Of a stretch of 64,000 bases of DNA, positions 1 to 64,000 are shown in pieces (positions within the stretch are counted from its first letter, which is position 1; each line of letters begins with the position of its first letter). The notes under the pieces are model-generated. The model searched no databases. It saw only the letters and a list, made by a program, of their open reading frames with translations, and had not been told where the DNA came from. This DNA comes from an uncultured Actinomycetes bacterium (GTDB lineage Bacteria > Actinomycetota > Thermoleophilia > Solirubrobacterales > Solirubrobacteraceae), in the NCBI GenBank assembly GCA_963714935.1, contig CAVQQA010000005.1, forward strand, positions 28,289 to 92,288, read 5' to 3'. Made by a program: the position numbers and the translations under genes.

Positions 1-63
1 CATCGCCTCGGTGACGACCCGCACACCCGACTCGAGTGTGGTGATGCGGTGCTGCGGCGCCAA
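1..63 (-). CDS. M16-family (pitrilysin/PepR-like) zinc peptidase, first ~21 codons only; continues off the window
   Basis: TTG at 61-63 lies directly after the pnp stop. Translation (M)APQHRITTLESGVRVVTEAM resembles the conserved N-terminus (R-x-T-x-L-x-x-G-x-RVVTE) of M16 peptidases that commonly follow pnp. Confidence 0.4.
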   Translation of the reverse strand, partial: MAPQHRITTLESGVRVVTEAM

Positions 64-2365
<2,302 letters not shown>

Positions 2366-2473
2366 GTAATTCTGAACCTTCCTTCCGAGCCGCCTTCGGA
2401 TCCTGCGGCTCGCTTGTGCTTATTCATCTCTATATCCGAACGGCACCATCCTAGCCAGACCGCCGCGGGCCAC

Positions 2474-2974
2474 TCAGGCGAGCGACGCCAGCAGGGCGGG
2501 GTCGGGGGCGCCGGCGTGCACGGTCTCCCCGATGACCAGCGTCGGCGTCGTCGCGGCCCCCGCCCGCAGTGCGGCCCGCAGGTCACGCTCCACGCGGGCT
2601 GACGGCTCCGGCTCGCGCCGGTCGGCCTCGAAGCGCTCCACGTCGAGACCCAGGCGCTCGATGCGTTCCCACAGGTGGGGGTCGTCGATCCGCCCCTGGT
2701 CCTCATACAGCAGGTCGTGGAAGGCCCAGAAGCCCCCCTGCCGGGCGGCCGCCTCGGCCGCCACGGCCAGCGGCACCGCACGCGGATGGCGCGCCCGCAG
2801 CGCGAGGTGCCGGAAGCACGTCCGCACCGCAGCCCCGCGCAGCCGCTCCGCCGCAACGGCGCAGCGCGGACAGGTGAAGTCCGCATACACGATCACCAAC
2901 GGCGCATCAGCCTCACCGCGAACATGGTCACCCTCCCCCACCGGCGGCACCGGAGCACTGGTCAGACCGGACAC
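2474..2974 (-). CDS. DsbA-family thioredoxin-fold thiol:disulfide oxidoreductase
   Basis: Intact 166-aa ORF. It has the CPRC active-site motif in VIVYADFTCPRCA and DsbA-like downstream helices (FWAFHDLLYEDQ, TPTLVIG). Confidence 0.75.
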   Translation of the reverse strand: MSGLTSAPVPPVGEGDHVRGEADAPLVIVYADFTCPRCAVAAERLRGAAVRTCFRHLALRARHPRAVPLAVAAEAAARQGGFWAFHDLLYEDQGRIDDPHLWERIERLGLDVERFEADRREPEPSARVERDLRAALRAGAATTPTLVIGETVHAGAPDPALLASLA

Positions 2975-3060
2975 ACCCCCACATTACGAACCCAACGCGA
3001 CGCCCGTACGCACCACCCGAAACCGCGGCGGCATCCTGAGCGAGAGATCGCGGAGGCCGG

Positions 3061-3113
3061 CAAGGACGCAGGGAGCGTGGCGTGCGCCAGCACGCGAGCG
3101 ACCGAGGACGCCG
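3061..3113. repeat. 53-bp intergenic repeat, copy A (exact match to 43282-43334)
   Basis: caaggacgcagggagcgtggcgtgcgccagcacgcgagcgaccgaggacgccg is identical at both loci. It contains the hairpin GCGTGC-GCCA-GCACGC flanked by direct AGGACGC heptamers. It lies 20 nt past the peroxiredoxin stop on the minus strand. Confidence 0.9.
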
Positions 3114-3133
3114 CCCGCCGCCGCGAGATCCGC

Positions 3134-3598
3134 TCAGGAGGCCGCCGCCAGGGCGTCGAAGACCATGTTGACGCCCGGCATCACACCCGGGTGCTCGCCT
3201 TCCCAGCTCCAGTTGACGACGCCGTCGGGCCCGACGATGACGAGCGCACGGGTCGCCATCCCGCCCGGCTCGAAGTACACGCCGAAGGCGCGGGAGGTTG
3301 CGCCTTTCGGCTCGAAGTCGGACAGTTGCGGGATCGTGATGCCGAGGCTCGTCCGGAATGCCCTCTGGGAGTCGATCGCGTCGCAGGAGACGCCGTACAT
3401 CGTCGCTCCGGCGTCGGCTATGTCCGCCAGCGCCTCCTCGTAGACCTGCATCTGGTCGGTGCAGACCTCGCTGAACGCAAAGGGGTAGAAGACGAGCACG
3501 GTCGTGCGCCCGAGCAGATCGCCTTCTGTGAAGCTGCTGCCGTCATCTCGGCGAAGCGAGAACCGGGGCGCCGGCGCTCCGGCGCCGAGCACGCTCAC
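3134..3598 (-). CDS. peroxiredoxin, AhpC/TSA (AhpE/Bcp-like) family
   Basis: Intact 154-aa ORF with [33 protein letters not shown] (peroxidatic Cys context). The GTG start overlaps the rpsO stop (GTGA at 3595-3598). Confidence 0.85.
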
Positions 3599-3867
3599 TT
3601 ACGCAGGCCGAGTTCGCGGACGAGCCCGCGATACTGCTCGAGGTCGCTGCGCTGCAGATAGTTCAGCAGCCGGCGACGGCGACCGACGAGCATCAGCAGC
3701 CCGCGACGCGAGGCGTGGTCCTTCTTGTGGGAACGCAGGTGCTCAGTGAGGTCGTTGATGCGCTGCGTGAGCAGCGCGACCTGAACGCGCGTGCTGCCGG
3801 TGGCCTGCTCACTGCCGCCGAACTGCACGACGATCTCACGGGTCTTCTCGGGTGAAAGGGTGCTCAT
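3595..3867 (-). CDS. rpsO: 30S ribosomal protein S15
   Basis: 90-aa ORF: [48 protein letters not shown]. Confidence 0.95.
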
Positions 3868-3903
3868 ATCGGGCGGTCGAGAGTAGCAGCAGGACGGCGG
3901 AGG

Positions 3904-4794
3904 TCAGCGCGCGGGAGCGGCTGTGGCCCGGGTCTCGTCGACGTCCCGGGACATCTGGTCGACGAGGGCGTCAACGCTCGCGAAGCGCTTCTCGCCGCGC
4001 AGCCGCCTGAGGAACTCGAGCCGCAGCCGCTGGTCGTAGAGGTCACCCTCGAAGTCGATCAGGTACGCCTCCACGAGTTCGCCGCGTCCGCTCTCGAACG
4101 TCGGCCTGACACCGACGTTGACGGCGGCGAGGTGCCACGCGCCGTCTGCGATTCGCGCTCGGCAGGCGTAGACGCCGTGTCCGGGAATGCAGAAGCCGTC
4201 ACGCGGCACCATGTTCGCGGTCGGGAAGCCGAGCGTACGGCCGCGCTCGTCGCCGTGCTCGACGACCCCGTCCATCACGAAGGCCTCGCCCAGCAGCGTG
4301 CCCGCGTACTCGAGCGCACCGCCGGCGACCAGCCCCCGGATGTGGCTCGAGCTGACGATCTCGGAGTCGACCTCCAGCAGCGGCACGACTCGGGTCTCGA
4401 ATCGCGGGTCGGACGAGAGCAGCGCGGCGTCCCCCTGCGCCCTTCGCCCGAAGCGGAAGTTCTCGCCCACGCTGACCCGGGTCGCGCCGAGGCGAGCGAC
4501 GAGCACCTCGTCGATGAACTCCTGAGCCGACTTCGCGGCGAACGACTCGTCGAACTCGATCACGACGAGTTCGGCGACACCCAGTGAATCGACCAGCTCT
4601 GCCTTGCGTCCGAGCGAGGTCAACAGACGCGGCTCGTGACCGGGAGCCACGACAGAGGTCGGGTGTGGATCGAAGGTCAGGACGGTGTCGGCACCGGCGA
4701 TGACCTCCCGGTGGCCGAGATGGACACCGTCGAAGGTGCCGACGGCGACGCGACGTGGACGCTGGGCGGCATCCGAGAGCAACGTGTGCTTCAC
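3904..4794 (-). CDS. ribF: bifunctional riboflavin kinase / FMN adenylyltransferase
   Basis: GTG start at 4794 (VKHTLLSD..). Motifs VAVGTFDGVHLGHREVI and GFPTAN..GVYA. The longer ORF to 5196 is a high-GC run-on. GTGA overlap with the truB stop. Confidence 0.9.
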   Translation of the reverse strand: MKHTLLSDAAQRPRRVAVGTFDGVHLGHREVIAGADTVLTFDPHPTSVVAPGHEPRLLTSLGRKAELVDSLGVAELVVIEFDESFAAKSAQEFIDEVLVARLGATRVSVGENFRFGRRAQGDAALLSSDPRFETRVVPLLEVDSEIVSSSHIRGLVAGGALEYAGTLLGEAFVMDGVVEHGDERGRTLGFPTANMVPRDGFCIPGHGVYACRARIADGAWHLAAVNVGVRPTFESGRGELVEAYLIDFEGDLYDQRLRLEFLRRLRGEKRFASVDALVDQMSRDVDETRATAAPAR

Positions 4795-5657
4795 GCCCGG
4801 AAGCCTACGAAAGGCTTGAGGGTGCCATCGGCCTGCCTGTGCGCGAGGGCGATCGGGCCGGCATCGTCGAGCAGCAGCACTGCGCCCTGCTCCGGCACGG
4901 ACTGCCGGTCGCGAGGCCGGTCGACCGGCGTGTCGGCGGGCACGGCCTGTCCGTGTGCGGCGCGGCGGGCGACGTCCCCGGCGAGCCGGGCGGTCGGGAA
5001 CCAGCCCAGCCCGTCGGCCAGCGGGATGACGCGGCCGGGGTCGCAGTCCTCGACCCGGAACGGCCCGATCCGCGTGCGCCGCAGTTCCTCGGTGTAGGCG
5101 TCGCCGAGGTCCGCCACCAGGCTGCGGACGTACGTGCCCGCCGAGCAGACGATCCGCAGCCCCGCCCGATCGCCGTCGCGCCAGAGCTGCTCGCATTCGT
5201 AGATCGTCACCTCACGCTCAGGCACGATGACCTCCTCGCCCGCTCGAGCACGCTCGTAGGCGCGGCGCCCGTCGACGTGTACGGCGCTGTGGGCCGGGGG
5301 GCGCTGGCGGATCGTTCCGGAGGGCAGCTCCAGGTCGCCTTCGGGTAGGACCCCCGTCTTCGTGATGACCCCCTCGGGGTCGCCGGTGCTGGAGATCGCC
5401 CCGAAGCGCGCGACTGCGAGGTACTCCTTGGGCAGCGCCGACACGAACTGCTGTACGCGTCGCGCGCGACCGACGAGGATCACGAGCAGGCCCGTGGCGA
5501 ACGGATCGAGCGTCCCCGCATGACCGGCCTTGCGGACGCCGAGCTCGCGACGCACGAGCGCGGTGATGTCGTGCGAGGTCTTGCCGGCCGGCTTGTCAGC
5601 CAGGAGGAAGCCGTCCAGCGGCTTCGCGGCGGCTGCGACCTTCGGCAGATCAGGCAC
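4791..5657 (-). CDS. truB: tRNA pseudouridine(55) synthase
   Basis: Intact 288-aa ORF: GFLLADKPAGKTSHD..AGHAGTLDPFATGLLVILVG (catalytic Asp motif). Confidence 0.9.
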   Translation of the reverse strand: MPDLPKVAAAAKPLDGFLLADKPAGKTSHDITALVRRELGVRKAGHAGTLDPFATGLLVILVGRARRVQQFVSALPKEYLAVARFGAISSTGDPEGVITKTGVLPEGDLELPSGTIRQRPPAHSAVHVDGRRAYERARAGEEVIVPEREVTIYECEQLWRDGDRAGLRIVCSAGTYVRSLVADLGDAYTEELRRTRIGPFRVEDCDPGRVIPLADGLGWFPTARLAGDVARRAAHGQAVPADTPVDRPRDRQSVPEQGAVLLLDDAGPIALAHRQADGTLKPFVGFRA

Positions 5658-5672
5658 GCGAGTGGTGACGGC

Positions 5673-6669
5673 TCAGAGCTGCGCGCTGACCTGCTCCTGC
5701 AGGAACGCTCTCAACTCGTCGCGGCCCATCCCCGTGGTGAAGCCCGCCGCCGCCTTGTGGCCGCCGCCCCCGGCCTCGCGTGCGATCTTCGAGACGTCGA
5801 CGACCCCGTCGCTTGAACGCAGGGACACCTTCCAGCGGCCACTTCCGTCGCTCAGTTCGCGCGCCACCGCGGCGACCTTGGTGCCCTCCACCGCTCGCAG
5901 GCGGTCGACGATGCCCTCCGTGTAGCTGTCGTCGGCTCCGGTGTCGCGGAAGTCCGCGGCACACAGCTGCGTCAATGCGAGTGCGCCGTCGGCGTGCAGC
6001 TCGGCGCCCATCAGTCCTCGGGCGACGAGGCGCAGCTTGGCCTCTGGCCAGCCCTCGTACACGCGGCGGTAGATGCCCGCCACGTCGACACCCGCGGCGA
6101 CCAGATCCGCGGCCATCAGGTGCGCGCGAGGTCCTGTGTTCTCGTAGCTGAAGCGACCGGTGTCCGTGACGAGGCCGACGTAGAGCGGCTCGGCGATCGG
6201 CCCCGTCAGCTCGATGCCCAGGCCCTTCATCAGGTCCCAGACGATCTCCGCCGTGCACGATGCGTCCTCGACGACGTGGTCGATCGTCCCGAAGCGGGTG
6301 TTGTCGTGGTGATGATCGAGGTTGACGATCCGTCGCGTCCTCACTCCTGAAGGCCTCGACCGGGTTGCGGTCGATGTTGCCGCAGTCGAGGAACACGACG
6401 GTCCGGTCGGTGACGTCGGCCGGCACATCGGCCGCAACGCCGGTCAGATCCATCCAGCGGTACTCGTAGCCGAGCGGAAACTCCTTCGGGCCCACGTACG
6501 CGACTGAGTCCTTGCCGAGATCGGTGAGCACGCGCTGCATCGCGATGAGCGAGCCGAGGGCGTCACCGTCGGGGTGCTCGTGGGTGACGAGCACGAAGCG
6601 GTCGCTGGAGCGCAGCTCGCGCAGCACGAGCTCTCGTGTCTCAAGCGCGCTCTGACTCGCCGTGCTCAT
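5673..6669 (-). CDS. nrnA: DHH/DHHA1 phosphoesterase (NrnA-like oligoribonuclease/pAp phosphatase), one frame break near 6335
   Basis: N-terminus VLVTHEHPDGDALGS. After the shift: NLDHHHDN, GLVTDTGRF and C-terminal GGGHKAAAGF. ATGA overlap with the rbfA stop. Confidence 0.8.
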
Positions 6670-7031
6670 TGCGGTGTCTCGTGTGCGGGGTCGTGGGAGA
6701 TCTCGTCGATGATCGCGTCCACCCGCGCGGCACGGCCGGCGGTCTCGTCAAGTGCGAAGGCCAGCGTCGGGGTGCGCTTGAGACGAAGCTCCTGCGCGAT
6801 GCAGCGCTGCAGGACACCGTGTGCCGAGACGAGCCCGTCGAGCGTCTCCCGGCGTTCGTGATCGTCGCCGAGCGCGCTCACGTAGACGCGCGCATGGCGC
6901 AGGTCAGGGCTGGTGTCAACGTCGGTGACGGTCACGAATCCGACCCGCGGGTCCTTGACGTTCTTGGGTATCGCGTCGGCGAGAACCTCCCTGATCGCCT
7001 CGTCGACGCGTCGCATGCGGGCTCTGCTCAT
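6666..7031 (-). CDS. rbfA: ribosome-binding factor A
   Basis: MSRARMRRVDEAIREVLADAI..DPRVGFVTVTDVDTSPDLRHARVYV. The ATG at 7031 overlaps the DUF503 stop (ATGA). Confidence 0.9.
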   Translation of the reverse strand: MSRARMRRVDEAIREVLADAIPKNVKDPRVGFVTVTDVDTSPDLRHARVYVSALGDDHERRETLDGLVSAHGVLQRCIAQELRLKRTPTLAFALDETAGRAARVDAIIDEISHDPAHETPQ

Positions 7032-7339
7032 CGTATCTCGCCCACCTCGTCGAACGACGAGAAGGTGCACTCGACGCGTACTCCGTCGGGAAAGCGGCCG
7101 TCGAGCCAGCGTTCGACGCGGTCGACAGCAGCTTCAAGTCTCGAGAGCGACCCACCGGTCAGCGCCGCGGCCAGGGTCGAGCGCTGCCAGACGTCCTGAT
7201 GGTCGACTTCCGCCACGGTGAGTCCATGGCGACCGTGCAGCTGCGCCTTGACCGATTGGAGATGTCTGCGCTTCGCCTTGAGGCTCTGCGCCTCGGGGAA
7301 GCGCAGATGCACCAGCAACAGCGCGACGTACGCGCCCAT
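7028..7339 (-). CDS. DUF503 (YlxP-like) protein
   Basis: 103-aa ORF in the canonical infB-ylxP-rbfA position: LRFPEAQSLKAKRRHLQSVKAQL. Confidence 0.8.
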   Translation of the reverse strand: MGAYVALLLVHLRFPEAQSLKAKRRHLQSVKAQLHGRHGLTVAEVDHQDVWQRSTLAAALTGGSLSRLEAAVDRVERWLDGRFPDGVRVECTFSSFDEVGEIR

Positions 7340-7345
7340 GCGCCG

Positions 7346-9994
<2,649 letters not shown>

Positions 9995-10116
9995 GAATAC
10001 CTGATTCTACGAAGTCGGCGAGAACACCGCACGCGAGGGACGCGGGGTGCGCGGACGCGTGCCGCTTCTGACTGCGCGGCTTCGGCGCCGCCTCTCGGCG
10101 GCGTCCCGCGAGCGAG

Positions 10117-11661
<1,545 letters not shown>

Positions 11662-11666
11662 GGCTG

Positions 11667-12089
11667 CTACTCCTCCACCAGGTTGGAGCGGTGGATTTCG
11701 TCGTAGGGGATCGCGATCACGCCCGAGTCGGCGGCGATCGTGACTTCACGTTCGGTCACGCCGACGAGCTCTCCGGTGAAGTTGCGCCGGCCCTCGTGCG
11801 CCTCACGAGTTCGCACGCGCGCACGCCGTCCCACGAATCGCCGGTAGTGATCGGGCTTGGTCAGCGGGCGCTGCGCCCCCGGCGATGAGACCTCGAGCGA
11901 GTAGCGCTCGCGGACCTCGGCGAGCGCGCGCGTGACGCGTTCGCACAGTTCGAGCGAGACGCCATCGGGATGGTCGATGAAGACGCGAACGGTCTCCCCC
12001 GCGGAGAGCTCTACGAGCAGCACCTCGACGCCCGGCTCGCTTTCGGCGAGTCGTGACTCGATCTGCTGCTGAAGTGTCGCTGGGTTCAT
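11667..12089 (-). CDS. rimP: ribosome maturation factor RimP
   Basis: ATG at 12089 (MNPATLQQQIE..). Motifs LLVELSAGETVRVFIDHPDGVSLE and LEVSSPG..RPL. It lies immediately upstream of nusA. Confidence 0.85.
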   Translation of the reverse strand: MNPATLQQQIESRLAESEPGVEVLLVELSAGETVRVFIDHPDGVSLELCERVTRALAEVRERYSLEVSSPGAQRPLTKPDHYRRFVGRRARVRTREAHEGRRNFTGELVGVTEREVTIAADSGVIAIPYDEIHRSNLVEE

Positions 12090-12099
12090 GTGCCCTGGA

Positions 12100-12127
12100 A
12101 ACAAAAAAAGTGGGCGAGCGCCCACTT
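12100..12127 (-). terminator. intrinsic terminator (GC stem plus U-tract) ending ~12 nt before the rimP start
   Basis: The minus strand reads GAAGUGGGCGCUCGCCCACUUUUUUUGUUUCCAGGGCAC-AUG. It has an 8-9 bp GC-rich stem followed by U7GU3, which is a striking A/T run in a 70% GC context. Confidence 0.7.
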
Positions 12128-12325
12128 CCGGAAGATCGCCGGGCCAGCCGGCGCAAACAGAAGCCTTGCCGAAACGATAGCACCGTGAACCCGCCTCGAA
12201 CACAGCCCTGCGGAGGTCCTCGGGACGCGCCTGGGCCGGTTCGTTGAGCGGTGCCGACCCGTCGGGCCGGGTTTCGGGTCGCGTGGTTGCAGGTGTCTGG
12301 CAGAGCGCCCGGCGAGCCCCGCGCG

Positions 12326-12694
12326 CTACGCCGCGCGGCGCCGTGAGCGGTCCCGGTAGCGGCGGTAGTCCGCTCGCTCGGGTCGCAGGCAGCTCGCCAG
12401 CGCCAGCGGATGACGGGCTTCGTCGTGGCGGCCGAGCAGCTGCAGCGAGCGGCCCAGGCAGAACAGCGCGTAGTCGTCGGTCGGGGCGCGCTCGACGACC
12501 GCGGCGAACTCGCTCGCCGCCTCGTCGTAGCGCTGGGCGCCGAACAGCGCGCGGCCCAGCGCCTCGCGAATCGAGGCCTTGCCCGGCTCGAGGTCGCGTG
12601 CGCGGCTGAGCGGCACGACCGCGGCGTGGCAGTCACCCGACTCGAGCAGTCGCGTGCCACTGCGGAAGAGCTCATACGCAGTGTCCATCGGCAT
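12326..12694 (-). CDS. tetratricopeptide-repeat protein
   Basis: Intact 122-aa ORF with TPR-like helices (ALGRALFGAQRYDEAASEFAAVVERAPTDDYALFCLGRSL). It is the last gene of the MoxR/DUF58/transglutaminase array. Confidence 0.65.
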   Translation of the reverse strand: MPMDTAYELFRSGTRLLESGDCHAAVVPLSRARDLEPGKASIREALGRALFGAQRYDEAASEFAAVVERAPTDDYALFCLGRSLQLLGRHDEARHPLALASCLRPERADYRRYRDRSRRRAA

Positions 12695-12757
12695 CGGAGG
12701 TTACCGGCGGCGGCAGCGTTCGCGCCCCACTCTGGACGCGCGTCCGCGGCCGCTGGG

Positions 12758-15032
12758 TCACCTGGCCGCGACACGCGTGCGGAGCGGCCGTGGCGGCATC
12801 GCCCACCATGCGCGCAGAAGGCCCGAGCGGCCCAGGCCCGAGGCGAGGTCGCGGCGCATGGCGCGGCGCTCGCGCTCGGTAGGCGGCCGTCCGGCGACCC
12901 CGAAACGCTGCGACGCGATCGCGCGCAGGTATCCGCCCGCCTCCGCGCTCAGCGCGAGCTGCCGCTCGAGCTCGGCCAGTGTGACGCCCGCGCCGACGCG
13001 ACGGCCGCTGATGCGCAGCGCCCGTTCCAGCTCCGCCAGCTCTGGAGCGACCGCCGAGCGGCGGGCGCGACCGCGACGCAGGGCGGCCACGAGGCCGAGT
13101 CCTGCGAGAGCCGACGCCACGATGCCCAGCACGGGCACCCAGAACGAGCGACCCGCGGCGTTCGCGGCCCCGCCCGCGCCCGGGTCGCTCAAGCGGTCCC
13201 CTTCTGCGCTGCGGCCGCGGCGACCGCCGGCCAGTGCGAGCTCGCGGTCGGCCGCCTGCTCGCGCGGTGGCGCGGCGGCCGGGGTCGGGTCGAAGGTGAT
13301 CCAACCGAGCCGCGGGAAGTACGCCTCGACCCACGAGTGCGCGTCGTAGTCGCGCACGACGTGCTCGCCGGTGCGCCCGTCGAGGCGTCCGGGCGTGAAG
13401 CCGACGGCCACGCGTGCGGGGATTCCGCCCATCCTCAGCAGCAGCGCCATCGCTCCCGAGAACTGCTGGCAGTACCCGCGTCGCGCGCTCGAACAGGAAG
13501 TTCTCCAGCGGGTTCTCAGCGACCGGCGGCGTCTCCGTGTAGGCAGCGCCGCGCCGGACCCTCTCCTGCACCGCCTGGACGTACTCGTAGGGCTCGTCGA
13601 CCGCTGCACGCAGGCGACGCGCCAGCGCGTAGATCCGCTCGGCACCGGTCCGGGCCAGCGCACCCTCGACGTCGAAACCGGGGATCCCGCCCGCGCCCGA
13701 GTCGACACGGTCCGCCGTGCCGCTGCCGAACGGGGCGAAGCTGACCGCCGGGCGCCTGCCCGGTTTTCCCGCGCGCGGGCGCCCGCGCTGATCGGGAATC
13801 TCGACCGAGAGCCACTGGCGCGCGTCGCTCGGGTAATCGGTCCCCGCCCTGCCCAGTTCGCCCGGGTCCGGGTCGGGCGTGTACACCTGCGCGCTGTAGA
13901 CGGTGCCGCGCCGCAGCAGGCCGCGCTCGGGCACCAGCGTCCCGCCTCCGACCCTGACGACACGCCTTGCGGACTGCAGGTCGAGTGTCTGGCCCGCGAG
14001 CACGAACTCGCGACTGCGCAGGCCCTTGAACCGGACCTCGATGCTCTGGAACCACTCCGGGTGACCGGGGTCGGTCTCGGAGTACGGCTCGAACGGACCC
14101 AGCCGCGGCGTCCGCCGCCAGACGCGACCGTCGAAGGCGTCGAGCACCTGGGCCTTCCAATAGGCCGGCGACTGGGCCTTGACGCGCAGCAGCTCGCGCC
14201 CGTCGCGCGGCCACTCCAGGGGCCCGTAGTCGTGGTCCCACTCGTAGGCCACCGTGCCGGTGTTGGCGACGTCCTCCGACAGGCGGGCGAGGTCCAGCCA
14301 CGGGGCGTCCGAATCCACGAGCGGTGAGACCGTCGCAGCGGCCAACGTGACCGTCGCGACGAAGACGGCGGCGGGTGCCATCTGAGGCAGCTCCACCCGG
14401 TCGGCGAAGAGGAACGCCGCCAGCAGAGCCGCGAAGATCGCGCCGGACAGATACGGCTGGTCGGGCGGGACCTCGATGACGGCGACGCCGAACAGCAGGG
14501 TCAGCGTCATAGCCGCCGGCACCGGCGACCTGACCCCGCCGCGCCCGGGCCAGAACGCCTGGAGCGCTGCGATCGCCGCGAGCAGCGTCCCTCCGAGCAG
14601 AACCGTCCTCTCGACCCAGGCATCTGCACCGCGGTAGGGAGAAGCGATCGCCGGCACCGCGCGCAGCCCCTCGGCGAGCCCTGCTGCGAGCTGGTCCCAG
14701 TGCTCGGGCCACAGCAGGCTGAGCGGCACGCCGGCGCTGAGAAGCGCACCGGCGAGCAGCGCGACGCAGGCGCCGAGGAGTGCGAACCGCCGCCGGTTCG
14801 CCGCATCGACGGCCGCGGCTGCCATCAGTGCGAGCGCGGCGAGCGTGACGAAGCCGGTCATCGCCCAGACCGTGCCGGTCGCTCCACGGCCGAGCAGACC
14901 GGCCCAGCCCAGCAACCCGACCAGGCAGAGCGGGACGAACGCCGCGAGGCGATTGCGCAGCCCGGCCGCGGGCAGGTTCCGCACGTGGCCCCGCGCCGCA
15001 GGCCCCGCCGCGAGCGCGGCACCCGTGCTCAC
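12758..15032 (-). CDS. transglutaminase-domain membrane protein (TgpA/DUF3488-like), one frame break near 13490
   Basis: GTG at 15032 overlaps the DUF58 stop (GTGA). A multi-TM N-terminal half is followed by the core RRGYCQQFSGAMALLLRMGGIPARVAVGF..DYDAHSWVEAYFPRLGWITFDPTP (Cys-His-Asp) in ORF 12758-13963. Confidence 0.8.
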
Positions 15033-16139
15033 GCCGGCACCTGCCGCCCGGCGGCAGACCTGGTGCCGCCCAGCAGGTATCCGCTGCAGCCCGCGACCGT
15101 GAAGCTGACCCTGCGGCCGGCGACCGCGGCCGGGCACGACGAGCACGCGCCCGGCTCCGGTCGCGCGCGTCAGCCCCCGCGGAGGCTGCGGTGAAACCCG
15201 GGCGGCGACCCACACCAGCGCGCCGCGGCGCGTACCGAGCGCCCCGAGCAGCGGACCGCGGCCATCCTCGGCGAGGGCCAGCCGCGCGTGAGCCTGAGGC
15301 CACGCCCGCAGTCCGTCGTCGACCATCAGCGGGCGCCGCTGGCCGGGAAGCAGCAGACCGCAGCCGCCTCGGCGCGCGAGATGCACGACGAGCGAGCCGG
15401 CCGCACGGACCGCTGCGTCGAGATCGGACTGCACACTCGTGCCCCGAAGGTCGAGTACGACGAGCGGGCTGGCGTCCGCGTCGGCTCGCAGCACGCGGTC
15501 GTGCAGCTCTCCGCGGCGCGCGTAGACCGGCCAGGCGATGCGCGCTGCGGTGGTTCCCGGCCGGTGCGGCCGGATGCCGTCGAGCTCGACCGCCGCCGCG
15601 AGGGCAGGACGGTTTCGCGCGCTCAACCCGCCGTCGCCGTCACCGGCACCGCGCGCGAGCACCGGTTCCAGGCGCGGAAGCACCAGGATCTCTTCGGTCG
15701 CGGAGCGCGCCTTGACCGCACAGGCGGCGAGCCCGAGGGGATCGCGCACCACGACCTCGGGCGGGGAGAGCTCACGGCGGCCGCGGCGCGCGAAGCGCGC
15801 GCGGATTCGGACGCCCGTCCTGCGACTTCCCGGAGCCAGAGGAGCGGGCGCGGTGAGGAGGTCGTCGCACAGCTCACCGGCAGGCGGCGCGAGCCTGCCC
15901 GCGCGGATCTCCACCTCGACGAGCAGCGGCTCGTCCTCGACCACGCGGCGCGCTGAGACGCGCCGCGTGACGCGTACGCCGCGGGCCGCCTGGCGAACCC
16001 AGAGCGCTGAACCGGCTCCGAGCATCAGCAGGGCGAACCCGGGCACGTAGAGCGTGGCCGCGTCTATCAGGCCGGCGACGAGGACCAGGATCGCGCCGAG
16101 GCCCGCCGTTCCCCCCGCTCCGCGCCAGCCACCGTTCAT
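15029..16139 (-). CDS. DUF58-family protein (MoxR-associated), probable frame break near 15120
   Basis: Two N-terminal TM helices and a DUF58-like motif (GIRPHRPGTTAARIAWPVYARRGEL). A +1-frame ending ..VSFTVAGCSGYLLGGTRSAAGRQVPA* gives a TGA that overlaps the GTG of the next gene. The 1155-aa run-on ORF 12672-16139 is not one protein. Confidence 0.65.
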
Positions 16140-16203
16140 CGCACCATCAGCCGCCCGGTCCGAGCCGGCAGCACCCTCCGGCTGCTCCGGCGCTCACCAT
16201 CAG

Positions 16204-17181
16204 TCAGCGCGCGGGAGTTGTCGTCAGGGCATCGGCGACGATCGCCTCGGCGGTTGCCTCGACCGCCTCCGGCTCCAGCACGATGCGGTGCGCGAGAACA
16301 GCGCCGGCGAGCGCCGCACGTCGTCCGGAAGCACGTGGTCGCGGCCCTCGATCAGCGCCCGCGCCTTCGCCGCGCGCAGCAGCAGCAGTCCCGCTCGCGG
16401 GCTCGCGCCGAGCTCGACGCGCCTGTCCTCGCGTGTGCGTACGAGCAGCGCGACGACGTACGCGCGCAGCGCATCCGACGACGTGGACGCGGCGCACGGC
16501 CTCCTGTGCCTCGAGCACCTCCGCGGCGCTCGCGACGGGCTCGAGCGCCGGCGACGCGGTCGACGGGCTCGTTGGCGCCGAGCATGTCGGCCTCGGCTGC
16601 GGCGTCCGGGTAGCCGAGCGACATGCGGATCATGAAGCGGTCCACCTGCGCCTCCGGCAGCGGGTACGTACCCTCGAACTCGATCGGGTTCTGCGTCGCG
16701 AGCACGATGAACGGTCGCGCGATCTCGTGGGTCTGGACGTCGACGGTGACGCTCCGCTCCTGCATGCACTCGAGCAGACCGGACTGTGTCTTCGGGCGAT
16801 GCGCGGTTGATCTCGTCGACGAGGACGACGTTCGCGAAGATCGGGCCGGGCCGGAACTCGAAGCTCTCGGCGACGCGATTGAAGACGTTCGTGCCGACGA
16901 CGTCGGCGGGCAGCAGATCGGCGGTGCACTGCACGCGCGCGAACTCGAGGTCGAGCGAGCGCGCGACGGCGCGCGCAAGCGTGGTCTTTCCGACGCCCGG
17001 GCAGATCCTCGATCAGGATGTGTCCCTCGGCGAGCAGCGCCACGATGACGTCCTCGACCACTTCGGGCCTGACCTCGACGGCGTCGATCGGATCGCCGCC
17101 GTGACTCGGCGTCCGAGATCCTGTGCGGCGGCGACCTGAGCAGCCGCGAGCGGCTTCGGCGGGGTCGCCGTGAACCGTCAC
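16204..17181 (-). CDS. moxR: MoxR-type AAA+ ATPase, at least 7 frame breaks
   Basis: Pieces across three frames: [97 protein letters not shown] and [31 protein letters not shown]. The GTG start overlaps the coaBC stop (GTGA). Confidence 0.85.
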
Positions 17182-18436
17182 GGCGCGCGTGTCCCCCGGC
17201 GCTCGCGGACCTGACCGACGACGTCGAGGATCCCGCGGGCGATCTCCGCCTTGCTCGCGCGCGGGACGTGGTGCTCGGCGCCCGCGGTGACGATCGTCAC
17301 CTCGTTGTCGAGCGCGTCGAAACCGATGCCCTCGCCGCAGACGTCGTTCACGACGATCGCGTCAAGGCCCTTCGCGCGCAGCTTGTCGCGTCCGTAGGCG
17401 AGCGCACCGTCTCCGTGCTCGGCAGCGAAGCCCACCACGGTCTGGTCCGACCTGCGCCGCGCGGCCAGCGAGCGGAGCACGTCCGCCGTCGGCTCGAGGT
17501 CGATCGTCAGGTGTTCGCGGCCGGCCTTCTTCAGCTTGCCCGGCCAGGCGCCTCGGGACGGAAGTCGGCCACGGCGGCCGCCATCAGCAGCACGTCGCAC
17601 GACGTCGAACTCGCGCTCGCAGGCGGCGGCCAGCTCGGCGGCGGTGCTGACGTCGACGTACCGCACGCGCGGATGCCGCGAGCAGCGCGACGTTGGCGGC
17701 GATCACGGTGACCGTCGCCCCGAGCGCGGCCGCCTCGTCGGCGAGCGCGAAGCCCATACGCCCGGACGAGCGGTTGCCGACGAAGCGCACGGCGTCGATC
17801 GGTTCGCGCGTGCCGCCGGCGGTCACCAGCACGCGCAGCCCGTCGAGCGGGCGCCCACCCGACGGCACGAGCGCCTCGACCGCAGCAAGCAGCGTCGGCC
17901 GGTTCGGCGAGCCGGCCGGCGCCCCACTCGTGCGGCCGGCGAGCGCACCGACCTCCGGGTCGATCATCGTCACGCCGCGCTCGCGCAGCGTGGCCATGTT
18001 GGCCCGGGTGGCGGCGTGCTCCCACATGTGGTGGTTCATCGCCGGGGCCACGATCACAGCGGGCAGGTCGCAGCGAGGGCCGCGCTCGTGAGCAGGTTGT
18101 CGGCGATCCCCGTGCGCGAGCTTGGCGATCGTGTTGGCCGTCGCGGGCGCGATCAGGAGAACGTCGGCGTTGCGGACCAGCTCGAGGTGGCTGAGCGGCT
18201 CGTGATCCGGCGGCGGCTGGTCGGGGAAGGCGCCGCGCGCGGGATCACGCTCCCATTCGCTGACGAGCACGGGCGCGCCGCTGAGCGCGGCGAACGAAGG
18301 CGCGCCGACGAATCGCTGGGAGTCCGGCGTCTGGACGACGCGGACGACGTGCCCGGCCTTCGTCGCCAGGCGCACCACGCTCGAGCGCCTTGTAGGCGGC
18401 GATGCCGCCGCTGACGCCGAGAAGGATGCGGGCCAT
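17178..18436 (-). CDS. coaBC: bifunctional phosphopantothenoylcysteine decarboxylase / phosphopantothenate-cysteine ligase, several frame breaks
   Basis: [75 protein letters not shown] and the C-terminal ligase part in ORF 17178-17666. Confidence 0.9.
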
Positions 18437-18475
18437 CGCGCGCTCTCCCTGCGCCGCCGGTCGCCGCCTGCCCGC

Positions 18476-18705
18476 CTACCGGTAGTGGTAGGCGATCTTG
18501 CCCCCCGCGACCTCCTCGAGGGCGATCGTCAGGTAGTTCTTGCGAGCGCGGTGTCGACCATCGGCGGCGGGAACTCGTCGAACGTCCCCTCACCGAGGTT
18601 GTGGTAGTAGCTGTTGATCTGGCGTGCGCGCTTGGCGGCGACGAGCACGGCTGCGTAGTTCGAGTCGACGCGCTCGAGCAGCGTGTCGATGCGGGGCTGG
18701 ATCAT
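18476..18705 (-). CDS. rpoZ: DNA-directed RNA polymerase subunit omega, one frame break (length 230 nt)
   Basis: My translation: [61 protein letters not shown]. The ATG overlaps the gmk stop (ATGA). Confidence 0.8.
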
Positions 18706-19299
18706 GACGTCGAGTCTACCGTCCCGCCGATCGCGCGCCGCACGATGTCCCGCAGCTCCCGCACGGCGTCCTCGAGGCGGTCGTTGACGACGACGTGGGC
18801 GAACTCGTGCTGGGCGGCGAGCTCACTCCTCGGCTACGCGCAGGCGCCGATCGACGACCTCGGCCGGGTCGGTGCCGCGGCCGATCAGCCGCTCGCGCAG
18901 CGCCTCGACTGACGGCGGTGCGACGAAGACCAGCAGCGCCCCGGGCACGGCCTCGCGGATCTGGCGCGCGCCCTGCACCTCGATCTCGAGCACGACGGGC
19001 TCCCCGGCGGCGGCCCGGCCCTCCAGCTCCGACGCTCAGCGTGCCGTAGCGACGGCCCGCGTACTCGGCGTGCTCGACGAACGCGCCCTCCTCCGACAGC
19101 CGAGTCGAACTCGCTCGTCGCTGAGGAAGTGGTAGTCGACCCCGTCGACCTCCCCCGGGCGCGGCGCTGCGCGTCGTCGCGGAGACGCTCAGACCGAGCT
19201 GCGGCAGCTCGCTCGCGCAGCAGCCGGATCAACGTTCCCTTGCCGACGCCCGATGGGCCCGGTGATGACGACGACGCGCGACACCGCGCGCGGAACCAT
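18702..19299 (-). CDS. gmk: guanylate kinase, several frame breaks
   Basis: The P-loop GP(+1 nt)[14 protein letters not shown] is read across a shift near 19255. Also [14 protein letters not shown] and LIGRGTD. The position between mIHF and rpoZ is canonical. Confidence 0.85.
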
Positions 19300-19350
19300 A
19301 CGACCCGCCGCGGCGACCCGAAAGCGACGTCCGCGGCGCCGACGGCCGCG

Positions 19351-19633
19351 TCAGCGGGAGCGGGAGCGCAGGAGCTCCACGATCTCGGTCCGCTGGCGCT
19401 CGGACAGCCCGCCGACCGTCTTGCTGGGCGAGATCCGGCAGTGCTGCAGGACCTTGTTCGCCTTCACGCGTCCGTACTTCGGCATCGCCAGCAGCAGTCG
19501 ACGACCTTTGCCGTCTCGAGGAACTCCGGGGGCTCCAGAAGCAGTCGATCGATCGTCCCACACCGGCCCTCAGGTCGCGCTTGAGCTGCGCCCGCCGGGT
19601 GCGGATCTCGTTGGCGCGCTGGAGCGCGTCCAT
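19351..19633 (-). CDS. mihF: actinobacterial-type integration host factor (mIHF-like), about 2 frame breaks; start uncertain (19633, 19717 or 19744)
   Basis: MDALQRANEIRTRRAQLKRDLRAG / TIDRLLLEPPEFLETAKVVD / LLAMPKYGRVKANKVLQHCRISPSKTVGGLSERQRTEIVELL are spread over three frames. The mIHF-gmk-rpoZ-coaBC synteny is typical of Actinomycetota. Confidence 0.65.
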
Positions 19634-19791
19634 CCTCTGGAGGTGCGACCGCTCTGGTGCTGCCGGTGCTTGGCGTGCGTCGATGTCGGTGGCGCGACGG
19701 CACTGGGCGGCGAGCATACAGATTCGCTCGGTGCGCGAAGGCAAGATCCGCGCCTAATTCGCATGGACCTCCGTCTGAGGTCCAGCGTTCT

Positions 19792-20747
19792 TCACCGTGC
19801 TTGACGGTTTCCCGCCGATTTCCAGCGGTTTTCGTGGCTTGCGAAGTCCGCTGCGAATTCAGCCGTCGCAGAATGCCGCTGTTTGCGGCGAGTTCCGCGA
19901 GCTCGCTGCGCACACGCCGGGCCGCGAGCGGGTCGCGGAAGTTCTCCGTCCCGACCGCGACCAGCCGTGCGCCCGCGTCGAGGAGATCTGACGGGCATGC
20001 CGACCGCATGTGACCCCGCCCATGCCGACGATCGGGAGCGCCACCCGCTGCGCGACGGCCGCGACCTGCGCAAGCGCGACCGCGCGCACCGCCGGACCCG
20101 AGAGCCCGCCGGTCCCGCCGCCGAGCCAGGGCCTCCCGGGCGGTCGCGGGATGGGGCGCGTAGGCGCGCAGCGTGTTGATCAGCGAGACGGCGTCGGCAC
20201 CCGAATCCTCCGCGGCCTGCGCGACGCCGGCGACATCCGCGGTGTTCGGCGTCAGCTTCACGATCAGCGGCTTGGCGGTACGCGGGCGAACCTCCGTCAC
20301 CAGGCGCGCGAGTTCCTGCGGCGATGCGCCGATGTCGAGCCCGGTGCTGACGTTGGGGCACGAGACGTTCAGCTCGATGGCGGCGACCTCGTCGCACCGG
20401 CCGATGGCCTCGACGAGCTCGATCACCTGCGCGACGGTTGACCCCATCACGTTCGTGATCAGCGGCACCGGCAGCCGGGCCAGGTGCGGCAGGTCGTGCT
20501 CCAGGTAACCGGCGACCCCCCGATTGGGAAGGCCGATCGAGTTGATCATCCCCCCCGGGGTTTCGAACAACCGTGGTGGCGGGTTGCCGTCGCGCGGCTC
20601 GAGCGTGATCGTCTTGGACACGAACGCCGAGAACGGGAACGCCTCGAGCAGCGCCTCACCGAACACGCGCTCGGCGGCGATCGCGTCGAACGTCCCCGAT
20701 CCGTTGATCAGCTCGTGCTCCAGCTCGAGGCCGCAGAAGGCGATCAA
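19792..20747 (-). CDS. pyrD: dihydroorotate dehydrogenase, class 1B catalytic subunit; frame breaks in the 3' third, and the 3' end is uncertain (19792 or 19859)
   Basis: The TTG start overlaps the pyrK stop (TTGA). Motifs: IAFCGLELEHELINGSGTF, GMINSIGLPN, IELNVSCPN, PLIVKLTPN, LPIVGMGGV and LVAVGTENFRDP. Confidence 0.8.
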
Positions 20748-21547
20748 TGCCCCGCCCCCGCGACCAGGCACGTGTCGAGCTGTTGCGCGTCTATGACCGG
20801 GCCGTCGACGCAGACCCGCAGGTAACCGCCGCCGCGGACGGGGACCACGCAGCCGAAGCACGCCCCGAAACCGCATGCCATGCCGCTCTCGAGGGCGAGC
20901 TGGGCCGGGACACCCCGCTCCGCACAGATGGCCCGGACGCTCTCGAGCATCGGCGGCGGGCCGCAGGCGTACACGACGACGTGGTCGTCATCGTCGAGCG
21001 CCGTGGTGAGCAGGTCGGTGACGAGGCCCGCGTGGCCGACGGACCCGTCGTCGGTCGCCACCAGCGGGTCGTGCAGCAGATCAGCGCCGCCGGCGTGGTC
21101 CGCGTCGCGGAACCCCAACAGCGCGGGCGCCTCGAGATCCTGGGCCCGCAACGTGTCCTGGAGGATCGCAAGCGGCGCCGTCCCGACGCCGCCACCGCAC
21201 AGCAGCGCGCCTCTCCCCTGGTCGGGCGGCCGGAAGCCCTGGCCCAGCGGTCCGACGACCCAGAGACCGTCGCCGGCAACGAGTTCGCACAGGCGCCCGG
21301 TGCCCGGCCCGACGTCCTCGAGCAGGAACTCGAGACCCCCGGGGCCGGTCCGCGCGACGGAGAACGCGCGCGGCAGGAACGGGCGCTCGTCCTCGCCCCC
21401 GCCCCAGCGATCGGCCGCTGTGAGCATGTAGAACTGGCCCGGCTGGGGTACGGGGCCGTCCGGGTCCGGCACCGCGAGGACGACGTAGGAACCGTGCTCG
21501 CGCCGCGCGGCGAGCGTGAGCAGGCGACGCCCGAGCGGGGCCTTCAC
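20744..21547 (-). CDS. pyrK: dihydroorotate dehydrogenase electron-transfer subunit (FAD / 2Fe-2S)
   Basis: GTG at 21547 gives an intact 267 aa. Motifs: RPFLPRAFSV, LLCGGGVGTAPL and C-terminal CGFGACFGCVV..VCVDGPV (the 2Fe-2S cysteines). Confidence 0.85.
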   Translation of the reverse strand: MKAPLGRRLLTLAARREHGSYVVLAVPDPDGPVPQPGQFYMLTAADRWGGGEDERPFLPRAFSVARTGPGGLEFLLEDVGPGTGRLCELVAGDGLWVVGPLGQGFRPPDQGRGALLCGGGVGTAPLAILQDTLRAQDLEAPALLGFRDADHAGGADLLHDPLVATDDGSVGHAGLVTDLLTTALDDDDHVVVYACGPPPMLESVRAICAERGVPAQLALESGMACGFGACFGCVVPVRGGGYLRVCVDGPVIDAQQLDTCLVAGAGH

Positions 21548-21561
21548 CCGCCCGCCTGACC

Positions 21562-24685
<3,124 letters not shown>

Positions 24686-25841
24686 TCAGGCTGGGCTGCC
24701 GATCTGCTCCAGGAAGCGGTCGAAGAGATAGAGGCGAGTCGTTGGGGCCGGGACCGGCCTCGGGGTGGTACTGGACGGTGCCGCCCGGCGACGTCGAGCA
24801 GCGTCAGCCCCTCGACCGTGCGGTCGTAGAGGTTCACGTGGCGTGAGCTCCGCGGCACCGAAGTCGGTCTCCCAGCGCACCGGCTCGTCACGCTCGACGC
24901 GGAGCCCGCCGTCCGGCGCGCAGACCGCGAAGCCGTGGTTCTGCGAGGTGATCTCGATCCGCCCGGTGCGCAGGTCCTTGACCGGGTGGTTGCCGCCGCG
25001 ATGGCCGAAGGGCAGCTTGAACGTCTCGAGCCCGACGGCCCGGCAGAGCAGCTGGTGGCCGAGGCAGATGCCGAACATCGGGGCGCTTGCCGACCAGCTG
25101 CGCGCACGGTCTCGACGACGTAGTCCGAGCGCGGCGGGGTCGCCGGGCCCGTTGGCCGAGGAAGATGGCATCGGGAGTCCGTGCCAGCAGCGTCCTCGGC
25201 CGATGCCGTGCACGGGTGCAGGTCGACGCGCGCGCCCGCGCGCGGTCGAGGTTGCGCACGATCGAGAGCTTGATCCCGGTGTCGAGCGCGGCGATCAGCG
25301 GACCGCTGTTGTCCGCGCCGTGACGCGACGACCGCGCCGGGCGTGACCTCGCGCGCCAGGTCCCGGCCGGTCATCGGCGGCTCGCCGAGAAGCCGCTCGC
25401 AGCGCCTTCGGCTGCGGGCACGCCGGCGGCGAACAGCCCGCCGCGCATCGCGCCCGCGCTGCGGATGTGGCGCACCAGCGCGCGCGTGTCGACACCGCTG
25501 ATCGCCGGGCACGCCGCAGTCGCGCAGCCAGTCGAGCCAGCCGCGCTCGGCGCGTCGGCGCGTCCTCGTGGTTGATCGGCGGCGCGCATCACGACGCGCG
25601 CGCGCGTGGATCGCGTCGGACTCCATCGCCTCGGCGCTGACGCCGTAGTTGCCGATGTGCGGATAGGTGAACGTGATCATCTGGCCGGCGAACGACGGGT
25701 CGGTCACCGACTCCTGGTAGCCGCTCATGCCGGTGGTGAAGACGACCTCGCCGAGAGCCGTCGGCCGTCGGCGCCGCAGAGCTCGCCGTCGAAGCGCGTG
25801 CCGTCCTCCAGCAGCACGTATCCGGGCCGGGCATCGGTCAT
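24686..25841 (-). CDS. carA: carbamoyl-phosphate synthase small (glutaminase) subunit, several frame breaks
   Basis: [47 protein letters not shown] and [10 protein letters not shown] (catalytic Cys). The stop directly abuts the carB ATG, and the ATG overlaps the upstream stop (ATGA). Confidence 0.9.
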
Positions 25842-26386
25842 CTGATCAGCTCCTGGATCGCCTTGAACTCAGGGGTGCCCGCCTCGCCGAGCAGCTCGAA
25901 CAGCGCCACCTCGACACTCGAGCCGATCGCGCCGGCCTGCTCGATGCGGCGCAGCCCGGCCTCGCGGTCGGTCGCCGCGCGCGAGGCGACCGCGTCTGCG
26001 CGCGACATGGACCTCGACGCCCTGCGGCGAGCAGGTCGAGCACGGTCTGGGCTGACGCAGACGTGCGCCTCGATGCCGCAGACGAGCGCCTGATCGCGCG
26101 AGCCGAGGTCGAAACCGTCCGAGCGCGCGGCCGAGAACGTGGTCTTGGCGAGCCGAGGCACGCCCGTCCAGGTGCGCCGAGCACCTCGTCGACGGTGTCC
26201 CCGAGCCCTCGCGGGTACTGCTCGGTGACGACGATCGGCATGCCGAGCGATGCGCGCGCCCTGCACCAGCATCGCGGCGCGCCGGGCGACCTCGTCGAAC
26301 CCGGGGATCGCGCTTGCGGAACGCCTCCTGGACGTCGATCGACGACGAGCGCAGCTCGCCGGCGGTCCAGCAGGTCGCCGCGTCAT
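25838..26386 (-). CDS. isochorismatase-family (cysteine hydrolase) protein embedded in the pyr operon, several frame breaks
   Basis: Fragments: [70 protein letters not shown] and the C-terminus [24 protein letters not shown] overlaps occur at both ends. Confidence 0.6.
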
Positions 26387-27777
26387 GCGCCGCTCGAGCT
26401 CCCGGATCCGGCGCCGCGCTGACCGCGAACGCACGCTCGCGGTAGGCGACGGCGCCCGCGGCGATCGGTCAGCAGCACGCGCCCGCGCAGCTCGCGGCCG
26501 GCGAAGCAGCAGTTCTCCGACCGGCTCTCGTAGCCGTCCTCGCCGACGACCCACGCGGCGTCGAGGTCGACGAGGCAGAGGTTCGCCGGCTCGTCCGACG
26601 GCGATCCGCGGCGTCGGCAGGTCGAACAGCGACGCGCCGCCGGTCAGCCGCTCCACGAGCAGCGCCGAGGTCGAGCGTCCCCGGCAGCACCAGCTCGGTG
26701 TAGAGCGCGGCGAACGCCGTCTCCAGGCCGGTCGTTCCCATCGGCGCCTGCTCGAACGGGCACCTCCTTCTCGTCGCGCGCGTGCGGCGCGTGGTCGGTG
26801 GCGACGCAGTCGATGACGCCGCGAGCGAGGCCCGTCGATCAGGGCCTGGCGGTCGTCCTCGGTGCGCAGCGGCGGGTTCATCTTCATGCTCGTGTCGAGC
26901 GTGCGGACCGCCTCGTCCGTCAGGCACAGGTGGTGCGGGCTGGCCTCGCAGGTGACGCGGTACCCGCGCGCCTTGCGCGAGCGCGACGGCCTCGACCGAC
27001 GACAGCGCAGCTGAGGTGCTGCATGTGCACCGCGCCGCCTTCGTAGCCGGCGATCTCGGCGTCGCGCGCGACCATCGTGGACTCGCTGATGCTCGGGATC
27101 CCCGCGACGCCGAGCAGCGCGCTGAGGTCCGCCCTCGTGCATGACGCCGCCGCCGCGACAGCGCCGGGTCCTCCTCGTGCAGGGCGAGCACGCCGCCGCA
27201 GAGCCGCTGGTACTGCAGCGCCCGGCGCAGCATGCCGGCGCCGACGCACCGGGCTTGCCGTCGTCGGTGAAGCCGAGCGCGCCCGCGTCGCGCAGCGCCG
27301 GCCATCTCGGTCAGCTCCTGACCGTCGCAGGCCGCGGGTGATCGCGGCCAGGAAGCCGACCGGGATGCGCGCCTCGCGCGCAGCGGCCGCGTCGCGCAGC
27401 GAGCGCAGCAGCGGCGCGGAGTCCACGACCGGGTCGGTGTTCGGCATCGCGAGCGACCGGCAGAAGCCGCCGGCGGCGGCGGCGCGCGTGCCGGTCTCCA
27501 GGTCCTCCTTGTGCTCCTGGCCGGGCGTGCGCAGGTGCACGTGCGGGTCGACGAAGGCCGGGAACAGGAGCGCCCGGTCGCCGTCGACGACCTCGTGCGC
27601 CGTCGGGCGCCTCGAGCGTCCCGGGCGCGCCGATCTCGGCGATCCGCCGTCGCGGACGAGCACGTCGAGCGCGCGCGTCGATGCCGGCGCGCGGGTCGAG
27701 CACGTGCGCGCCGCGGATCGAGCACGTCCGCCGGCGGCGCCGGCGGCGCGGACGAGCGGATCGTGCAGCAGCTCGCG

Positions 27778-27781
<4 letters not shown>
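26383..27781 (-). CDS. pyrC: dihydroorotase, many frame breaks; 3' end inferred from an ATGA overlap
   Basis: [42 protein letters not shown] (metal-binding HxH), HMQHLS, ASPHHL and MNPPLR pieces across frames. Confidence 0.85.
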
Positions 27782-29270
<1,489 letters not shown>

Positions 29271-29275
29271 CGTTG

Positions 29276-29308
29276 CCCTTCCTGGCCTCTCGGGACCGGG
29301 TTAAAGGG
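29276..29308 (-). promoter_or_regulatory. candidate PyrR-binding RNA hairpin enclosing the pyrR ribosome-binding site
   Basis: The minus strand reads CCCUUUAACCCGGUCCCGAGAGGCCAGGAAGGG-caacg-UUG. GGUCCCGAGAGGCC matches the conserved UCCNGAGAGGC core of PyrR binding loops. The outer CCCUU/AAGGG pairing buries GGAAGGG. Confidence 0.5.
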
Positions 29309-30263
29309 ATCGGACGTCTGTCTCGCGGAGCCTAGCACCGCGATCCCACGGCACCAGGCGCGGCGGCCCCTTCTCGGGAAGCGGTACGTCGACCGAGTCG
29401 AAGTCGCGCGGTACGACGACACGGTCGAAGACGGCCGCCGCCTCGTCGCGCACCTGGCTCGGCGCGTAGCGCATCGAGACGTGAGTGATCGCGAGCAGCC
29501 CGACGCCCGCGTCCCGTCCGATCTCGGCGGCCTGCGCCGCCGTGCTGTGCCCGGTCTCCAGGGCGCGCTGCGCCTCCTCCTCCGTGAACGTCGCCTCGTG
29601 CACGAGCAGGTCCGCCCCGTCGGCGGCGGCCCGCACCATGTCGCACGGCGCGGTGTCGCCGGAGAGCACGACGCGCCGCCCCGGGCGAGCGGGACCGAGG
29701 ACCTGGTCGGGGGTGACGTTGCCGACAGGCTCGCCACGCTGAAGCAGCCCGAAGTCCGGGCCCTCGCTGATGCCGAGCTCGCGCGCCAGATCCGCGTCAA
29801 GCCGGCCGGGACGGTCGTGCTCGACGACCGCATAGCCGAACGCAGTGCCCCGGTGGCGCACGTTGAAGGCCTGGACCTCGTAGCCGTCGAACTCGATCGC
29901 GTCGCCCGCGCTGAGATCCGTGATCGTGAGCGGGTAGCGGGTACGTCCGAACACCCCGCGCAGCGACTCGAGCAGCCGCGTCGTCCCCGGCGGGCCGAAC
30001 ACGTCGAGCGCCGGCTCGCGGTCACGCAGGTCGAAGGACTTCAGCATCCCCGGCAGCCCGAGCCAGTGGTCGGCGTGATGATGGGTCAGGAAGACGGCGT
30101 GGAGATCCGGCAGGCCGACGCTGCGAATCAGCTGACGCTGCGTGCCCTCGCCGCAGTCGAAGAGCAGGCGGTCGCCGCCGCGGCGCAGCAGCGTGGCCGG
30201 CAGGCCCCGGCGCGCCGACGGCACCGAGCCTCCCGTACCCGCGAACACGAGGTCGAGGTCCAT
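29301..30263 (-). CDS. rnz: ribonuclease Z (MBL-fold tRNA 3' endonuclease)
   Basis: ATG at 30263 (MDLDLVFAGTGGSVPS), intact 320 aa. Motifs: LLFDCGEGTQRQL, FLTHHHADH and GDTAP..LLVHEATF..GHST. Confidence 0.85.
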   Translation of the reverse strand: MDLDLVFAGTGGSVPSARRGLPATLLRRGGDRLLFDCGEGTQRQLIRSVGLPDLHAVFLTHHHADHWLGLPGMLKSFDLRDREPALDVFGPPGTTRLLESLRGVFGRTRYPLTITDLSAGDAIEFDGYEVQAFNVRHRGTAFGYAVVEHDRPGRLDADLARELGISEGPDFGLLQRGEPVGNVTPDQVLGPARPGRRVVLSGDTAPCDMVRAAADGADLLVHEATFTEEEAQRALETGHSTAAQAAEIGRDAGVGLLAITHVSMRYAPSQVRDEAAAVFDRVVVPRDFDSVDVPLPEKGPPRLVPWDRGARLRETDVRSL

Positions 30264-30363
30264 CAGCCGCGAATCTAGTGGGTACGGCGCGTCATGGAGT
30301 GCGGGCCGCAGCGCGACGGCTACGCTTCCGCGACGGGCGGGCTTCCCTGCCACCCGCCCACGC

Positions 30364-30436
<73 letters not shown>

Positions 30437-30441
30437 CTTCG

Positions 30442-31152
30442 CTATCGCCCGTGGCCGTCGGGCGATGCTCCCGCGAGCGGGTCAATTGCGCAGGCGCAAC
30501 CCTCGCCGCGCCAGGCCTCCAGACCCTCCTGGACGGCGACGGCGGCGATGACGAGCCCGACGACTGCGTCCAGCCACCACGCGCCGAACAGGGCGTTGCC
30601 GAGCAGGCCGACGAGCAGCGCGGCGGCGAGGTAGGCGCACAGCATGTTCTGACGGCCCTCCCCCTTCGTCGCGGCCGAGCCGATCTGGTCGGCGATGCGC
30701 TGCTTGGCGATGCCGAGGTAAGGCATCACCACGACACTCGAGGCGCTGAGCGCGATCCCCAGCCAACTCACCTCTGGGTGCTCGCCCCCGGCGAGCGCCT
30801 TCGCGGACTCGAATCCGACGTACGGGGCGAGGATGAAGAACTGGATGGCGACTAGTTTCTGGGCGGCGTGCTCGGCGGCCTGGGAGAACACCCGCGCGCC
30901 GCTGAAGCGCCAGACGATGACGCCGCTGGCGAACCCTTCGATGGCCGAGTCGATGCCGAAGCCGATCAGCGCGATCGAGCCCGCCGCCACACCGGCCAGG
31001 ATCGCGATGCCGCCTTCCAGGGCCATATACGCGAGGCTCGCCCAGGAGAGCAGCTTCGCGCGGCCCGCCAGACGGCGGTAGGTCTCCCGGTCGATGCGAG
31101 CTGTGGATGCGGTCAGTGCGTGTGGCAGACCGGTCGCGGCGGGCGTGCTCAT
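30442..31152 (-). CDS. cation-efflux (CDF-like) membrane protein with a Cys-rich tail
   Basis: Intact 236-aa ORF with multiple TM helices (SLAYMALEGGIAILAG..GFGIDSAIE) and the tail GEGCACAIDP. A 4-nt overlap links it to the upstream ArsR gene. Confidence 0.7.
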   Translation of the reverse strand: MSTPAATGLPHALTASTARIDRETYRRLAGRAKLLSWASLAYMALEGGIAILAGVAAGSIALIGFGIDSAIEGFASGVIVWRFSGARVFSQAAEHAAQKLVAIQFFILAPYVGFESAKALAGGEHPEVSWLGIALSASSVVVMPYLGIAKQRIADQIGSAATKGEGRQNMLCAYLAAALLVGLLGNALFGAWWLDAVVGLVIAAVAVQEGLEAWRGEGCACAIDPLAGASPDGHGR

Positions 31153-31505
31153 GGGACCGGTTGCGCGTCCGGGCGCACGACCGCGAGCAGGGCGCGCCCC
31201 GCTGCGGTGACGGCGTACATGACCATCTTGCCCTCGCGCCGGCTGGAGACCAGGCCCGCTCCACGAAGCGTGCGCAGGTGATGCGAAACGAGATTTTCGG
31301 GGCGCTCAGCGACCCACGCGAGATCGCAGACGCAAAGCTCGTCCGTGTCGGCAAGCGCGGACGCGAGCGTCAGGCGCGTGGGGTCGCCCAGCGCCTTCGC
31401 ACGGTCGGCCAGCACGCGGGCAGCGTCATCTCCGAGCCTGCCGGCCCGCAGGGCTTCGGCCTTCGGAAGGTCGAGGCACAGGAGGTCGCAGCGATCTTCA
31501 TTCAC
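31149..31505 (-). CDS. ArsR/SmtB-family metal-responsive repressor (start GTG 31505; alternative TTG 31529)
   Basis: LGDPTRLTLASALADTDELCVCDLAWVAERPENLVSHHLRTLRGAGLV has the canonical ELCVCDL metal site and a wHTH. Confidence 0.85.
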   Translation of the reverse strand: MNEDRCDLLCLDLPKAEALRAGRLGDDAARVLADRAKALGDPTRLTLASALADTDELCVCDLAWVAERPENLVSHHLRTLRGAGLVSSRREGKMVMYAVTAAGRALLAVVRPDAQPVP

Positions 31506-31524
31506 GAGCCGATCATAGCCACGC

Positions 31525-31540
31525 CTCAACGTCTGTTGAG
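31525..31540. promoter_or_regulatory. perfect 6-4-6 inverted repeat, candidate ArsR operator
   Basis: CTCAAC-gtct-GTTGAG lies 20 nt upstream of the GTG start of the ArsR gene, in the divergent intergenic region. Confidence 0.3.
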
Positions 31541-31583
31541 ACGACAGGTCACGGCCGTCTGATGCGACCGGTAGAAGAACGGG

Positions 31584-32417
31584 ATGCTCCGCACGGTCAG
31601 CGGTCGCCTGACGTATTCCAACGTCGTCGCCAGCCTGGCGCTGTTCATCGCGCTCGGAGGGGTCGGCTACGCGGCGGTCAAGCTGCCGAAGAACAGCGTC
31701 GGCAGGAGCCAGATCAAGAAGAACGCCGTCATCGGCTCGAAGGTCCGGACCGGCTCGCTCACCGGCAGCGACGTCAGGAACAGCTCGCTCACCGGCAGCG
31801 ACGTCAGGAACAGCTCACTCACCGGCAGCGACGTCAGGAACAGCTCGCTCACCGGCAGCGACGTCAGGAACAGCTCACTCACCGGCAGCGACGTCAGGAA
31901 CAGCTCGCTCACCGGCACTGACGTCAAGGACGGGTCGTTGAGCGCGAAGGACTTCAGCGGCTCCGTGCAGGGGGCGCCCGGTCCGCCGGGGCCGCCGGGG
32001 CCGCCGGGTGCGAAGGGCGACCCCTTCGATGAGCTGCCGAGCGGGCGCACTCTGAAGGGCGTCTACGACGTGGGCGGCACCGCGACGGGTGCCGAAGGGA
32101 GCCTCGTCCAGCACAGCATCAGCTTCGCGGTGCCGCTGCCCGCAGACCCGACGGCGCACGTGGTCGCCAGTGGTGGCACGCCCCCGGCCGCCTGCGCGGG
32201 GGGCACGCCCGCCGCACCCCGGGCCGACCCCGGGCATCTGTGCGTCTTCGAGCAACTCGGCAGCAACCGCGCAGCGATCGGTCCGGACAACATCACCGAC
32301 CCGACCGAGAACGCTGCGGGGAAGGGCGACAGGACCGGCTTCGGAATCTTCGTCCAGGCGTCGGGCAGTCCGGCGTTCTTCGGAAGCCGCGGAGGCTGGG
32401 CGGCCACCGCGCCGTAG
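31584..32417 (+). CDS. membrane-anchored repeat protein: N-terminal TM helix, 5-6 decapeptide (2x pentapeptide-like) repeats, (GPP)3 collagen-like stretch, C-terminal globular domain
   Basis: Intact 277-aa ORF: NVVASLALFIALGGVGYAA, then (SLTGSDVRNS)x5, then GAPGPPGPPGPPGAKGDP. The C-terminal domain has two Cys. Confidence 0.7.
   Translation: MLRTVSGRLTYSNVVASLALFIALGGVGYAAVKLPKNSVGRSQIKKNAVIGSKVRTGSLTGSDVRNSSLTGSDVRNSSLTGSDVRNSSLTGSDVRNSSLTGSDVRNSSLTGTDVKDGSLSAKDFSGSVQGAPGPPGPPGPPGAKGDPFDELPSGRTLKGVYDVGGTATGAEGSLVQHSISFAVPLPADPTAHVVASGGTPPAACAGGTPAAPRADPGHLCVFEQLGSNRAAIGPDNITDPTENAAGKGDRTGFGIFVQASGSPAFFGSRGGWAATAP
31753..31927 (+). repeat. near-perfect 30-bp tandem repeat (5 full copies plus 1 degenerate) inside CDS 31584-32417
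   Basis: gctc(g/a)ctcaccggcagcgacgtcaggaaca is repeated head to tail. The copies differ only at one g/a position. Confidence 0.9.
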
Positions 32418-32515
32418 CCCGCGTCCAGGGCGAAGCCGTCGGCGGCCGCTCGGCCCGCCCGCCGGCATGACTGCCCATAGACTCGCCCTGCAGCCGCAAC
32501 GCAGGAGCGAACACG

Positions 32516-32887
32516 ATGCAACTCGGGACATTCTCGGTCAGCCTCGCCGTGGACGACATGGCCGCTTCACGCGGGTTCTACGAGAAGCTCGGCTTCGCGA
32601 AGATCGCCGGCGACGGCGAGACCTGGACCATCATGGCGAACGGGACCGCCGCAATCGGCCTCTTCTGCGGGATGTTCGACGCCAACATCCTCACGTTCAA
32701 CCCCGGGTGGGAGGGCCTGGGCAGGCCGTCCGCGTCCTTCACCGACGTCCGTGAGCTCGGCGCTCGGCTCAGAGAAGCCGGGATCGAGCCGAGTGAAGAC
32801 ACGACGGCGGATACGCCGAGCGGGCCCGCGAGCTTCAAGGTCACCGACCCCGACGGCAACGTGATCCTGATCGATCAGCACGTGTGA
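32516..32887 (+). CDS. VOC-family (glyoxalase/bleomycin-resistance fold) protein
   Basis: Intact 123-aa ORF: FSVSLAVDDMAASRGFYEKLGF..FKVTDPDGNVILIDQH. Confidence 0.8.
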   Translation: MQLGTFSVSLAVDDMAASRGFYEKLGFAKIAGDGETWTIMANGTAAIGLFCGMFDANILTFNPGWEGLGRPSASFTDVRELGARLREAGIEPSEDTTADTPSGPASFKVTDPDGNVILIDQHV

Positions 32888-32893
32888 TCTCGC

Positions 32894-33529
32894 ATGCGTG
32901 ACGACGGCCGAGCGCTGGCTTCGCGGCTCGCCGGCCAGGTCCGCGACGAGCGCGTGCTGCTCGCCATCGCCGAGACCCCTCGTGAGCTGTTCGTCCCTCC
33001 CGAGCTGCGTGAACGCGCCTACGCAAACCGAGCGCTCCCGATCGCATGCGGGCAGACGATCTCCCAGCCGCTCGTCGTCGCCCGGATGGCCGAGCTGCTG
33101 TCGCCGCGACCCGGCGATCGCGTGCTCGACGTCGGGACGGGGTCCGGCTACCACGCTGCCGTCCTTGCGGCGCTCGCAGGCCACGTCTGGTCGATCGAGC
33201 GCCACGAGGAGCTGTCCCGCAGCGCCGCGGCGGCGCTCGAAGCTGCCGGAGTCACCAACGTCACGTGCCTCGTAGGTGACGGGACCGCGGGGCTCCCGGA
33301 TGCGGCGCCGTTCGACGCGATCAACGTTGCGGCCGCCGCAGCGTCTCCCGCACTCGAGCGCCTCGCCGAGCAGATCGCTCCCGGAGGCAGGCTCGTCGCG
33401 CCCGTGAGCCGTCTGGGCGGACAGCGCCTGGTCGTAGCCAGGCGGCCCGCCTCAGGCGGGCCGCCCTCGTGGGAGTCCTTCGAAGCGGTCCGTTTCGTAC
33501 CGCTGATCGGCAACGATCCGGATCTCTAG
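32894..33529 (+). CDS. pcm: protein-L-isoaspartate O-methyltransferase
   Basis: RELFVPPELRERAYANRALPIACGQTISQPLVVARM..VLDVGTGSGYHAAVLA (SAM motif I). Confidence 0.9.
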   Translation: MRDDGRALASRLAGQVRDERVLLAIAETPRELFVPPELRERAYANRALPIACGQTISQPLVVARMAELLSPRPGDRVLDVGTGSGYHAAVLAALAGHVWSIERHEELSRSAAAALEAAGVTNVTCLVGDGTAGLPDAAPFDAINVAAAAASPALERLAEQIAPGGRLVAPVSRLGGQRLVVARRPASGGPPSWESFEAVRFVPLIGNDPDL

Positions 33530-35619
33530 TCGTCGCTCTTCCGGTGGCCGCCGGAACGACGAGACCGCAGCCTCAGCGGAGCGCTGTGCACGGACCCGTC
33601 GTCGAGGCTTACGCGGACCTCGTACTTCCCGGGCCCGGGCAGCCTGCGCGTGTTGAGGACGTATAGGTAGCGGCCCCGGCCCAGCGGGCGGAAGACATCA
33701 CGCGAGGCCCGGCGAGCAGCTCGGCGCGCGGTTCTGCGCCCAAGCAGCGAAGCCGCCTCCGCTCCGGCCTCGGCCTTGACGACCGTCAACCGGGCGACGG
33801 CCTTCGAGACCGGCCTGCCGTCGGCGTCGGTGAGGCGAAAGCGCAGCGGGATGCGAGACCCGTGGCGGAAGCTCCACTTGTGCAGGTTCCGAAGACCCCT
33901 GAACACGTACTTCGACGTCGCCGCGGGCGCCTTCACGGTGTACGCGCAGTCGGCGCTGCCGCGATTGCCCAGCTTGTCGTAGGCGGTCACCGTCGTGGTC
34001 CGATCGCCCTCGACATCCGTGCTCGTAACGCCCGTCGCAGTCGGTGAGGCGGGACCGGAGTGAGCGTCGGTCACGGTGGCGACGACGGGAGTCGCGGCGC
34101 CGCCGAGATCGAGCACGGGCGGTGCCGGGCAGGTGATCACCGGTCCGGCGAGATCCACCTTGGCCTTCAGCGCCGCGGCCGTCGCGGTGTTCCCGGCGAG
34201 GTCGCCGACGTCGTAGGTCCCGGTCATCGCCTGCGGGTCACCGGATCCGTCCGCGACGGATGTCGACAGATAGAACGTCGCATCGGCGCCGTTCGCCAGC
34301 CCCGACCCTCCGTCACTTGCCGAGCACGTGAAGAAGACGTTGAACGCGACCCAGTCGGACGGCCCTGCCAGGCACGAGATCGACGGCGCGGTCAGGTCGA
34401 CCGGAAGCGTGACCGGGAAGGCCGGTGATCCCGGTCCGGCTCCCACGTTGGACGGGGAGGACCCGTCGCCGGCGGTGCAGACGACGTTGTAGACCCCGTC
34501 CTGCAGCGTGAAGGTGCCGGGCGCCCCGCCCGTGTCGGCAAGCACCGTGGCGCCGTCAGCGCTGCATGAGAGCGAGGTCACGCCGCTCGGGTCGCTCGCC
34601 GCCACATCGACCGTCACGCCGCCGGGGCTGTCGGCGCTCGAGAACCACGCCCCTGACGGGGGAGCGAGCGGTGTCATCGTGATCACCGGCGGCTCCGTGT
34701 CGGCAGCCCCGCCGATCGCCACGCCGAAGACGCCGGCGTCGTCGAAGATGAGTTCGTGCTGAACGGCGGCGAGGCTGCCGTCGGCCGCCAGCCGTGCGCG
34801 GCTCAACGAGCCCATCGGTGGGCGGCTGGAGCTTGCGTTGGTCCAGAAGACCTCGGTGCCGGCCACGGCGACGCCCGCCGGGTCCTGGGCACCGGTGATG
34901 AAGGTCTGGTCGATGCCGCTGAGCGATCCGTCGCCCTCGATCTGGGCGCGGCCGATGCTGTTGCCGAACGAGTTGGCCCAGTAGAGCCGGTTGCCGGCGA
35001 CGGCGATCCCGGCGGCGCCGTTCACGGTGAGGAGGTTCGGCTCGACGCTGGAGACGCTGCCGTCGGATGCCAGTGCGGCGCGACCGATGCGCCCCATGTC
35101 GAAGTCCGTCCAGTAGATCGCGTCGTCCGCGACCGCGAGGCCCTCGATGTAGCCCGCTCCGGTCACGAGCGACGACTCGACCGCGCCGAGACTTCCGTCG
35201 GCGGCTATCGCGGCACGACCGATCGTTCCGCCGACCGTGCCCCAGTAGATGTGGTCCTTGTCGGCTGCGACGGCGAAGACCCCGTCGACTCCGGTGACGA
35301 AAGCGGCGTCGACCCCGGCCGGTGTGGCACCCGAGACGTCGGCGCGGCCGATCGCGCCAGTGTCGTAATCGGCCCAGTAGAGGCGGCTCTCGGCGGCGGC
35401 CACGCCGAACGGCCCGACGGGCGCTCCGATGAACGACGGCATCGCTGACGCGCCGGTGTTGTCGGCTCGGCCGATCCGGCCGTTGTCGTAGTTGCCCCAG
35501 AAGACCGCCGCCTGCGCGGTCGCCGTGGTCGCAGCGAGCGCAGCGGCTGCAAGCGCGGCTGCAAGAAGTGTGCGAACGGCAGTGTTGATGCGGTTTCCCG
35601 CGGTTTCCCCTCGTGTCAT
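33526..35619 (-). CDS. secreted surface protein: signal peptide, six YWTD/LDL-receptor-class-B-like propeller blades, Ig/HYR-like domains, basic C-terminal module
   Basis: ATG at 35619 (MTRGETAGNRINTAVRTLLAAALAAAALAATTATAQA|AVFW). Repeats include LYWADYDTGAIGRADVSG, IYWTDFDMGRIGRAAL, LYWANSFGNSIGRAQIEGDG and VFWTN. Intact 697 aa. Confidence 0.7.
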   Translation of the reverse strand: MTRGETAGNRINTAVRTLLAAALAAAALAATTATAQAAVFWGNYDNGRIGRADNTGASAMPSFIGAPVGPFGVAAAESRLYWADYDTGAIGRADVSGATPAGVDAAFVTGVDGVFAVAADKDHIYWGTVGGTIGRAAIAADGSLGAVESSLVTGAGYIEGLAVADDAIYWTDFDMGRIGRAALASDGSVSSVEPNLLTVNGAAGIAVAGNRLYWANSFGNSIGRAQIEGDGSLSGIDQTFITGAQDPAGVAVAGTEVFWTNASSSRPPMGSLSRARLAADGSLAAVQHELIFDDAGVFGVAIGGAADTEPPVITMTPLAPPSGAWFSSADSPGGVTVDVAASDPSGVTSLSCSADGATVLADTGGAPGTFTLQDGVYNVVCTAGDGSSPSNVGAGPGSPAFPVTLPVDLTAPSISCLAGPSDWVAFNVFFTCSASDGGSGLANGADATFYLSTSVADGSGDPQAMTGTYDVGDLAGNTATAAALKAKVDLAGPVITCPAPPVLDLGGAATPVVATVTDAHSGPASPTATGVTSTDVEGDRTTTVTAYDKLGNRGSADCAYTVKAPAATSKYVFRGLRNLHKWSFRHGSRIPLRFRLTDADGRPVSKAVARLTVVKAEAGAEAASLLGRRTARRAARRASRDVFRPLGRGRYLYVLNTRRLPGPGKYEVRVSLDDGSVHSAPLRLRSRRSGGHRKSDD

Positions 35620-35894
35620 GCGCGCTGCCTCGGCATGGGGGCGTCGAGGCTTGATCTTCGGCTGCGCGTGCCTGCCTCGACCGCGGCGCGTCCGAGGCTC
35701 CCCGGCAGCGCGAGCGGCAAGCACGCGACGGTGACCGGCGACGGTCACGAGACGAGCGGCGACGGCGCCGGTTTGGCCGATTTCTGGACGCCGGTGGACG
35801 ATCGGTCGATGCGTTCAAGCGTGTTCCGAAGGCTGCCGACACACGCCGCAACCCCGCAGTCAACTCGCGACGTCGACCTCCGGAGCCCTTTCAC

Positions 35895-37517
35895 ATGCCC
35901 AGCCGTACGCTGTCCTCCCTCACCAGGCGCATCCTGACCGCCCTCTGCCTGACCGCCGCGCTGCCCGCCGGCTCCGCAGTGGCTGCGCAACCGGCCTACT
36001 TCCCGTCAGGCCCGCAGAGCGGTGTCGCGAAGAGTTCCCTGACGGGCTGGCAGGAGTGCTACGCCGGCCCGTACAACGTGTCGACTCCGCTCGCTGACGT
36101 CCTCGCGTCCTGCGACGGCCAGTACCTCTTGATGGCCGGCAGCGTGGCGGGCAGCGACACGCTCTCCGTGCTCGCCGCCGGCGCCCGCGCCGATGTGCTG
36201 TTCGACACCGGCAAGAACCAGACCACGCCGCACGACGCGAACGGCGTCGGCTGGTACTACGAGAACGACTACTCGTGGGGGTTCGCTCCGCAGGGCGACA
36301 CGATCTTCCGCGACGAGTGCGACCAGGTCACCGGTGCGCTGCGCCTGTGCTGGCAGACGAACTACGTGCCGGGCGACCCGAACTACCCGGTGGGCGGCCT
36401 GAACCCCGGCTACCGGCTCGGCAACATCTTCGACCTCTACGACTCGTCCGGCGCCGGCTACACGCGCCACGTCTACGAGGAGGCCGGCAGCGCCGCGTCA
36501 GCGACGCCTTCGCTGACGACGTTCGCCGCTCAGCCGATGAGCACGGTCAGCCCGGCCAAGACGATCACGATCACCAACAACTCGGGTACGCCGATGGTGA
36601 TCACCGACCTGTCGCTCTCGGGAACGGATCCCGGTGACTTCCATCTCGGGTACACCAACTGCTTCCAGTCGATCGCGCCGGCCGGCACATGCCGGGCGAC
36701 GGTGGCGTTCGCGCCCCAGTCCAAGACCGGCACGCCGCCCGTTCCGGACCTTCGCAGCGCGTCGATCGGCTTCGCCGCGAACATCTCCTCCAACACGGTC
36801 TCGCTGGGCGGTACGGCGACCGCACTGCCCTCGGGCCCCGCCGGCCCGCAGGGCGCGACCGGCGCCACGGGCGCGACCGGAGCCACCGGAGCGACCGGCC
36901 CGACCGGCCCGACCGGCCCGCAGGGCGCGACCGGAGCGACCGGAGCGACCGGCGCCACGGGCGCCACGGGCGCGACCGGTGCCACGGGCGCCACGGGCGC
37001 GACCGGGGCGACCGGAGCTGCCGGTCCGCAGGGAGCCACCGGTCCGCAGGGACCGGCCGGCGATCCCGGTGGACCTCAGGGCCCCGCGGGTCCTGCGGGC
37101 GCCCCCGGTCCTGCAGGCACCCCCGGTCCCGCCGGTATCCCCGGTCCCGCCGGGACCCCCGGCGCCACGGGTGCACCCGGCCCCGCCGGCCCCAAGGGCG
37201 ACCGCGGTCCCCGCGGCAAGAGCGCCCCGAAGGCCAAGGTCAGGTGCCGCAAGTCCAAGAAGGCCAAGAAGACCTGCAGGATGCTCTTCCCGGCGAAGTC
37301 GTGGAAGGCCAGCGCCTCGGCAACAGCCAGCTACCGCATTTCGCGCAAGGGCAAGGTCATCGCCGCCGGGCTCGGCACGGTCCGCCGCTCCCGCACATCG
37401 ACATTCCGGCTGAATCGCACGCGCAAGCTGCGCCGCGGTACTTACACCCTGACGCTGCGCGCTCGTGACCGCGCGCGCCGCATGGTGACCATTCGCGGCA
37501 CCGTTCGCGTTCCCTGA
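35895..37517 (+). CDS. secreted collagen-like triple-helix-repeat protein with an N-terminal globular part, a HYDIN/choice-of-anchor-D-like beta-sandwich and a Lys/Arg-rich C-terminal module
   Basis: Signal peptide ..LPAGSAVA|[46 protein letters not shown], then about 42 G-X-Y triplets (36834-37219, mostly GAT/GPQ/GPA), then [17 protein letters not shown]. Intact 540 aa. Confidence 0.8.
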
Positions 37518-37633
37518 TGAACTCACCACCCGCGCCCGGCCGGGCGGGCGGGCATCGTCCGTCCGTCCGTTCGTGCGCGCAATGGGGTCAAGACCCTCTC
37601 AAGGCGTGCCGACGCGCGACCGATCGGTAAGCC

Positions 37634-38218
37634 ATGCCCGCCGTGCATATCAGCGCGCGCCACCGCGTCGGCGCTGAAGAGGGCTTCACGCTCGTAGAGC
37701 TTCTCGCCGCCATGGCGATCAGCCTCGTCATCGCCGCGGGAGCCCTGACCCTGCTCGAAGCGGCGGCGCCCTCGGCCGATCGTGAGCTCCAGCGACAGGT
37801 CGCCATCGGCGAGGGCCGGTCGGGAGTGGAACGAATGATCCGCGAGCTGCGCAACGCCGACATCGTGAACGCGACATCCCCCACGCTGATCGACGTGAAC
37901 ACACCCACCGCCTCCGGGCCGCTGCGCGTCGTCTATCAGTGCAACTCGGCCTTCCAGGCGGTGCAGTACCGACAGTGCGTGCGCTACTCCGGACCCGTCG
38001 GGGGCGCCGTGTCAGACGGCAGCGTGGTCGTGGAGCGCCTGATCAACGGCACGACTTCGCAGCCCGTCTTCACCTACGTCCCCGACCGGATCCGGCCGCG
38101 CGTCGTGCGCGTCCAGGTCGTACTCCCGGCCAGCGGCGGCCCGGCGCCCGGTTACATGCACCGGATCGTGCTCCGCGATGCCGCCTTCCTTCGAAACCTC
38201 GATCTGACGGGCGGATGA
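37634..38218 (+). CDS. type IV prepilin-like protein (PilW/GspJ-like minor pilin)
   Basis: The leader ..RVGAEEG|FTLVELLAAMAISLVIAAGALTLL is the N-terminal cleavage/methylation motif with Glu+5. 194 aa, intact. Confidence 0.75.
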   Translation: MPAVHISARHRVGAEEGFTLVELLAAMAISLVIAAGALTLLEAAAPSADRELQRQVAIGEGRSGVERMIRELRNADIVNATSPTLIDVNTPTASGPLRVVYQCNSAFQAVQYRQCVRYSGPVGGAVSDGSVVVERLINGTTSQPVFTYVPDRIRPRVVRVQVVLPASGGPAPGYMHRIVLRDAAFLRNLDLTGG

Positions 38219-39480
38219 CGATGCGACACGAAGACGGAGCGACGCTGATCGAGGCCATCATGGCGATGCTCGTACTCGTCCTCGGCGTGATCGGCAGCTT
38301 CACCACCTTCGACGGTGTTCAGCGCCTCGGGATGCTCGGCGAGAAGAAGCAGTCGGCCACTCGCTACGTGCAGTCCGAGATCGAGCAGGCCCGCAACCTG
38401 GGCTGGGCCAATCTCAAGATGAGCGCGACGCCGCCGGCGTCGTCTGACTCACGCGGCGTCGTTTCGGGCTCGACCTACGCGCCGCCGAACGGCGTTGCGC
38501 AGACCATGGTCGTCTCGCCGACGCCGCTCAGCTGCACCAACACGACCTGCGTGAACCCCGGGCCCGAGACGTGGACCTACGGGAGCGCGAGTGGATCCGT
38601 GTACCGCTACGTGACCTCCTCGCAGGACACGCTGTGCGGCTCGGCCTGCCCGGCGGGAGGCACCGACCACCTGCGGGTCACGATCGCGGTGACGATCAAC
38701 GGGCCGAACGCACCGAAGGCGGCGATCGTCACCTCCACGGTCGTCATCGACCCGGCCGCGGCGCCCAGCAACGCCACCCAGAACTCCAACCCGGTCAGCT
38801 CCAGCAGCGGCACGTCGATCGGCGGCGCCACCGGCACCACCTACTACCTCAGCGATACGCCAACCGGCCAGAGCTACGCCGCCCCGGCGACGGCCCACGC
38901 CACGCGCGACACGATTGGCGCGACGGGTGTTCCCGACCAACTGCGTACCGACGCGCCGACCTTTCCCGAATCGGGATCTCCGACCGCGGTCTCGTACTCG
39001 ACCGACGTACCGCCGCAAAGCGACGGCGGTCTCGGCCTGACTGCCAGCGCCGCCTGCAACGGAAGCACGGTCACGACCTCCCACCGCTGGGTGACGCCGA
39101 TCCTCGACGCTTCGGGAGCAGTGACGGCGACCGGCAACGCGGCCCTCTCGATGCCGACCTCACTGCTTGATGCCGACGCTGCGACCGGAGCGCCCGGGCA
39201 ACTCTGCATCAAGGTCTACAGCGTCGCGCTCAACGGCTCGGACCAGGTGTCTTCGAGCACCTTGCTCGGTTCGTTCAGCTACCAGCTCGCGGCCTGGCCT
39301 GAGACGGCTGAGTTGCTCTCCTTCCCGTTCCGCTACCTGGCAACCGGGACGACGGCGAGCCTGCCGGCCGGCAGGCGCCTGATGGTCGAGCTGACCGCGG
39401 ACAGCGCCAGCTCCCAGGGTCTGGTCCTCATCTACGACCACCCGAACTTCCCTGCATCCGTACAGCTGGAGACCCAGTGA
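38215..39480 (+). CDS. type IV prepilin-like protein (PilV-like minor pilin with a large Ser/Thr-rich C-terminal domain)
   Basis: The ATG at 38215 overlaps the previous stop (ATGA). MTMRHEDG|ATLIEAIMAMLVLVLGVIGSF. 421 aa, intact. Confidence 0.65.
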   Translation: MTMRHEDGATLIEAIMAMLVLVLGVIGSFTTFDGVQRLGMLGEKKQSATRYVQSEIEQARNLGWANLKMSATPPASSDSRGVVSGSTYAPPNGVAQTMVVSPTPLSCTNTTCVNPGPETWTYGSASGSVYRYVTSSQDTLCGSACPAGGTDHLRVTIAVTINGPNAPKAAIVTSTVVIDPAAAPSNATQNSNPVSSSSGTSIGGATGTTYYLSDTPTGQSYAAPATAHATRDTIGATGVPDQLRTDAPTFPESGSPTAVSYSTDVPPQSDGGLGLTASAACNGSTVTTSHRWVTPILDASGAVTATGNAALSMPTSLLDADAATGAPGQLCIKVYSVALNGSDQVSSSTLLGSFSYQLAAWPETAELLSFPFRYLATGTTASLPAGRRLMVELTADSASSQGLVLIYDHPNFPASVQLETQ

Positions 39481-40823
39481 TGAAGCCCATGCCACAGCTC
39501 GCTCGCGAGGACGGGTTCTCGATGTACATCGTCGTCATGGTGATGATGGTGCTCCTGACGCTCGGCGCGGCACTCTCCGCGGCCGGACACCAGTCCTCGA
39601 CCGGGATCAACCAGGACGAGGCCGCCGTGCGCGCGCTCCAGGCCGCGGAGTCCGGAGCGCAGGCCGCCGTCCACCGGCTGAACCTGCAGCAGCCCGGTGA
39701 CACCAAGTGCATCACGACGACGATCGCCGACCCGCAGAGTGGGAACGCATGGTGTGCGCAGACCAGCGCGGAATCGGTCGGCAACGGGGCCTCGTACCGC
39801 TACCAGACCTCGACCCCGGTGACGAACGGCTGCACCGGCGGCAGCTTCGGCTCGGCGACCGTCGAGCGCTGCGTCGTGTCCGTGGGGACCGCTGGCGGCG
39901 TCACGCGCCGCGTGATCCAGCGCGTGGTCTCCTCGTCCGGCGCCGACCCCTTCCCGGTCAACGGCATCGTCGGCAAGGACTTCATCAAGGCGAAGAACAA
40001 CAACAATGTCGGCGGCGGCGTCGGGACCAACGGCCAGCTCGAACTGGGGAACAACAGCACGATCACCGGCAACGTCCAGCTCTGGCAGGGTGCACCCAAC
40101 CCGATCGGCTACTCGGGGCCGGTGCAGCGCAACCCGCAGCCGTTCGTGCTGAGCCCGCCAAACATGCTCAACCCGGCGACACTGCTCGACTCCAACGCCA
40201 GCAACGACAACGGCCGTCTCGTCTCGGGGGCGAGCCCCGCGGACAGCTGCTCGAGCGGGTCCGGGGCCTGCTACGTCAACACCCCTGCCTCGCCGCGGAA
40301 GCTGACGATGGCCAACAACAAGAGCGTCACGCTGGGCGGGAGCGTCTACAACTTCTGCCAGATCAGCTTCGGCAACGGCGCCTCGGTCAACATCGCGGCC
40401 GGCGCCAGCACGCTGATCTACATCGATTCGCCCACGCGCCCGGGCTCAGGCTGCGTGGCCGGTCAGGGAGGCATATCGACCGGCAACAACGCGACCTTCT
40501 CGAACCCTTCGAACGACCCGCGCGCCTTGCTGATCGTGATCTACGGCCAGGCTCCCGCCTGGCCGGTCATCGACCTTCCGAACAACATCACCACCTACGG
40601 CGGGATCTACGCCCCCGACACGGGCATCCAGTTCAAGAACAACGGGACCTTCGTCGGCGGCATCACCGCAAAGAGCATCGAGTTCAAGAACAACGCGTTC
40701 ACCTGGGACTCGCGGCTCTCGACGACCATGCTCGCGACCACGCTCGTCTACTACCGCGGCGCATGGCGGCAGTGCAATTCGCGCGTGCAGAGCACGAGCG
40801 CTCCGGCCACGGGCTGCCTCTGA
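39477..40823 (+). CDS. PilX-N-like pseudopilin with an Asn/Gly-rich beta-helix-like C-terminal domain
   Basis: The GTG at 39477 overlaps the previous stop (GTGA); an ATG lies 3 nt later. ..LAREDG|FSMYIVVMVMMVLLTLGAALS..QAAESGAQAAV (PilX_N-like). The C-terminus has GGIYAPDTGIQFKNNGTFVGGITAKSIEFKNNAFTWD. 448 aa, intact. Confidence 0.65.
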   Translation: MMKPMPQLAREDGFSMYIVVMVMMVLLTLGAALSAAGHQSSTGINQDEAAVRALQAAESGAQAAVHRLNLQQPGDTKCITTTIADPQSGNAWCAQTSAESVGNGASYRYQTSTPVTNGCTGGSFGSATVERCVVSVGTAGGVTRRVIQRVVSSSGADPFPVNGIVGKDFIKAKNNNNVGGGVGTNGQLELGNNSTITGNVQLWQGAPNPIGYSGPVQRNPQPFVLSPPNMLNPATLLDSNASNDNGRLVSGASPADSCSSGSGACYVNTPASPRKLTMANNKSVTLGGSVYNFCQISFGNGASVNIAAGASTLIYIDSPTRPGSGCVAGQGGISTGNNATFSNPSNDPRALLIVIYGQAPAWPVIDLPNNITTYGGIYAPDTGIQFKNNGTFVGGITAKSIEFKNNAFTWDSRLSTTMLATTLVYYRGAWRQCNSRVQSTSAPATGCL

Positions 40824-40826
40824 GCC

Positions 40827-43247
40827 TCAGGCCGCGGGCAGTGGCTGGCTGAGCGTCAGCACCTCCGCGAAGAGGTCTCCGTGCTCCGCGATCCGCTCGC
40901 GGACCTGGCCCGCCGTGAACACCAGCTGCTCGGCGTCCCCTGAGGCGAGGCATGCCTCAACCTCCTCCCACGTCACGGGCGTCGAGACAGTCGGCCGGTC
41001 ACGACCGCGCAGCGAGTAGACGGCGACCGTCGTCTTGGCACGGTCGTTCTGCGCCCAGTCGATCAGCACCTTCCCCCTGCGCGCCGTCTTCGCCTGAGTG
41101 GACACGGCCAGCGCGGGCTCCTCGCGGGCGAGCAGGTCCGCAACGGCCCTGGCGAACGTCTTCGAGGCCTCGAACGTCGCATCGGGCCGGTTCAGCGGCA
41201 TGTACACCTGGAGACCCTTGGAGCCTGACGTCTTGGCGAGACTGTCGAGGCCGAGCCCATCGAGCATGCCGCGAAGCAGTCGCGCGACCTGACAGCACTC
41301 GACGATCGTCGCCGGCGCGCCGGGATCGAGGTCGAAGACCACGGCGGTGGGACGGTCCGCGGTCTTCGCGAGCGCGAGCGAGGGATGCAGTTCCAGCGCT
41401 GCCAGCTGCGCCAGCCAGACCAGCGTGGCGGGCTCGTCTGCGAGGACGAAGTCGATCGTCTCGCGGCCGAGCGTGACCGCCTGCGTCTTCGCCCAGCCCG
41501 GTCTGTGTGACGGTGCGCGCTTCTCGAAGAAGGCCTCACCCTCGACGCCGTCCGGGTAGCGCTTCAGGGTCAGGGCGCGGCCCGCGAGGTGCGGCAAGAG
41601 CGTCCATGCCACCGCCGCGTAGTAGTCGATCACCTGCCGCTTGCTGAAGCCCGCCTCCGGGAAGAGCACCTTCTCGAGGTTGGTGACCGCAACCCGGCGC
41701 CCGCCGATCAGCGCCGTCGCCGTTGCTCCCCTGCCGCGCACGTTCCGCTCTTCGACGAGCACCAGCCTGGTCGGCCCGTCGTCGCGCAGGCCGAGCCACA
41801 CGGGGTGGCGCAGCAGCCCGCCCTCGGGATGCTCGGTGAAGCGGACCTCGCCGACCAACTCCGGCGAGACCCAGTGGCTGCCGGACGGCGGGCCGCTGCC
41901 GCGGGCGGTGGCCGCGAACGGGGAGCGATCCGCCGCGAGCGGCTGCAGGCGCGCCGCGAGGTCGTCCAGTGCCCGCTCGGAGAAGCCGGTCCCGACCCGC
42001 CCGGCGTAGCGCAGGAGACCATCGGCGCCCGGTTCGCCGACGAGCAGTGCGCCGATCCCGCCCGAGCGTCCCCCCTCCCCCTCGACCCAGCCGCCGATGA
42101 AGAGATCCGCCGTGTGGCCCTGCTTGACCTTGACCCACGCGCTGCTGCGCCTGCCCGGTTCGTAGGGGGCGCTGCGCCGCTTGGCGACGATGCCCTCGAG
42201 TCCGAGGCTCGCGGCCGCGGTCAGGAGCGCCGCGCCTTCGTCGTGAGGTTCAGGCGTCTGCCAGTGATCGCCGTCGAGGTCCAGGGCGCTGAGCAGTTCG
42301 CGGCGATCGGAGTACGGGAGCCCCATCAGCGAGCGTCCATCGAGCCAGAGCAGGTCGAACACCACGTAGGTCACGGGCACCTCGCCCGCGAGCTTGCGAA
42401 CCCGGGCTGCGTTCTCGACGTGCATGCGGCGCTGAAGCGCCTGGAAGCTGGGGCGCCCCTGCGCGTCGAAGGCGACGATCTCCCCGTCGAGCACCGCCGA
42501 GTGCTCATGGAGAGCGCGGTTCATGCGTGCGAGCTCTGGATAGCGAGCGGTGATGTCGCCGCCCGATCTCGCAGACAACGTCATCCGCCCCGGCTCCGAA
42601 CGCGCTTGCGCGCGAATACCGTCCCACTTGACCTCGAACGCCCAGTCGTCGCCCTCGGGCACCTCTCCGGGCCGGGCCAGCATCGGCGCCACGAAGTCCG
42701 GCATCGGCTGCGCGTCAGGGTCGGCCGGCGCGCCCATGCGGTGGATCATCCAGTCCTTGCCCGCCGGCTCACCGGCGGGCGCGAGCGGGAACAGCGCGTA
42801 GCGCCCGCGCACTCGCTCTCCGTGCAGGTCGACCTCCACCTTGCGCGCTTCCCACTTGAGCGGCTCGTAGGTCCCCGAGTCGTGGATGCGCATCGTCCCC
42901 GCGCCGTACTCCCCCTCCGGAATCTCGCCCTCGAACGCGAGGTAGTCGATCGGGTGATCCTCGGTCCGCACCGCGATCCGGTTGTCGCCGGACGACCCGG
43001 GGATGTACCGCGGCAGCGCCCACGAGACGAGCACGCCGTCACGCTCCAGCCGCAGGTCCCAGTGCAGCCGGGTCGCGTCGTGCTCCTGGATCACGAACCG
43101 CGGGGCGTTGCCCGTCTCGCCGTCCGAGGCACCGCCGGCAGGCTCGGGCGTCGCACCGAAATCCCTCTTCGAGCGATATCCACGGAGCGGGTCGGCCACC
43201 CCGCCGTTATACCCGTCACGGGGCGACTCGGAGGCCCGTATCGACAC
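40827..43247 (-). CDS. ligD: multidomain NHEJ ligase LigD (3'-phosphoesterase - ATP-dependent ligase - polymerase/primase)
   Basis: Intact 806 aa. PE domain: PRFVIQEHDATRLHWDLRLE. Ligase: FEVKWDGIRAQA (KxDG). Polymerase: LTLKRYPDGVEGEAFFEKRAP. No ku gene is adjacent. Confidence 0.9.
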   Translation of the reverse strand: MSIRASESPRDGYNGGVADPLRGYRSKRDFGATPEPAGGASDGETGNAPRFVIQEHDATRLHWDLRLERDGVLVSWALPRYIPGSSGDNRIAVRTEDHPIDYLAFEGEIPEGEYGAGTMRIHDSGTYEPLKWEARKVEVDLHGERVRGRYALFPLAPAGEPAGKDWMIHRMGAPADPDAQPMPDFVAPMLARPGEVPEGDDWAFEVKWDGIRAQARSEPGRMTLSARSGGDITARYPELARMNRALHEHSAVLDGEIVAFDAQGRPSFQALQRRMHVENAARVRKLAGEVPVTYVVFDLLWLDGRSLMGLPYSDRRELLSALDLDGDHWQTPEPHDEGAALLTAAASLGLEGIVAKRRSAPYEPGRRSSAWVKVKQGHTADLFIGGWVEGEGGRSGGIGALLVGEPGADGLLRYAGRVGTGFSERALDDLAARLQPLAADRSPFAATARGSGPPSGSHWVSPELVGEVRFTEHPEGGLLRHPVWLGLRDDGPTRLVLVEERNVRGRGATATALIGGRRVAVTNLEKVLFPEAGFSKRQVIDYYAAVAWTLLPHLAGRALTLKRYPDGVEGEAFFEKRAPSHRPGWAKTQAVTLGRETIDFVLADEPATLVWLAQLAALELHPSLALAKTADRPTAVVFDLDPGAPATIVECCQVARLLRGMLDGLGLDSLAKTSGSKGLQVYMPLNRPDATFEASKTFARAVADLLAREEPALAVSTQAKTARRGKVLIDWAQNDRAKTTVAVYSLRGRDRPTVSTPVTWEEVEACLASGDAEQLVFTAGQVRERIAEHGDLFAEVLTLSQPLPAA

Positions 43248-43281
43248 CGACGCTCTGACGGTGCGGCCTCGCGATGGCTGA

Positions 43282-43334
43282 CAAGGACGCAGGGAGCGTG
43301 GCGTGCGCCAGCACGCGAGCGACCGAGGACGCCG
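43282..43334. repeat. 53-bp intergenic repeat, copy B (exact match to 3061-3113)
   Basis: Identical 53-mer, 22 nt past the MoaD-like stop on the minus strand and 35 nt upstream of the ligD GTG. The next ~18 nt towards the stop codon are also about 80% similar between the copies. Confidence 0.9.
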
Positions 43335-43356
43335 TCAGCCGCAGCGAGACGCGCCG

Positions 43357-43635
43357 TCAGCAGCCGCCGGCCACGGCGGGGAGGATGGTGACCTCCTGCC
43401 CCGGGGCGACCTCGGTCTCGAGCGCCTCGCCGAAGCGGATGTCCTCGCCTGCGACGTACACGTTCACGAACCGGCGCAGCCCACCGCTCTCGTCGGTGAG
43501 GCGGTCGCGCAGCTCGGCGTGCTGCTCGAAGAGAGCGTCGAGAACCGCTCCAACGGTGGCGCCGTCGACCTCGACCGCGCTGACGCCGCCGGCCGCCTCG
43601 CGCAACTGCGTCGGGAGCTTGACGGTGACGCTCAT
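43357..43635 (-). CDS. MoaD/ThiS-family ubiquitin-like sulfur-carrier protein (or a C-terminal carrier domain fused to the upstream ThrC-like enzyme), ending ..AVAGGC
   Basis: The ATG at 43635 gives 92 aa: MSVTVKLPTQLREAAGG..VNVYVAGEDIRFGEALETEVAPGQEVTILPAVAGGC*. This is a beta-grasp carrier pattern with C-terminal Gly-Gly plus one Cys. No stop codon separates it from the upstream ORF. Confidence 0.75.
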   Translation of the reverse strand: MSVTVKLPTQLREAAGGVSAVEVDGATVGAVLDALFEQHAELRDRLTDESGGLRRFVNVYVAGEDIRFGEALETEVAPGQEVTILPAVAGGC

Positions 43636-44899
43636 GCGCGAACGCCCTCGACTCTCGACGTCTGCCACGAACGAGTCGTATGAGGCATCGATCTCGAATG
43701 TGTCGAACGTGTCGCGGACGGCGTCGAGCGTCTTGAGGCCTTCGCCGGTGATCGTCAGGACGACACTCTCGTCAGGCCGGATCGCGCCCCGCGCCGCGAG
43801 CTTCGCAAGGCCTGCGGTGGTCACGCCGCCGGCGGTCTCCGTGAAGATCCCGGTCGTCTCGGCGAGCAGCCGGATGCCGTGGCGGATCTCCTCGTCGGTC
43901 ACCGACTCGATCGTCCCGCCGCTGGTCTTCGCCAGCTCCAGCGCGTAGGGGCCGTCCGCCGGGTTGCCGATCGCGAGCGACTTGGCGATCGTGTCGGGCT
44001 TGACCGGCCTGCAGACCTCCGCCCCGCTCTCCCACGCCTGCGCGACGGGCGAGCAGCCACTGGCCTGCGCTCCGTGCATGACCGGCACGTCACCGCTGAT
44101 GAGGCCGAGGTCCAGCCATTCGCTGAAGCCCTTGGCGATCTTCGTGTACAGCGACCCGGACGCGACCGGCGCGACGACGCGATCCGGTGTGCGCCATCCG
44201 AGCTGCTCGGCGATCTCGTAGGAGATCGTCTTCGAGCCCTCCGCGTAGTACGGCCGCAGGTTGACGTTCACGAACGCCCAGTCGCGCTCGCCGGAGAGCT
44301 CGGTGCACAGGCGGTTGACGTCGTCGTAGTTGCCGCGGACCTTCACGACGTTGGTGCCGTAGACGCCGGTCGCCAGGACCTTCTGCTCCTCCAGGTCGGC
44401 CGGGATGAAGACGTAGCTGTCCAGGCCGAGTGCCGCGGCGTGTGCGGCGACGGAGTTCGCGAGGTTGCCCGGTCGAGGCGCACGCGAGCACCTCGTAGCC
44501 GAGTTCCCTCGCGCGGGCAGCGGCGACGCTGACGACGCGGTCCTTGAACGAGTGTGTGGGATTGGCCGCGTCGTTCTTGACCCAGACCTCGCCGAGCCCG
44601 AGCCGCTCGGCGAGCCGGTCGGCGCGAATCATCGGGGTGCAGCCTGCGGGCAGGCCGCTGCGTGAAGACGCTCTCCCGGACGGCCCGGGCTGCCCGCCGA
44701 CGAGCGGCAGGAAGTCCGCGTAGCGCCAGATGTTCTGAGGTCCGCCCTGGATGCGGCGGCGGATCTCCGCACGGTCGGTGGTCAGCCCGGTGTGGTCGTA
44801 CGCGACCTCGAGCGGACCGAAGCAGCGGCTGCAGACGTAGCTCGCATCTAGTTCGTACTGCGCGCCGCACTCGCGGCAATTCAGGCTTGTAGCTCCCAT
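43636..44899 (-). CDS. threonine-synthase-family PLP enzyme with an N-terminal zinc ribbon (ThrC-like; possibly a MetM-type homocysteine synthase); one frame break near 44468
   Basis: MGATSLNCRECGAQYELDASYVCSRCFGPLEV, NPTHSFKDRVVSVA (PLP lysine), ACASTG(+1 nt)NLANSVAAHAAALG and GNPADGPYALE..ETAGGVTTAG. It is preceded by a SAM riboswitch. Confidence 0.85.
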
Positions 44900-44944
44900 G
44901 GAAACCTCGCTGTGACACGTGGCGGAGACCTCTGGAAGCTCCGT

Positions 44945-45031
44945 CCACATCTTTCAGGAATTGGCACCGTCCCCAATTACGGGGGGTTGCCGGGGTTTCG
45001 TCGGGCCAGTCCCTCCACCCCTCTGGATGTG
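44945..45031 (-). promoter_or_regulatory. SAM-I-family riboswitch aptamer lacking P4 (SAM-I or SAM-I/IV variant)
   Basis: The minus strand reads CACAUCCAGAGGGGUGGAGGGACUGGCCCGACGAAACCCCGGCAACCCCCCGUAAUUGGGGACGGUGCCAAUUCCUGAAAGAUGUG. This is near-identical to the SAM-I core (AGAG-GGUGGAGGGACUGGCCCGAUGAAACCCGGCAACC...GGUGCCAAUUCC..GAAAGAUG). P1 is CACAUC/GAUGUG. It ends 45 nt upstream of the ThrC-like ATG. Confidence 0.85.
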
Positions 45032-45118
45032 TCAGCTATGTGGGGCGGCAGCCTAGCACGCAGGTAGACTGGAACGCGAGGCGAAATCCGATGAACACCG
45101 ACGAGCCGCGAAGTCCCG

Positions 45119-46129
45119 ATGCCCAGCCTGCCGAAGCCCCGCCTGCGCAGAGCAGCCCGTTCTCGCGCTGCCGTTCTCACCCAGCCGCCTGAGGCTCCGA
45201 CCCCGCAGATCGAGTCCATCGACGCCGGCCCCGAGGGTCGGCCGCTGCGCTGGATCAACCTGGAGCGCTGGCGCCCGACCGAGCGCGCCTGGCTCGAGGA
45301 GCACTTCGACTTCCACGCCCTCGACTACGAGGATGTCGGCTCGCGCAACCAGCGGCCGAAGGTCGACGAATACGACGACTACCTGTTCATCGTGCTGCAG
45401 TTCCCGCGCTACGACAAGCAGCTCGGCCGGCTGAGCGCGATCGAGATCGACATCTTCCTGGGACCGGACTACGTGATCACGATCCCGGACCGGCCGCTTC
45501 AGTCGCTCGATTACCTCTTCGAGCGCTGCCGCGACAAGCAGGACCTCCGTGAGCAGCTCTTCGGCAAGGGCCCCGGATACCTGCTCTACCGGATCGTCGA
45601 CGACTCCGTCGACGCGGCGTTCCCGATGCTCCGCAAGATGGGCAACAAGCTCGAGCGTCTCGAGGACGACATCTTCGAGGGCCGATCGAACGAGGTCGTG
45701 CGCGACATCTTCGACGTCAAGCAGGAGATCATCAACTTCCGCAAGACCGTGCGGCCGATGCGCACGGCGCTCAGCGACCTGGAGCGCACCACGAAGCGGT
45801 ACATCCCAGAGGAGCTGGAGATGTACTTCGACGACATCAACGACGCGTCCGAGCGCATCTGGGACATGCTGGAGAACTTCAAGGAGGTCGTCGAGGCGCT
45901 CGAGGCGACCAACGAGTCGGTCATCTCACATCAGCTGAACGACGTGCTGCGCGTGCTGACGTCGATCAGCGTCGTCGTGCTTCCGCTGACGCTGATCGCG
46001 AGCATCTTCGGGATGAACGTCCACGTCCCCTGGCAGGACGAGACCGAGGGCTTCGTCGTGACGATCGGCGTCATGGTGGCGCTGCTGCTGGCGATGGTCT
46101 GGGCCTTCCGCCGCCGCGGGTTCCTCTGA
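45119..46129 (+). CDS. corA: magnesium/cobalt transporter CorA
   Basis: Intact 336 aa with a C-terminal two-TM region carrying the signature ASIFGMNV (GMN motif). Confidence 0.9.
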   Translation: MPSLPKPRLRRAARSRAAVLTQPPEAPTPQIESIDAGPEGRPLRWINLERWRPTERAWLEEHFDFHALDYEDVGSRNQRPKVDEYDDYLFIVLQFPRYDKQLGRLSAIEIDIFLGPDYVITIPDRPLQSLDYLFERCRDKQDLREQLFGKGPGYLLYRIVDDSVDAAFPMLRKMGNKLERLEDDIFEGRSNEVVRDIFDVKQEIINFRKTVRPMRTALSDLERTTKRYIPEELEMYFDDINDASERIWDMLENFKEVVEALEATNESVISHQLNDVLRVLTSISVVVLPLTLIASIFGMNVHVPWQDETEGFVVTIGVMVALLLAMVWAFRRRGFL

Positions 46130-46161
46130 TCGCGGGCGCGTGTCTCGGCGAGGGCGTACCG

Positions 46162-47148
46162 TTGTGTCCATGTCCCTCCCCGCCGTGCCATCGACACTCG
46201 CCGTCGAGGACCTGGAGACGAAGGCGCGGTCGCCGCCGTCTGGCGCTGATCGTCAACCCGTACGCGACATCCGTGTCGCGCCACATGCGCACGCTCGTGC
46301 TGGCCGCTCTGCGCAGCCGCTATGAGATCGCCGTGATGGACACGTCGGGACCCGGGCACGCCACCCAGCTGGCGCGCGAGGCGGCGGAGGAGAACGTAGA
46401 CGCCGTGATCACGTTCGGCGGGGACGGCACGGTCAACGAGGCGGCGAACGGCCTGGCCGGCAGCGAAGTTCCCCTGTTCCCGTTGCCCGGCGGCTCCCAG
46501 AACGTCTACGCCAAGATGCTCGGCATCTCCGGCGACATCGTCGACGCCACACAGCACCTGCTCCGCATCGACGACAGCTGGCGCCCCCGCCGCGTCGACC
46601 TCGGCCGCGTTCAGGGGCGGCTCTTCACGTTCTCGGCGGGCGCGGGCCTGGATGCGAGCGTCGTCGAGCGGGTCGATGCCAACCCCGCACGCAAGGCTCG
46701 CTGGCGCGAGCGCTACTACGCCGTCAGCGCGGCGCGCGTCTTCCTGCGCCGCTACATCGTCCGGCCGCCGCGCATCCACATCGAGTCTCCGGACCATTCG
46801 GTGCGCGGGGTGACCGTGATCGTCCAGAACGGCGACCCCTACACCTACTTCGGTCAACGACCGATCCGCGTCTGCGAGGGGATCGGGCTCGACGACGGGA
46901 CGCTGTCCGCCGCCGTCCTCGAGCGCGCCTCGCCGGTCGACCTCCCGACGATGGGCGCGCGCCTGCTTGCAGATGGACTCGAGGCCACCGATCACCGCCA
47001 CGCGAGCTCCCTCCCGGGGCTCGCGGGTTTCGACGTGCGTGCCGTCGGGGAGCGCCCGTTCGCCGTCCAGGTCGACGGCGACTTCCTGGGGCGCTTCGAT
47101 CACGTGCGCTTCGAAGCCGTCCCCGAGGCGCTGACGGTCGTCAGCTGA
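46162..47148 (+). CDS. diacylglycerol/lipid kinase family protein (DAGK catalytic domain); N-terminus ambiguous
   Basis: RRLALIVNPYA..AVITFGGDGTVNEAANGL..PLPGGSQNVYA. The TTG-46162 reading gives an odd Cys/Pro-rich start. ATG 46170 (MSLPAVPSTLAVEDLETKA) would need a 1-nt correction near 46240. Confidence 0.8.
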   Translation: MCPCPSPPCHRHSPSRTWRRRRGRRRLALIVNPYATSVSRHMRTLVLAALRSRYEIAVMDTSGPGHATQLAREAAEENVDAVITFGGDGTVNEAANGLAGSEVPLFPLPGGSQNVYAKMLGISGDIVDATQHLLRIDDSWRPRRVDLGRVQGRLFTFSAGAGLDASVVERVDANPARKARWRERYYAVSAARVFLRRYIVRPPRIHIESPDHSVRGVTVIVQNGDPYTYFGQRPIRVCEGIGLDDGTLSAAVLERASPVDLPTMGARLLADGLEATDHRHASSLPGLAGFDVRAVGERPFAVQVDGDFLGRFDHVRFEAVPEALTVVS

Positions 47149-47186
47149 CCCACCGCACGCAGCGACCGCCGCGGCCCGCGGCGACG

Positions 47187-47412
47187 ACGCCGGCGAGAAC
47201 GTTCCGCCAAGCGAAACAAACACGCCGAGGCGCACACGCAGCGCTCACGCCGGCGAGAACGTTCCGCAAAGCGAAACAAACGCGCCGAGGCGCACACGCA
47301 GCGCCCACGCCGGCGAGAACGTCCCGCCAAGCGAAACAAACGCGCCGAGGCGCACACGCAGCGTTCACGCCGGCGAGAACGTCCCGCCAAGCGAAACAAA
47401 CGCGCCGAGGCG
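47187..47412. repeat. 60-bp tandem minisatellite, about 3.7 copies, in the convergent gap between the lipid kinase and relA
   Basis: The unit is acgccggcgagaacgt(t/c)ccgc(c/a)aagcgaaacaaac(a/g)cgccgaggcgcacacgcagcg(c/t)(t/c)c, repeated at 47187, 47247, 47307 and 47367 with 1-4 substitutions per copy. Each unit carries the palindromic cores GGCGAGAACGTTCCGCC and GCGCCGAGGCGC. Confidence 0.9.
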
Positions 47413-47565
47413 GGGGCGGGCGGCATCCTGTCCGGGGAGCTCCGCCCGACCGCCTGGAAGGCGGGAGCGGCGCCCCGGCGGGATGACCGCCCGCGCCCGC
47501 CCGACCACGAACGCCGCGATAGGCGCCCACCCGAGACCGCTGAGCGCTCGGCGCACCCGAGACCG

Positions 47566-49929
47566 CTAGGCGCTCGGCGTCACCCGGTAGGCGTCGAAGA
47601 CGCCCTCGATGTGCCGCAGTCGGCTCACCATCGCCTTCAGCGCCTGCGTGTCGGCCACCTCGACAACGAAGCGGTTGCCGACCATCGGCCGGTTCACCAG
47701 GCAGCGCGCTTCGACGATGTTGATGCCGTGCTCGGAGAAGGTCCGCGACAGGTCCTCGAGCAGGCGGTGACGGTCCCATGCGTCGACCTGCAATCTCGAC
47801 CTTGAACGAGGTCTCGTGGTCGCCCTCCCAGTGCACGGTCACGAAGCGCTCGGGGTCCTTGCGCAGCGCGGCGACGTTCGGGCAGTCGTCACGATGGATC
47901 GTGATCCCGCGACCGAGCGAGACGTAGCCGACGATCGGGTCGCCCGGAACCGGGTGACAGCACTTCGCGAGCCGCAGCATCACGTCGTCGACGCCGTCGA
48001 CCCGGATGCCGTACGTGGCCGACGAGCCGCCCGGCTGGCGCCGCCGACGACGGTCTGAGACCAGCGTGTCGGGCACGCCGCTCTCCTCTTCAGCGGCCTC
48101 GCCCTGCTTGAGGCGCTGCATCAGCTTGTTGACGACGACCTTCGGTGAGATCTTCGCTCCGCCGAGCGCGATGTAGAAGTCGTCGGCCTTGCGGAAGCCC
48201 ATCTCGCGGATCACGTCGGCCAGCAGCGGCGAGCCCGCGATCTTCTGCGCCGGCAGACCAGCCTTGCGCAGATGCTCCTGGAGCAGATCGCGCCCGGTGT
48301 GCTCGGCGTCCTGGCGACCTTCGGCCTTGAAGAACTGGCGGATCTTGTTGCGGGCGCGCGTCGTCTTGACGACCGCGAGCCAGTCACGCGACGGCCCGCG
48401 CTCGCGCTTGCTGGTCAGCACCTCGACGCGGTCGCCGGAGCGCAGCTGGTAGGTGAGCGGGACGATCCGTGCCGTTGACCTTCGCCCCGACACAGCGGTG
48501 GCCGAGCTCCGTGTGGATCTCGTAGGCGAAGTCGAGCGGGGTCGCGCCGGCGGCGAGTGACTTGACCTCGCCCTTGGGCGTGAAGACGAAGACCTCCTCG
48601 CTCGATCAGGTCGTCCTTGAGGTGGGCTCGACGAACTCCTTGGGGTCCGACAGCTCCTGCTGCCAGTCGAGCATCGAACGCAGCCAGTGCAGCTTCGCGT
48701 CGCCCTCCGGGACCTTGACGCGGCGACCCGACGGGTCGGTCTTGTACATCCAGTGCGCGGCGACGCCGTACTCGGCGATGCTCGTGCATCTCCCGGGTCC
48801 GGATCTGGATCTCCAGCGGCAGTCCCTCGGGTCCGATCACCGTCGTGTGCAGCGACTGGTACAGGTTGAACTTCGGCATCGCGACGAAGTCCTTGAAGCG
48901 CCCGGGCAGCGGCTTCCAGAGCGAGTGGATGACTCCCACGGCTCCGTAGCAGTCCTTGACGGAGTCGACGATGACCCGCATCGCGGTCAGGTCGTAGATC
49001 TCGTTGAACTCGCGGCCCTTGCGGGTCATCTTCGAGTAGATCGAGTAGAAGTGCTTGGCGCGGCCGGAGATCTCGCGCGTCGATGCCGACCGCGTCGAGC
49101 TCGCGGCTCAGCGTCTCCGCCGGCGTCGGTGACGTAGTGCTCGCGCTCGCTCGCGCTGCTGGTTGACCAGCCCCTTGATCTCCTGGTACTTGCGCGGATG
49201 CAGCGCGGCGAAGGCGAGATCCTCGAGCTCCCACTTGATCGCGTGGATGCCGAGCCGGTGCGCGATCGGCGCGTAGATCTCAAGCGTCTCCTTGGCCTTC
49301 TCGATCTGCTTCTGCTTGGCAGAGCGCCGAGATCGTGCGCATGTTGTGCAGGCGATCGGCGAGCTTGATCAGGATGACCCGGATGTCCGTGGCCATCGCG
49401 ACCATCATCTTGCGGTAGTTCTCGGCCTGCGCCTCGTCGCGCGAGGTGAAGGTGATCGCCGTCGAGCTTCGTGACGCCGTCGACGAGCGATGCGACCTCC
49501 TCGCCGAAGCGCTCGCTCGACCTCGGCCAGCTGCGCGCTCGTGTCCTCGACCGTGTCGTGCAGCAGCGCGGCGCAGAGCGTCTCGGTGTCGAGCCGCATT
49601 CCGGCGCAGATCTTCGCCACGCCGACCGGGTGGACGATGAACTCCTCGCCCGACTTGCGACGCTGGTCGGCGTGATGACCATAGGCGAACAGGAACGCCG
49701 CGGTCACGCGGTCGCGGTCCACCGGCAGCGCCGCTTCGTCGGCGTGCTCCTCGACGATCGCGAACAGGTCTGACAGCAGGCGCTCAGCGGTCGGCGTCAG
49801 CTCCCCGACGTGCGTCGGCGCCGCGCCGTTGGCGCGATCGACCGCGTCGACCGGGCTGCGGCTCGTGACCGCCGGCCGCGGCGACGACTCGGTCGTCAGG
49901 CCGCCAGCGCGATCGTGCGGGTCAGCCAT
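47566..49929 (-). CDS. relA: bifunctional (p)ppGpp synthetase/hydrolase RelA/SpoT homolog, many frame breaks
   Basis: ATG at 49929. HD domain: [31 protein letters not shown]. Synthetase: [39 protein letters not shown]: [12 protein letters not shown]-terminus: ORF 47566-47793. Confidence 0.9.
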
Positions 49930-52327
49930 CGCCGGCGCTCCTGAGCGAGGTCGAGCAGCCCGAGGAAGCGTCTCCGAGCGGTGCACCTCGGCACGGTTCT
50001 GGACGTCGGGCACGGAGATTCGCATCGCGGGAACGTCGACATCGACGACTCCGAGCTCGTGCAGCACTCGCAGCAGGCGACCCGCTCGTCCCGGAGAGCG
50101 CGCGGCGCGCGCAGCGTCCGCAACCGCGGACGACGCGTCGCGGAGCGCGCGGTACAGCAACGCGAGATCGCTGCGCAGTCGCTGCTCATCGTCGAGAACA
50201 TCAAGAGAGAAGCGTAACTCAGGCTCTCCCCAGGCCAGGTGGGTCGCGCGCCCCTGGGGCGGCGACCGCAACAGCGAATCGAGCGCTGCGGACGGGGGCG
50301 GATCGAGCGCGACCACATTGCTGAACGCATCGGCGATCCCCGCGTCGCGCTCAAGCGCGTCCCAGGAACAGATCGCCAGCCCGCCGATGCGCCCACGCAG
50401 CGCCTCTCGGCGCGTCGTCTCGCATGCACAGGCAACGAGCACCCGCTCGCCCGAGGCGACGAGCGCCCCCAGCGTCCCGAGGAGCCCACGCCCGCGACGA
50501 TCGCGCACCGGCCCGCCGGACGCAGCCCGCGGCGGCCCCTCCGCCGGCGCCGCCGGCGCGGCGAAAGCCTCGAACTCGGCGAACATCGCAGCCGCATCGT
50601 CCTGAGGGCGCCCGGCGAACGCGATCGGGCCCGGTGCCGGCGACAGCGCCGATCGCAGCACGAGCCGGGGCTCCTCGCGCCCGTTCCAGCGATTCACCTC
50701 GAGCGCGAACGTCGCGTCGAGCGCCTCGTCGTGCCCGGACGGGAGCCGGCGAGCGACCGAATGCGACCGCAGCGGCACGAGCCCCACCCGAGTCGAGGGT
50801 GAAGCGCAGGTGCTTACCCTCCCCCATCGGGCGCGGATCGCACATCCGCCCGGCCGGTACGAGCAGCGAAACCGGCGGGTTGCCGACTGCCGAACGGCGC
50901 GAGCCGCGCGCAGCTCCTCGGCGAGCGCGAGCCCGATCTCGTCGCCCGCCACGACGGCGTCGACGCGCTCGCTCGGCACCAGATCGGCGGGCGACAGCAC
51001 GGCTGCGGCGTGCGCCGCGAAGGCATCGCGCGAACGCCTCGATCTCCGAGCGCGCGACGGTGCAGCCCGCTGCCGCCCGATGCCCGCCGTGACGCAACAG
51101 GTGCGGCGCGCAGGCGTCGAGCCCGGCGAGCAGGTCGAAGGCTGGGATCGACCGGCCGGACCCGGTGCCGGTCTCGCCGTCAAGCGCGATCAGCACCACA
51201 GGACGGTGATGGCGCTCGGCGAGCCGCGAGGCGACGATCCCGATCACGCCGGGATGCCAGCCCTCGCCGGCGAGCACGTACGCAGCGCGGTCGCCCAGCT
51301 CGCGACCATGCGCGACTCGGCTTCGAACAGGATCCGCGTCTCCACATGACGGCGTTCGCGCGTTCAGCGCGTCCAGCTCGCGCGCGATCCCCTCGGCTCG
51401 CGCCGGATCGAGCGTGAGCAGCAGCTCCACTCCGGCGTCGGCGCGCTGCAGGCGGCCCGGCGGCGTTGATCCGCGGGGCGAGCCGGAAGGCCGACGGTCT
51501 GCTCGTCGATCAGCGGCCGGATCGACCTGGGTGACGTCGCATCAGCGCCCGCAGACCCTCGCGGCGCGTGCGCGACAGCGCAGCGAGACCCTCGCGCACG
51601 AGCCGGCGGTTCTCGCCGACGCAGCGGCACGCAGTCGGCGATCGTCGCGAGCGCGACGACGTCCAGGTCGACGTCGGCGTCCGCAGGGTCGTGGCCGGCT
51701 CCGGCCAGCAGCGCCGCCGCGAGCTTGTAGGCGACACCCGCCGCGCAGAGGTCCGCGCACGGATAGCCGCAGACGCGCGGGTGGACGATCGGCGCGTCCG
51801 GCAGCACGCCGTCGGCGCGCGGCTCGTGGTGGTCGGTGACGACGCACGTCGACACCGAGCTCCGGGCGCGCGGCGACCTCGTCGACGGCGGTGATCGCGC
51901 AGTCGGCGGTGACGAGCAGCCCGGTGCCCACCGCGGCGAGCCGCTCCACGGTCGCAGGTGCTCAGGCCGTAGCCGTCGTCGGCGCGGCTCGGGCAGGAAC
52001 CAGTTGACGTCGGCGCCGAGCACCCGCAGGACGCGGACGAGGATCGCCGTCGACGCGACCCCGTCGCAGTCGTAGTCGCCGTGGACGATGATGCGCGAGC
52101 CGCGCTCGACGTGCCCGAGCACGAGAGCCACGGCCGTGTCGATCCGCTCGAAGGAGCTCGGCAGGTGCCGTTCCTCGGCGGTCATGAAGTCGCTCGCCGC
52201 GGCAGGATCGGCGAGACCGCGCCGCACGAGGACCTGGGCCATCGCGGCGCTGACGCCGAGCTCGCTCCTCGAGCCGCGCGCAGTCGGCGACGGGCGCAGC
52301 GGGTATCCGGAGGCTCGGCTCGTCCAC
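49896..52327 (-). CDS. recJ: single-stranded-DNA-specific exonuclease RecJ, many frame breaks; 3' end uncertain (49896 or 49922)
   Basis: GTG at 52327. LGVSAAMAQVLVRRGLADPAAA, IIVHGDYDCDGVASTAIL (DHH motif I-II), VVTDHHEP, VALATIADCVPL and GGHRAAAG pieces across frames. Confidence 0.85.
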
Positions 52328-52433
52328 GACCGCAACCTAGGTGGCGATCAGGACGGAACGGAAGTCCGCGCCCGCGCCGGCGGCAGACGGATGCCGTCCA
52401 TCACGTCGCCGGCGGCGGCGTCAGCGACCGCGC

Positions 52434-52706
52434 TCAGATCTCGATCGGCTCGTTGCCCGCGCGCACGCCGAGCCAGTAGGCGGCGCCGAGACCGACGAGC
52501 GCACCCGGTATCGCCTCGAGCGCCGTCATCAGCTCGATCGCCTTGTCGCCCGGGATGTCGAAGCCCGACAACGCGTAGCCGCACAACACGGCGCCGACGA
52601 GCATCAGGAGGAAGCTCCCGACGATCCCGCCCCAGAAGCGGTCCGGCAGGAAGATCGCGAAGTGCCAGATGGCGATCCCCATCATGGCCCAGGCAAGAAG
52701 CCCCAT
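52434..52706 (-). CDS. GlsB/YeaQ/YmgE-family small membrane stress protein
   Basis: Intact 90 aa, three TM helices: MGLLAWAMMGIAIWHFAIFLPDRFWGGIVGSFLLMLVGAVLCGY. Confidence 0.8.
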   Translation of the reverse strand: MGLLAWAMMGIAIWHFAIFLPDRFWGGIVGSFLLMLVGAVLCGYALSGFDIPGDKAIELMTALEAIPGALVGLGAAYWLGVRAGNEPIEI

Positions 52707-52709
52707 CGT

Positions 52710-53920
52710 CTACCGCCTCCCGTGGCGCTTGTTGCGCGGTCGCTTCGGTTTCGGCTTGGGGTCGTCCTTGAGCACGAGATCCTCCGGCCGCAGATCTGCC
52801 GCCGCGTCGCGCTTGGGCGGCGCCGGCGCCTCCTCTTCCTCGGCGGTCGCGGTGCCGGCAGGCGCGCCGTGCAGATCCCGGACCATCGCGTCGAACTCCG
52901 AGGCGCTCGACCTGCCGCTCGGGATCCTCGGGGGCGGTGAGCCGCGCGCGCGGTGCGCGCTCGGCGACGGTGACCTCCGTCGACGCCCCGCCGACCACGC
53001 TGGCGTAGGCCGGGACCTTGCCGTCCTCGGCGGCGTCGACGACGCGGCGGCGGCGTGCGCGCCATGTTCCGGCTCGCCCTCCTTCCAGTGCATCAGCACC
53101 GGCGAGGCGATGAAGATCGACGAGTAGGCGCCCGAGATGACGCCGACCGCGAGCGCGAAGGCGAAGTCCTTCAGCGTCTCGCCGCCGAAGATCAGCAGCG
53201 CGAGGATCGGCAGCAGCGTCGACAGCGACGTCGCCAGCGAGCGCATCGAGGACCTCGCTCATCGAGCGGTTGACGATCTGCGAGAACGTCGCTCGCGGCA
53301 TCCGCGGGATGTTCTCCCGGACGCGGTCGAACACGATGATCGTGTCGTACAGCGAATAGCCGAGGATCGTGAGCAGAGCCGCGACCGTCGCGGTCGTCAC
53401 CTCGAACCCGAAGAGCGCGTAGACGCCGGCCGTGATCAGCAGGTCGTGCACCAGCGCGATCAGCACGGGCACCGCGTATTTCCACTCGAAGCGCAGCGCT
53501 ATGTAGCTGCTGATCACGATCAGCGAGGCGATGATCGCGATGATCGCGCTGTTGGCGACGGTGTTGCCGAACGTCGGCCCGATCGTCTGGAAGCTGTAGT
53601 CGCCGCCGCCGAAGGCCTTGTCAAGCGTCGCCTCGGCTCGGTTGCGCTCGCCGGAGGTCAGCGTGTCCGTCGAGATCTGGAAGGCCTGACCGCTCTTGAA
53701 CTCGCCGCCGCTGATCCGCTGGATCTTCGCCTTGCCGAGCCCGATCGGGCGAGCGCGTCGCGGACCTCGCCCTCGTCGCGTCTTCTGGTTCAGCTCGGCG
53801 ACGACCCGCGTGCCGGACGTGAAGTCGATGCCCGAGGTTCAGGCCCTTGCCGCCGACGGCGAGCGCGCCGATCAGCAGGATCACGCCGGACAGCGCGAAG
53901 AAGTACTTCGAACGGCCCAT
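52710..53920 (-). CDS. secF: protein translocase subunit SecF (possibly the C-terminal half of a SecDF fusion), several frame breaks
   Basis: MGRSKYFFALSGVILLIGALAVGGKGLNLG, IALRFEWKYAVPVLIALVHDLLITAGVYALFGFEVT, GYSLYDTIIVFDRVREN and the basic tail ..KPKPKRPRNKRHGRR*. Confidence 0.85.
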
Positions 53921-55624
53921 GTAGTCCCAGCGGAAGCGCTGACGGGTCGAGCCGCGCGCCCAGCGCCGACGGGTGCGACATCATCCGCGAGCGCCCGACC
54001 ACGCCGAGCACGGCCTGCGTCAGCAGCACCGCCGTCATGAACGAGACGAGCGTGCCGACGCCGAGCGTGAACGCGAAGCCCTTGACGCCCGAGGTCGCGA
54101 GCACGAACAGGATGAACGCGACCATGAACGTCACGACGTTCGCGTCGATGATCGCCGTCAGGCCCTTCTTGTAGCCCTGGGAGATCGCGACGGGAATCGA
54201 CCTGCCCGGCCCGGACCTCCTCCTTGACGCGTTCGAAGATGACGATGTTCGCGTCAGCGGCGACGCCGATCGTCAGGATCAGGCCCGCGATGCCCGGAAG
54301 CGTCAGCGTGATCGGGATCAGCTTGACGAGCGCGAACATGAACAGCGTGTAGACGCCGAGCGCGCCGACCGCGATCACGCCGAGGACGCGGTAGAAGACG
54401 AGCAGGAAGAGCGACGACGAGCAGCGAGCCCGGCGAGACCCGCGATGAGACCCTGGTTGAGCGCCTGCTTGCCGAGCGTCGCGGAGACCTGCGCTCGCGG
54501 AGATCAGGTCGAGTTCGAGCGGCAGGGCGCCGGTCTTCAGGAGGTTCGCGAGGTTCTGCGCGGACTTGATCGTGAAGCCGCCAGAGATCTGCGAGCCGTT
54601 GACGGGGTCGATGCCGTCGGGGTTCTGGTTGAAGTCGATGAACGGCGCGCTGATGATCTCGTTGTCCAGCACGATCGCGAAGTGCTGGAACGCCTGGCGG
54701 GCATCGCCGCCGAAGTTGTTCTCGGTTCCGCGCTGGGCGATCTCCCGGGTGGTCTCCTCCCACGCCTTGCGGCCCTTGCCCGTGAAGTCGAACGTGACGT
54801 TCGGCCCGCCGCCGCCGCCCGGTCCCTGGTCGAAGTTCTGCTCGGGGTTCTTGATGTCAGTGCCACCGAGCGCGGGCTGGTCGCGCAGCACGTAGTAGGC
54901 GTCGGCATCGCTCGTGTCGCTGCCTGACTGCTCGGCCTTGACGACGAGCGTGCCGGACGGAACCTTCACGACCTTCGTCTTGTCGGACTCGCGGATCTTC
55001 TTGTCCTCGATCTCCGACGACAGGTCGGCGCGGTTCTCCTGCGGGCCCGCGAGGACCTCCTCGTTGTCAGTGTCCACGCAGGTAGTAGAGACCGTTCGTG
55101 GTCTCCTTGCCGGTGTTGGTGGCCTTGCAGTTGGACGCGCGCAGCACCGCCTCGTACTGGGTCAGGGCGCCCACACCCGAGCCCGCCTGCTGACCACCGG
55201 TTATGGCGACCGCATCGGCCTGCGTCAGGTTCGTCTGATCTGCGGGCCGGCAACCCGGGCCGAGGACGTTCGGCTCCCAGTCGTAGAAGTACATCTGCGC
55301 CGTCTTGCCGACCTGATCGGCGGCCTGGTCGGCGTTGCTCACGTCCGGCAGCGCGACGTCGATCTGGTCCTCGCCGGTGCGCTGGATCTCGGGCTCCGCG
55401 ACGCCGAACTTGTCGACGCGCTCGCGCATGATCTCGATCGTGCGGTCGATCGCCTCGCCCGTGACCTTGGTCTGCTTGGTCGGCTTGGCCTGGTAGACCA
55501 GCGACGCGCCTCCCTGGAGATCGAGTCCGAGCTTCGTCGGCTTGGTGGCGACCAGGGCGAGCGCGCCGGCGATCAGGCCGGCGACGAACAGCAGGATGAA
55601 GATGTTGCGGCGGCGGTCGGTCAT
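53921..55624 (-). CDS. secD: protein translocase subunit SecD, several frame breaks; no in-frame stop seen before the SecF part
   Basis: MTDRRRNIFILLFVAGLIAGALAL..LGLDLQGGASLVYQA, the periplasmic P1 domain, PGIAGLILTIGVAADANIVIFERVKEE and GVKGFAFTLGVGTLVSFMTAVLLTQAVL. Confidence 0.85.
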
Positions 55625-55633
55625 CGGGCGGGG

Positions 55634-56083
55634 CTACTTCTCCGGGGTGAGAACGAGGAGCAGGCCCCCGTCGTCGTCGTAGGCAGGAAAGAGATCGGCG
55701 GTGGCACGCGCCGGCAGGTCGCCCTCGGCGTTCACCTCGACGGGCTTGGCCAGCGCGCGCACCCCCCATTCCAGCACGGTCCCGACCGGATCGTCGCCGT
55801 TGTTGAAGTCGAGACCGAGGACATCGCTGACCGGACGACCGATCACGCGCTCGTCCGCGAGCCCGGTCAGCTCGAAGGCGCCGCGACCGCAGGCGATCAC
55901 GCGGGCCTGCTGGTCGCAGACGAAGAACGCGGCGTCGGGGGCCGGGTAGTAGTCGTCGAGCAGCTCGAACACGAAGCCGAAGCCGCACTTCGAACAGCCT
56001 GCGGGGGCTTCTCGGAAGCCCGCGTTGCGATCGGTGGCGGCTGTACGCGTGCCGCAGCTCGGGCAGATGAAGTGATGGGGCAT
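55634..56083 (-). CDS. small cytoplasmic protein: N-terminal CxxC..CxxC zinc ribbon plus a PAS-like domain (function unknown)
   Basis: Intact 149 aa: HHFICPSCGTRT..GCSKCGFGF, then AAFFVCDQQARVIACGRGAFELTGLADERVIGRPVSDVL. It lies between ruvB and secD, where yajC usually sits. Confidence 0.5.
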   Translation of the reverse strand: MPHHFICPSCGTRTAATDRNAGFREAPAGCSKCGFGFVFELLDDYYPAPDAAFFVCDQQARVIACGRGAFELTGLADERVIGRPVSDVLGLDFNNGDDPVGTVLEWGVRALAKPVEVNAEGDLPARATADLFPAYDDDGGLLLVLTPEK

Positions 56084-56162
56084 GGCGCTAGCGGCGAAAG
56101 GTTAGGGGTCGGATCTAAAGCGCGGCCTACGAGACGGCTGTCGCCGAGCGGCCGACGGCCAT

Positions 56163-57184
56163 TCAGAACAGCGCCGCGTCACGCGGCGGCTCCAGCCCCA
56201 GGTGCTCGTACGCGCGGGCGGTCGCGGCGCGCCCGCGCGGCGTACGCTGGAGCAGGCCGCGCTGCAGCAGGTAGGGCTCGTAGACGTCCTCGATGGTGTC
56301 TGCCTCCTCGCCGACGGTGATCGCGAGCGTCGTGAGTCCCACGGGACTGCCCCGGAATGCAGTGCACAGCGCCGACAGAATGTCGCGGTCGAGCCTGTCG
56401 AGACCGAGCTCGTCCGACCTCCAGCAGCGTGAGCGCGTCGTCGGCCGCCTGCTCGGTCACGACACCGTCTCCCCTGACCTCCGCCCAGTCGCGCACGCGC
56501 CGCAGCAGCCGGTTGGCGACCCGCGGGGTGCCACGGCTGCGCGCAGCGATCGCGAGCGCGCCCCGGTCGTCGAGGGTCACGTCGAGTATCTGCGCCGAGC
56601 GCCGGACGATGCGTGCCAGCTGATCGGGCGAGTACGGCTCGAGCCGATGCTGGATCCCGAAGCGGTCGCGCAGCGGGGTCGACAGCAGACCCGCGCGCGT
56701 CGTGGCGCCGACGAGGGTGAACGGAGGCAGCTCGAGCGTGACGATGCGCGCGCCCGCTCCCTGCCCGATCGTGATCGGCAGGCGCCGGTCCTCCATCGCT
56801 GGGTAGAAGGTCTCCTCGAGCGCCCGGTTGAGCCGGTGGATCTCGTCGACGAAGAAGATCGCACCCGGCTCCAGCGCCGTCAGCAGGGCGGCGATGTCGC
56901 CCTTGCGCTCCAGCGCCGGCCCGGCGGTCTGAACGAACGGCGCGCCGAGCTCGCCGGCGACGATCTGGGCGAGCGAGGTCTTGCCGAGGCCCGGCGGCCC
57001 GGCGAGCAGGACGTGGTCGAGCGGCTCGCCGCGGGCCGCCGCCGCCTGGAGCGACACCCCCAGCTGCTCACGAACGGCCTCCTGGCCGACGAAGTCCTCA
57101 AGCGTCCGGGGCCGCAGCGAGCGCTCGAGGTCGTCCTCCCCGGCAAGCGCAGCCGGGAGTCTGGATGCGCGGCTCGTCGGTCAT
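56163..57184 (-). CDS. ruvB: Holliday junction branch-migration helicase RuvB, frame breaks near both ends
   Basis: The ATG at 57184 overlaps the ruvA stop (ATGA). [29 protein letters not shown] (Walker A), [10 protein letters not shown] and [21 protein letters not shown]. The C-terminus ..[12 protein letters not shown] is read in another frame. Confidence 0.9.
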
Positions 57185-57765
57185 CTGCGCGCCGCCCGCA
57201 GGGCACTCTGAAGCAGATCCTCGGGGGTGTCGCCCTCAGCCTGCGACAGAAGACCATCCGCCTCCGATGGCGGGAAGCCGAGCTCGAGCAGCCCCTCGCG
57301 CGCGAGCCTGCGCGGGTCGTCGCCGCGGGTGACGACGAACGCGGGCTCGGCGCCGGCCTCCGGCACCACCTTCTCGCGCAGTTCGACCACGATGCGCTCG
57401 GCGGTCCGCTTGCCGACTCCCGGAACCGCCTGCAGGCGGGCGGCGTCACCGGCGGCCAGCGCGCCGACGAGCTCGCGCGGCGGTCCTCCGCTGAGCACGC
57501 CGAGCGCAACCTTCGGCCCGACGCCCTGAACGCCCAGCAGAAGAAGGAACAGGTCACGCTCCTCCTCGGTCGCGAACGCGTATAGCTGGAGCGCGTCGTC
57601 ACGCACGACGAGGTGCGTGTGGAGCGACACCGGCCGGCCGACCGCGGGAACCTGGCGCAGCGTCTCTGCGGAGACCGCGAGCCGGTACCCGACTCCGCCG
57701 GACGTCTCGACGACGACGTGGTCGGCCCGCCGCACGGCGACGTCGCCCGCGATCAGCGCGATCAT
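57181..57765 (-). CDS. ruvA: Holliday junction DNA-binding protein RuvA
   Basis: The ATG at 57765 overlaps the ruvC stop. MIALIAGDV..VETSGGVGYRL..LLLGVQGVGPKVALGVLS..LQAVPGVGKRTAERIVVEL. Intact 194 aa. Confidence 0.9.
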   Translation of the reverse strand: MIALIAGDVAVRRADHVVVETSGGVGYRLAVSAETLRQVPAVGRPVSLHTHLVVRDDALQLYAFATEEERDLFLLLLGVQGVGPKVALGVLSGGPPRELVGALAAGDAARLQAVPGVGKRTAERIVVELREKVVPEAGAEPAFVVTRGDDPRRLAREGLLELGFPPSEADGLLSQAEGDTPEDLLQSALRAARR

Positions 57766-58271
57766 GACGTCGCCACCAGGTCGCGGCGGGCGGCGTCGTT
57801 CAGAGGCGCATGGTTGGCGTGGCAGATGGCCACGGCGAGCGCATCGGCCGCGTGGTCGGCAAGCGGCTCGGGCGGCAGCGACAGCAGCGCCTGCACCATC
57901 CGGGTCACCTGGTCCTTGGCGGCGCGGCCGCTGCCGCAGACCGCTCCCTTGACCTGCTGAGGCGTGTAGTCGTGACAGGCGACGCCGCTGGCGCCGGCGG
58001 CGGCGAGCACGACGCCGCGCGCCTGGCCGACCGCGAACGCGGTTCGCACGTTCTGCCCGAAGTAGAGCGCCTCGAGAGCGACCGCGTCGGCCCCATGTGC
58101 GCCGATCAGCTCCGCGACGCGCTGCTGGATGTCGGCAAGGCGCAGCTCGGGCGCCACACCGGCGCTGGTACGGATCACGCCGCCGTCGAGCGCAACCAGC
58201 CGGCCGGGGCTGCGCCGAACCACCCCGAATCCGAGGTTGGCGAGCCCGGGATCGATGCCGAGAACGATCAC
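57762..58271 (-). CDS. ruvC: crossover junction endodeoxyribonuclease RuvC
   Basis: GTG at 58271 (VIVLGIDPGLANLGFGVV). Also EALYFGQNVRTA and DHAADALAVAICH. The longer ORF to 58442 is a run-on. Confidence 0.9.
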   Translation of the reverse strand: MIVLGIDPGLANLGFGVVRRSPGRLVALDGGVIRTSAGVAPELRLADIQQRVAELIGAHGADAVALEALYFGQNVRTAFAVGQARGVVLAAAGASGVACHDYTPQQVKGAVCGSGRAAKDQVTRMVQALLSLPPEPLADHAADALAVAICHANHAPLNDAARRDLVATS

Positions 58272-58412
58272 GGGAAGTGATTCTCCGCGTCGGCCCGGAT
58301 GCCTCCGCGGCGCGGGCGAACCGCCCAAGCGCCGCCGCCGGCGCTGAGGCGCCGGATAGTCCATCCGTCCAGCACGCGATCCGCGCGCGCATGCGACGCC
58401 GATATCACGCAG

Positions 58413-59600
58413 GTGCTCCGCAGATCGGAAGCCAAGAACCATGCGCTACGCGGGGAAGTCGCCGAGGCACAGGAACGCGTACGCGAGCTGGAAGCTCAAC
58501 TCGAGGAGCGTCGCACGCGCGACCCCAGGACCAGGCTGCTGGCATTGGACCCGTTCCTGGTGTCCGCCGAGGTCGCCCTTCGCGCCGCTGAGGCCGCATC
58601 GCAGCCTGTCGCAGCGATCGTCATCGACATCGACGGGTTCCGCGAGCTCAACGCACGGCTCGGGTCCAGGGCCGGCGACGCGGCGCTCGCCGGCATCGCC
58701 TCCCACCTTCGCCGTCTGACGCGCAGCAGCGACGTTCTCGGTCGCTCGGGCGCAGACGAGATAACGATCGTCATGCCGGGAACCGACGTGCCGGGCGCGC
58801 AGCGGTGCTGCGACCGCCTGATCGGCGAGCTCGACGAGACCGCACTTCCGGAGGCCGGTCACATCTCGGTGTCGGCCGGCATCTCGCTTCACCTCACCGG
58901 GGGCAGCCTCGGAGACCTCCTGAGCGCCGCACACGCAGGACTCGACCGTGCCCGCGCGCTCGGCGGGTCACGCGCCGCGATACGCATCAAGGACGGCTCG
59001 ATCGACCTGACGACGCCCGCGCAGGAGGCCGTCGTCGAGGCGCTGGCGACGACGCTCCTGGAGCGCGACCGCTACACGGGCGAGCACTCGGAGTCGGTCG
59101 TGGAGCTTGCCCGCGGCGTTGCGCGGCAGCTCGGGCTGCCCGAGCCCGAGATCGAGATCATCGCCGCCGCCGCGCTGCTGCACGACATCGGCAAGGTGGC
59201 GATCCCCGATGCCGTGCTGCACAAGCCGGCATCACTCGATGCGGCCGAGTGGGCTCTCATGGTGGAGCACCCCGTGATCGGCGAGCGCATTCTCGACGCC
59301 GTTCCCGGAATGTCGTCGATCGCGAAGATCGTCCGCCACGAGCACGAGCACTGGAACGGCGCGGGATACCCGGACAACCTCGTCGGCCAGGAGATCCCGA
59401 TCGGCAGCAGGATCATCCTGGCCTGCGACACGTACAGCGCGATCACCACCGACCGGCCGTATCGATCAGCCCGCTCCCACAGCGACGCGATCGCCGAGCT
59501 GACCCGCTGCGCGGGTACCCAGTTCGACCCCAGCGTGACCGAGGCATTGATCGGATGCCTCTACTGGCGCCGGCAGACAGGGCGCCAGAGCGCCGCTTGA
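58413..59600 (+). CDS. coiled-coil / degenerate GGDEF (GADEI, RxxD I-site kept) / HD-GYP signalling protein, paralog 1 (start GTG 58413 chosen by alignment to paralog 2; the ORF opens at 58299)
   Basis: IDIDGFRELNARLG..RSSDVLGRSGADEITIVMPG, then LLHDIGKVAIPD..VRHEHEHWNGAGYPD. Confidence 0.8.
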   Translation: MLRRSEAKNHALRGEVAEAQERVRELEAQLEERRTRDPRTRLLALDPFLVSAEVALRAAEAASQPVAAIVIDIDGFRELNARLGSRAGDAALAGIASHLRRLTRSSDVLGRSGADEITIVMPGTDVPGAQRCCDRLIGELDETALPEAGHISVSAGISLHLTGGSLGDLLSAAHAGLDRARALGGSRAAIRIKDGSIDLTTPAQEAVVEALATTLLERDRYTGEHSESVVELARGVARQLGLPEPEIEIIAAAALLHDIGKVAIPDAVLHKPASLDAAEWALMVEHPVIGERILDAVPGMSSIAKIVRHEHEHWNGAGYPDNLVGQEIPIGSRIILACDTYSAITTDRPYRSARSHSDAIAELTRCAGTQFDPSVTEALIGCLYWRRQTGRQSAA

Positions 59601-59692
59601 CGCGGCCTCGCGACCGCCCGTCGCAACAACCGTTGCGCGCCGCTTCGTCCATGCGTCCAATCTGAGCCATTCGGCTCAGACGGCGACCGATA

Positions 59693-60886
59693 GTGAGTCA
59701 CATGCTCAGTCACGGCGCCGAACGTCAGGCACTACGCGGTCAGCTCGCCGAGGCGCAGGATCGCCTCCGGACCCTCGAAGCCAAGCTCAAGGAACGCAGA
59801 ACCCACGACCCGCGAACGCACCTGCTGGTACTCGACGCGTTCCTCGAGTCGGCCGAGCTGAAGCTGCGCGCCTGCGAACGCGACGGCAGCCCGTTCAGCG
59901 CCGCCGTCATCGACATCGACGGGTTTCGCGAGCTCAACGCCCGCCGCGGCCGCGGAGCCGGTGACGCGGCGCTGGTCGGGATCGCCGCGCGCCTGCGACG
60001 ACTGACCCGTTCGAACGACGTTCTGGGCCGCTCGGGCGCCGACGAGATCACCGTCGTGATGCCGGCGACGACCCTCGATGGAGCTCAGGCCTGCTGCGAC
60101 CGGCTGATCCGCGAACTTGAGATCGGTGATCTCCCGGGTGCCGGCGTTGTCTCCGTCTCGGCCGGCGTGTCGATACACGTCAACGGCCAGACGCTTGGTG
60201 ACGTGCTCGCGATGGCGCAGGCCGGGCTGGACCGGGCCCGCGCGCTGGGCGGCGGACGCAGCGCGATCAGGATCGACGACGGCACGACCGTCACGACCAG
60301 CCCCGCGCAGGCCGCCGTCGTCGACGCGCTGGCGGGCACGCTGCTCGCCCGCGACCGCGTCTCGGGCGAGAGTTCGGAGTCCGTCGTGGAGCTCGCGCGC
60401 AACGTGGGTCAGCAGCTCGGCATGAGTCCCCGCGAGGTCGAGACGATCGCCGCGGCTGCCCACCTGCACGACATCGGCAAGGTCGCGATCCCCGACCGCG
60501 TCCTGAACAAGCCCGGACCGCTCGACGACACCGAGTGGCAGCTGATACGCGAGCATCCCGTGATCGGCGAGCGCATCCTGCGGGCGATCCCGGGCATGGC
60601 GCCCGTGGCGCGGATCGTGCGTCACGAGCACGAGCACTGGAACGGAGCGGGCTACCCCGACAACCTGCTCGGCGACCAGATCCCGCTCGGCAGCAGGATC
60701 ATCCTCGCCTGCGACGCCTACAGCGCGATGACGACCGCGCGCCCGTACCGCGAGGCCCGCGAGCACGGCGCCGCAATCGCCGAGCTGTCGCGCTGCGCGG
60801 GAACGCAGTTCGACCCGAAGGTGACCGAGGCGCTGATCGGCAGCCTGTACTGGCGCCGCCAGACCGGTCAGGTCGCGCAGGGCTGA
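59693..60886 (+). CDS. coiled-coil / degenerate GGDEF / HD-GYP signalling protein, paralog 2
   Basis: It has the same architecture and is collinear with 58413-59600 (roughly 70% identity by eye): RSNDVLGRSGADEITVVMPA, HLHDIGKVAIPD and HEHEHWNGAGYPD. Confidence 0.8.
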   Translation: MSHMLSHGAERQALRGQLAEAQDRLRTLEAKLKERRTHDPRTHLLVLDAFLESAELKLRACERDGSPFSAAVIDIDGFRELNARRGRGAGDAALVGIAARLRRLTRSNDVLGRSGADEITVVMPATTLDGAQACCDRLIRELEIGDLPGAGVVSVSAGVSIHVNGQTLGDVLAMAQAGLDRARALGGGRSAIRIDDGTTVTTSPAQAAVVDALAGTLLARDRVSGESSESVVELARNVGQQLGMSPREVETIAAAAHLHDIGKVAIPDRVLNKPGPLDDTEWQLIREHPVIGERILRAIPGMAPVARIVRHEHEHWNGAGYPDNLLGDQIPLGSRIILACDAYSAMTTARPYREAREHGAAIAELSRCAGTQFDPKVTEALIGSLYWRRQTGQVAQG

Positions 60887-60890
60887 CGCT

Positions 60891-61544
60891 TCAGCGAGCC
60901 GCGCGGCGGCGCTTGATCAGCTCGCCCTGAGAGACGCGGTCCAGGCCGATCCAGCAGAACTCCATCGCACGGTCCACGACGCTCTCGCGCGGGATCTCGG
61001 GGTGATCGGTCCACCAGTGCGCGAGCAGCTGGATCGCGCCGGCCAGCATCTGCGCGTGCATCTCGAAGAACTGCGCACGCTGCTTCGCCGTCACTCCCGG
61101 CTCACGCTTGGTGTCGGCGGCCAGCAGGGCCGCGATCACGCCGGCCGCCTGCTCGCGGACGCGTGCGATCTCCTCGGTGACCTCCGGGTCGGCCGCATCG
61201 CGGAAGAGGGCGCGCCAGGCGTCGCGATGCTCCTCGACGAACGAGAGGAACGCATCGATCCCGCCGCGCAGGCGCTCCTCCCCCGTCGCAGCTGCGCCGG
61301 CGTCGGCGTTGGCCTGAAGCCGCCGGAAGATCTCGGTCGCGTGGGCCTCCACGAGCTCTGCGTGGAGCTCGCGCTTGCCGGCGAAGTGCTCGTAGATCAG
61401 CGCCTTGGACACCCCGGCCGTCGCAGCTATCTCCTCCAGCGACGCGCCGTGGTAGCCGGCACGCCCGAAGACCTCGCTCGCTGCCTCCAGCAGTTCCGCG
61501 CGGCGTTCGGGGGCACTCAAGCGGCGTCGGGGATGGTCGGCCAT
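60891..61544 (-). CDS. TetR/AcrR-family transcriptional regulator
   Basis: [48 protein letters not shown] (HTH). Intact 217 aa. Confidence 0.85.
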
Positions 61545-61595
61545 CGGCGGAGCATCCTCGCAGGTGGCCCGGGGGCGCGGGCCACCGGCTGCCCC

Positions 61596-62828
61596 TCAGG
61601 GCCGCGCGAGCGCGGGCGCCGCAGGGCGTCGAACCTGTCGCACCGCAGGAATCGAAAGACAGACGAGCGCTGCCACGACGCCCGCAAGGCTGCCCCAGCG
61701 CATCGCCGCATGAACCCCGAGCAGCTCGCCGAGCGGCCCCGCGAGGGCGAGGCCGATCGGCATCAGCCCCACCGACGTGCCCCAGTCGTAGGAGGCCACG
61801 CGCGCGGTCGCCTCGCCCGGGACCTGCTCCTGGATCGTGGTGTCCCAGAGCGTGAAGAACAGCGACACGCCGACACCGGCCACCAGCTCCAGCGCTGCTA
61901 TCCCTAGCGTCCCCGTCCCGCTGGCCAGGAACGCGCCCTGAAGCGACGCGAGCACCATCGCCGTGAACGCGGCGACGAGCGTTCGCGAGGGCCTGAGCCG
62001 GAGGGCCAGTGCACTGCCGGCGACGGCCCCGACGCCGAACGCGGTCGTGATCGCCGCCCAACTGGTCGCGCCGCCCAGTTCGGTCTCGGCGACCGAGGGG
62101 CCGAGGACGAAGACCGACGGCAGGACGAACAGGTGGTAGGCGACGAGCGCGCCGAGACCCGGAACGATCCAGCCCGACTCCCGGACGATCCGCCAGCCGC
62201 CGCGCAGCCCCTCGAGCATCGGTTCTGCGACCCGCAACGCGCCATCCGCGACCTCGGCCGGACGCAGTCGGAAGAGGAATGCCGCGCTCACGACGAAGGT
62301 GAGCGCATCGATCGCTATCGCCTCGCCCGGGCCGCTCACCGCGATCAGCACCCCTGCGGTCGCCGGGCCGGCGATCATCCCGACGTTCTGGGCCATCCCG
62401 ATGAGGGCGTTGGCCTCCTGGATGCGCGGCGCCGAGACGGTCTGCGGGATCAGCCCGATCATCGCCGGCCCGAAGAACGCGTCGGCCGTGCCGTAGAGCG
62501 CCATCAGCGCGGCCAGCATCCAGACCTCGGCGGCTCCGGTGAGCAGCAGCGCCGCGCTGACCGCCTGGATCACGGCGCGTGCGCAGTCGGCGGCCAGCAT
62601 CACCTCGCGACGGCCGACGCGGTCGCTGATCGCGCCGCCGGGGAGCGCGACGAGCAGGAACGGCAGCGACGCGGCCGCCGTCACGATCCCGAGATCGGCG
62701 ACGTCCCCGATCGCGAGCACCGCGAACGCCAGCGCGACGAACGCGATCCTGTCGCCCACGAACGACAGCACCTGGCCGGCGAACAGAAGGCGGTAGCGCG
62801 GCTCGTCCCGCAGTACGGCGGGCAGCAC
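61596..62828 (-). CDS. MFS transporter (EntS/DUF894-like)
   Basis: Intact 410 aa with about 12 TM segments: [38 protein letters not shown]. Confidence 0.85.
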
Positions 62829-62837
62829 CGGACTGCG

Positions 62838-63594
62838 TCAGCCGGCCGCAGCGACGCGTTCGAGGACCTCGGCGTCGACCTCGAAGTTCGCGTGGACCTC
62901 GCCGACGTCGTCGTTGTCCTCCAGGGCGTCGATCAGTCGCATCAGCTTCGCGGCTCCGGGCTCGTCCAGCTCGACTCGTGTCCTCGGACGCTGTGTGACC
63001 TCTGCGGACTCGAAGGCGATGCCCGCCGCCTCCAGGGCCGCGCGCACACCGGGGAGGTCGGCCGGCTCGGTCAGGACCTCGAACACGTCCTCGTCGGACG
63101 CTATGTCCTCGGCACCTGCGTCGATCGCGACGATCAGGTCGTCCTCGGTGTGCAGCGCCGCGTCGACGACGATGACGCCCTTCTTCTCGAAGACGTACGC
63201 CACCGACCCGGGCTCGCCGAGGTTGCCGCCGTGCTTGGTGAGCAGGTGGCGGACATCGGATGCCGGTGCGGTTGCGGTTGTCGGTGAGCGCCTCGATCAG
63301 CAGCGCCACGCCGCCCGGGCCGTAGCCCTCGTAGACGACTTCTTCGAAGCTCTCGGCGTCAGCGCCCTCGCCGGTCCCCTTGGCGATCGCCCGCTCGATG
63401 TTGTCCTTCGGCATCGAGGCGTCCTTGGCCTTCTGGATCGCCAGTCCGAGCGCCGGGTTCCCCTCGGGGTCTCCGCCGCCGTCCTTGGCGGCGACCGTGA
63501 TCGCGCGCGCCAGCTTCGTGAAGAGCTTGCCGCGCCGTGCGTCGACGATCGCCTTCTTGTGCTTGATCCCCGCCCATTTCGAATGCCCGGCCAT
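62838..63594 (-). CDS. yebC: YebC/PmpR-family transcriptional regulator, about 2 frame breaks (63200-63290)
   Basis: [72 protein letters not shown]. The C-terminal part is in ORF 62838-63203. Confidence 0.9.
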
Positions 63595-63668
63595 GCAGCA
63601 AATGTAGCTCCGCCATGCCGGCGGGGCATTGAATGAGCGCCCTTGGCCGACGAGACGGGACGGGACGG

Positions 63669-64000
63669 TCAGCGGGCGAGGCTCTGCGCGTGCTCGCGAT
63701 GCCAGTCCAGCGTACGCGCGAGGCCGTCAGCGAGACCGATCCGCGGCTGCCAGCCCGTGAGCCGCCGGAGCTTGCGCCGAGTCGAGCCATTGACGATCGA
63801 TCTCACCGGCCGGCGTACCGGCGCCGAGCACCTCGGGAGCGATGCCCGCACCGGACAGCTCGCACAGGAGCCGGACGACGTCGATCACGCGATGCGGCTC
63901 GCCGCCGCCCGCGTTGAACGCCTCGCCGCCGGCCGTTCCGGCGACGAGCGCGTCGGCGAGCGCCAGGTAGGCGTCGACCGCGTCGTCGACGTGCAGGAAG
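63669..64000 (-). CDS. NAD-dependent epimerase/dehydratase family protein, C-terminal part only (continues off the window), at least 1 frame break
   Basis: [32 protein letters not shown] and the C-terminus ..[27 protein letters not shown] are typical of the SDR sugar epimerase/dehydratase family. Confidence 0.55.

Follow-up and report, generated by a model that had tools for sequence, protein, structure and literature searches.

In the window, i.e., the whole 64-kb stretch of DNA that was analysed, three consecutive open reading frames lie on the plus strand: ORF1 (37634-38218, 194 aa), ORF2 (38215-39480, 421 aa) and ORF3 (39477-40823, 448 aa). ORF1 and ORF2 overlap in ATGA (38215-38218), ORF2 and ORF3 in GTGA (39477-39480), such that the coordinates and sizes given for three coupled genes in an earlier note on this DNA are reproduced. 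The public annotation uses alternative starts for two of them, i.e., ATG 38221 for ORF2 (419 aa) and ATG 39480 for ORF3 (447 aa). Upstream on the same strand, with a gap of 116 bp to ORF1, a collagen-like secreted protein of 540 aa is encoded (35895-37517). It has a Sec signal and a conserved N-terminal domain as well as a choice-of-anchor D domain; its GXY repeats span residues 314-443 and its C-terminal domain is basic. The protein matches Pfam Collagen (69.5 bits) and NF012200. A secreted protein of 697 aa is encoded divergently on the minus strand (33526-35619); it shows a propeller of six 'xIGRAxxxxDGS' repeats with weak Ldl_recept_b and Vgb_lyase matches, Ig-like domains and a C-terminal PxKF domain. 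While both neighbours are thus as the note had described them, the similar basic module that it sees at both C-termini is not significant (BLASTP E = 2.6), and PxKF matches the propeller protein only.

ORF1 starts with a leader of 17 aa ending in Gly, followed by FTLVE with Glu at +5, and exceeds the cutoffs of both prepilin models (PF07963, i.e., N_methyl: 25.7 bits, cutoff 21.2; TIGR02532: 24.2 bits, cutoff 16.3). Among 18 homologues, G17 and E22 are invariant and 15 sequences match N_methyl. Given a dN/dS of 0.10-0.13 in addition, ORF1 is a minor pilin. The N-terminus of ORF2 (HEDG, then ATLIEA) also has Gly at -1 and Glu at +5. Its N_methyl score is sub-threshold (12.8 bits); half of the ORF2 family (12/24 members, best E 6.5e-6) matches the model. 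The AlphaFold2 model of ORF2 (mean pLDDT 75.7) shows a pilin module with helix 9-60 and a beta-sheet that extends to about residue 176. Residues 178-202 form a disordered linker, behind which a jelly-roll beta-sandwich makes up the C-terminal part. For this sandwich, Foldseek reports matches to CocE/NonD hydrolases (their C-terminal domain, E 6e-7) as well as to TNF- and CBM-like jelly rolls. According to this model, ORF2, for which dN/dS is 0.17-0.21, is a modular minor pilin with a C-terminal jelly roll.

The N-terminus of ORF3 (EDG, then FSMYI) carries Ile at +5, i.e., it lacks Glu5, and the HMM search yields no N_methyl match. That is, the prepilin signal with Glu at +5 ascribed to all three proteins is present in ORF1 and ORF2 but not in ORF3, and the proposed check by prepilin HMMs likewise places only ORF1 above the cutoffs, with ORF2 and ORF3 of the window below the N_methyl and PilX_N thresholds. 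ORF3 scores 32.8 bits against DUF7305 (cutoff 27), which is matched by 17/17 members of its family compared to 4/17 for PilX_N. The best Foldseek match of its AlphaFold2 model (mean pLDDT 76.9) is ComZ (6QVI, E 1.3e-8), followed by beta-solenoids of ice-binding proteins. ComZ is a GspK-like tip pilin for which the same two resemblances are reported (PMC6561018). The TM-score of ORF3 and ComZ is low (0.26) due to domain orientation. As modelled, ORF3 is a tip pilin of the PilX/GspK/ComZ type, composed of a pilin module and a beta-solenoid (DUF7305).

The trio is found in identical order at about 40 Thermoleophilia loci. It is located between pilA and pilD-pilM-pilN-pilO at L012, L013, L017, L018, L025, L026, L044-L047, L049, L051 and L062, lies within a full pilus cluster at L005, and is 3.5-7.6 kb away from pilC-pilT-pilB at L022; the identities of these pilus genes were confirmed by Pfam. 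Since the trio is embedded in pilus clusters of relatives, we consider it the core priming/tip set of the lineage and the "orphan" copy of the window a relocated one. Together with the HMM matches and the ComZ/GspK-like fold of ORF3, these homologous trios inside complete clusters bear out the assignment to type IV minor pilins. The window itself contains no pilus machinery, as the note had stated: scans for the GspE Walker A motif, the A24 motif and a fourth prepilin N-terminus are negative, and tblastn with Thermoleophilia PilA/D/M/N/O/B/T/C hits the N-terminus of ORF1 only. The same holds for the other loci of the window clade, none of which shows a major pilin, PilD, PilB/C or PilMNO within 10 kb of the trio. 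The family is sizeable, with 10,392 representatives at E<=1e-3 and 568 at E<=1e-30. This minor-pilin gene set occurs widely and is for the most part ordinary. One relative MAG carries two minor-pilin sets.

Between the collagen-like gene and ORF1, two further features are found on the plus strand. A GC-rich hairpin without U-tract (37531-37579) starts 14 nt after the stop codon of the collagen-like gene. Its folding z is -2.45 in the window and -2.66 in L001, with 4/200 shuffles equally stable, while L037 has no comparable hairpin at this place. A consensus terminator scan of the 116-bp gap called none, the hairpin included; the hairpin may nevertheless act as a terminator. Downstream of it, a sigma-28/WhiG-like motif (37599-37626) combines TCAAG (37599-37603) via N15 with ACCGATCG (37619-37626). 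This TCAAG-N15-ACCGAT motif starts 35 nt upstream of ORF1 and ends 7 nt before its ATG; this spacing implies a transcript that is leaderless or nearly so. When scanning both strands of the whole window for TCAAG-N15-17-CCGAT, it is the single match, such that the propeller gene has no pilus-type motif. With an identical offset of -35 to ORF1, the motif recurs in L001, L037 and L010, and in relaxed form in L023; in Thermoleophilaceae loci, it also precedes pilA and pilM. In Rubrobacter, which belongs to the sister class Rubrobacteria, pilus genes are controlled by WhiG with the published consensus TAAA/GCCGATAA, and RsiG homologues are reported in Thermoleophilia (PMC8325347). The match to this consensus is partial only (TCAA vs. 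TAAA, ACCGATCG vs. GCCGATAA). We regard the motif as the putative promoter of the trio, of sigma-28/WhiG type judging from its sequence.

The analysis shows the gene structure, the pilin signatures and the folds, along with purifying selection and the conservation of both synteny and motif. On this basis, ORF1-ORF2-ORF3 quite probably form the core minor-pilin operon of a type IVa-like pilus, the host being a monoderm soil actinobacterium of Thermoleophilia type. The locus encodes three minor pilins and no FimU/GspH-like adapter; the canonical minor-pilin set has four members including such an adapter. We propose that a prepilin peptidase encoded elsewhere would cut each prepilin behind the Gly of its leader. 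Once mature, the three proteins would associate via their N-terminal helices to a staggered GspI-J-K-like complex, which would prime filament assembly and remain at the tip. Here, ORF1 would serve as small connecting subunit and ORF2 would contribute a lectin-like jelly-roll domain. ORF3 would be the terminal cap, plug or adhesin, as ComZ or cyanobacterial PilX, because it lacks Glu5 and has a bulky beta-solenoid. Its putative own promoter, of the kind found before pilA and pilM in relatives, would allow for expression with the pilus regulon even though the trio is located away from the machinery genes.

Like ComZ of Thermus thermophilus (partners PilA1-PilA3), ORF3 combines a pilin module with a large triangular, ice-binding-protein-related beta-solenoid, is encoded by the last gene of the minor-pilin operon and is predicted to take the tip position. 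It differs in size (447 aa vs. about 500-520 residues of the crystallised ComZ chains) and shows no detectable sequence similarity, since the profile search of PDB sequences gave nothing; furthermore, the host is a monoderm actinobacterium with three instead of four such pilins. Cyanobacterial PilX is likewise a solenoid subunit without Glu5, proposed as a tip plug replacing PilY1 in organisms without the latter, and cyanobacterial minor-pilin sets can be encoded apart from the machinery (bioRxiv 10.64898/2026.02.12.705559). Compared to that PilX with PilV/PilW, the trio belongs to another phylum and ORF2 has an extra jelly-roll domain. With GspI-GspJ-GspK and PilV-PilW-PilX, the trio shares three coupled genes of rising size, the last and largest without Glu5, and presumably the role as priming/tip complex (PMC7248040). 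In contrast, there is no GspH/FimU-like fourth subunit, the matches of GspI/GspJ/PilV models to ORF1 and ORF2 are N-terminal and sub-threshold only, and the cap-subunit insertion in ORF3 is a solenoid rather than the alpha-helical domain of GspK. Among the modular minor pilins of Streptococcus sanguinis, PilB also joins a pilin module to a bulky, putatively adhesive C-terminal module in a monoderm host; this module is of vWA type, whereas ORF2 adds a jelly-roll beta-sandwich. Concerning regulation, Rubrobacter WhiG/RsiG (PMC8325347) resembles the situation here by a flagellar-type sigma promoter before pilus operons, with a similar motif before ORF1, pilA and pilM, while the motif here reads TCAAG / (A/G)CCGAT and neither whiG nor rsiG was located in the window. 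The note is right that a module like this is uncharacterised as far as Thermoleophilia are concerned, but the module type is known from Thermus and cyanobacteria.

It was also suggested that the tip complex presents the collagen-like and/or the propeller protein as a PilY1-like adhesin, i.e., that the five genes form one module. Large Sec-secreted proteins beside minor pilins indeed recall proteobacterial PilY1/PilC, and in 4/7 window-clade loci (window, L001, L037, L007) the trio directly follows the collagen-like gene in the same orientation. L007 carries the pilus-type promoter motif upstream of the collagen-like gene, whose stop codon shares TGATG with the start of ORF1, which makes a four-gene operon there. 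In L023 and L003, a different secreted protein (arylsulfotransferase-like, PF05935/PF14269) is encoded at this upstream position, and the terminator scan of the 116-bp gap was negative. On the other hand, the trios of L002, L010 and L023 have no adjacent collagen-like gene, and the copy of this gene in L001 is frameshifted. The divergent propeller gene is restricted to three close genomes (3/7 loci: window, L001, L037), and outside the clade neither gene adjoins the trio, machinery-linked loci included. Neither protein matches PilY1/Neisseria_PilC or vWA models, their C-termini show no significant similarity, the trio of the window is preceded by a stable hairpin and a promoter motif of its own, and ORF3 has its own solenoid cap. 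We consider a single five-gene module unlikely. The coupling at L007 makes a lineage-specific functional link of the collagen-like gene to the trio conceivable, i.e., such a link may exist; this gene neighbours the trio in a lineage-specific manner and is at most a possible accessory to it, while the propeller protein is probably outside the pilin module.

Another reading, compatible with the core minor-pilin operon, concerns the role of the pilus: the pilus primed by the trio might be specialised for competence (DNA uptake), with ORF3 as ComZ-like DNA receptor at its tip. It is suggested by the best structural match, ComZ, which is a tip pilin that binds DNA and is indispensable for transformation, and by adjacent DNA-repair genes. 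A LigD gene adjoins the trio in window, L001 and L037; at the distant L022, a LigD Prim-Pol domain gene and a putative exonuclease III homologue (by eye) are beside it. Since LigD adjacency is missing in most loci, no ComEA/ComEC genes were seen in the loci, and cyanobacterial solenoid PilX subunits prime motility and adhesion pili too (bioRxiv 10.64898/2026.02.12.705559), we regard this role as quite unlikely. It is highly improbable that the trio is left over, i.e., decaying or silent with no pilus role any more in the lineage: the machinery is out of reach at every window-clade locus and one relative (L003/L006) has kept ORF3 and lost ORF1 and ORF2, but the frames of ORF1-3 are intact with dN/dS of 0.10-0.35 in three genomes, Gly -1 and Glu5 are (nearly) invariant and the promoter motif is kept at a fixed offset.

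The three overlapping forward-strand genes of the window, i.e., ORF1 (37634-38218, 194 aa), ORF2 (38215-39480, 421 aa) and ORF3 (39477-40823, 448 aa), are a real minor-pilin operon. The trio most plausibly forms the priming/tip complex of a Thermoleophilia type IV pilus, in which ORF3 would be a ComZ/PilX-type solenoid cap, ORF2 a jelly-roll modular pilin and ORF1 a small pilin. It is apparently expressed from a WhiG-like promoter and would rely on machinery encoded elsewhere. An ORF scan recovered all five reading frames of the earlier note (697/540/194/421/448 aa), i.e., the trio together with a propeller gene (33526-35619, reverse strand, 697 aa) and a collagen-like gene (35895-37517, forward strand, 540 aa). 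The translational coupling claimed for the trio is borne out as well, since the junctions read GGATGA and CAGTGATG, such that both stop/start overlaps are real. The public annotation starts at ATG 38221 for ORF2 (P0058, 419 aa) and at ATG 39480 for ORF3 (P0001, 447 aa), with P0001 being 100% identical to the protein of the window. A Pfam-confirmed LigD gene (40827-43247) is convergent with the trio, and the G+C content of the window is about 71%.

All three N-termini had been proposed to carry the prepilin signal, which the profile HMMs bear out for ORF1, while ORF2 stays below the N_methyl cutoff and ORF3 gives no N_methyl match. ORF1 scores above both curated prepilin cutoffs (PF07963 25.7 bits, cutoff 21.2; TIGR02532 24.2 bits, cutoff 16.3). 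Its leader is short, charged and ends in Gly (EEG, followed by FTLVE), and the hydrophobic helix behind it, some 20 residues long, has Glu at +5. A profile search of PDB sequences matches the N-terminal helix only; as far as its sequence goes, ORF1 is placeable only among pilins in general.

ORF2 (EDG, followed by ATLIE) also has Gly at -1 and Glu at +5 and reaches 12.8 bits for N_methyl. Among its homologues, 12/24 are matched by N_methyl at E<=0.1 (best 6.5e-6), and Gly and Glu are nearly invariant across the 24 aligned sequences. The leader-end Gly and the Glu at +5 of ORF1 and ORF2 are invariant or nearly so in the respective alignments of pilin homologues (A4, A3). In the AlphaFold2 model of ORF2 (mean pLDDT 75.7), a disordered linker connects the pilin module to a C-terminal jelly-roll, and ORF2 is thus predicted to be a modular pilin. 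The modelled jelly-roll is similar to the C-terminal domain of CocE/NonD hydrolases and to TNF- or CBM-like sandwiches.

With regard to ORF3, the assignment of Glu at +5 was wrong: EDG is followed by FSMYI, such that leader, Gly and helix are kept and Ile takes the place of Glu. None of the 17 aligned ORF3 homologues shows Glu at this position. Its absence is the distinguishing trait of terminal minor pilins of the PilX/GspK type (bioRxiv 10.64898/2026.02.12.705559), which ORF3 thus shares. DUF7305 is found in ORF3 above threshold (32.8 bits, cutoff 27) and in 17/17 homologues; PilX_N (PF14341) matches 4/17 family members (best E 2.3e-4), the window protein not being among them. A profile search of PDB sequences gave no match for ORF3. 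Its AlphaFold2 model (mean pLDDT 76.9) begins with a long N-terminal helix and a small beta-sheet, continues as an extended series of short strands and closes with one more strand near the C-terminus. Among PDB structures (Foldseek), this model matches Thermus thermophilus ComZ best (E 1.3e-8) and next the beta-solenoids of ice-binding proteins (E 4e-4 to 5e-3), i.e., the predicted structure is a pilin fold bearing an ice-binding-protein-like solenoid. In ComZ, an FfIBP-like solenoid is joined to a GspK-like pilin domain, and the protein has been argued to be located at the pilus tip (PMC6561018). The ComZ-type architecture is found in all cyanobacterial PilX subunits, where it was proposed to substitute for the PilY1 plug (bioRxiv 10.64898/2026.02.12.705559). 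ORF3 would thus be like Thermus ComZ in its predicted pilin module plus ice-binding-type beta-solenoid, and like cyanobacterial PilX in bearing a solenoid and lacking Glu5.

The architecture of the trio is already known from Thermus and cyanobacteria and opens no new kind of system. What is gained is an extension of the solenoid 'PilX/ComZ' cap to monoderm Actinomycetota and a sequence-level definition of the Thermoleophilia minor-pilin priming/tip set, which comprises three genes. Thermoleophilia are an abundant, little-studied class of soil actinobacteria. The canonical core set (FimU/GspH-PilV/GspI-PilW/GspJ-PilX/GspK) has four members, while the window holds three prepilin-type N-termini rather than four clustered genes; three genes are also found between pilA and pilD in most relatives. 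No protein of the trio has an equivalog-level match to the GspI, GspJ, PilV or PilW models, for which only N-terminal matches well below cutoff are observed (e.g., gspJ 14.5 bits, cutoff 64.85; PilV 13.8 bits, cutoff 52.2).

The trio had been called an orphan. In accordance with this, the 64 kb hold no pilus machinery and no prepilin beyond the trio, i.e., there is no A24 (PilD-type) peptidase and no physical linkage to pilA, pilD, pilMNO or pilBTC within the window. The label does not extend to the trio as such, since homologous trios are machinery-linked in other loci. The homologues are from Thermoleophilia and Solirubrobacterales, including cultured Patulibacter species as well as Conexibacteraceae and Thermoleophilaceae MAGs; family representatives number 10,392 at E<=1e-3. 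We scanned homologous loci with an 8-sequence ORF3 alignment (A2), as the 17-sequence one was too divergent, and called genes in the fetched loci with an iterated codon-usage caller. In about 40 of 72 fetched loci the gene order of the trio is conserved (tblastn and gene calling), and outside the clade of the window at least 15 Thermoleophilia loci have it linked to pilA, pilD, pilMNO or pilBTC. Thermoleophilaceae-type loci and several others share the order pilA-ORF1-ORF2-ORF3-pilD-pilM-pilN-pilO, followed downstream by shikimate-like genes (aroC, aroK/B, aroQ; identified by eye). The identities of the pil genes were confirmed by Pfam and by a PilD homologue search seeded with a relative's PilD, which gave at least 120 matches, those listed all having at least 80% identity. 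In one further locus (L022), pilC-pilT-pilB lie 3.5-7.6 kb downstream of the trio. In other lineages, both Patulibacter genomes included, the trio stands alone amid housekeeping genes.

In a neighbour-joining tree of ORF3 homologues the window is monophyletic with six fetched loci (L001, L037, L003, L007, L002 and L010), none of which shows machinery linkage within the available flanks. Given the linked trios elsewhere, being an orphan is a common, derived arrangement of what is apparently the standard core minor-pilin set of the lineage. Within this clade, the MAG UFOp-RH-23may17-598 (L003/L006/L038, 10001-11383) has the ORF3 homologue alone at the syntenic site, ORF1 and ORF2 being deleted. 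The MAG ant_bin.541 (L007, L010) encodes the complete trio twice, on separate contigs, and just one copy has a collagen-like gene beside it. The locus L005 of a distant relative is a complete pilus cluster, in which the three pilin genes have a different order. Directly upstream of its major pilin gene we observe a 385-aa sigma-70 region-4 protein (3796-4953) and likewise a PhdYeFM/PIN toxin-antitoxin pair.

The dN/dS values of the window compared with two relatives are 0.10-0.13 for ORF1, 0.17-0.21 for ORF2 and 0.24-0.35 for ORF3, i.e., the genes of the trio are under maintaining selection. Compared with L001, the nearest relative, divergence grows along the operon from ORF1 to ORF3. The dS of ORF3 is 0.69 vs 0.14-0.30 for the neighbouring genes, and its amino-acid identity to the L001 homologue (9998-11350) is 77% vs 92-97% for the flanking genes. 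Since this excess includes synonymous sites, it suggests allele exchange or recombination at ORF3, the putatively exposed tip subunit.

To the 3' side of the collagen-like gene, just after its stop codon, there is a stable hairpin, which reaches significance for the window and for L001, though not for L037. Further 3', 35 nt upstream of ORF1, we find TCAAG-N15-ACCGATCG, which ends 7 nt before the ATG. The form TCAAG-N15-17-CCGAT occurs once in the whole window, and the background of the looser T[AC]AA-N16-18-CCGAT is about 0.012 per 330 nt over all fetched DNA. Four loci share the motif at the same -35 offset (the window, L001, L037 and, independently, L010), and L023 has a relaxed form of it. 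The seven Thermoleophilaceae loci listed carry it 219-221 nt in front of pilA, and in eleven loci it is found between pilD and pilM. There it is almost invariant, reading TCAAG-N15-ACCGAT in L013 (12244-12269) and L017 (5789-5814), with equivalent positions in L025, L026, L044-L047, L049, L051 and L062. In Rubrobacter, the WhiG (sigma-28-type) consensus TAAA-N15-GCCGATAA drives pilus genes, and RsiG, the cognate anti-sigma factor, has been reported in Thermoleophilia (PMC8325347). The window motif agrees with TAAA/GCCGATAA at 3/4 and 5/8 positions, which includes some post hoc fitting, as the motif emerged only once the pattern had been relaxed to TCAAG/CCGAT, the form conserved locally; the strict WhiG consensus has no match upstream of ORF1 at up to 3 mismatches. 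Scans of the gap between the collagen-like gene and ORF1 for consensus terminators and sigma-70 promoters found nothing. From the conservation of the motif, we infer a separate and probably leaderless pilus-regulon promoter for the trio, and the motif has the look of a sigma-28/WhiG-type signal that marks the pilus regulon across the class. This suggests that such promoters may tie dispersed pilus operons into one regulon, of which further members could be sought with TCAAG-N15-ACCGAT.

It remains to relate the trio to its two large neighbours, which had been compared to the adhesin PilY1. Neither resembles it: the PilY1/Neisseria_PilC propeller domain and an N-terminal vWA find no match at E<=1 in either protein. 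The basic C-terminal module they were thought to share is not significant (BLASTP E 2.6), and we rejected this homology. As to co-occurrence, the collagen-like gene is present in 4/7 and the propeller in 3/7 loci of the window clade, and neither is seen beside the trio outside it. The propeller protein is confined to the window, L001 and L037, and a collagen-like homologue is encoded immediately upstream of the trio in L001 (there with a single frameshift near codon 223), L037 and L007. The collagen-like gene is not beside the trio in L002, L010 or L023, nor in any locus outside the clade, and its coupling to the trio is lineage-specific. In L023 and L003, a secreted arylsulfotransferase-like protein is encoded at the position upstream of the trio.

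The collagen-like protein comprises a Sec signal, a conserved N-terminal domain without a PDB relative in a profile search, a choice-of-anchor D domain, GXY repeats and a basic C-terminal domain. Pfam Collagen scores 69.5 bits, with GXY runs at residues 314-394 and 396-443; the collagen-like proteins have 24-43 GXY triplets. The repeats resemble those of Scl/Lcl surface proteins, but the equivalog models Lcl, SclA and SclB reach only 63-75 bits (cutoffs 325-500), and the C-terminus is the basic domain instead of an LPXTG anchor. It is conceivable, though we consider it improbable, that in the window clade this protein is a real pilus accessory, i.e., a co-expressed trimeric fibre that would dock on the minor pilins to give a collagen-tipped pilus. 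The evidence for this comes from one relative, L007, where the collagen-like stop overlaps the ORF1 start (TGATG) and a pilus-type motif precedes the collagen-like gene, making it a four-gene operon in that genome. No such combination was found among the pilus papers retrieved, and we know of no collagen-like adhesin tipping a type IV pilus elsewhere. If true, the collagen-tipped pilus would be the more exciting idea; as it stands, it is a low-probability lead.

The window clade has a variable island between tRNA-Arg/RNase Z and thrC, and the trio is its most constant element. In the window, tRNA-Arg(CCG) (30364-30437, forward strand) adjoins RNase Z at the edge of this region (30.4-43.3 kb), which is unremarkable in G+C content. 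What the region encodes varies among relatives: a CDF transporter with ArsR, a pentapeptide protein, the propeller, the collagen-like or the arylsulfotransferase-like protein, or LigD. At 31584-32417 (forward strand), a 277-aa protein conserved in L001 has an N-terminal hydrophobic segment, 5-6 tandem 'SLTGSDVRNS' pentapeptide-type repeats (Pfam Pentapeptide, E 9.5e-12) and a short 10-residue stretch. On the reverse strand at about 22100-28700, the carB, carA and isochorismatase genes seem split across reading frames; Pfam matches cover parts of overlapping long ORFs with poor coding signal, and assembly indel errors or pseudogenes are the likely cause. Finally, a SAM riboswitch (RF00162, 82 bits; 44944-45033, reverse strand) lies upstream of a threonine-synthase-like (PALP) gene (43357-44628), the C-terminus of which resembles a ThiS/MoaD sulfur-carrier domain ending GG-C. 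In L001, ThiS and PALP are separate genes, and the arrangement may represent a SAM-controlled route to homocysteine or methionine by way of a protein thiocarboxylate.

Follow-up and report, generated by a model that had tools for sequence, protein, structure and literature searches.

In W. succinogenes, homocysteine is formed from the thiocarboxylate of a sulfur carrier by the HcyS-HcyD-HcyF/MetY system: a C-terminal extension of the carrier is removed by a JAMM-type protease, the enzyme is an O-acetylhomoserine sulfhydrylase of the MetY type, no ThrC homologue is involved, and the E1 and protease genes are clustered. An extra C-terminal residue also occurs in carriers of the CysO/HcyS type. 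In the CysO-CysM-Mec system of M. tuberculosis, the sulfur likewise comes from a carrier thiocarboxylate, and the PLP enzyme which receives it has an O-phospho amino acid as its substrate.

A homocysteine pathway based on the proteins MetM and MetO has been published for S. albulus (Hasebe et al. 2024, via bioRxiv 10.1101/2024.10.14.618325; PMC12172450). In this literature, MetM is a ThrC homologue, often misannotated as threonine synthase, and a SAM riboswitch lies upstream of metM (PMC12172450); in a GapMind 2026 preprint, the S. albulus MetO pathway includes a Mec hydrolase. A genuine fusion of a carrier is represented by MoaX, the molybdopterin synthase of M. tuberculosis, which joins MoaD to MoaE: the carrier is N-terminal, and cleavage after its Gly-Gly is required for activity (PMC4326299).

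The locus described here is contained in a window (the whole stretch of DNA analyzed, 64 kb) from a genome of about 71% GC, belonging to the order Solirubrobacterales. As in the published S. albulus system, a SAM riboswitch precedes a ThrC-homologous PLP enzyme, which adjoins a small ThiS/MoaD-type carrier. The helper enzymes of that system, E1 of the MoeZ type and hydrolase of the Mec type, are not seen here beside the pair; the carrier may bear an extra C-terminal residue, to be trimmed. The host differs, being a member of the Thermoleophilia (Solirubrobacterales) instead of a Streptomyces. The fusion of enzyme and carrier is no real difference from S. albulus, being apparent only and very probably an artefact.

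The carrier is a close relative of M. tuberculosis CysO and, as in the CysO-CysM-Mec system, its thiocarboxylate would provide sulfur to a PLP enzyme using an O-phospho amino acid. The partner enzyme, in contrast, is a member of the ThrC family, and not of the CysM/cysteine synthase type, so that the locus is not a CysM-type system; moreover, SAM regulation is found here, as opposed to the cysteine regulon, and no mec gene is adjacent. Unlike in MoaX, the carrier is encoded downstream, at the C-terminal side, the orthologues are separate genes and the fusion is, in all probability, artefactual.

The locus is best read as a two-gene metM-like/metO-like operon under a SAM-I riboswitch, in which both inserted bases are errors, with a MetM/MetO-like function assigned by analogy; the probability of this reading is estimated at slightly above 0.8. 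It would be one more operon of the MetM/MetO type, for a pathway which is itself already published.

Layout of the locus

The coordinates of the features are collected in Table 1. According to the ORF listing and to the three-frame translation, two minus-strand ORFs, 44950/44899..44090 and 44346..43357, are the two frames in which a single ThrC-like gene is read, the change of frame being a +1 shift within CCGGGCAAC. A +1 error had been placed at about 44468 in the preliminary description: the shift does map to this run, and the extra base has no counterpart either in the closest relative, L007, or in the orthologues. Removal of one base from the run produces a 513-aa reading, in which a Cys4 zinc-ribbon-like N-terminus is followed by a PALP domain and then by the carrier domain. 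In the sequence as given, no stop codon is present between the enzyme part and the carrier ATG at 43635; taken to the letter, the uninterrupted run from enzyme into carrier, reported earlier, is there. The neighbours of the pair in the window are corA, a gene for a DAGK-family kinase and ligD.

Table 1. Features of the locus and single-base differences from the closest relative (positions in the window)
Feature	Position	Strand	Basis or effect
SAM-I riboswitch aptamer (S-box)	44944..45033	-	Rfam RF00162, 82 bits
metM-like gene, ThrC-family PLP enzyme	43632..44899	-	Pfam PALP, TIGR00260, L007 alignment
+1 insertion no. 1, probably spurious, CCGGG[C]AACC	44467..44470	-	absent from L007 and all orthologues
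+1 insertion no. 2, probably spurious, GAGAGTC[G]AGGGCG	43649..43649	-	L007 comparison
metO-like gene, 92-aa CysO/ThiS/MoaD-type sulfur carrier	43357..43635	-	Pfam ThiS, NCBIfam SAMP1, PDB CysO
Extra C in L007	44509		disrupts L007's own enzyme gene
Extra base in window	44467		enzyme frameshift
Extra G in window	43649		yields apparent fusion

The match to the SAM-I model scores well above the gathering score of 44.4 bits (E=8.5e-18). The aptamer is of the short form, 90 nt long, and lacks the P4 hairpin of the Rfam model. One of the two possible starts of the enzyme, ATG 44950, falls inside the aptamer, so that ATG 44899 is the likely one. In 20 out of 20 relatives tested, a SAM-I element precedes the enzyme by about 45–60 nt, with scores of 64–92 bits: the SAM riboswitch, suggested beforehand from the letters, is thus confirmed both by the Rfam score and by its presence in relatives. 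A scan of positions 43200-45200 for promoters and terminators found no site and no terminator-like signal. The fold energy of the leader is unremarkable (z = -1.28), and the predicted hairpin overlaps the 3' strand of P1.

Families and putative function of the two proteins

When both inserted bases are removed, the enzyme is 421 aa long and ends in ...FVADVESQGVRA*; its TGA, at 43634-43632, and the start codon of the carrier overlap as ATGA. The enzyme, a ThrC-family PLP enzyme of fold type II, scores 249 bits with Pfam PALP and 266 bits with NCBIfam TIGR00260 (thrC). Its N-terminus gives a Cys4 zinc-ribbon-like match, and the PLP-lysine motif HSFKDR is invariant in the alignment of the orthologues. 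The corrected sequence is 78–88% identical to the best 120 of 8000 homologues, with the same range for unfused orthologues 416–426 aa in length, and about 96% identical to L007 along the stretch that the L007 protein P0167 spans.

The last 92 codons (MSVTVKLP...AVAGGC*) score 58 bits with Pfam ThiS, 72 and 50 bits with the SAMP1/MoaD models of NCBIfam. Among the sequence matches of the carrier in PDB are 4n6e_B (E=3.7e-21) and 3dwg_C, the CysO of M. tuberculosis (E=9.4e-21); the alignment with CysO runs from end to end, through the Gly-Gly. Assignment of the two parts to the ThrC and to the ThiS/MoaD families, as made in the preliminary description, is borne out by these scores. In relatives, the carrier is encoded as a separate gene, 91–92 aa long. 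A database look-up returned no exact record either of the window's carrier or of its 329-aa ORF.

The extra Cys following the di-glycine, earlier regarded as unusual, loses weight on comparison. The carrier ends in GGC in the window, in GGS in L007, about 97% identical, in GGL in L001-L004 (88% identity for the GGL relative) and in GG in L005; in 72 of the 75 species representatives, for which the end of the carrier was read, no residue is present after GG. Free-standing carrier homologues end in GG, GGS, GGC, GGCV, GGAA, GGR, GGAQR or in longer tails. An extra residue is thus common and variable, and since the position following Gly-Gly may hold C, S, L or nothing, the terminal Cys has no special standing. 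A special cysteine chemistry at GG-Cys was considered and rejected: the window has the codon TGC where the 97%-identical relative has TCC, and most species lack the position.

Some of the family scores of the enzyme would also suit a genuine threonine synthase, next to a carrier which serves some other pathway (cysteine, molybdopterin), the pairing being functionally meaningless. The best PDB matches are threonine synthases, with E values from 1e-44 to 1e-54; 'threonine synthase' is also the public annotation. The cut-off of TIGR00260 is passed (266 bits vs 167) and that of the closest model, the equivalog PRK08197, is not reached (269 vs 303), with both models predating MetM and possibly unable to separate ThrC from MetM. 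No match was found between the enzyme and a MetM-specific NCBIfam model; among the best 25 families listed, a cysteine-synthase model is absent, and the top ones are all threonine synthase models. Against the annotation, the literature describes MetM as a ThrC homologue for which this misannotation is common.

It is the context which sets the locus apart from a thrC gene of the threonine pathway, as both the surrounding genes and the regulation are wrong. Neither hom nor thrB is adjacent, in the window or in the contigs of relatives, where the neighbours are corA and ligD. A SAM riboswitch, the mark of methionine/SAM regulons, is conserved in all of the 20 relatives; enzyme and carrier genes, moreover, are paired in 78 of 80 species, mostly with overlapping stop and start. 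A threonine synthase with an unrelated neighbour is therefore regarded as very unlikely.

A MetM/MetO-like, homocysteine-forming function, on the other hand, appears likely by analogy with the published pathway. It had already been put forward in the preliminary description, and is supported by family membership, by the conserved pairing and by the riboswitch found in the 20 relatives. The arrangement of SAM riboswitch, metM and metO, with its tight overlap of stop and start, is conserved across Solirubrobacterales.

In the proposed working of the operon, the 421-aa enzyme most likely ends at the TGA overlapping the carrier ATG, which would lead to translational coupling of the two genes. The extra C-terminal residue of the carrier would be removed by a Mec-type JAMM hydrolase, encoded elsewhere; its C-terminal glycine would then be adenylated and thiocarboxylated by a MoeZ-type E1-rhodanese, also encoded elsewhere. 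In the active site of the PLP enzyme, the carrier thiocarboxylate would displace the phosphate of O-phospho-L-homoserine, to give homocysteine. With methionine and SAM plentiful, SAM bound to the riboswitch would turn the operon off.

JAMM, ThiF/E1 and rhodanese motifs were searched for in all six frames of the 64-kb window: only Arg-rich, out-of-frame noise was obtained. No JAMM, E1 or rhodanese genes are present near the enzyme/carrier pair in the relatives' contigs inspected. The absence of such genes nearby, stated in the earlier description, agrees with this result, which for the window is that of a motif scan.

The enzyme-carrier junction

The closest relative found, the contig L007 (743 kb), was reached through its protein P0167, a match from a search centred on the junction. 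L007 has the same gene neighbourhood as the window, and is 96.6% identical at the nucleotide level over the 1.68-kb region containing riboswitch, enzyme and carrier. In the DNA alignment of this region, exactly three 1-nt indels are present, reported in the last rows of Table 1. The first insertion in the window splits the enzyme between ...ACASTG and NLANSV..., at codon 144, with the protein conserved on both sides.

The second determines how the two genes are joined. In L007 the junction, GAGAGTCAGTGCGTTCGCGCATGA, is read as GAG AGT CAG TGC GTT CGC GCA TGA, coding for ESQCVRA*, with the stop sharing bases with the ATG of the carrier. In the window the junction is GAGAGTC[G]AGGGCGTTCGCGCATGA: with one G deleted, the tail becomes ESQGVRA* and the ATGA overlap is the same as in L007. 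The inserted G is located 15 nt before the natural stop; because of it, the five final enzyme codons are read in the frame of the carrier and the TGA is skipped. The apparent 513-aa fusion is thus accounted for by a single inserted base, which bypasses the natural stop. JGI metagenomes were scanned by pattern for an independent copy of the same population, with no match.

L007 contains at least one error of its own in the enzyme gene.

Insertions of this kind are frequent in the window. In relA, at least six frame segments may be distinguished, and identity stays high within each of them: when the intact RelA of L005 is compared by tblastn, it matches in six collinear pieces, in frames -2/-1/-2/-3/-1/-2. 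Global DNA alignment with the intact relA and recJ of L007 (96% and 93% identity, respectively) reveals 11 indel events within relA and 16 within recJ, each an insertion of 1–2 nt in the window, mostly of G or C. A BLAST census of the two genes counts 31 one- or two-base insertions vs 3 deletions. Elsewhere in the window, pnp and other housekeeping genes are likewise fragmented, as seen from the GC3 frame plot and from the translation of the fragments. With some 30 insertions against hardly any deletions, in genes 93–96% identical to intact orthologues, the profile is that of assembly or basecalling error, and not of biological decay. On the basis of the comparison with L007 and of this error profile, the enzyme-carrier fusion is very probably an artefact of assembly or basecalling.

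Separate genes in relatives and other apparent fusions

Homologues were searched with the corrected 513-aa protein as a query, and the best 120 of the 8000 matches were inspected. For 119 of them no fusion is present: they are 406–439 aa long, cover about 81% of the query and contain the PALP domain only. The C-termini of the orthologues coincide with the point where the window continues into the carrier ATG. In the contigs of the two best matches, the order of the genes is that of the window: corA, the ThrC-like gene, the ThiS gene, ligD. The two proteins are encoded apart: in L001-L004 the genes are separated by 46 nt, and in L005 they overlap by the 4 nt ATGA.

The same picture is obtained from a sample of 80 GTDB species representatives, all of them Solirubrobacterales. 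Enzyme and carrier are separate genes in 78: 43 pairs feature a 1-nt TGATG overlap, at least 7 the 4-nt ATGA, while the rest have spacers of 2–77 nt. One of the 80 representatives yielded no carrier. Fusion is seen only in L014, where the true tail, GTFESFEIDASFDTFERVVEPAVAAGATR*, lies in a different frame, following a GGGG run. The check on fused orthologues, suggested together with the preliminary description, therefore gives a negative answer in both sets.

Other apparent fusions show similar features. P0046, the sole full-length fused match in the best 120, has its conserved tail, ...DVASFEAAGERLRVPA*, and the stop in another frame. A search centred on the junction returned only N-terminally truncated singletons, 150–300 aa long, located on long ENA contigs. 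Fourteen junction-spanning proteins were read, among them P0121, P0128, P0133 and P0135: most contain arginine-rich, out-of-frame linkers or interiors, as in P0121, where 17 residues separate FEIDA from MPKV. An exhaustive search was run against 1.84 billion cluster representatives, with the 329-aa junction-spanning ORF of the window as a query. Among the best 150 representatives considered, the carrier is reached only by multi-frameshift mosaics (P0333, P0321, P0290, P0357), the first three of which are singleton clusters. A clean-looking in-frame join of enzyme and carrier is found in L008/P0127, a short JGI contig of 1.3 kb; occasional read-through variants of this type may be real.

The alternative, that a natural 1-nt insertion generated a real single-chain MetM-MetO, whose C-terminal Gly-Gly(-Cys) carrier is trimmed, thiocarboxylated and used in cis, is to be evaluated against these data. 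The sequence as given has no stop; given stop/start overlaps of 1–4 nt, one mutation suffices; a carrier placed at the C-terminus keeps its reactive end free, which makes the arrangement chemically feasible. The L008 contig, with its clean join, also speaks for it, and MoaX is a precedent for the fusion of a carrier with an enzyme (PMC4326299). Such a protein would deliver the thiocarboxylated carrier to its own active site, or to that of the dimer partner, and would be the first covalently tethered sulfur-carrier/PLP-sulfhydrylase. Yet the second insertion of the same kind, in the same gene, must be an error, and about 30 further ones are found in neighbouring housekeeping genes; the closest relative is unfused, and no intact full-length fusion is present in the best 120 homologues, in the best 150 cluster representatives or in the 80 species representatives. 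A real fusion is, on these grounds, highly improbable.

That both insertions are real, in a decaying pseudogene whose enzyme is knocked out at codon 144 and whose missing stop is the second lesion, is scarcely credible: a frameshift in the conserved core ACASTG/NLANSV would inactivate the enzyme, but no further lesions are found, the corrected protein retains an identity of up to 88% with intact orthologues, and of about 96% with L007 (P0167 part), and one would have to accept also some 30 insertions, with almost no deletions, in relA and recJ, the opposite of bacterial pseudogene decay.

Two separate genes in a putative operon are thus preferred. The covalent fusion, which the preliminary description had put first, is abandoned: the junction is that of L007 plus one base, 78 of 80 species are unfused, and fused examples are nearly all frameshifted. 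The other possibility it mentioned, that the carrier has its own gene with ATG 43635 as the start, is retained, as the orthologues are separate and the removal of one G restores the ATGA stop/start.

At 71% GC, stops are rare in all frames: combined with gene overlaps of 1–4 nt, this makes one indel, in the variable tail of the enzyme, sufficient to fuse the two ORFs. In high-GC genomes, coupled genes with ATGA or TGATG overlaps may turn, by a single indel, into apparent fusions. PALP+ThiS pseudo-fusions, deriving from long-read metagenome assemblies, are already present in public protein collections, where surveys of domain architecture and "Rosetta stone" inference of function would take them as real. 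The relatives with "contig_N" names come from, or look like, the soil assemblies of Microflora Danica, which are Nanopore-only (PMC12313526).

Insertion errors in the window and in its closest relative

The coordinates of the features considered are collected in the table below. In the housekeeping genes relA/spoT and recJ the inserted bases are mostly G or C and deletions are almost absent when the window is compared with intact orthologues, 93–96% identical to it; relA is split into at least six frame segments. This one-sided damage in such close sequences indicates a very high local rate of insertion errors. Repeated frame changes are also seen in pnp, and the GC3 frame plot suggests that they extend over much of the first 30 kb. 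The start of the DAGK-family kinase gene probably holds one more single-base insertion of this sort: the first 21 residues or so lie in a different frame from the remainder, and the indel census counted one insertion for the window in this gene. Annotation of the window requires frameshift-aware methods.

Features of the window
Feature	Position	Strand	Remarks
pnp (polynucleotide phosphorylase)	~130-2400	-	GC3 frame plot and fragment translations
ligD	40827-43247	-	intact, 806 aa, directly downstream of the carrier gene
SAM-I aptamer	44944-45033	-	short form, 87-90 nt in the window and several relatives
DAGK-family kinase gene, start	46164-46226	+	tblastn with the orthologue from L007, the closest relative's contig
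relA/spoT and recJ	47566-52290	-	~30 single-base insertions relative to intact orthologues

The closest relative (L007; ENA ERZ25039600, contig_21526) carries a +1 C of its own in the metM-like gene, at the equivalent of window position 44509, which cuts the called enzyme (P0167) to 285 aa. Its ligD appears to be broken as well, the region containing only a 324-aa Prim-Pol fragment and a spurious antisense ORF. Errors are thus present in L007 as well as in the window.

Apparent enzyme-carrier fusions in public collections

Fused proteins in this ThrC-like enzyme family are listed with the precomputed architecture PF00291+PF02597 (PALP+ThiS). Those found in public databases (P0046, P0121-P0151, P0333, P0321, P0290 and P0357), together with the single fused species representative (locus L014), are pseudo-fusions generated by frameshifts in long-read metagenome contigs, and could misguide analyses of gene fusion or domain architecture. 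On a 1.3 kb contig (L008; JGI 3300044720, Ga0467035_0186681; positions 28-693), the enzyme tail is continuous in frame with the carrier, through a plausible linker (EIEPSIEAFEQVLARDAVGAVKSVVP-MAVTV), and an in-frame TAG is found at the contig edge, 8 codons 5' of the called start. Either one more error or a genuine, uncommon read-through variant may account for this join.

Gene neighbourhood and aptamer forms

LigD, as encoded in the window, features phosphoesterase, ligase and primase-polymerase domains. The adjacency of metM, metO and ligD, with corA, is kept in the closest relatives (L001-L005 and L007), and is not kept in L006, where both ligD and corA are missing.

The short SAM-I aptamer, found in the window and in several relatives among L001-L088, has no counterpart of hairpin P4 in the Rfam model; longer aptamers, of 111–124 nt, are present in four relatives (L011, L012, L020, L023). 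On its 3' strand, P1 is overlapped by a predicted GC-rich hairpin (GUGGACGGAG...CUCCGCCAC), which also extends beyond that strand; this layout seems reminiscent of SAM-I/IV-type variants.

What the first reader, a model, noticed from the sequence alone, without database searches (positions are those of the whole stretch)
44945..45031. P4-less SAM-I-family riboswitch upstream of a ThrC-like gene
The minus-strand sequence reproduces the SAM-I binding core almost base for base: CCAGAG-GGGUGGAGGGACUGGCCCGACGAAACCCCGGCAACC-(P3 CCCC/GGGG)-ACGGUGCCAAUUCC-UGAAAGAUGUG. The P4 hairpin normally found between AAUUCC and GAAAGAU is absent, so the aptamer is about 87 nt. That is the hallmark of the SAM-I/IV variant class. 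A candidate extra hairpin (CGGAG..CUCCG, 44917-44937) follows P1. The regulated gene is annotated by homology as threonine synthase, which is not a classical SAM regulon member. The riboswitch is therefore direct sequence evidence that the downstream unit acts in Met/SAM metabolism.
Basis: partly seen in the sequence, partly recalled or inferred. Interest (0 to 1): 0.65.

Follow-up and report, generated by a model that had tools for sequence, protein, structure and literature searches.

The report
P4-less SAM-I riboswitch before metM
This is a genuine SAM-sensing riboswitch of the common SAM-I family that has lost one of its four stems; it controls a methionine-pathway enzyme mislabelled "threonine synthase", and both the stem-less variant and the gene association have already been described.

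Summary
Rfam SAM-I (RF00162) matches window 45033-44944 (minus strand) at 82 bits, E 8.5e-18, with the P4 hairpin cleanly deleted. The class assignment is wrong. The RNA keeps the SAM-I kink-turn and pseudoknot PK-1 and has no PK-2, so it is a P4-less SAM-I, not SAM-I/IV.

The "extra hairpin" is real but lies at 44943-44923, 6 nt from the stated position. It is the core of an anti-sequestor helix that overlaps the 3' strand of P1. Its 3' arm can instead pair with the Shine-Dalgarno/AUG region, which gives a translational OFF switch (inferred).

The downstream genes are a ThrC-like enzyme plus a CysO-like sulfur carrier. This is the MetM/MetO homocysteine route, published in 2024 with a SAM riboswitch upstream.

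Among 73 metagenomic metM homologues with enough upstream sequence, 66 have a P4-less SAM-I leader, 6 keep P4 and 1 has no SAM-I core. P4-less SAM-I aptamers in Actinomycetota are already noted in the literature. The window is therefore a new member of a known kind, from a Solirubrobacterales-like genome.

The window's metM frameshift and apparent MetM-MetO fusion are specific to this assembly and are probably indel errors.

The parts
45050..45058 (-). Extended -10-like promoter box TGCTAGGCT (TGn + TAGGCT). The likely transcription start is about 45041.
   Evidence: TGnTAnnnT is conserved at the same distance in all 10 Solirubrobacterales leaders. The generic sigma-70 scan found nothing, so this is inferred from conservation only.
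45033..45041 (-). Conserved 5' leader ACAUAGCUG immediately upstream of P1. Function unknown.
   Evidence: Present in 9 of 10 genome leaders and most metagenome leaders. Missing in L048/L176. No conserved pairing partner was found.
44944..45033 (-). SAM-I aptamer (RF00162) lacking P4
   Evidence: 82 bits, E 8.5e-18, full model with P4 deleted. 93% of cells are paired versus about 42% in slid controls across 21 P4-less aptamers.
45026..45031 (-). P1 5' strand CACAUC
   Evidence: Pairs with 44951-44946. Compensatory U-A/A-U at alignment pair 4-99, plus changes at pairs 2-101 and 5-98.
44992..45021 (-). P2a/P2b with kink-turn (GGGGU-GGA-GGG-ACUGG-CCC-GACGAA-ACCCC)
   Evidence: Rfam alignment. GGAGGGA and GAA are invariant in alignment A1. 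P2a pair 17-38 covaries U-A/C-G.
45006..45009 (-). PK-1 5' strand CUGG (P2 loop)
   Evidence: Pairs with CCUG 44958-44955. The middle pair 26-90 varies U-A (4) / G-C (2).
44963..44991 (-). P3 (GGCA-A-CCCCCC / GGGG-AC-GGUGCC) with loop GUAAU
   Evidence: Rfam alignment. The proximal P3 is 100% paired in A1.
44952..44958 (-). PK-1 3' strand CCUG followed directly by J4/1 AAA. This is the site where P4 would be.
   Evidence: 17 model positions are deleted here. In orthologous leaders this spacer is 2-4 nt in 66 loci and holds a CAGGC...GCCUG P4 hairpin in 6.
44946..44951 (-). P1 3' strand GAUGUG
44939..44950 (-). Anti-sequestor 5' arm AUGUGG(A)CGGAG. It overlaps 5 nt of the P1 3' strand.
   Evidence: Forms in the unconstrained MFE. 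The hairpin loses 9.6 kcal/mol when the P1 3' strand is blocked. Duplex energy is -17.3 versus -9.7 for shuffles, p=0.005.
44917..44927 (-). Switch segment CUCCGCCACGU. It is both the anti-sequestor 3' arm and the anti-SD.
   Evidence: The same nucleotides are used in both competing duplexes in 23 of 23 group-A leaders.
44893..44910 (-). Sequestered region: GCGAGG (SD GAGG 44908-44905), UUUCC, start codon AUG 44899-44897, and GGGA
   Evidence: With P1 forced, the SD and the UG of the AUG are paired. In the window this duplex is weak (-12.6 versus -11.4 shuffled, p=0.29). In relatives it is -18 to -28.
43632..44899 (-). metM-like gene (ThrC-family PLP enzyme with N-terminal CxxC...CxxC). Reading frame is broken by +1 at GGGC 44470-44467.
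   Evidence: Pfam PALP, TIGR00260, PDB threonine synthases. 74-89% aa identity to intact 413-478 aa orthologues. Frameshift.
43357..43635 (-). metO-like sulfur-carrier gene (ThiS/MoaD fold, ends ...AVAGGC). In this assembly it is in frame with metM because of an extra G at 43649.
   Evidence: Pfam ThiS, SAMP1/MoaD. CysO 3dwg_C 9e-21 and 4n6e_B 4e-21. Homologues are stand-alone proteins of 90-93 aa. Translation.

Best explanation
The element is a SAM-I (S-box, RF00162) riboswitch that has lost the P4 hairpin. It sits in the 5' leader of a metM-metO operon in a Solirubrobacterales-like actinobacterium.

The aptamer keeps P1, P2 with its kink-turn, P3 and pseudoknot PK-1, together with the conserved core sequence blocks of SAM-I (AUC...GAU, GGCAACC, GGUGCC), so SAM is the expected ligand.

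Proposed mechanism (inferred, not demonstrated):
- When SAM is low, the 3' strand of P1 plus the next 6 nt (AUGUGG-A-CGGAG) pairs with CUCCGCCACGU. This ties up the anti-SD segment and leaves the Shine-Dalgarno GAGG and the AUG accessible.
- When SAM is bound, P1 holds GAUGUG and that helix loses about 10 kcal/mol. The CUCCGC segment and its upstream flank then pair with GCGAGG...AUGGGA, and initiation of metM translation is blocked.

MetM (a ThrC homologue) and MetO (a CysO-like thiocarboxylate carrier) would make homocysteine from O-phosphohomoserine. The switch would therefore be ordinary end-product feedback on methionine synthesis.
For: Identity:
- RF00162 at 82 bits, E 8.5e-18, with other clan models scoring lower.
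- Covariation in P1, P2a, P2b and PK-1 across 21 P4-less aptamers: 93% paired versus about 42% in slid controls, with 0 of 500 shuffles reaching the observed score.

Same architecture upstream of the same gene:
- 9 genome loci.
- 66 of 73 metagenome loci are P4-less and 6 of 73 keep P4.
- All 19 leaders with a SAM-I core among 20 loci scanned are RF00162 at 64-96 bits.

Platform:
- No intrinsic terminator in the window.
- The MFE contains the anti-sequestor helix.
- That helix loses 6-10 kcal/mol in 8 of 8 leaders when the P1 3' strand is blocked.
- In 23 group-A leaders, the anti-sequestor duplex is -16.2 versus -10.5 for shuffles and the sequestor is -18.2 versus -12.2. The shared segment overlaps in 23 of 23, and at least 3 nt of the P1 3' strand are used in 23 of 23.

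Gene function:
- PALP + ThiS domains, a CysO-like carrier, and a stand-alone carrier in all relatives.
- Published MetM/MetO pathway with an upstream SAM riboswitch in Streptomyces albulus (Hasebe et al. 2024, as cited in PMC12172450, and in the GapMind preprint).

P4-less aptamers can respond to SAM: PMC12714719.
Against: - No ligand-binding or expression data exist for this RNA.
- In the window itself the SD-sequestering duplex is imperfect and no better than shuffled controls (p=0.29). At equilibrium, the relatives' sequestor forms with or without P1, so the switch would have to act kinetically during transcription.
- metM is frame-broken in this assembly.
- The assignment to MetM rests on context and a paper I could not read directly. 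NCBIfam has no MetM model, and the protein passes the generic thrC equivalog.
- The promoter and transcription start are inferred from conservation only.
Confidence: 0.8

Rival explanations
1. It is a member of the SAM-I/IV variant class (RF01725), with the CGGAG/CUCCG hairpin acting as the external P4 of that class.
For: P4 is missing from the junction and a hairpin follows P1. Two other SAM-clan models also hit the region at E<=10.
Against: RF00162 outscores them. The kink-turn and PK-1, which SAM-I/IV lacks, are present and PK-1 covaries. P3 loop/tail complementarity is at chance level in all 23 P4-less loci, and close relatives cap P3 with GCAA or GAAA tetraloops. The hairpin overlaps the P1 3' strand and competes with P1.
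Confidence: 0.03
2. The switch works mainly by premature transcription termination (intrinsic or Rho-dependent) rather than by blocking translation initiation.
For: In relatives the sequestor is a GC-rich 6-8 bp stem followed by 5-7 U residues (for example CCUCCGCC...GGCGGAGGUUUUU in L126, L129 and L005). That resembles an intrinsic terminator placed just before the AUG.
Against: The window has no terminator-like site. Its stem is imperfect and is followed by only UUU. The helix directly includes the SD and the AUG. Direct translational control is reported as most frequent for riboswitches in Actinobacteria (PMC2258182).
Confidence: 0.12
3. The locus is decaying. metM is a pseudogene in this organism and the riboswitch is a relic with a weakened expression platform.
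For: There is a +1 frameshift at 44470-44467 and loss of the metM stop through an extra G at 43649. The window and L055 share a shortened SD arm (GCGAGG rather than GGCGGAGG) and have a weak sequestor.
Against: The aptamer is identical in the window and L055 and all core positions are intact. The two assemblies break metM at different single bases. L055 also breaks ligD, and the window also breaks a relA-like gene. None of 80 metagenome contigs and none of 7 other genomes has a broken metM. This pattern fits consensus indel errors.
Confidence: 0.08

Closest known systems
SAM-I / S-box riboswitch (Rfam RF00162), P4-less or short-P4 subgroup of Actinomycetota
   Same: Same core: P1, P2 with kink-turn, P3, PK-1, and the GGCAACC / GGUGCC / AUC...GAU blocks. 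It scores 82 bits against the family model. PMC12714719 reports that the first principal component of the RF00162 alignment is P4 deletion, that 'a group of Actinomycetota have very short or no P4 helix', and that SAM aptamers can function without P4.
   Different: Nothing essential differs. Compared with the textbook four-way junction, P4 is absent and J4/1 is 3 nt. In the orthologous metM leaders J4/1 varies from 2 to 4 nt, and 6 of 73 still carry P4.
SAM-I/IV variant (RF01725) and SAM-IV (RF00634)
   Same: Same clan and a SAM-I-like binding core. There is no P4 inside the multi-helix junction, and a hairpin follows P1.
   Different: Those classes replace P4 with PK-2 (P3 loop pairing with the 3' tail). 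SAM-I/IV also lacks the kink-turn and PK-1. The window has the kink-turn and PK-1 and no PK-2. Its post-P1 hairpin competes with P1 rather than supporting the aptamer.
MetM/MetO homocysteine pathway of Streptomyces albulus (Hasebe et al. 2024, Appl Environ Microbiol 90:e01247-24)
   Same: A ThrC-homologous enzyme often misannotated as threonine synthase, an adjacent ThiS/MoaD-type sulfur carrier, and a SAM riboswitch upstream of metM.
   Different: The lineage differs (Thermoleophilia/Solirubrobacterales-like). I could not determine the riboswitch class in Streptomyces. No direct sequence comparison with S. albulus MetM was possible: the paper is not held and three homology searches timed out.
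CysM/CysO/Mec cysteine pathway of Mycobacterium tuberculosis
   Same: The carrier protein is closest to CysO (3dwg_C, 9e-21). In the window's sub-clade it carries one extra residue after Gly-Gly, which would need trimming, as Mec does.
   Different: The partner enzyme here is ThrC-like rather than CysM-like, and the context is methionine rather than cysteine.

Membership tests
SAM-I riboswitch (RF00162) | Covariance-model score at or above the curated gathering score | tested here: met
   82.0 bits versus 44.4, E 8.5e-18, model positions 1-108
SAM-I riboswitch (RF00162) | P1 helix closing the junction, supported by covariation | tested here: met
   CACAUC/GAUGUG. Pair 4-99 is U-A in 13 sequences and A-U in 8. 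Pairs 2-101 and 5-98 also vary compensatorily.
SAM-I riboswitch (RF00162) | P2 split by a kink-turn (P2a/P2b) | tested here: met
   GGA bulge and GACGAA strand match the model consensus. These positions are invariant or near-invariant in A1. Met at the sequence level only.
SAM-I riboswitch (RF00162) | Pseudoknot PK-1 between the P2 loop and J3/4 | tested here: met
   CUGG 45009-45006 with CCUG 44958-44955. The variable middle pair is U-A in 4, G-C in 2 and non-standard in 15 sequences.
SAM-I riboswitch (RF00162) | P4 hairpin completing a four-way junction | tested here: not met
   17 model positions are deleted. This does not exclude membership, because curated RF00162 members without P4 are documented.
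SAM-I riboswitch (RF00162) | Selective binding of SAM | not testable with these tools
   The nucleotides that I recall as ligand-contacting in the T. tengcongensis structure (in AUC/GAU of P1, GGCAACC and GGUGCC) are conserved. The identity of the contacts is from memory, not tested.
SAM-I/IV variant (RF01725) | PK-2: P3 loop pairs with the tail 3' of an external hairpin | tested here: not met
   Best P3 loop/tail helix in the window is 6 bp, lies inside the coding region, and is matched by 14% of shuffles. Results are at chance level in all 23 loci.
SAM-I/IV variant (RF01725) | Undivided P2 (no kink-turn) and no PK-1 | tested here: not met
   The window has both. The definition is taken from PMC6890682.
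SAM-I/IV variant (RF01725) | Best-scoring model within the SAM clan | tested here: not met
   Two clan hits were suppressed because they scored lower than RF00162. Their exact scores were not shown.
SAM-IV (RF00634) | P5 hairpin plus PK-2 replacing P4 | tested here: not met
   No PK-2. The post-P1 hairpin overlaps P1.
MetM/MetO thiocarboxylate-dependent homocysteine synthesis | ThrC-homologous PLP enzyme | tested here: met
   PALP 7e-74, TIGR00260 267 bits, threonine synthase structures 1e-54
MetM/MetO thiocarboxylate-dependent homocysteine synthesis | Adjacent ThiS/MoaD-type sulfur carrier with C-terminal Gly-Gly | tested here: met
   metO 43635-43357, CysO-like. Relatives have separate, translationally coupled genes.
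MetM/MetO thiocarboxylate-dependent homocysteine synthesis | SAM-responsive leader upstream of metM | tested here: met
   Window. 72 of 73 metagenomic homologues have a SAM-I core upstream.
MetM/MetO thiocarboxylate-dependent homocysteine synthesis | Sequence orthology to characterised S. albulus MetM, and homocysteine synthase activity | not tested
Homology searches timed out and the paper is not held.

The most novel reading that the evidence does not exclude
The metM leaders of this actinobacterial lineage may form a natural series of intermediates between SAM-I and the PK-2-bearing classes.

The window would be the minimal form: P1, P2, P3 and PK-1, with nothing replacing P4.

Its group-B relatives may have recruited the loop of the expression-platform hairpin (GUGAC) to pair with the P3 loop (GUCAC). 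That would act as a PK-2-like brace coupling aptamer folding directly to the OFF structure.

Variants keep the complementarity: UCCC/GGGA and AACC/GGUU. Cognate loops pair at -8 to -10 kcal/mol against about -3 for non-cognate loops.
Probability: 0.12. Interest if true: 0.55.

Novelty: new member of a known kind. Interest (0 to 1): 0.25.

Why it matters
For annotation: the "threonine synthase" here should be labelled as a MetM-like homocysteine synthase with its MetO carrier. The riboswitch should be labelled SAM-I, not SAM-I/IV.

For RNA biology: the orthologous set gathered here has 66 P4-less and 6 P4-containing leaders upstream of the same gene. It is a ready-made natural comparison for asking what P4 contributes to SAM affinity and switching. 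The phenomenon itself is already recorded in the literature.

Nothing here changes current understanding of SAM riboswitches.

Tried and rejected
- **SAM-I/IV or SAM-IV membership.** Rejected on kink-turn, PK-1, absence of PK-2 and clan score.
- **Intrinsic terminator in the window.** None found.
- **Thermodynamic ON/OFF discrimination.** With P1 free, the relatives still fold the sequestor at equilibrium, so only a kinetic model fits.
- **First duplex test.** It used segment boundaries that cut the window's switch element and gave meaningless numbers for the window. I redid it with tighter boundaries.
- **First pattern for P4-less junctions** (…CC N1-6 AAAGA). It also caught many ordinary P4-containing aptamers in Bacteroidota, Bacillota and Chloroflexota. 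Only 22 of the 120 loci were truly P4-less. The same strict regex undercounted P4-less metM leaders because J4/1 varies.
- **Real MetM-MetO fusion protein.** Rejected as unlikely. It depends on one extra G at 43649, 0 of 78 relatives are fused, and carrier homologues are stand-alone.
- **Conserved 5' leader ACAUAGCUG as a P4 substitute or P1 extension.** No conserved partner found.
- **UGACAC/GUGUCA complementarity** between the P1 5' strand and the platform loop. It is present only in the window, L055, L121, L123 and L005, so it was not pursued.
- **Full-length and N-terminal MetM homology searches.** They failed three times.
- **Papers not held.** Hasebe 2024, Trausch 2014 and Weinberg 2008.

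Full report
**1. Observation**

A scan of the whole window against Rfam 15 gives one riboswitch hit: RF00162 (SAM-I) at 82.0 bits against a gathering score of 44.4, E 8.5e-18. It covers model positions 1-108, with the 17 positions of P4 aligned to gaps. A permissive rescan of 44700-45300 gives the same hit and reports that two lower-scoring hits to families of the same clan were suppressed. The feature is therefore real, far beyond chance, and at the stated place.

Read against the model, the parts are:

| Part | Sequence | Coordinates |
|---|---|---|
| P1 | CACAUC / GAUGUG | 45031-45026 / 44951-44946 |
| P2a-kink-turn-P2b | | 45021-44992 |
| P3 | | 44991-44963 |
| PK-1 | CUGG / CCUG | 45009-45006 / 44958-44955 |
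| J4/1 | AAA | 44954-44952 |

The 3' strand of PK-1 runs directly into J4/1 and P1, so P4 is cleanly excised.

**2. Is the P4-less fold real?**

Most matches turned out to have an ordinary P4 beginning with AAAGA. In 22 loci the bases after AAAG pair with the 5' strand of P1 at the right distance.
- Nine are Solirubrobacterales-type Actinomycetota. One of these, L055, has an aptamer identical to the window's and 93% nucleotide identity over 7.3 kb.
- Thirteen are Clostridia/Bacillota.

On an alignment of the 21 distinct sequences (A1), the structure P1 + P2a + P2b + proximal P3 + PK-1 is paired in 93.3% of cells, against 40-44% when partners are slid. None of 500 shuffles reaches the observed covariation score. 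Compensatory changes occur in P1 (pair 4-99: U-A in 13, A-U in 8; also 2-101), P2a (17-38: U-A/C-G), P2b and PK-1 (26-90: U-A/G-C). P1 therefore closes directly after J4/1 in two distant phyla.

**3. Which class?**

As summarised in the SAM-IV cryo-EM paper (PMC6890682):
- SAM-IV replaces P4 with PK-2 plus P5.
- SAM-I/IV has an undivided P2, lacks PK-1, and has an external P4 with PK-2.

The window keeps the kink-turn sequence and PK-1. A test for PK-2 (best helix between the P3 loop and the 70 nt after P1, against shuffles) is at chance level in all 23 P4-less loci. L005 closes P3 with a GCAA tetraloop and L121 with GAAA.

**4. Is the variant new?**

No. A 2025 study of the RF00162 alignment (PMC12714719) reports three things:
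- The first principal component is deletion of P4.
[quoted passage not shown] 2014), although affinity falls as P4 shortens (citing Heppell et al. 2011).

That study also obtained SAM-responsive designed aptamers without P4.

**5. The regulated genes**

The ORF starts at ATG 44899-44897, five bases after GAGG (44908-44905). Once a frame break is bridged, it encodes a PALP-fold enzyme with an N-terminal CxxC...CxxC segment (Pfam). It passes NCBIfam's generic thrC equivalog, and there is no MetM-specific model. Its closest solved relatives are threonine synthases.

The last 92 codons (43635-43357) encode a ThiS/MoaD protein. Its closest solved relatives are M. tuberculosis CysO and an Amycolatopsis ThiS/MoaD protein.

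This pair matches the MetM/MetO thiocarboxylate route from O-phosphohomoserine to homocysteine described in Streptomyces albulus by Hasebe et al. 2024. [quoted passage not shown] I could not read the primary paper or compare sequences with S. albulus MetM (timed out), so orthology is inferred from context.

**6. Breadth of the association**

A metagenome scan with an alignment of MetM proteins (A2) returned 80 loci at 75-89% identity. Of the 73 with at least 150 nt upstream:

| Upstream element | Loci |
|---|---|
| P4-less SAM-I core, with J4/1 of 2-4 nt (AGA, ACA, GU, GA, UCA, AAA and others) | 66 |
| SAM-I core with a P4 hairpin CAGGC...GCCUG, in an otherwise similar leader | 6 |
| No SAM-I core | 1 |

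Rfam on 20 representatives gives RF00162 for all 19 with a core: 91-96 bits with P4 and 64-83 without. None is SAM-IV or SAM-I/IV. In Clostridia, the P4-less aptamers precede metK or a metH-like gene. The window is thus a typical member of a large, coherent set.

**7. Mechanism**

The steps below are inferred; nothing here was measured.

*Promoter.* All ten Solirubrobacterales leaders share a TGnTAnnnT box (window 45058-45050), followed 7-8 nt later by ACAUAGCUG. The generic promoter scan finds nothing, and no intrinsic terminator is found.

*Anti-sequestor.* The unconstrained fold forms AUGUGG(A)CGGAG (44950-44939) with CUCCGCCACGU (44927-44917) instead of P1. On nascent-length transcripts this hairpin loses 9.6 kcal/mol in the window, and 6-7 kcal/mol in seven relatives, when the six bases of the P1 3' strand are blocked.

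*Sequestor.* With P1 forced, the window's leader pairs the SD and the UG of the start codon.

*Per-sequence duplex test.* On 23 distinct group-A leaders:

| Duplex | Observed | Shuffled | p <= 0.05 |
|---|---|---|---|
| Anti-sequestor | -16.2 kcal/mol | -10.5 | 17 of 23 |
| Sequestor | -18.2 kcal/mol | -12.2 | 14 of 23 |

The anti-sequestor uses at least 3 nt of the P1 3' strand in all 23 leaders. Both duplexes use the same middle segment in all 23.

*Caveats.*
- In the window the anti-sequestor is strong (-17.3 versus -9.7, p=0.005), but the sequestor is imperfect and not better than shuffles (-12.6 versus -11.4, p=0.29).
- In relatives the sequestor is so stable that it forms at equilibrium with or without P1, so control would have to be kinetic.
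- In several relatives the sequestor is followed by a U-run and could also terminate transcription.

Direct translational control is reported as most frequent for riboswitches in Actinobacteria (PMC2258182).

**8. State of the locus in this assembly**

metM changes frame at GGGC 44470-44467, between ACASTG and NLANS. An extra G at 43649 removes the metM stop, which in L055 overlaps the metO start as ATGA.

- L055 breaks metM at a different base (equivalent to 44510) and also breaks ligD.
- In the window, a relA-like ORF keeps only its middle domain in frame.
- Seven other genomes and all 80 metagenome contigs have intact, separate genes. MetM is 413-478 aa and is never fused. Carrier homologues are stand-alone proteins of 90-93 aa.

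I read the frame breaks and the "fusion" as consensus indel errors. Recent lesions cannot be excluded without the reads.

**9. Verdict**

The P4-less SAM-I form in Actinomycetota and a SAM riboswitch upstream of metM are each already described. This is a new member of a known kind, of modest interest.

The most novel thread is a possible pairing between the P3 loop and the platform-hairpin loop. It concerns group-B relatives, not the window.

Noticed in passing
window 44467-44470 (minus strand, within metM): +1 frameshift at GGGC splits the MetM-like ORF between ...ACASTG and NLANSVAAH.... The closest relative, L055, is intact here but has its own +1 at the position equivalent to 44510. None of 80 metagenome contigs and none of 7 other genomes is frame-broken.
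   Followed up: yes
window 43649 (minus strand, 14 nt upstream of the metO ATG at 43635): One extra G puts metM in frame with metO, giving an apparent 513-aa MetM-ThiS fusion. L055 has an ATGA stop/start overlap instead. 0 of 78 relatives are fused, and all carrier homologues are stand-alone proteins of 90-93 aa.
   Followed up: yes
window 43357-43362 (MetO C-terminus ...AVAGGC*); proteins P0001-P0012: In the window's closest clade the sulfur carrier has one variable residue after the Gly-Gly (C, S, A or L). More distant relatives end at GG. The extra residue would need removal, by a Mec/JAMM-type peptidase, before thiocarboxylation.
   Followed up: partly
Group-B metM leaders, e.g. L014:6708-6802 and downstream; L125, L138, L141, L148, L162: The P3 loop (..GUCAC..) is complementary to the loop (..GUGAC..) of the platform hairpin CUUCGCC...GGCGAAG, about 27-30 nt after P1. 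Variants keep complementarity: UCCC/GGGA, AACC/GGUU, GUCACGG/CCGUGAC. Cognate duplexes are -8 to -10 kcal/mol versus about -3 for non-cognate. The pairing is absent in L158, L183 and L190, and absent in the window. It could be a PK-2-like loop-loop contact.
   Followed up: partly
L122, L124, L132, L185, L186, L193 (upstream of metM): Six orthologous metM leaders retain a P4 hairpin (CAGGC...GCCUG), while 66 have lost it. This is a natural series for studying loss of P4 within one riboswitch lineage.
   Followed up: partly
L016, L037, L056, L059, L064, L078, L082, L085, L086, L097, L103 (metK); L034, L079 (metH-like): Truly P4-less SAM-I aptamers also occur in Clostridia/Bacillota, upstream of SAM synthetase and a homocysteine methyltransferase-like gene. 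Loss of P4 is therefore not confined to Actinomycetota.
   Followed up: partly
window 45033-45041 and 45050-45058 (minus strand): A conserved leader, ACAUAGCUG, lies just 5' of P1, with a conserved TGnTAnnnT box 7-8 nt upstream. The box looks like an extended -10. The leader sequence has no identified partner or role and is missing in L048/L176.
   Followed up: partly
window 47187-47412: A 60-nt tandem repeat, 3.8 copies, 95% identical, lies between the convergent DAGK/YegS-like gene and the relA-like gene. The region 47232-47459 has no counterpart in L055, so copy number varies between close relatives.
   Followed up: partly
window 47141-49234 (minus strand): The relA/spoT-like ORF has only the AH/RIS middle domain in frame. 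The N- and C-terminal stretches read as out-of-frame sequence, which suggests further single-base indels in this assembly.
   Followed up: partly
window 40827-43247 (minus), 45119-46129 (plus), 30364-30437 (plus): The neighbours are an intact three-domain LigD (phosphoesterase, ligase, primase-polymerase) downstream of metO, a divergent CorA magnesium transporter upstream of the riboswitch, and a tRNA-Arg(CCG).
   Followed up: yes
window 45027-45032 versus 44913-44918 (minus strand): The P1 5' strand and its flank (UGACAC) are complementary to GUGUCA in the loop of the platform. This is seen only in the window, L055, L121, L123 and L005. It could be an extra anti-P1 pairing or chance.
   Followed up: no
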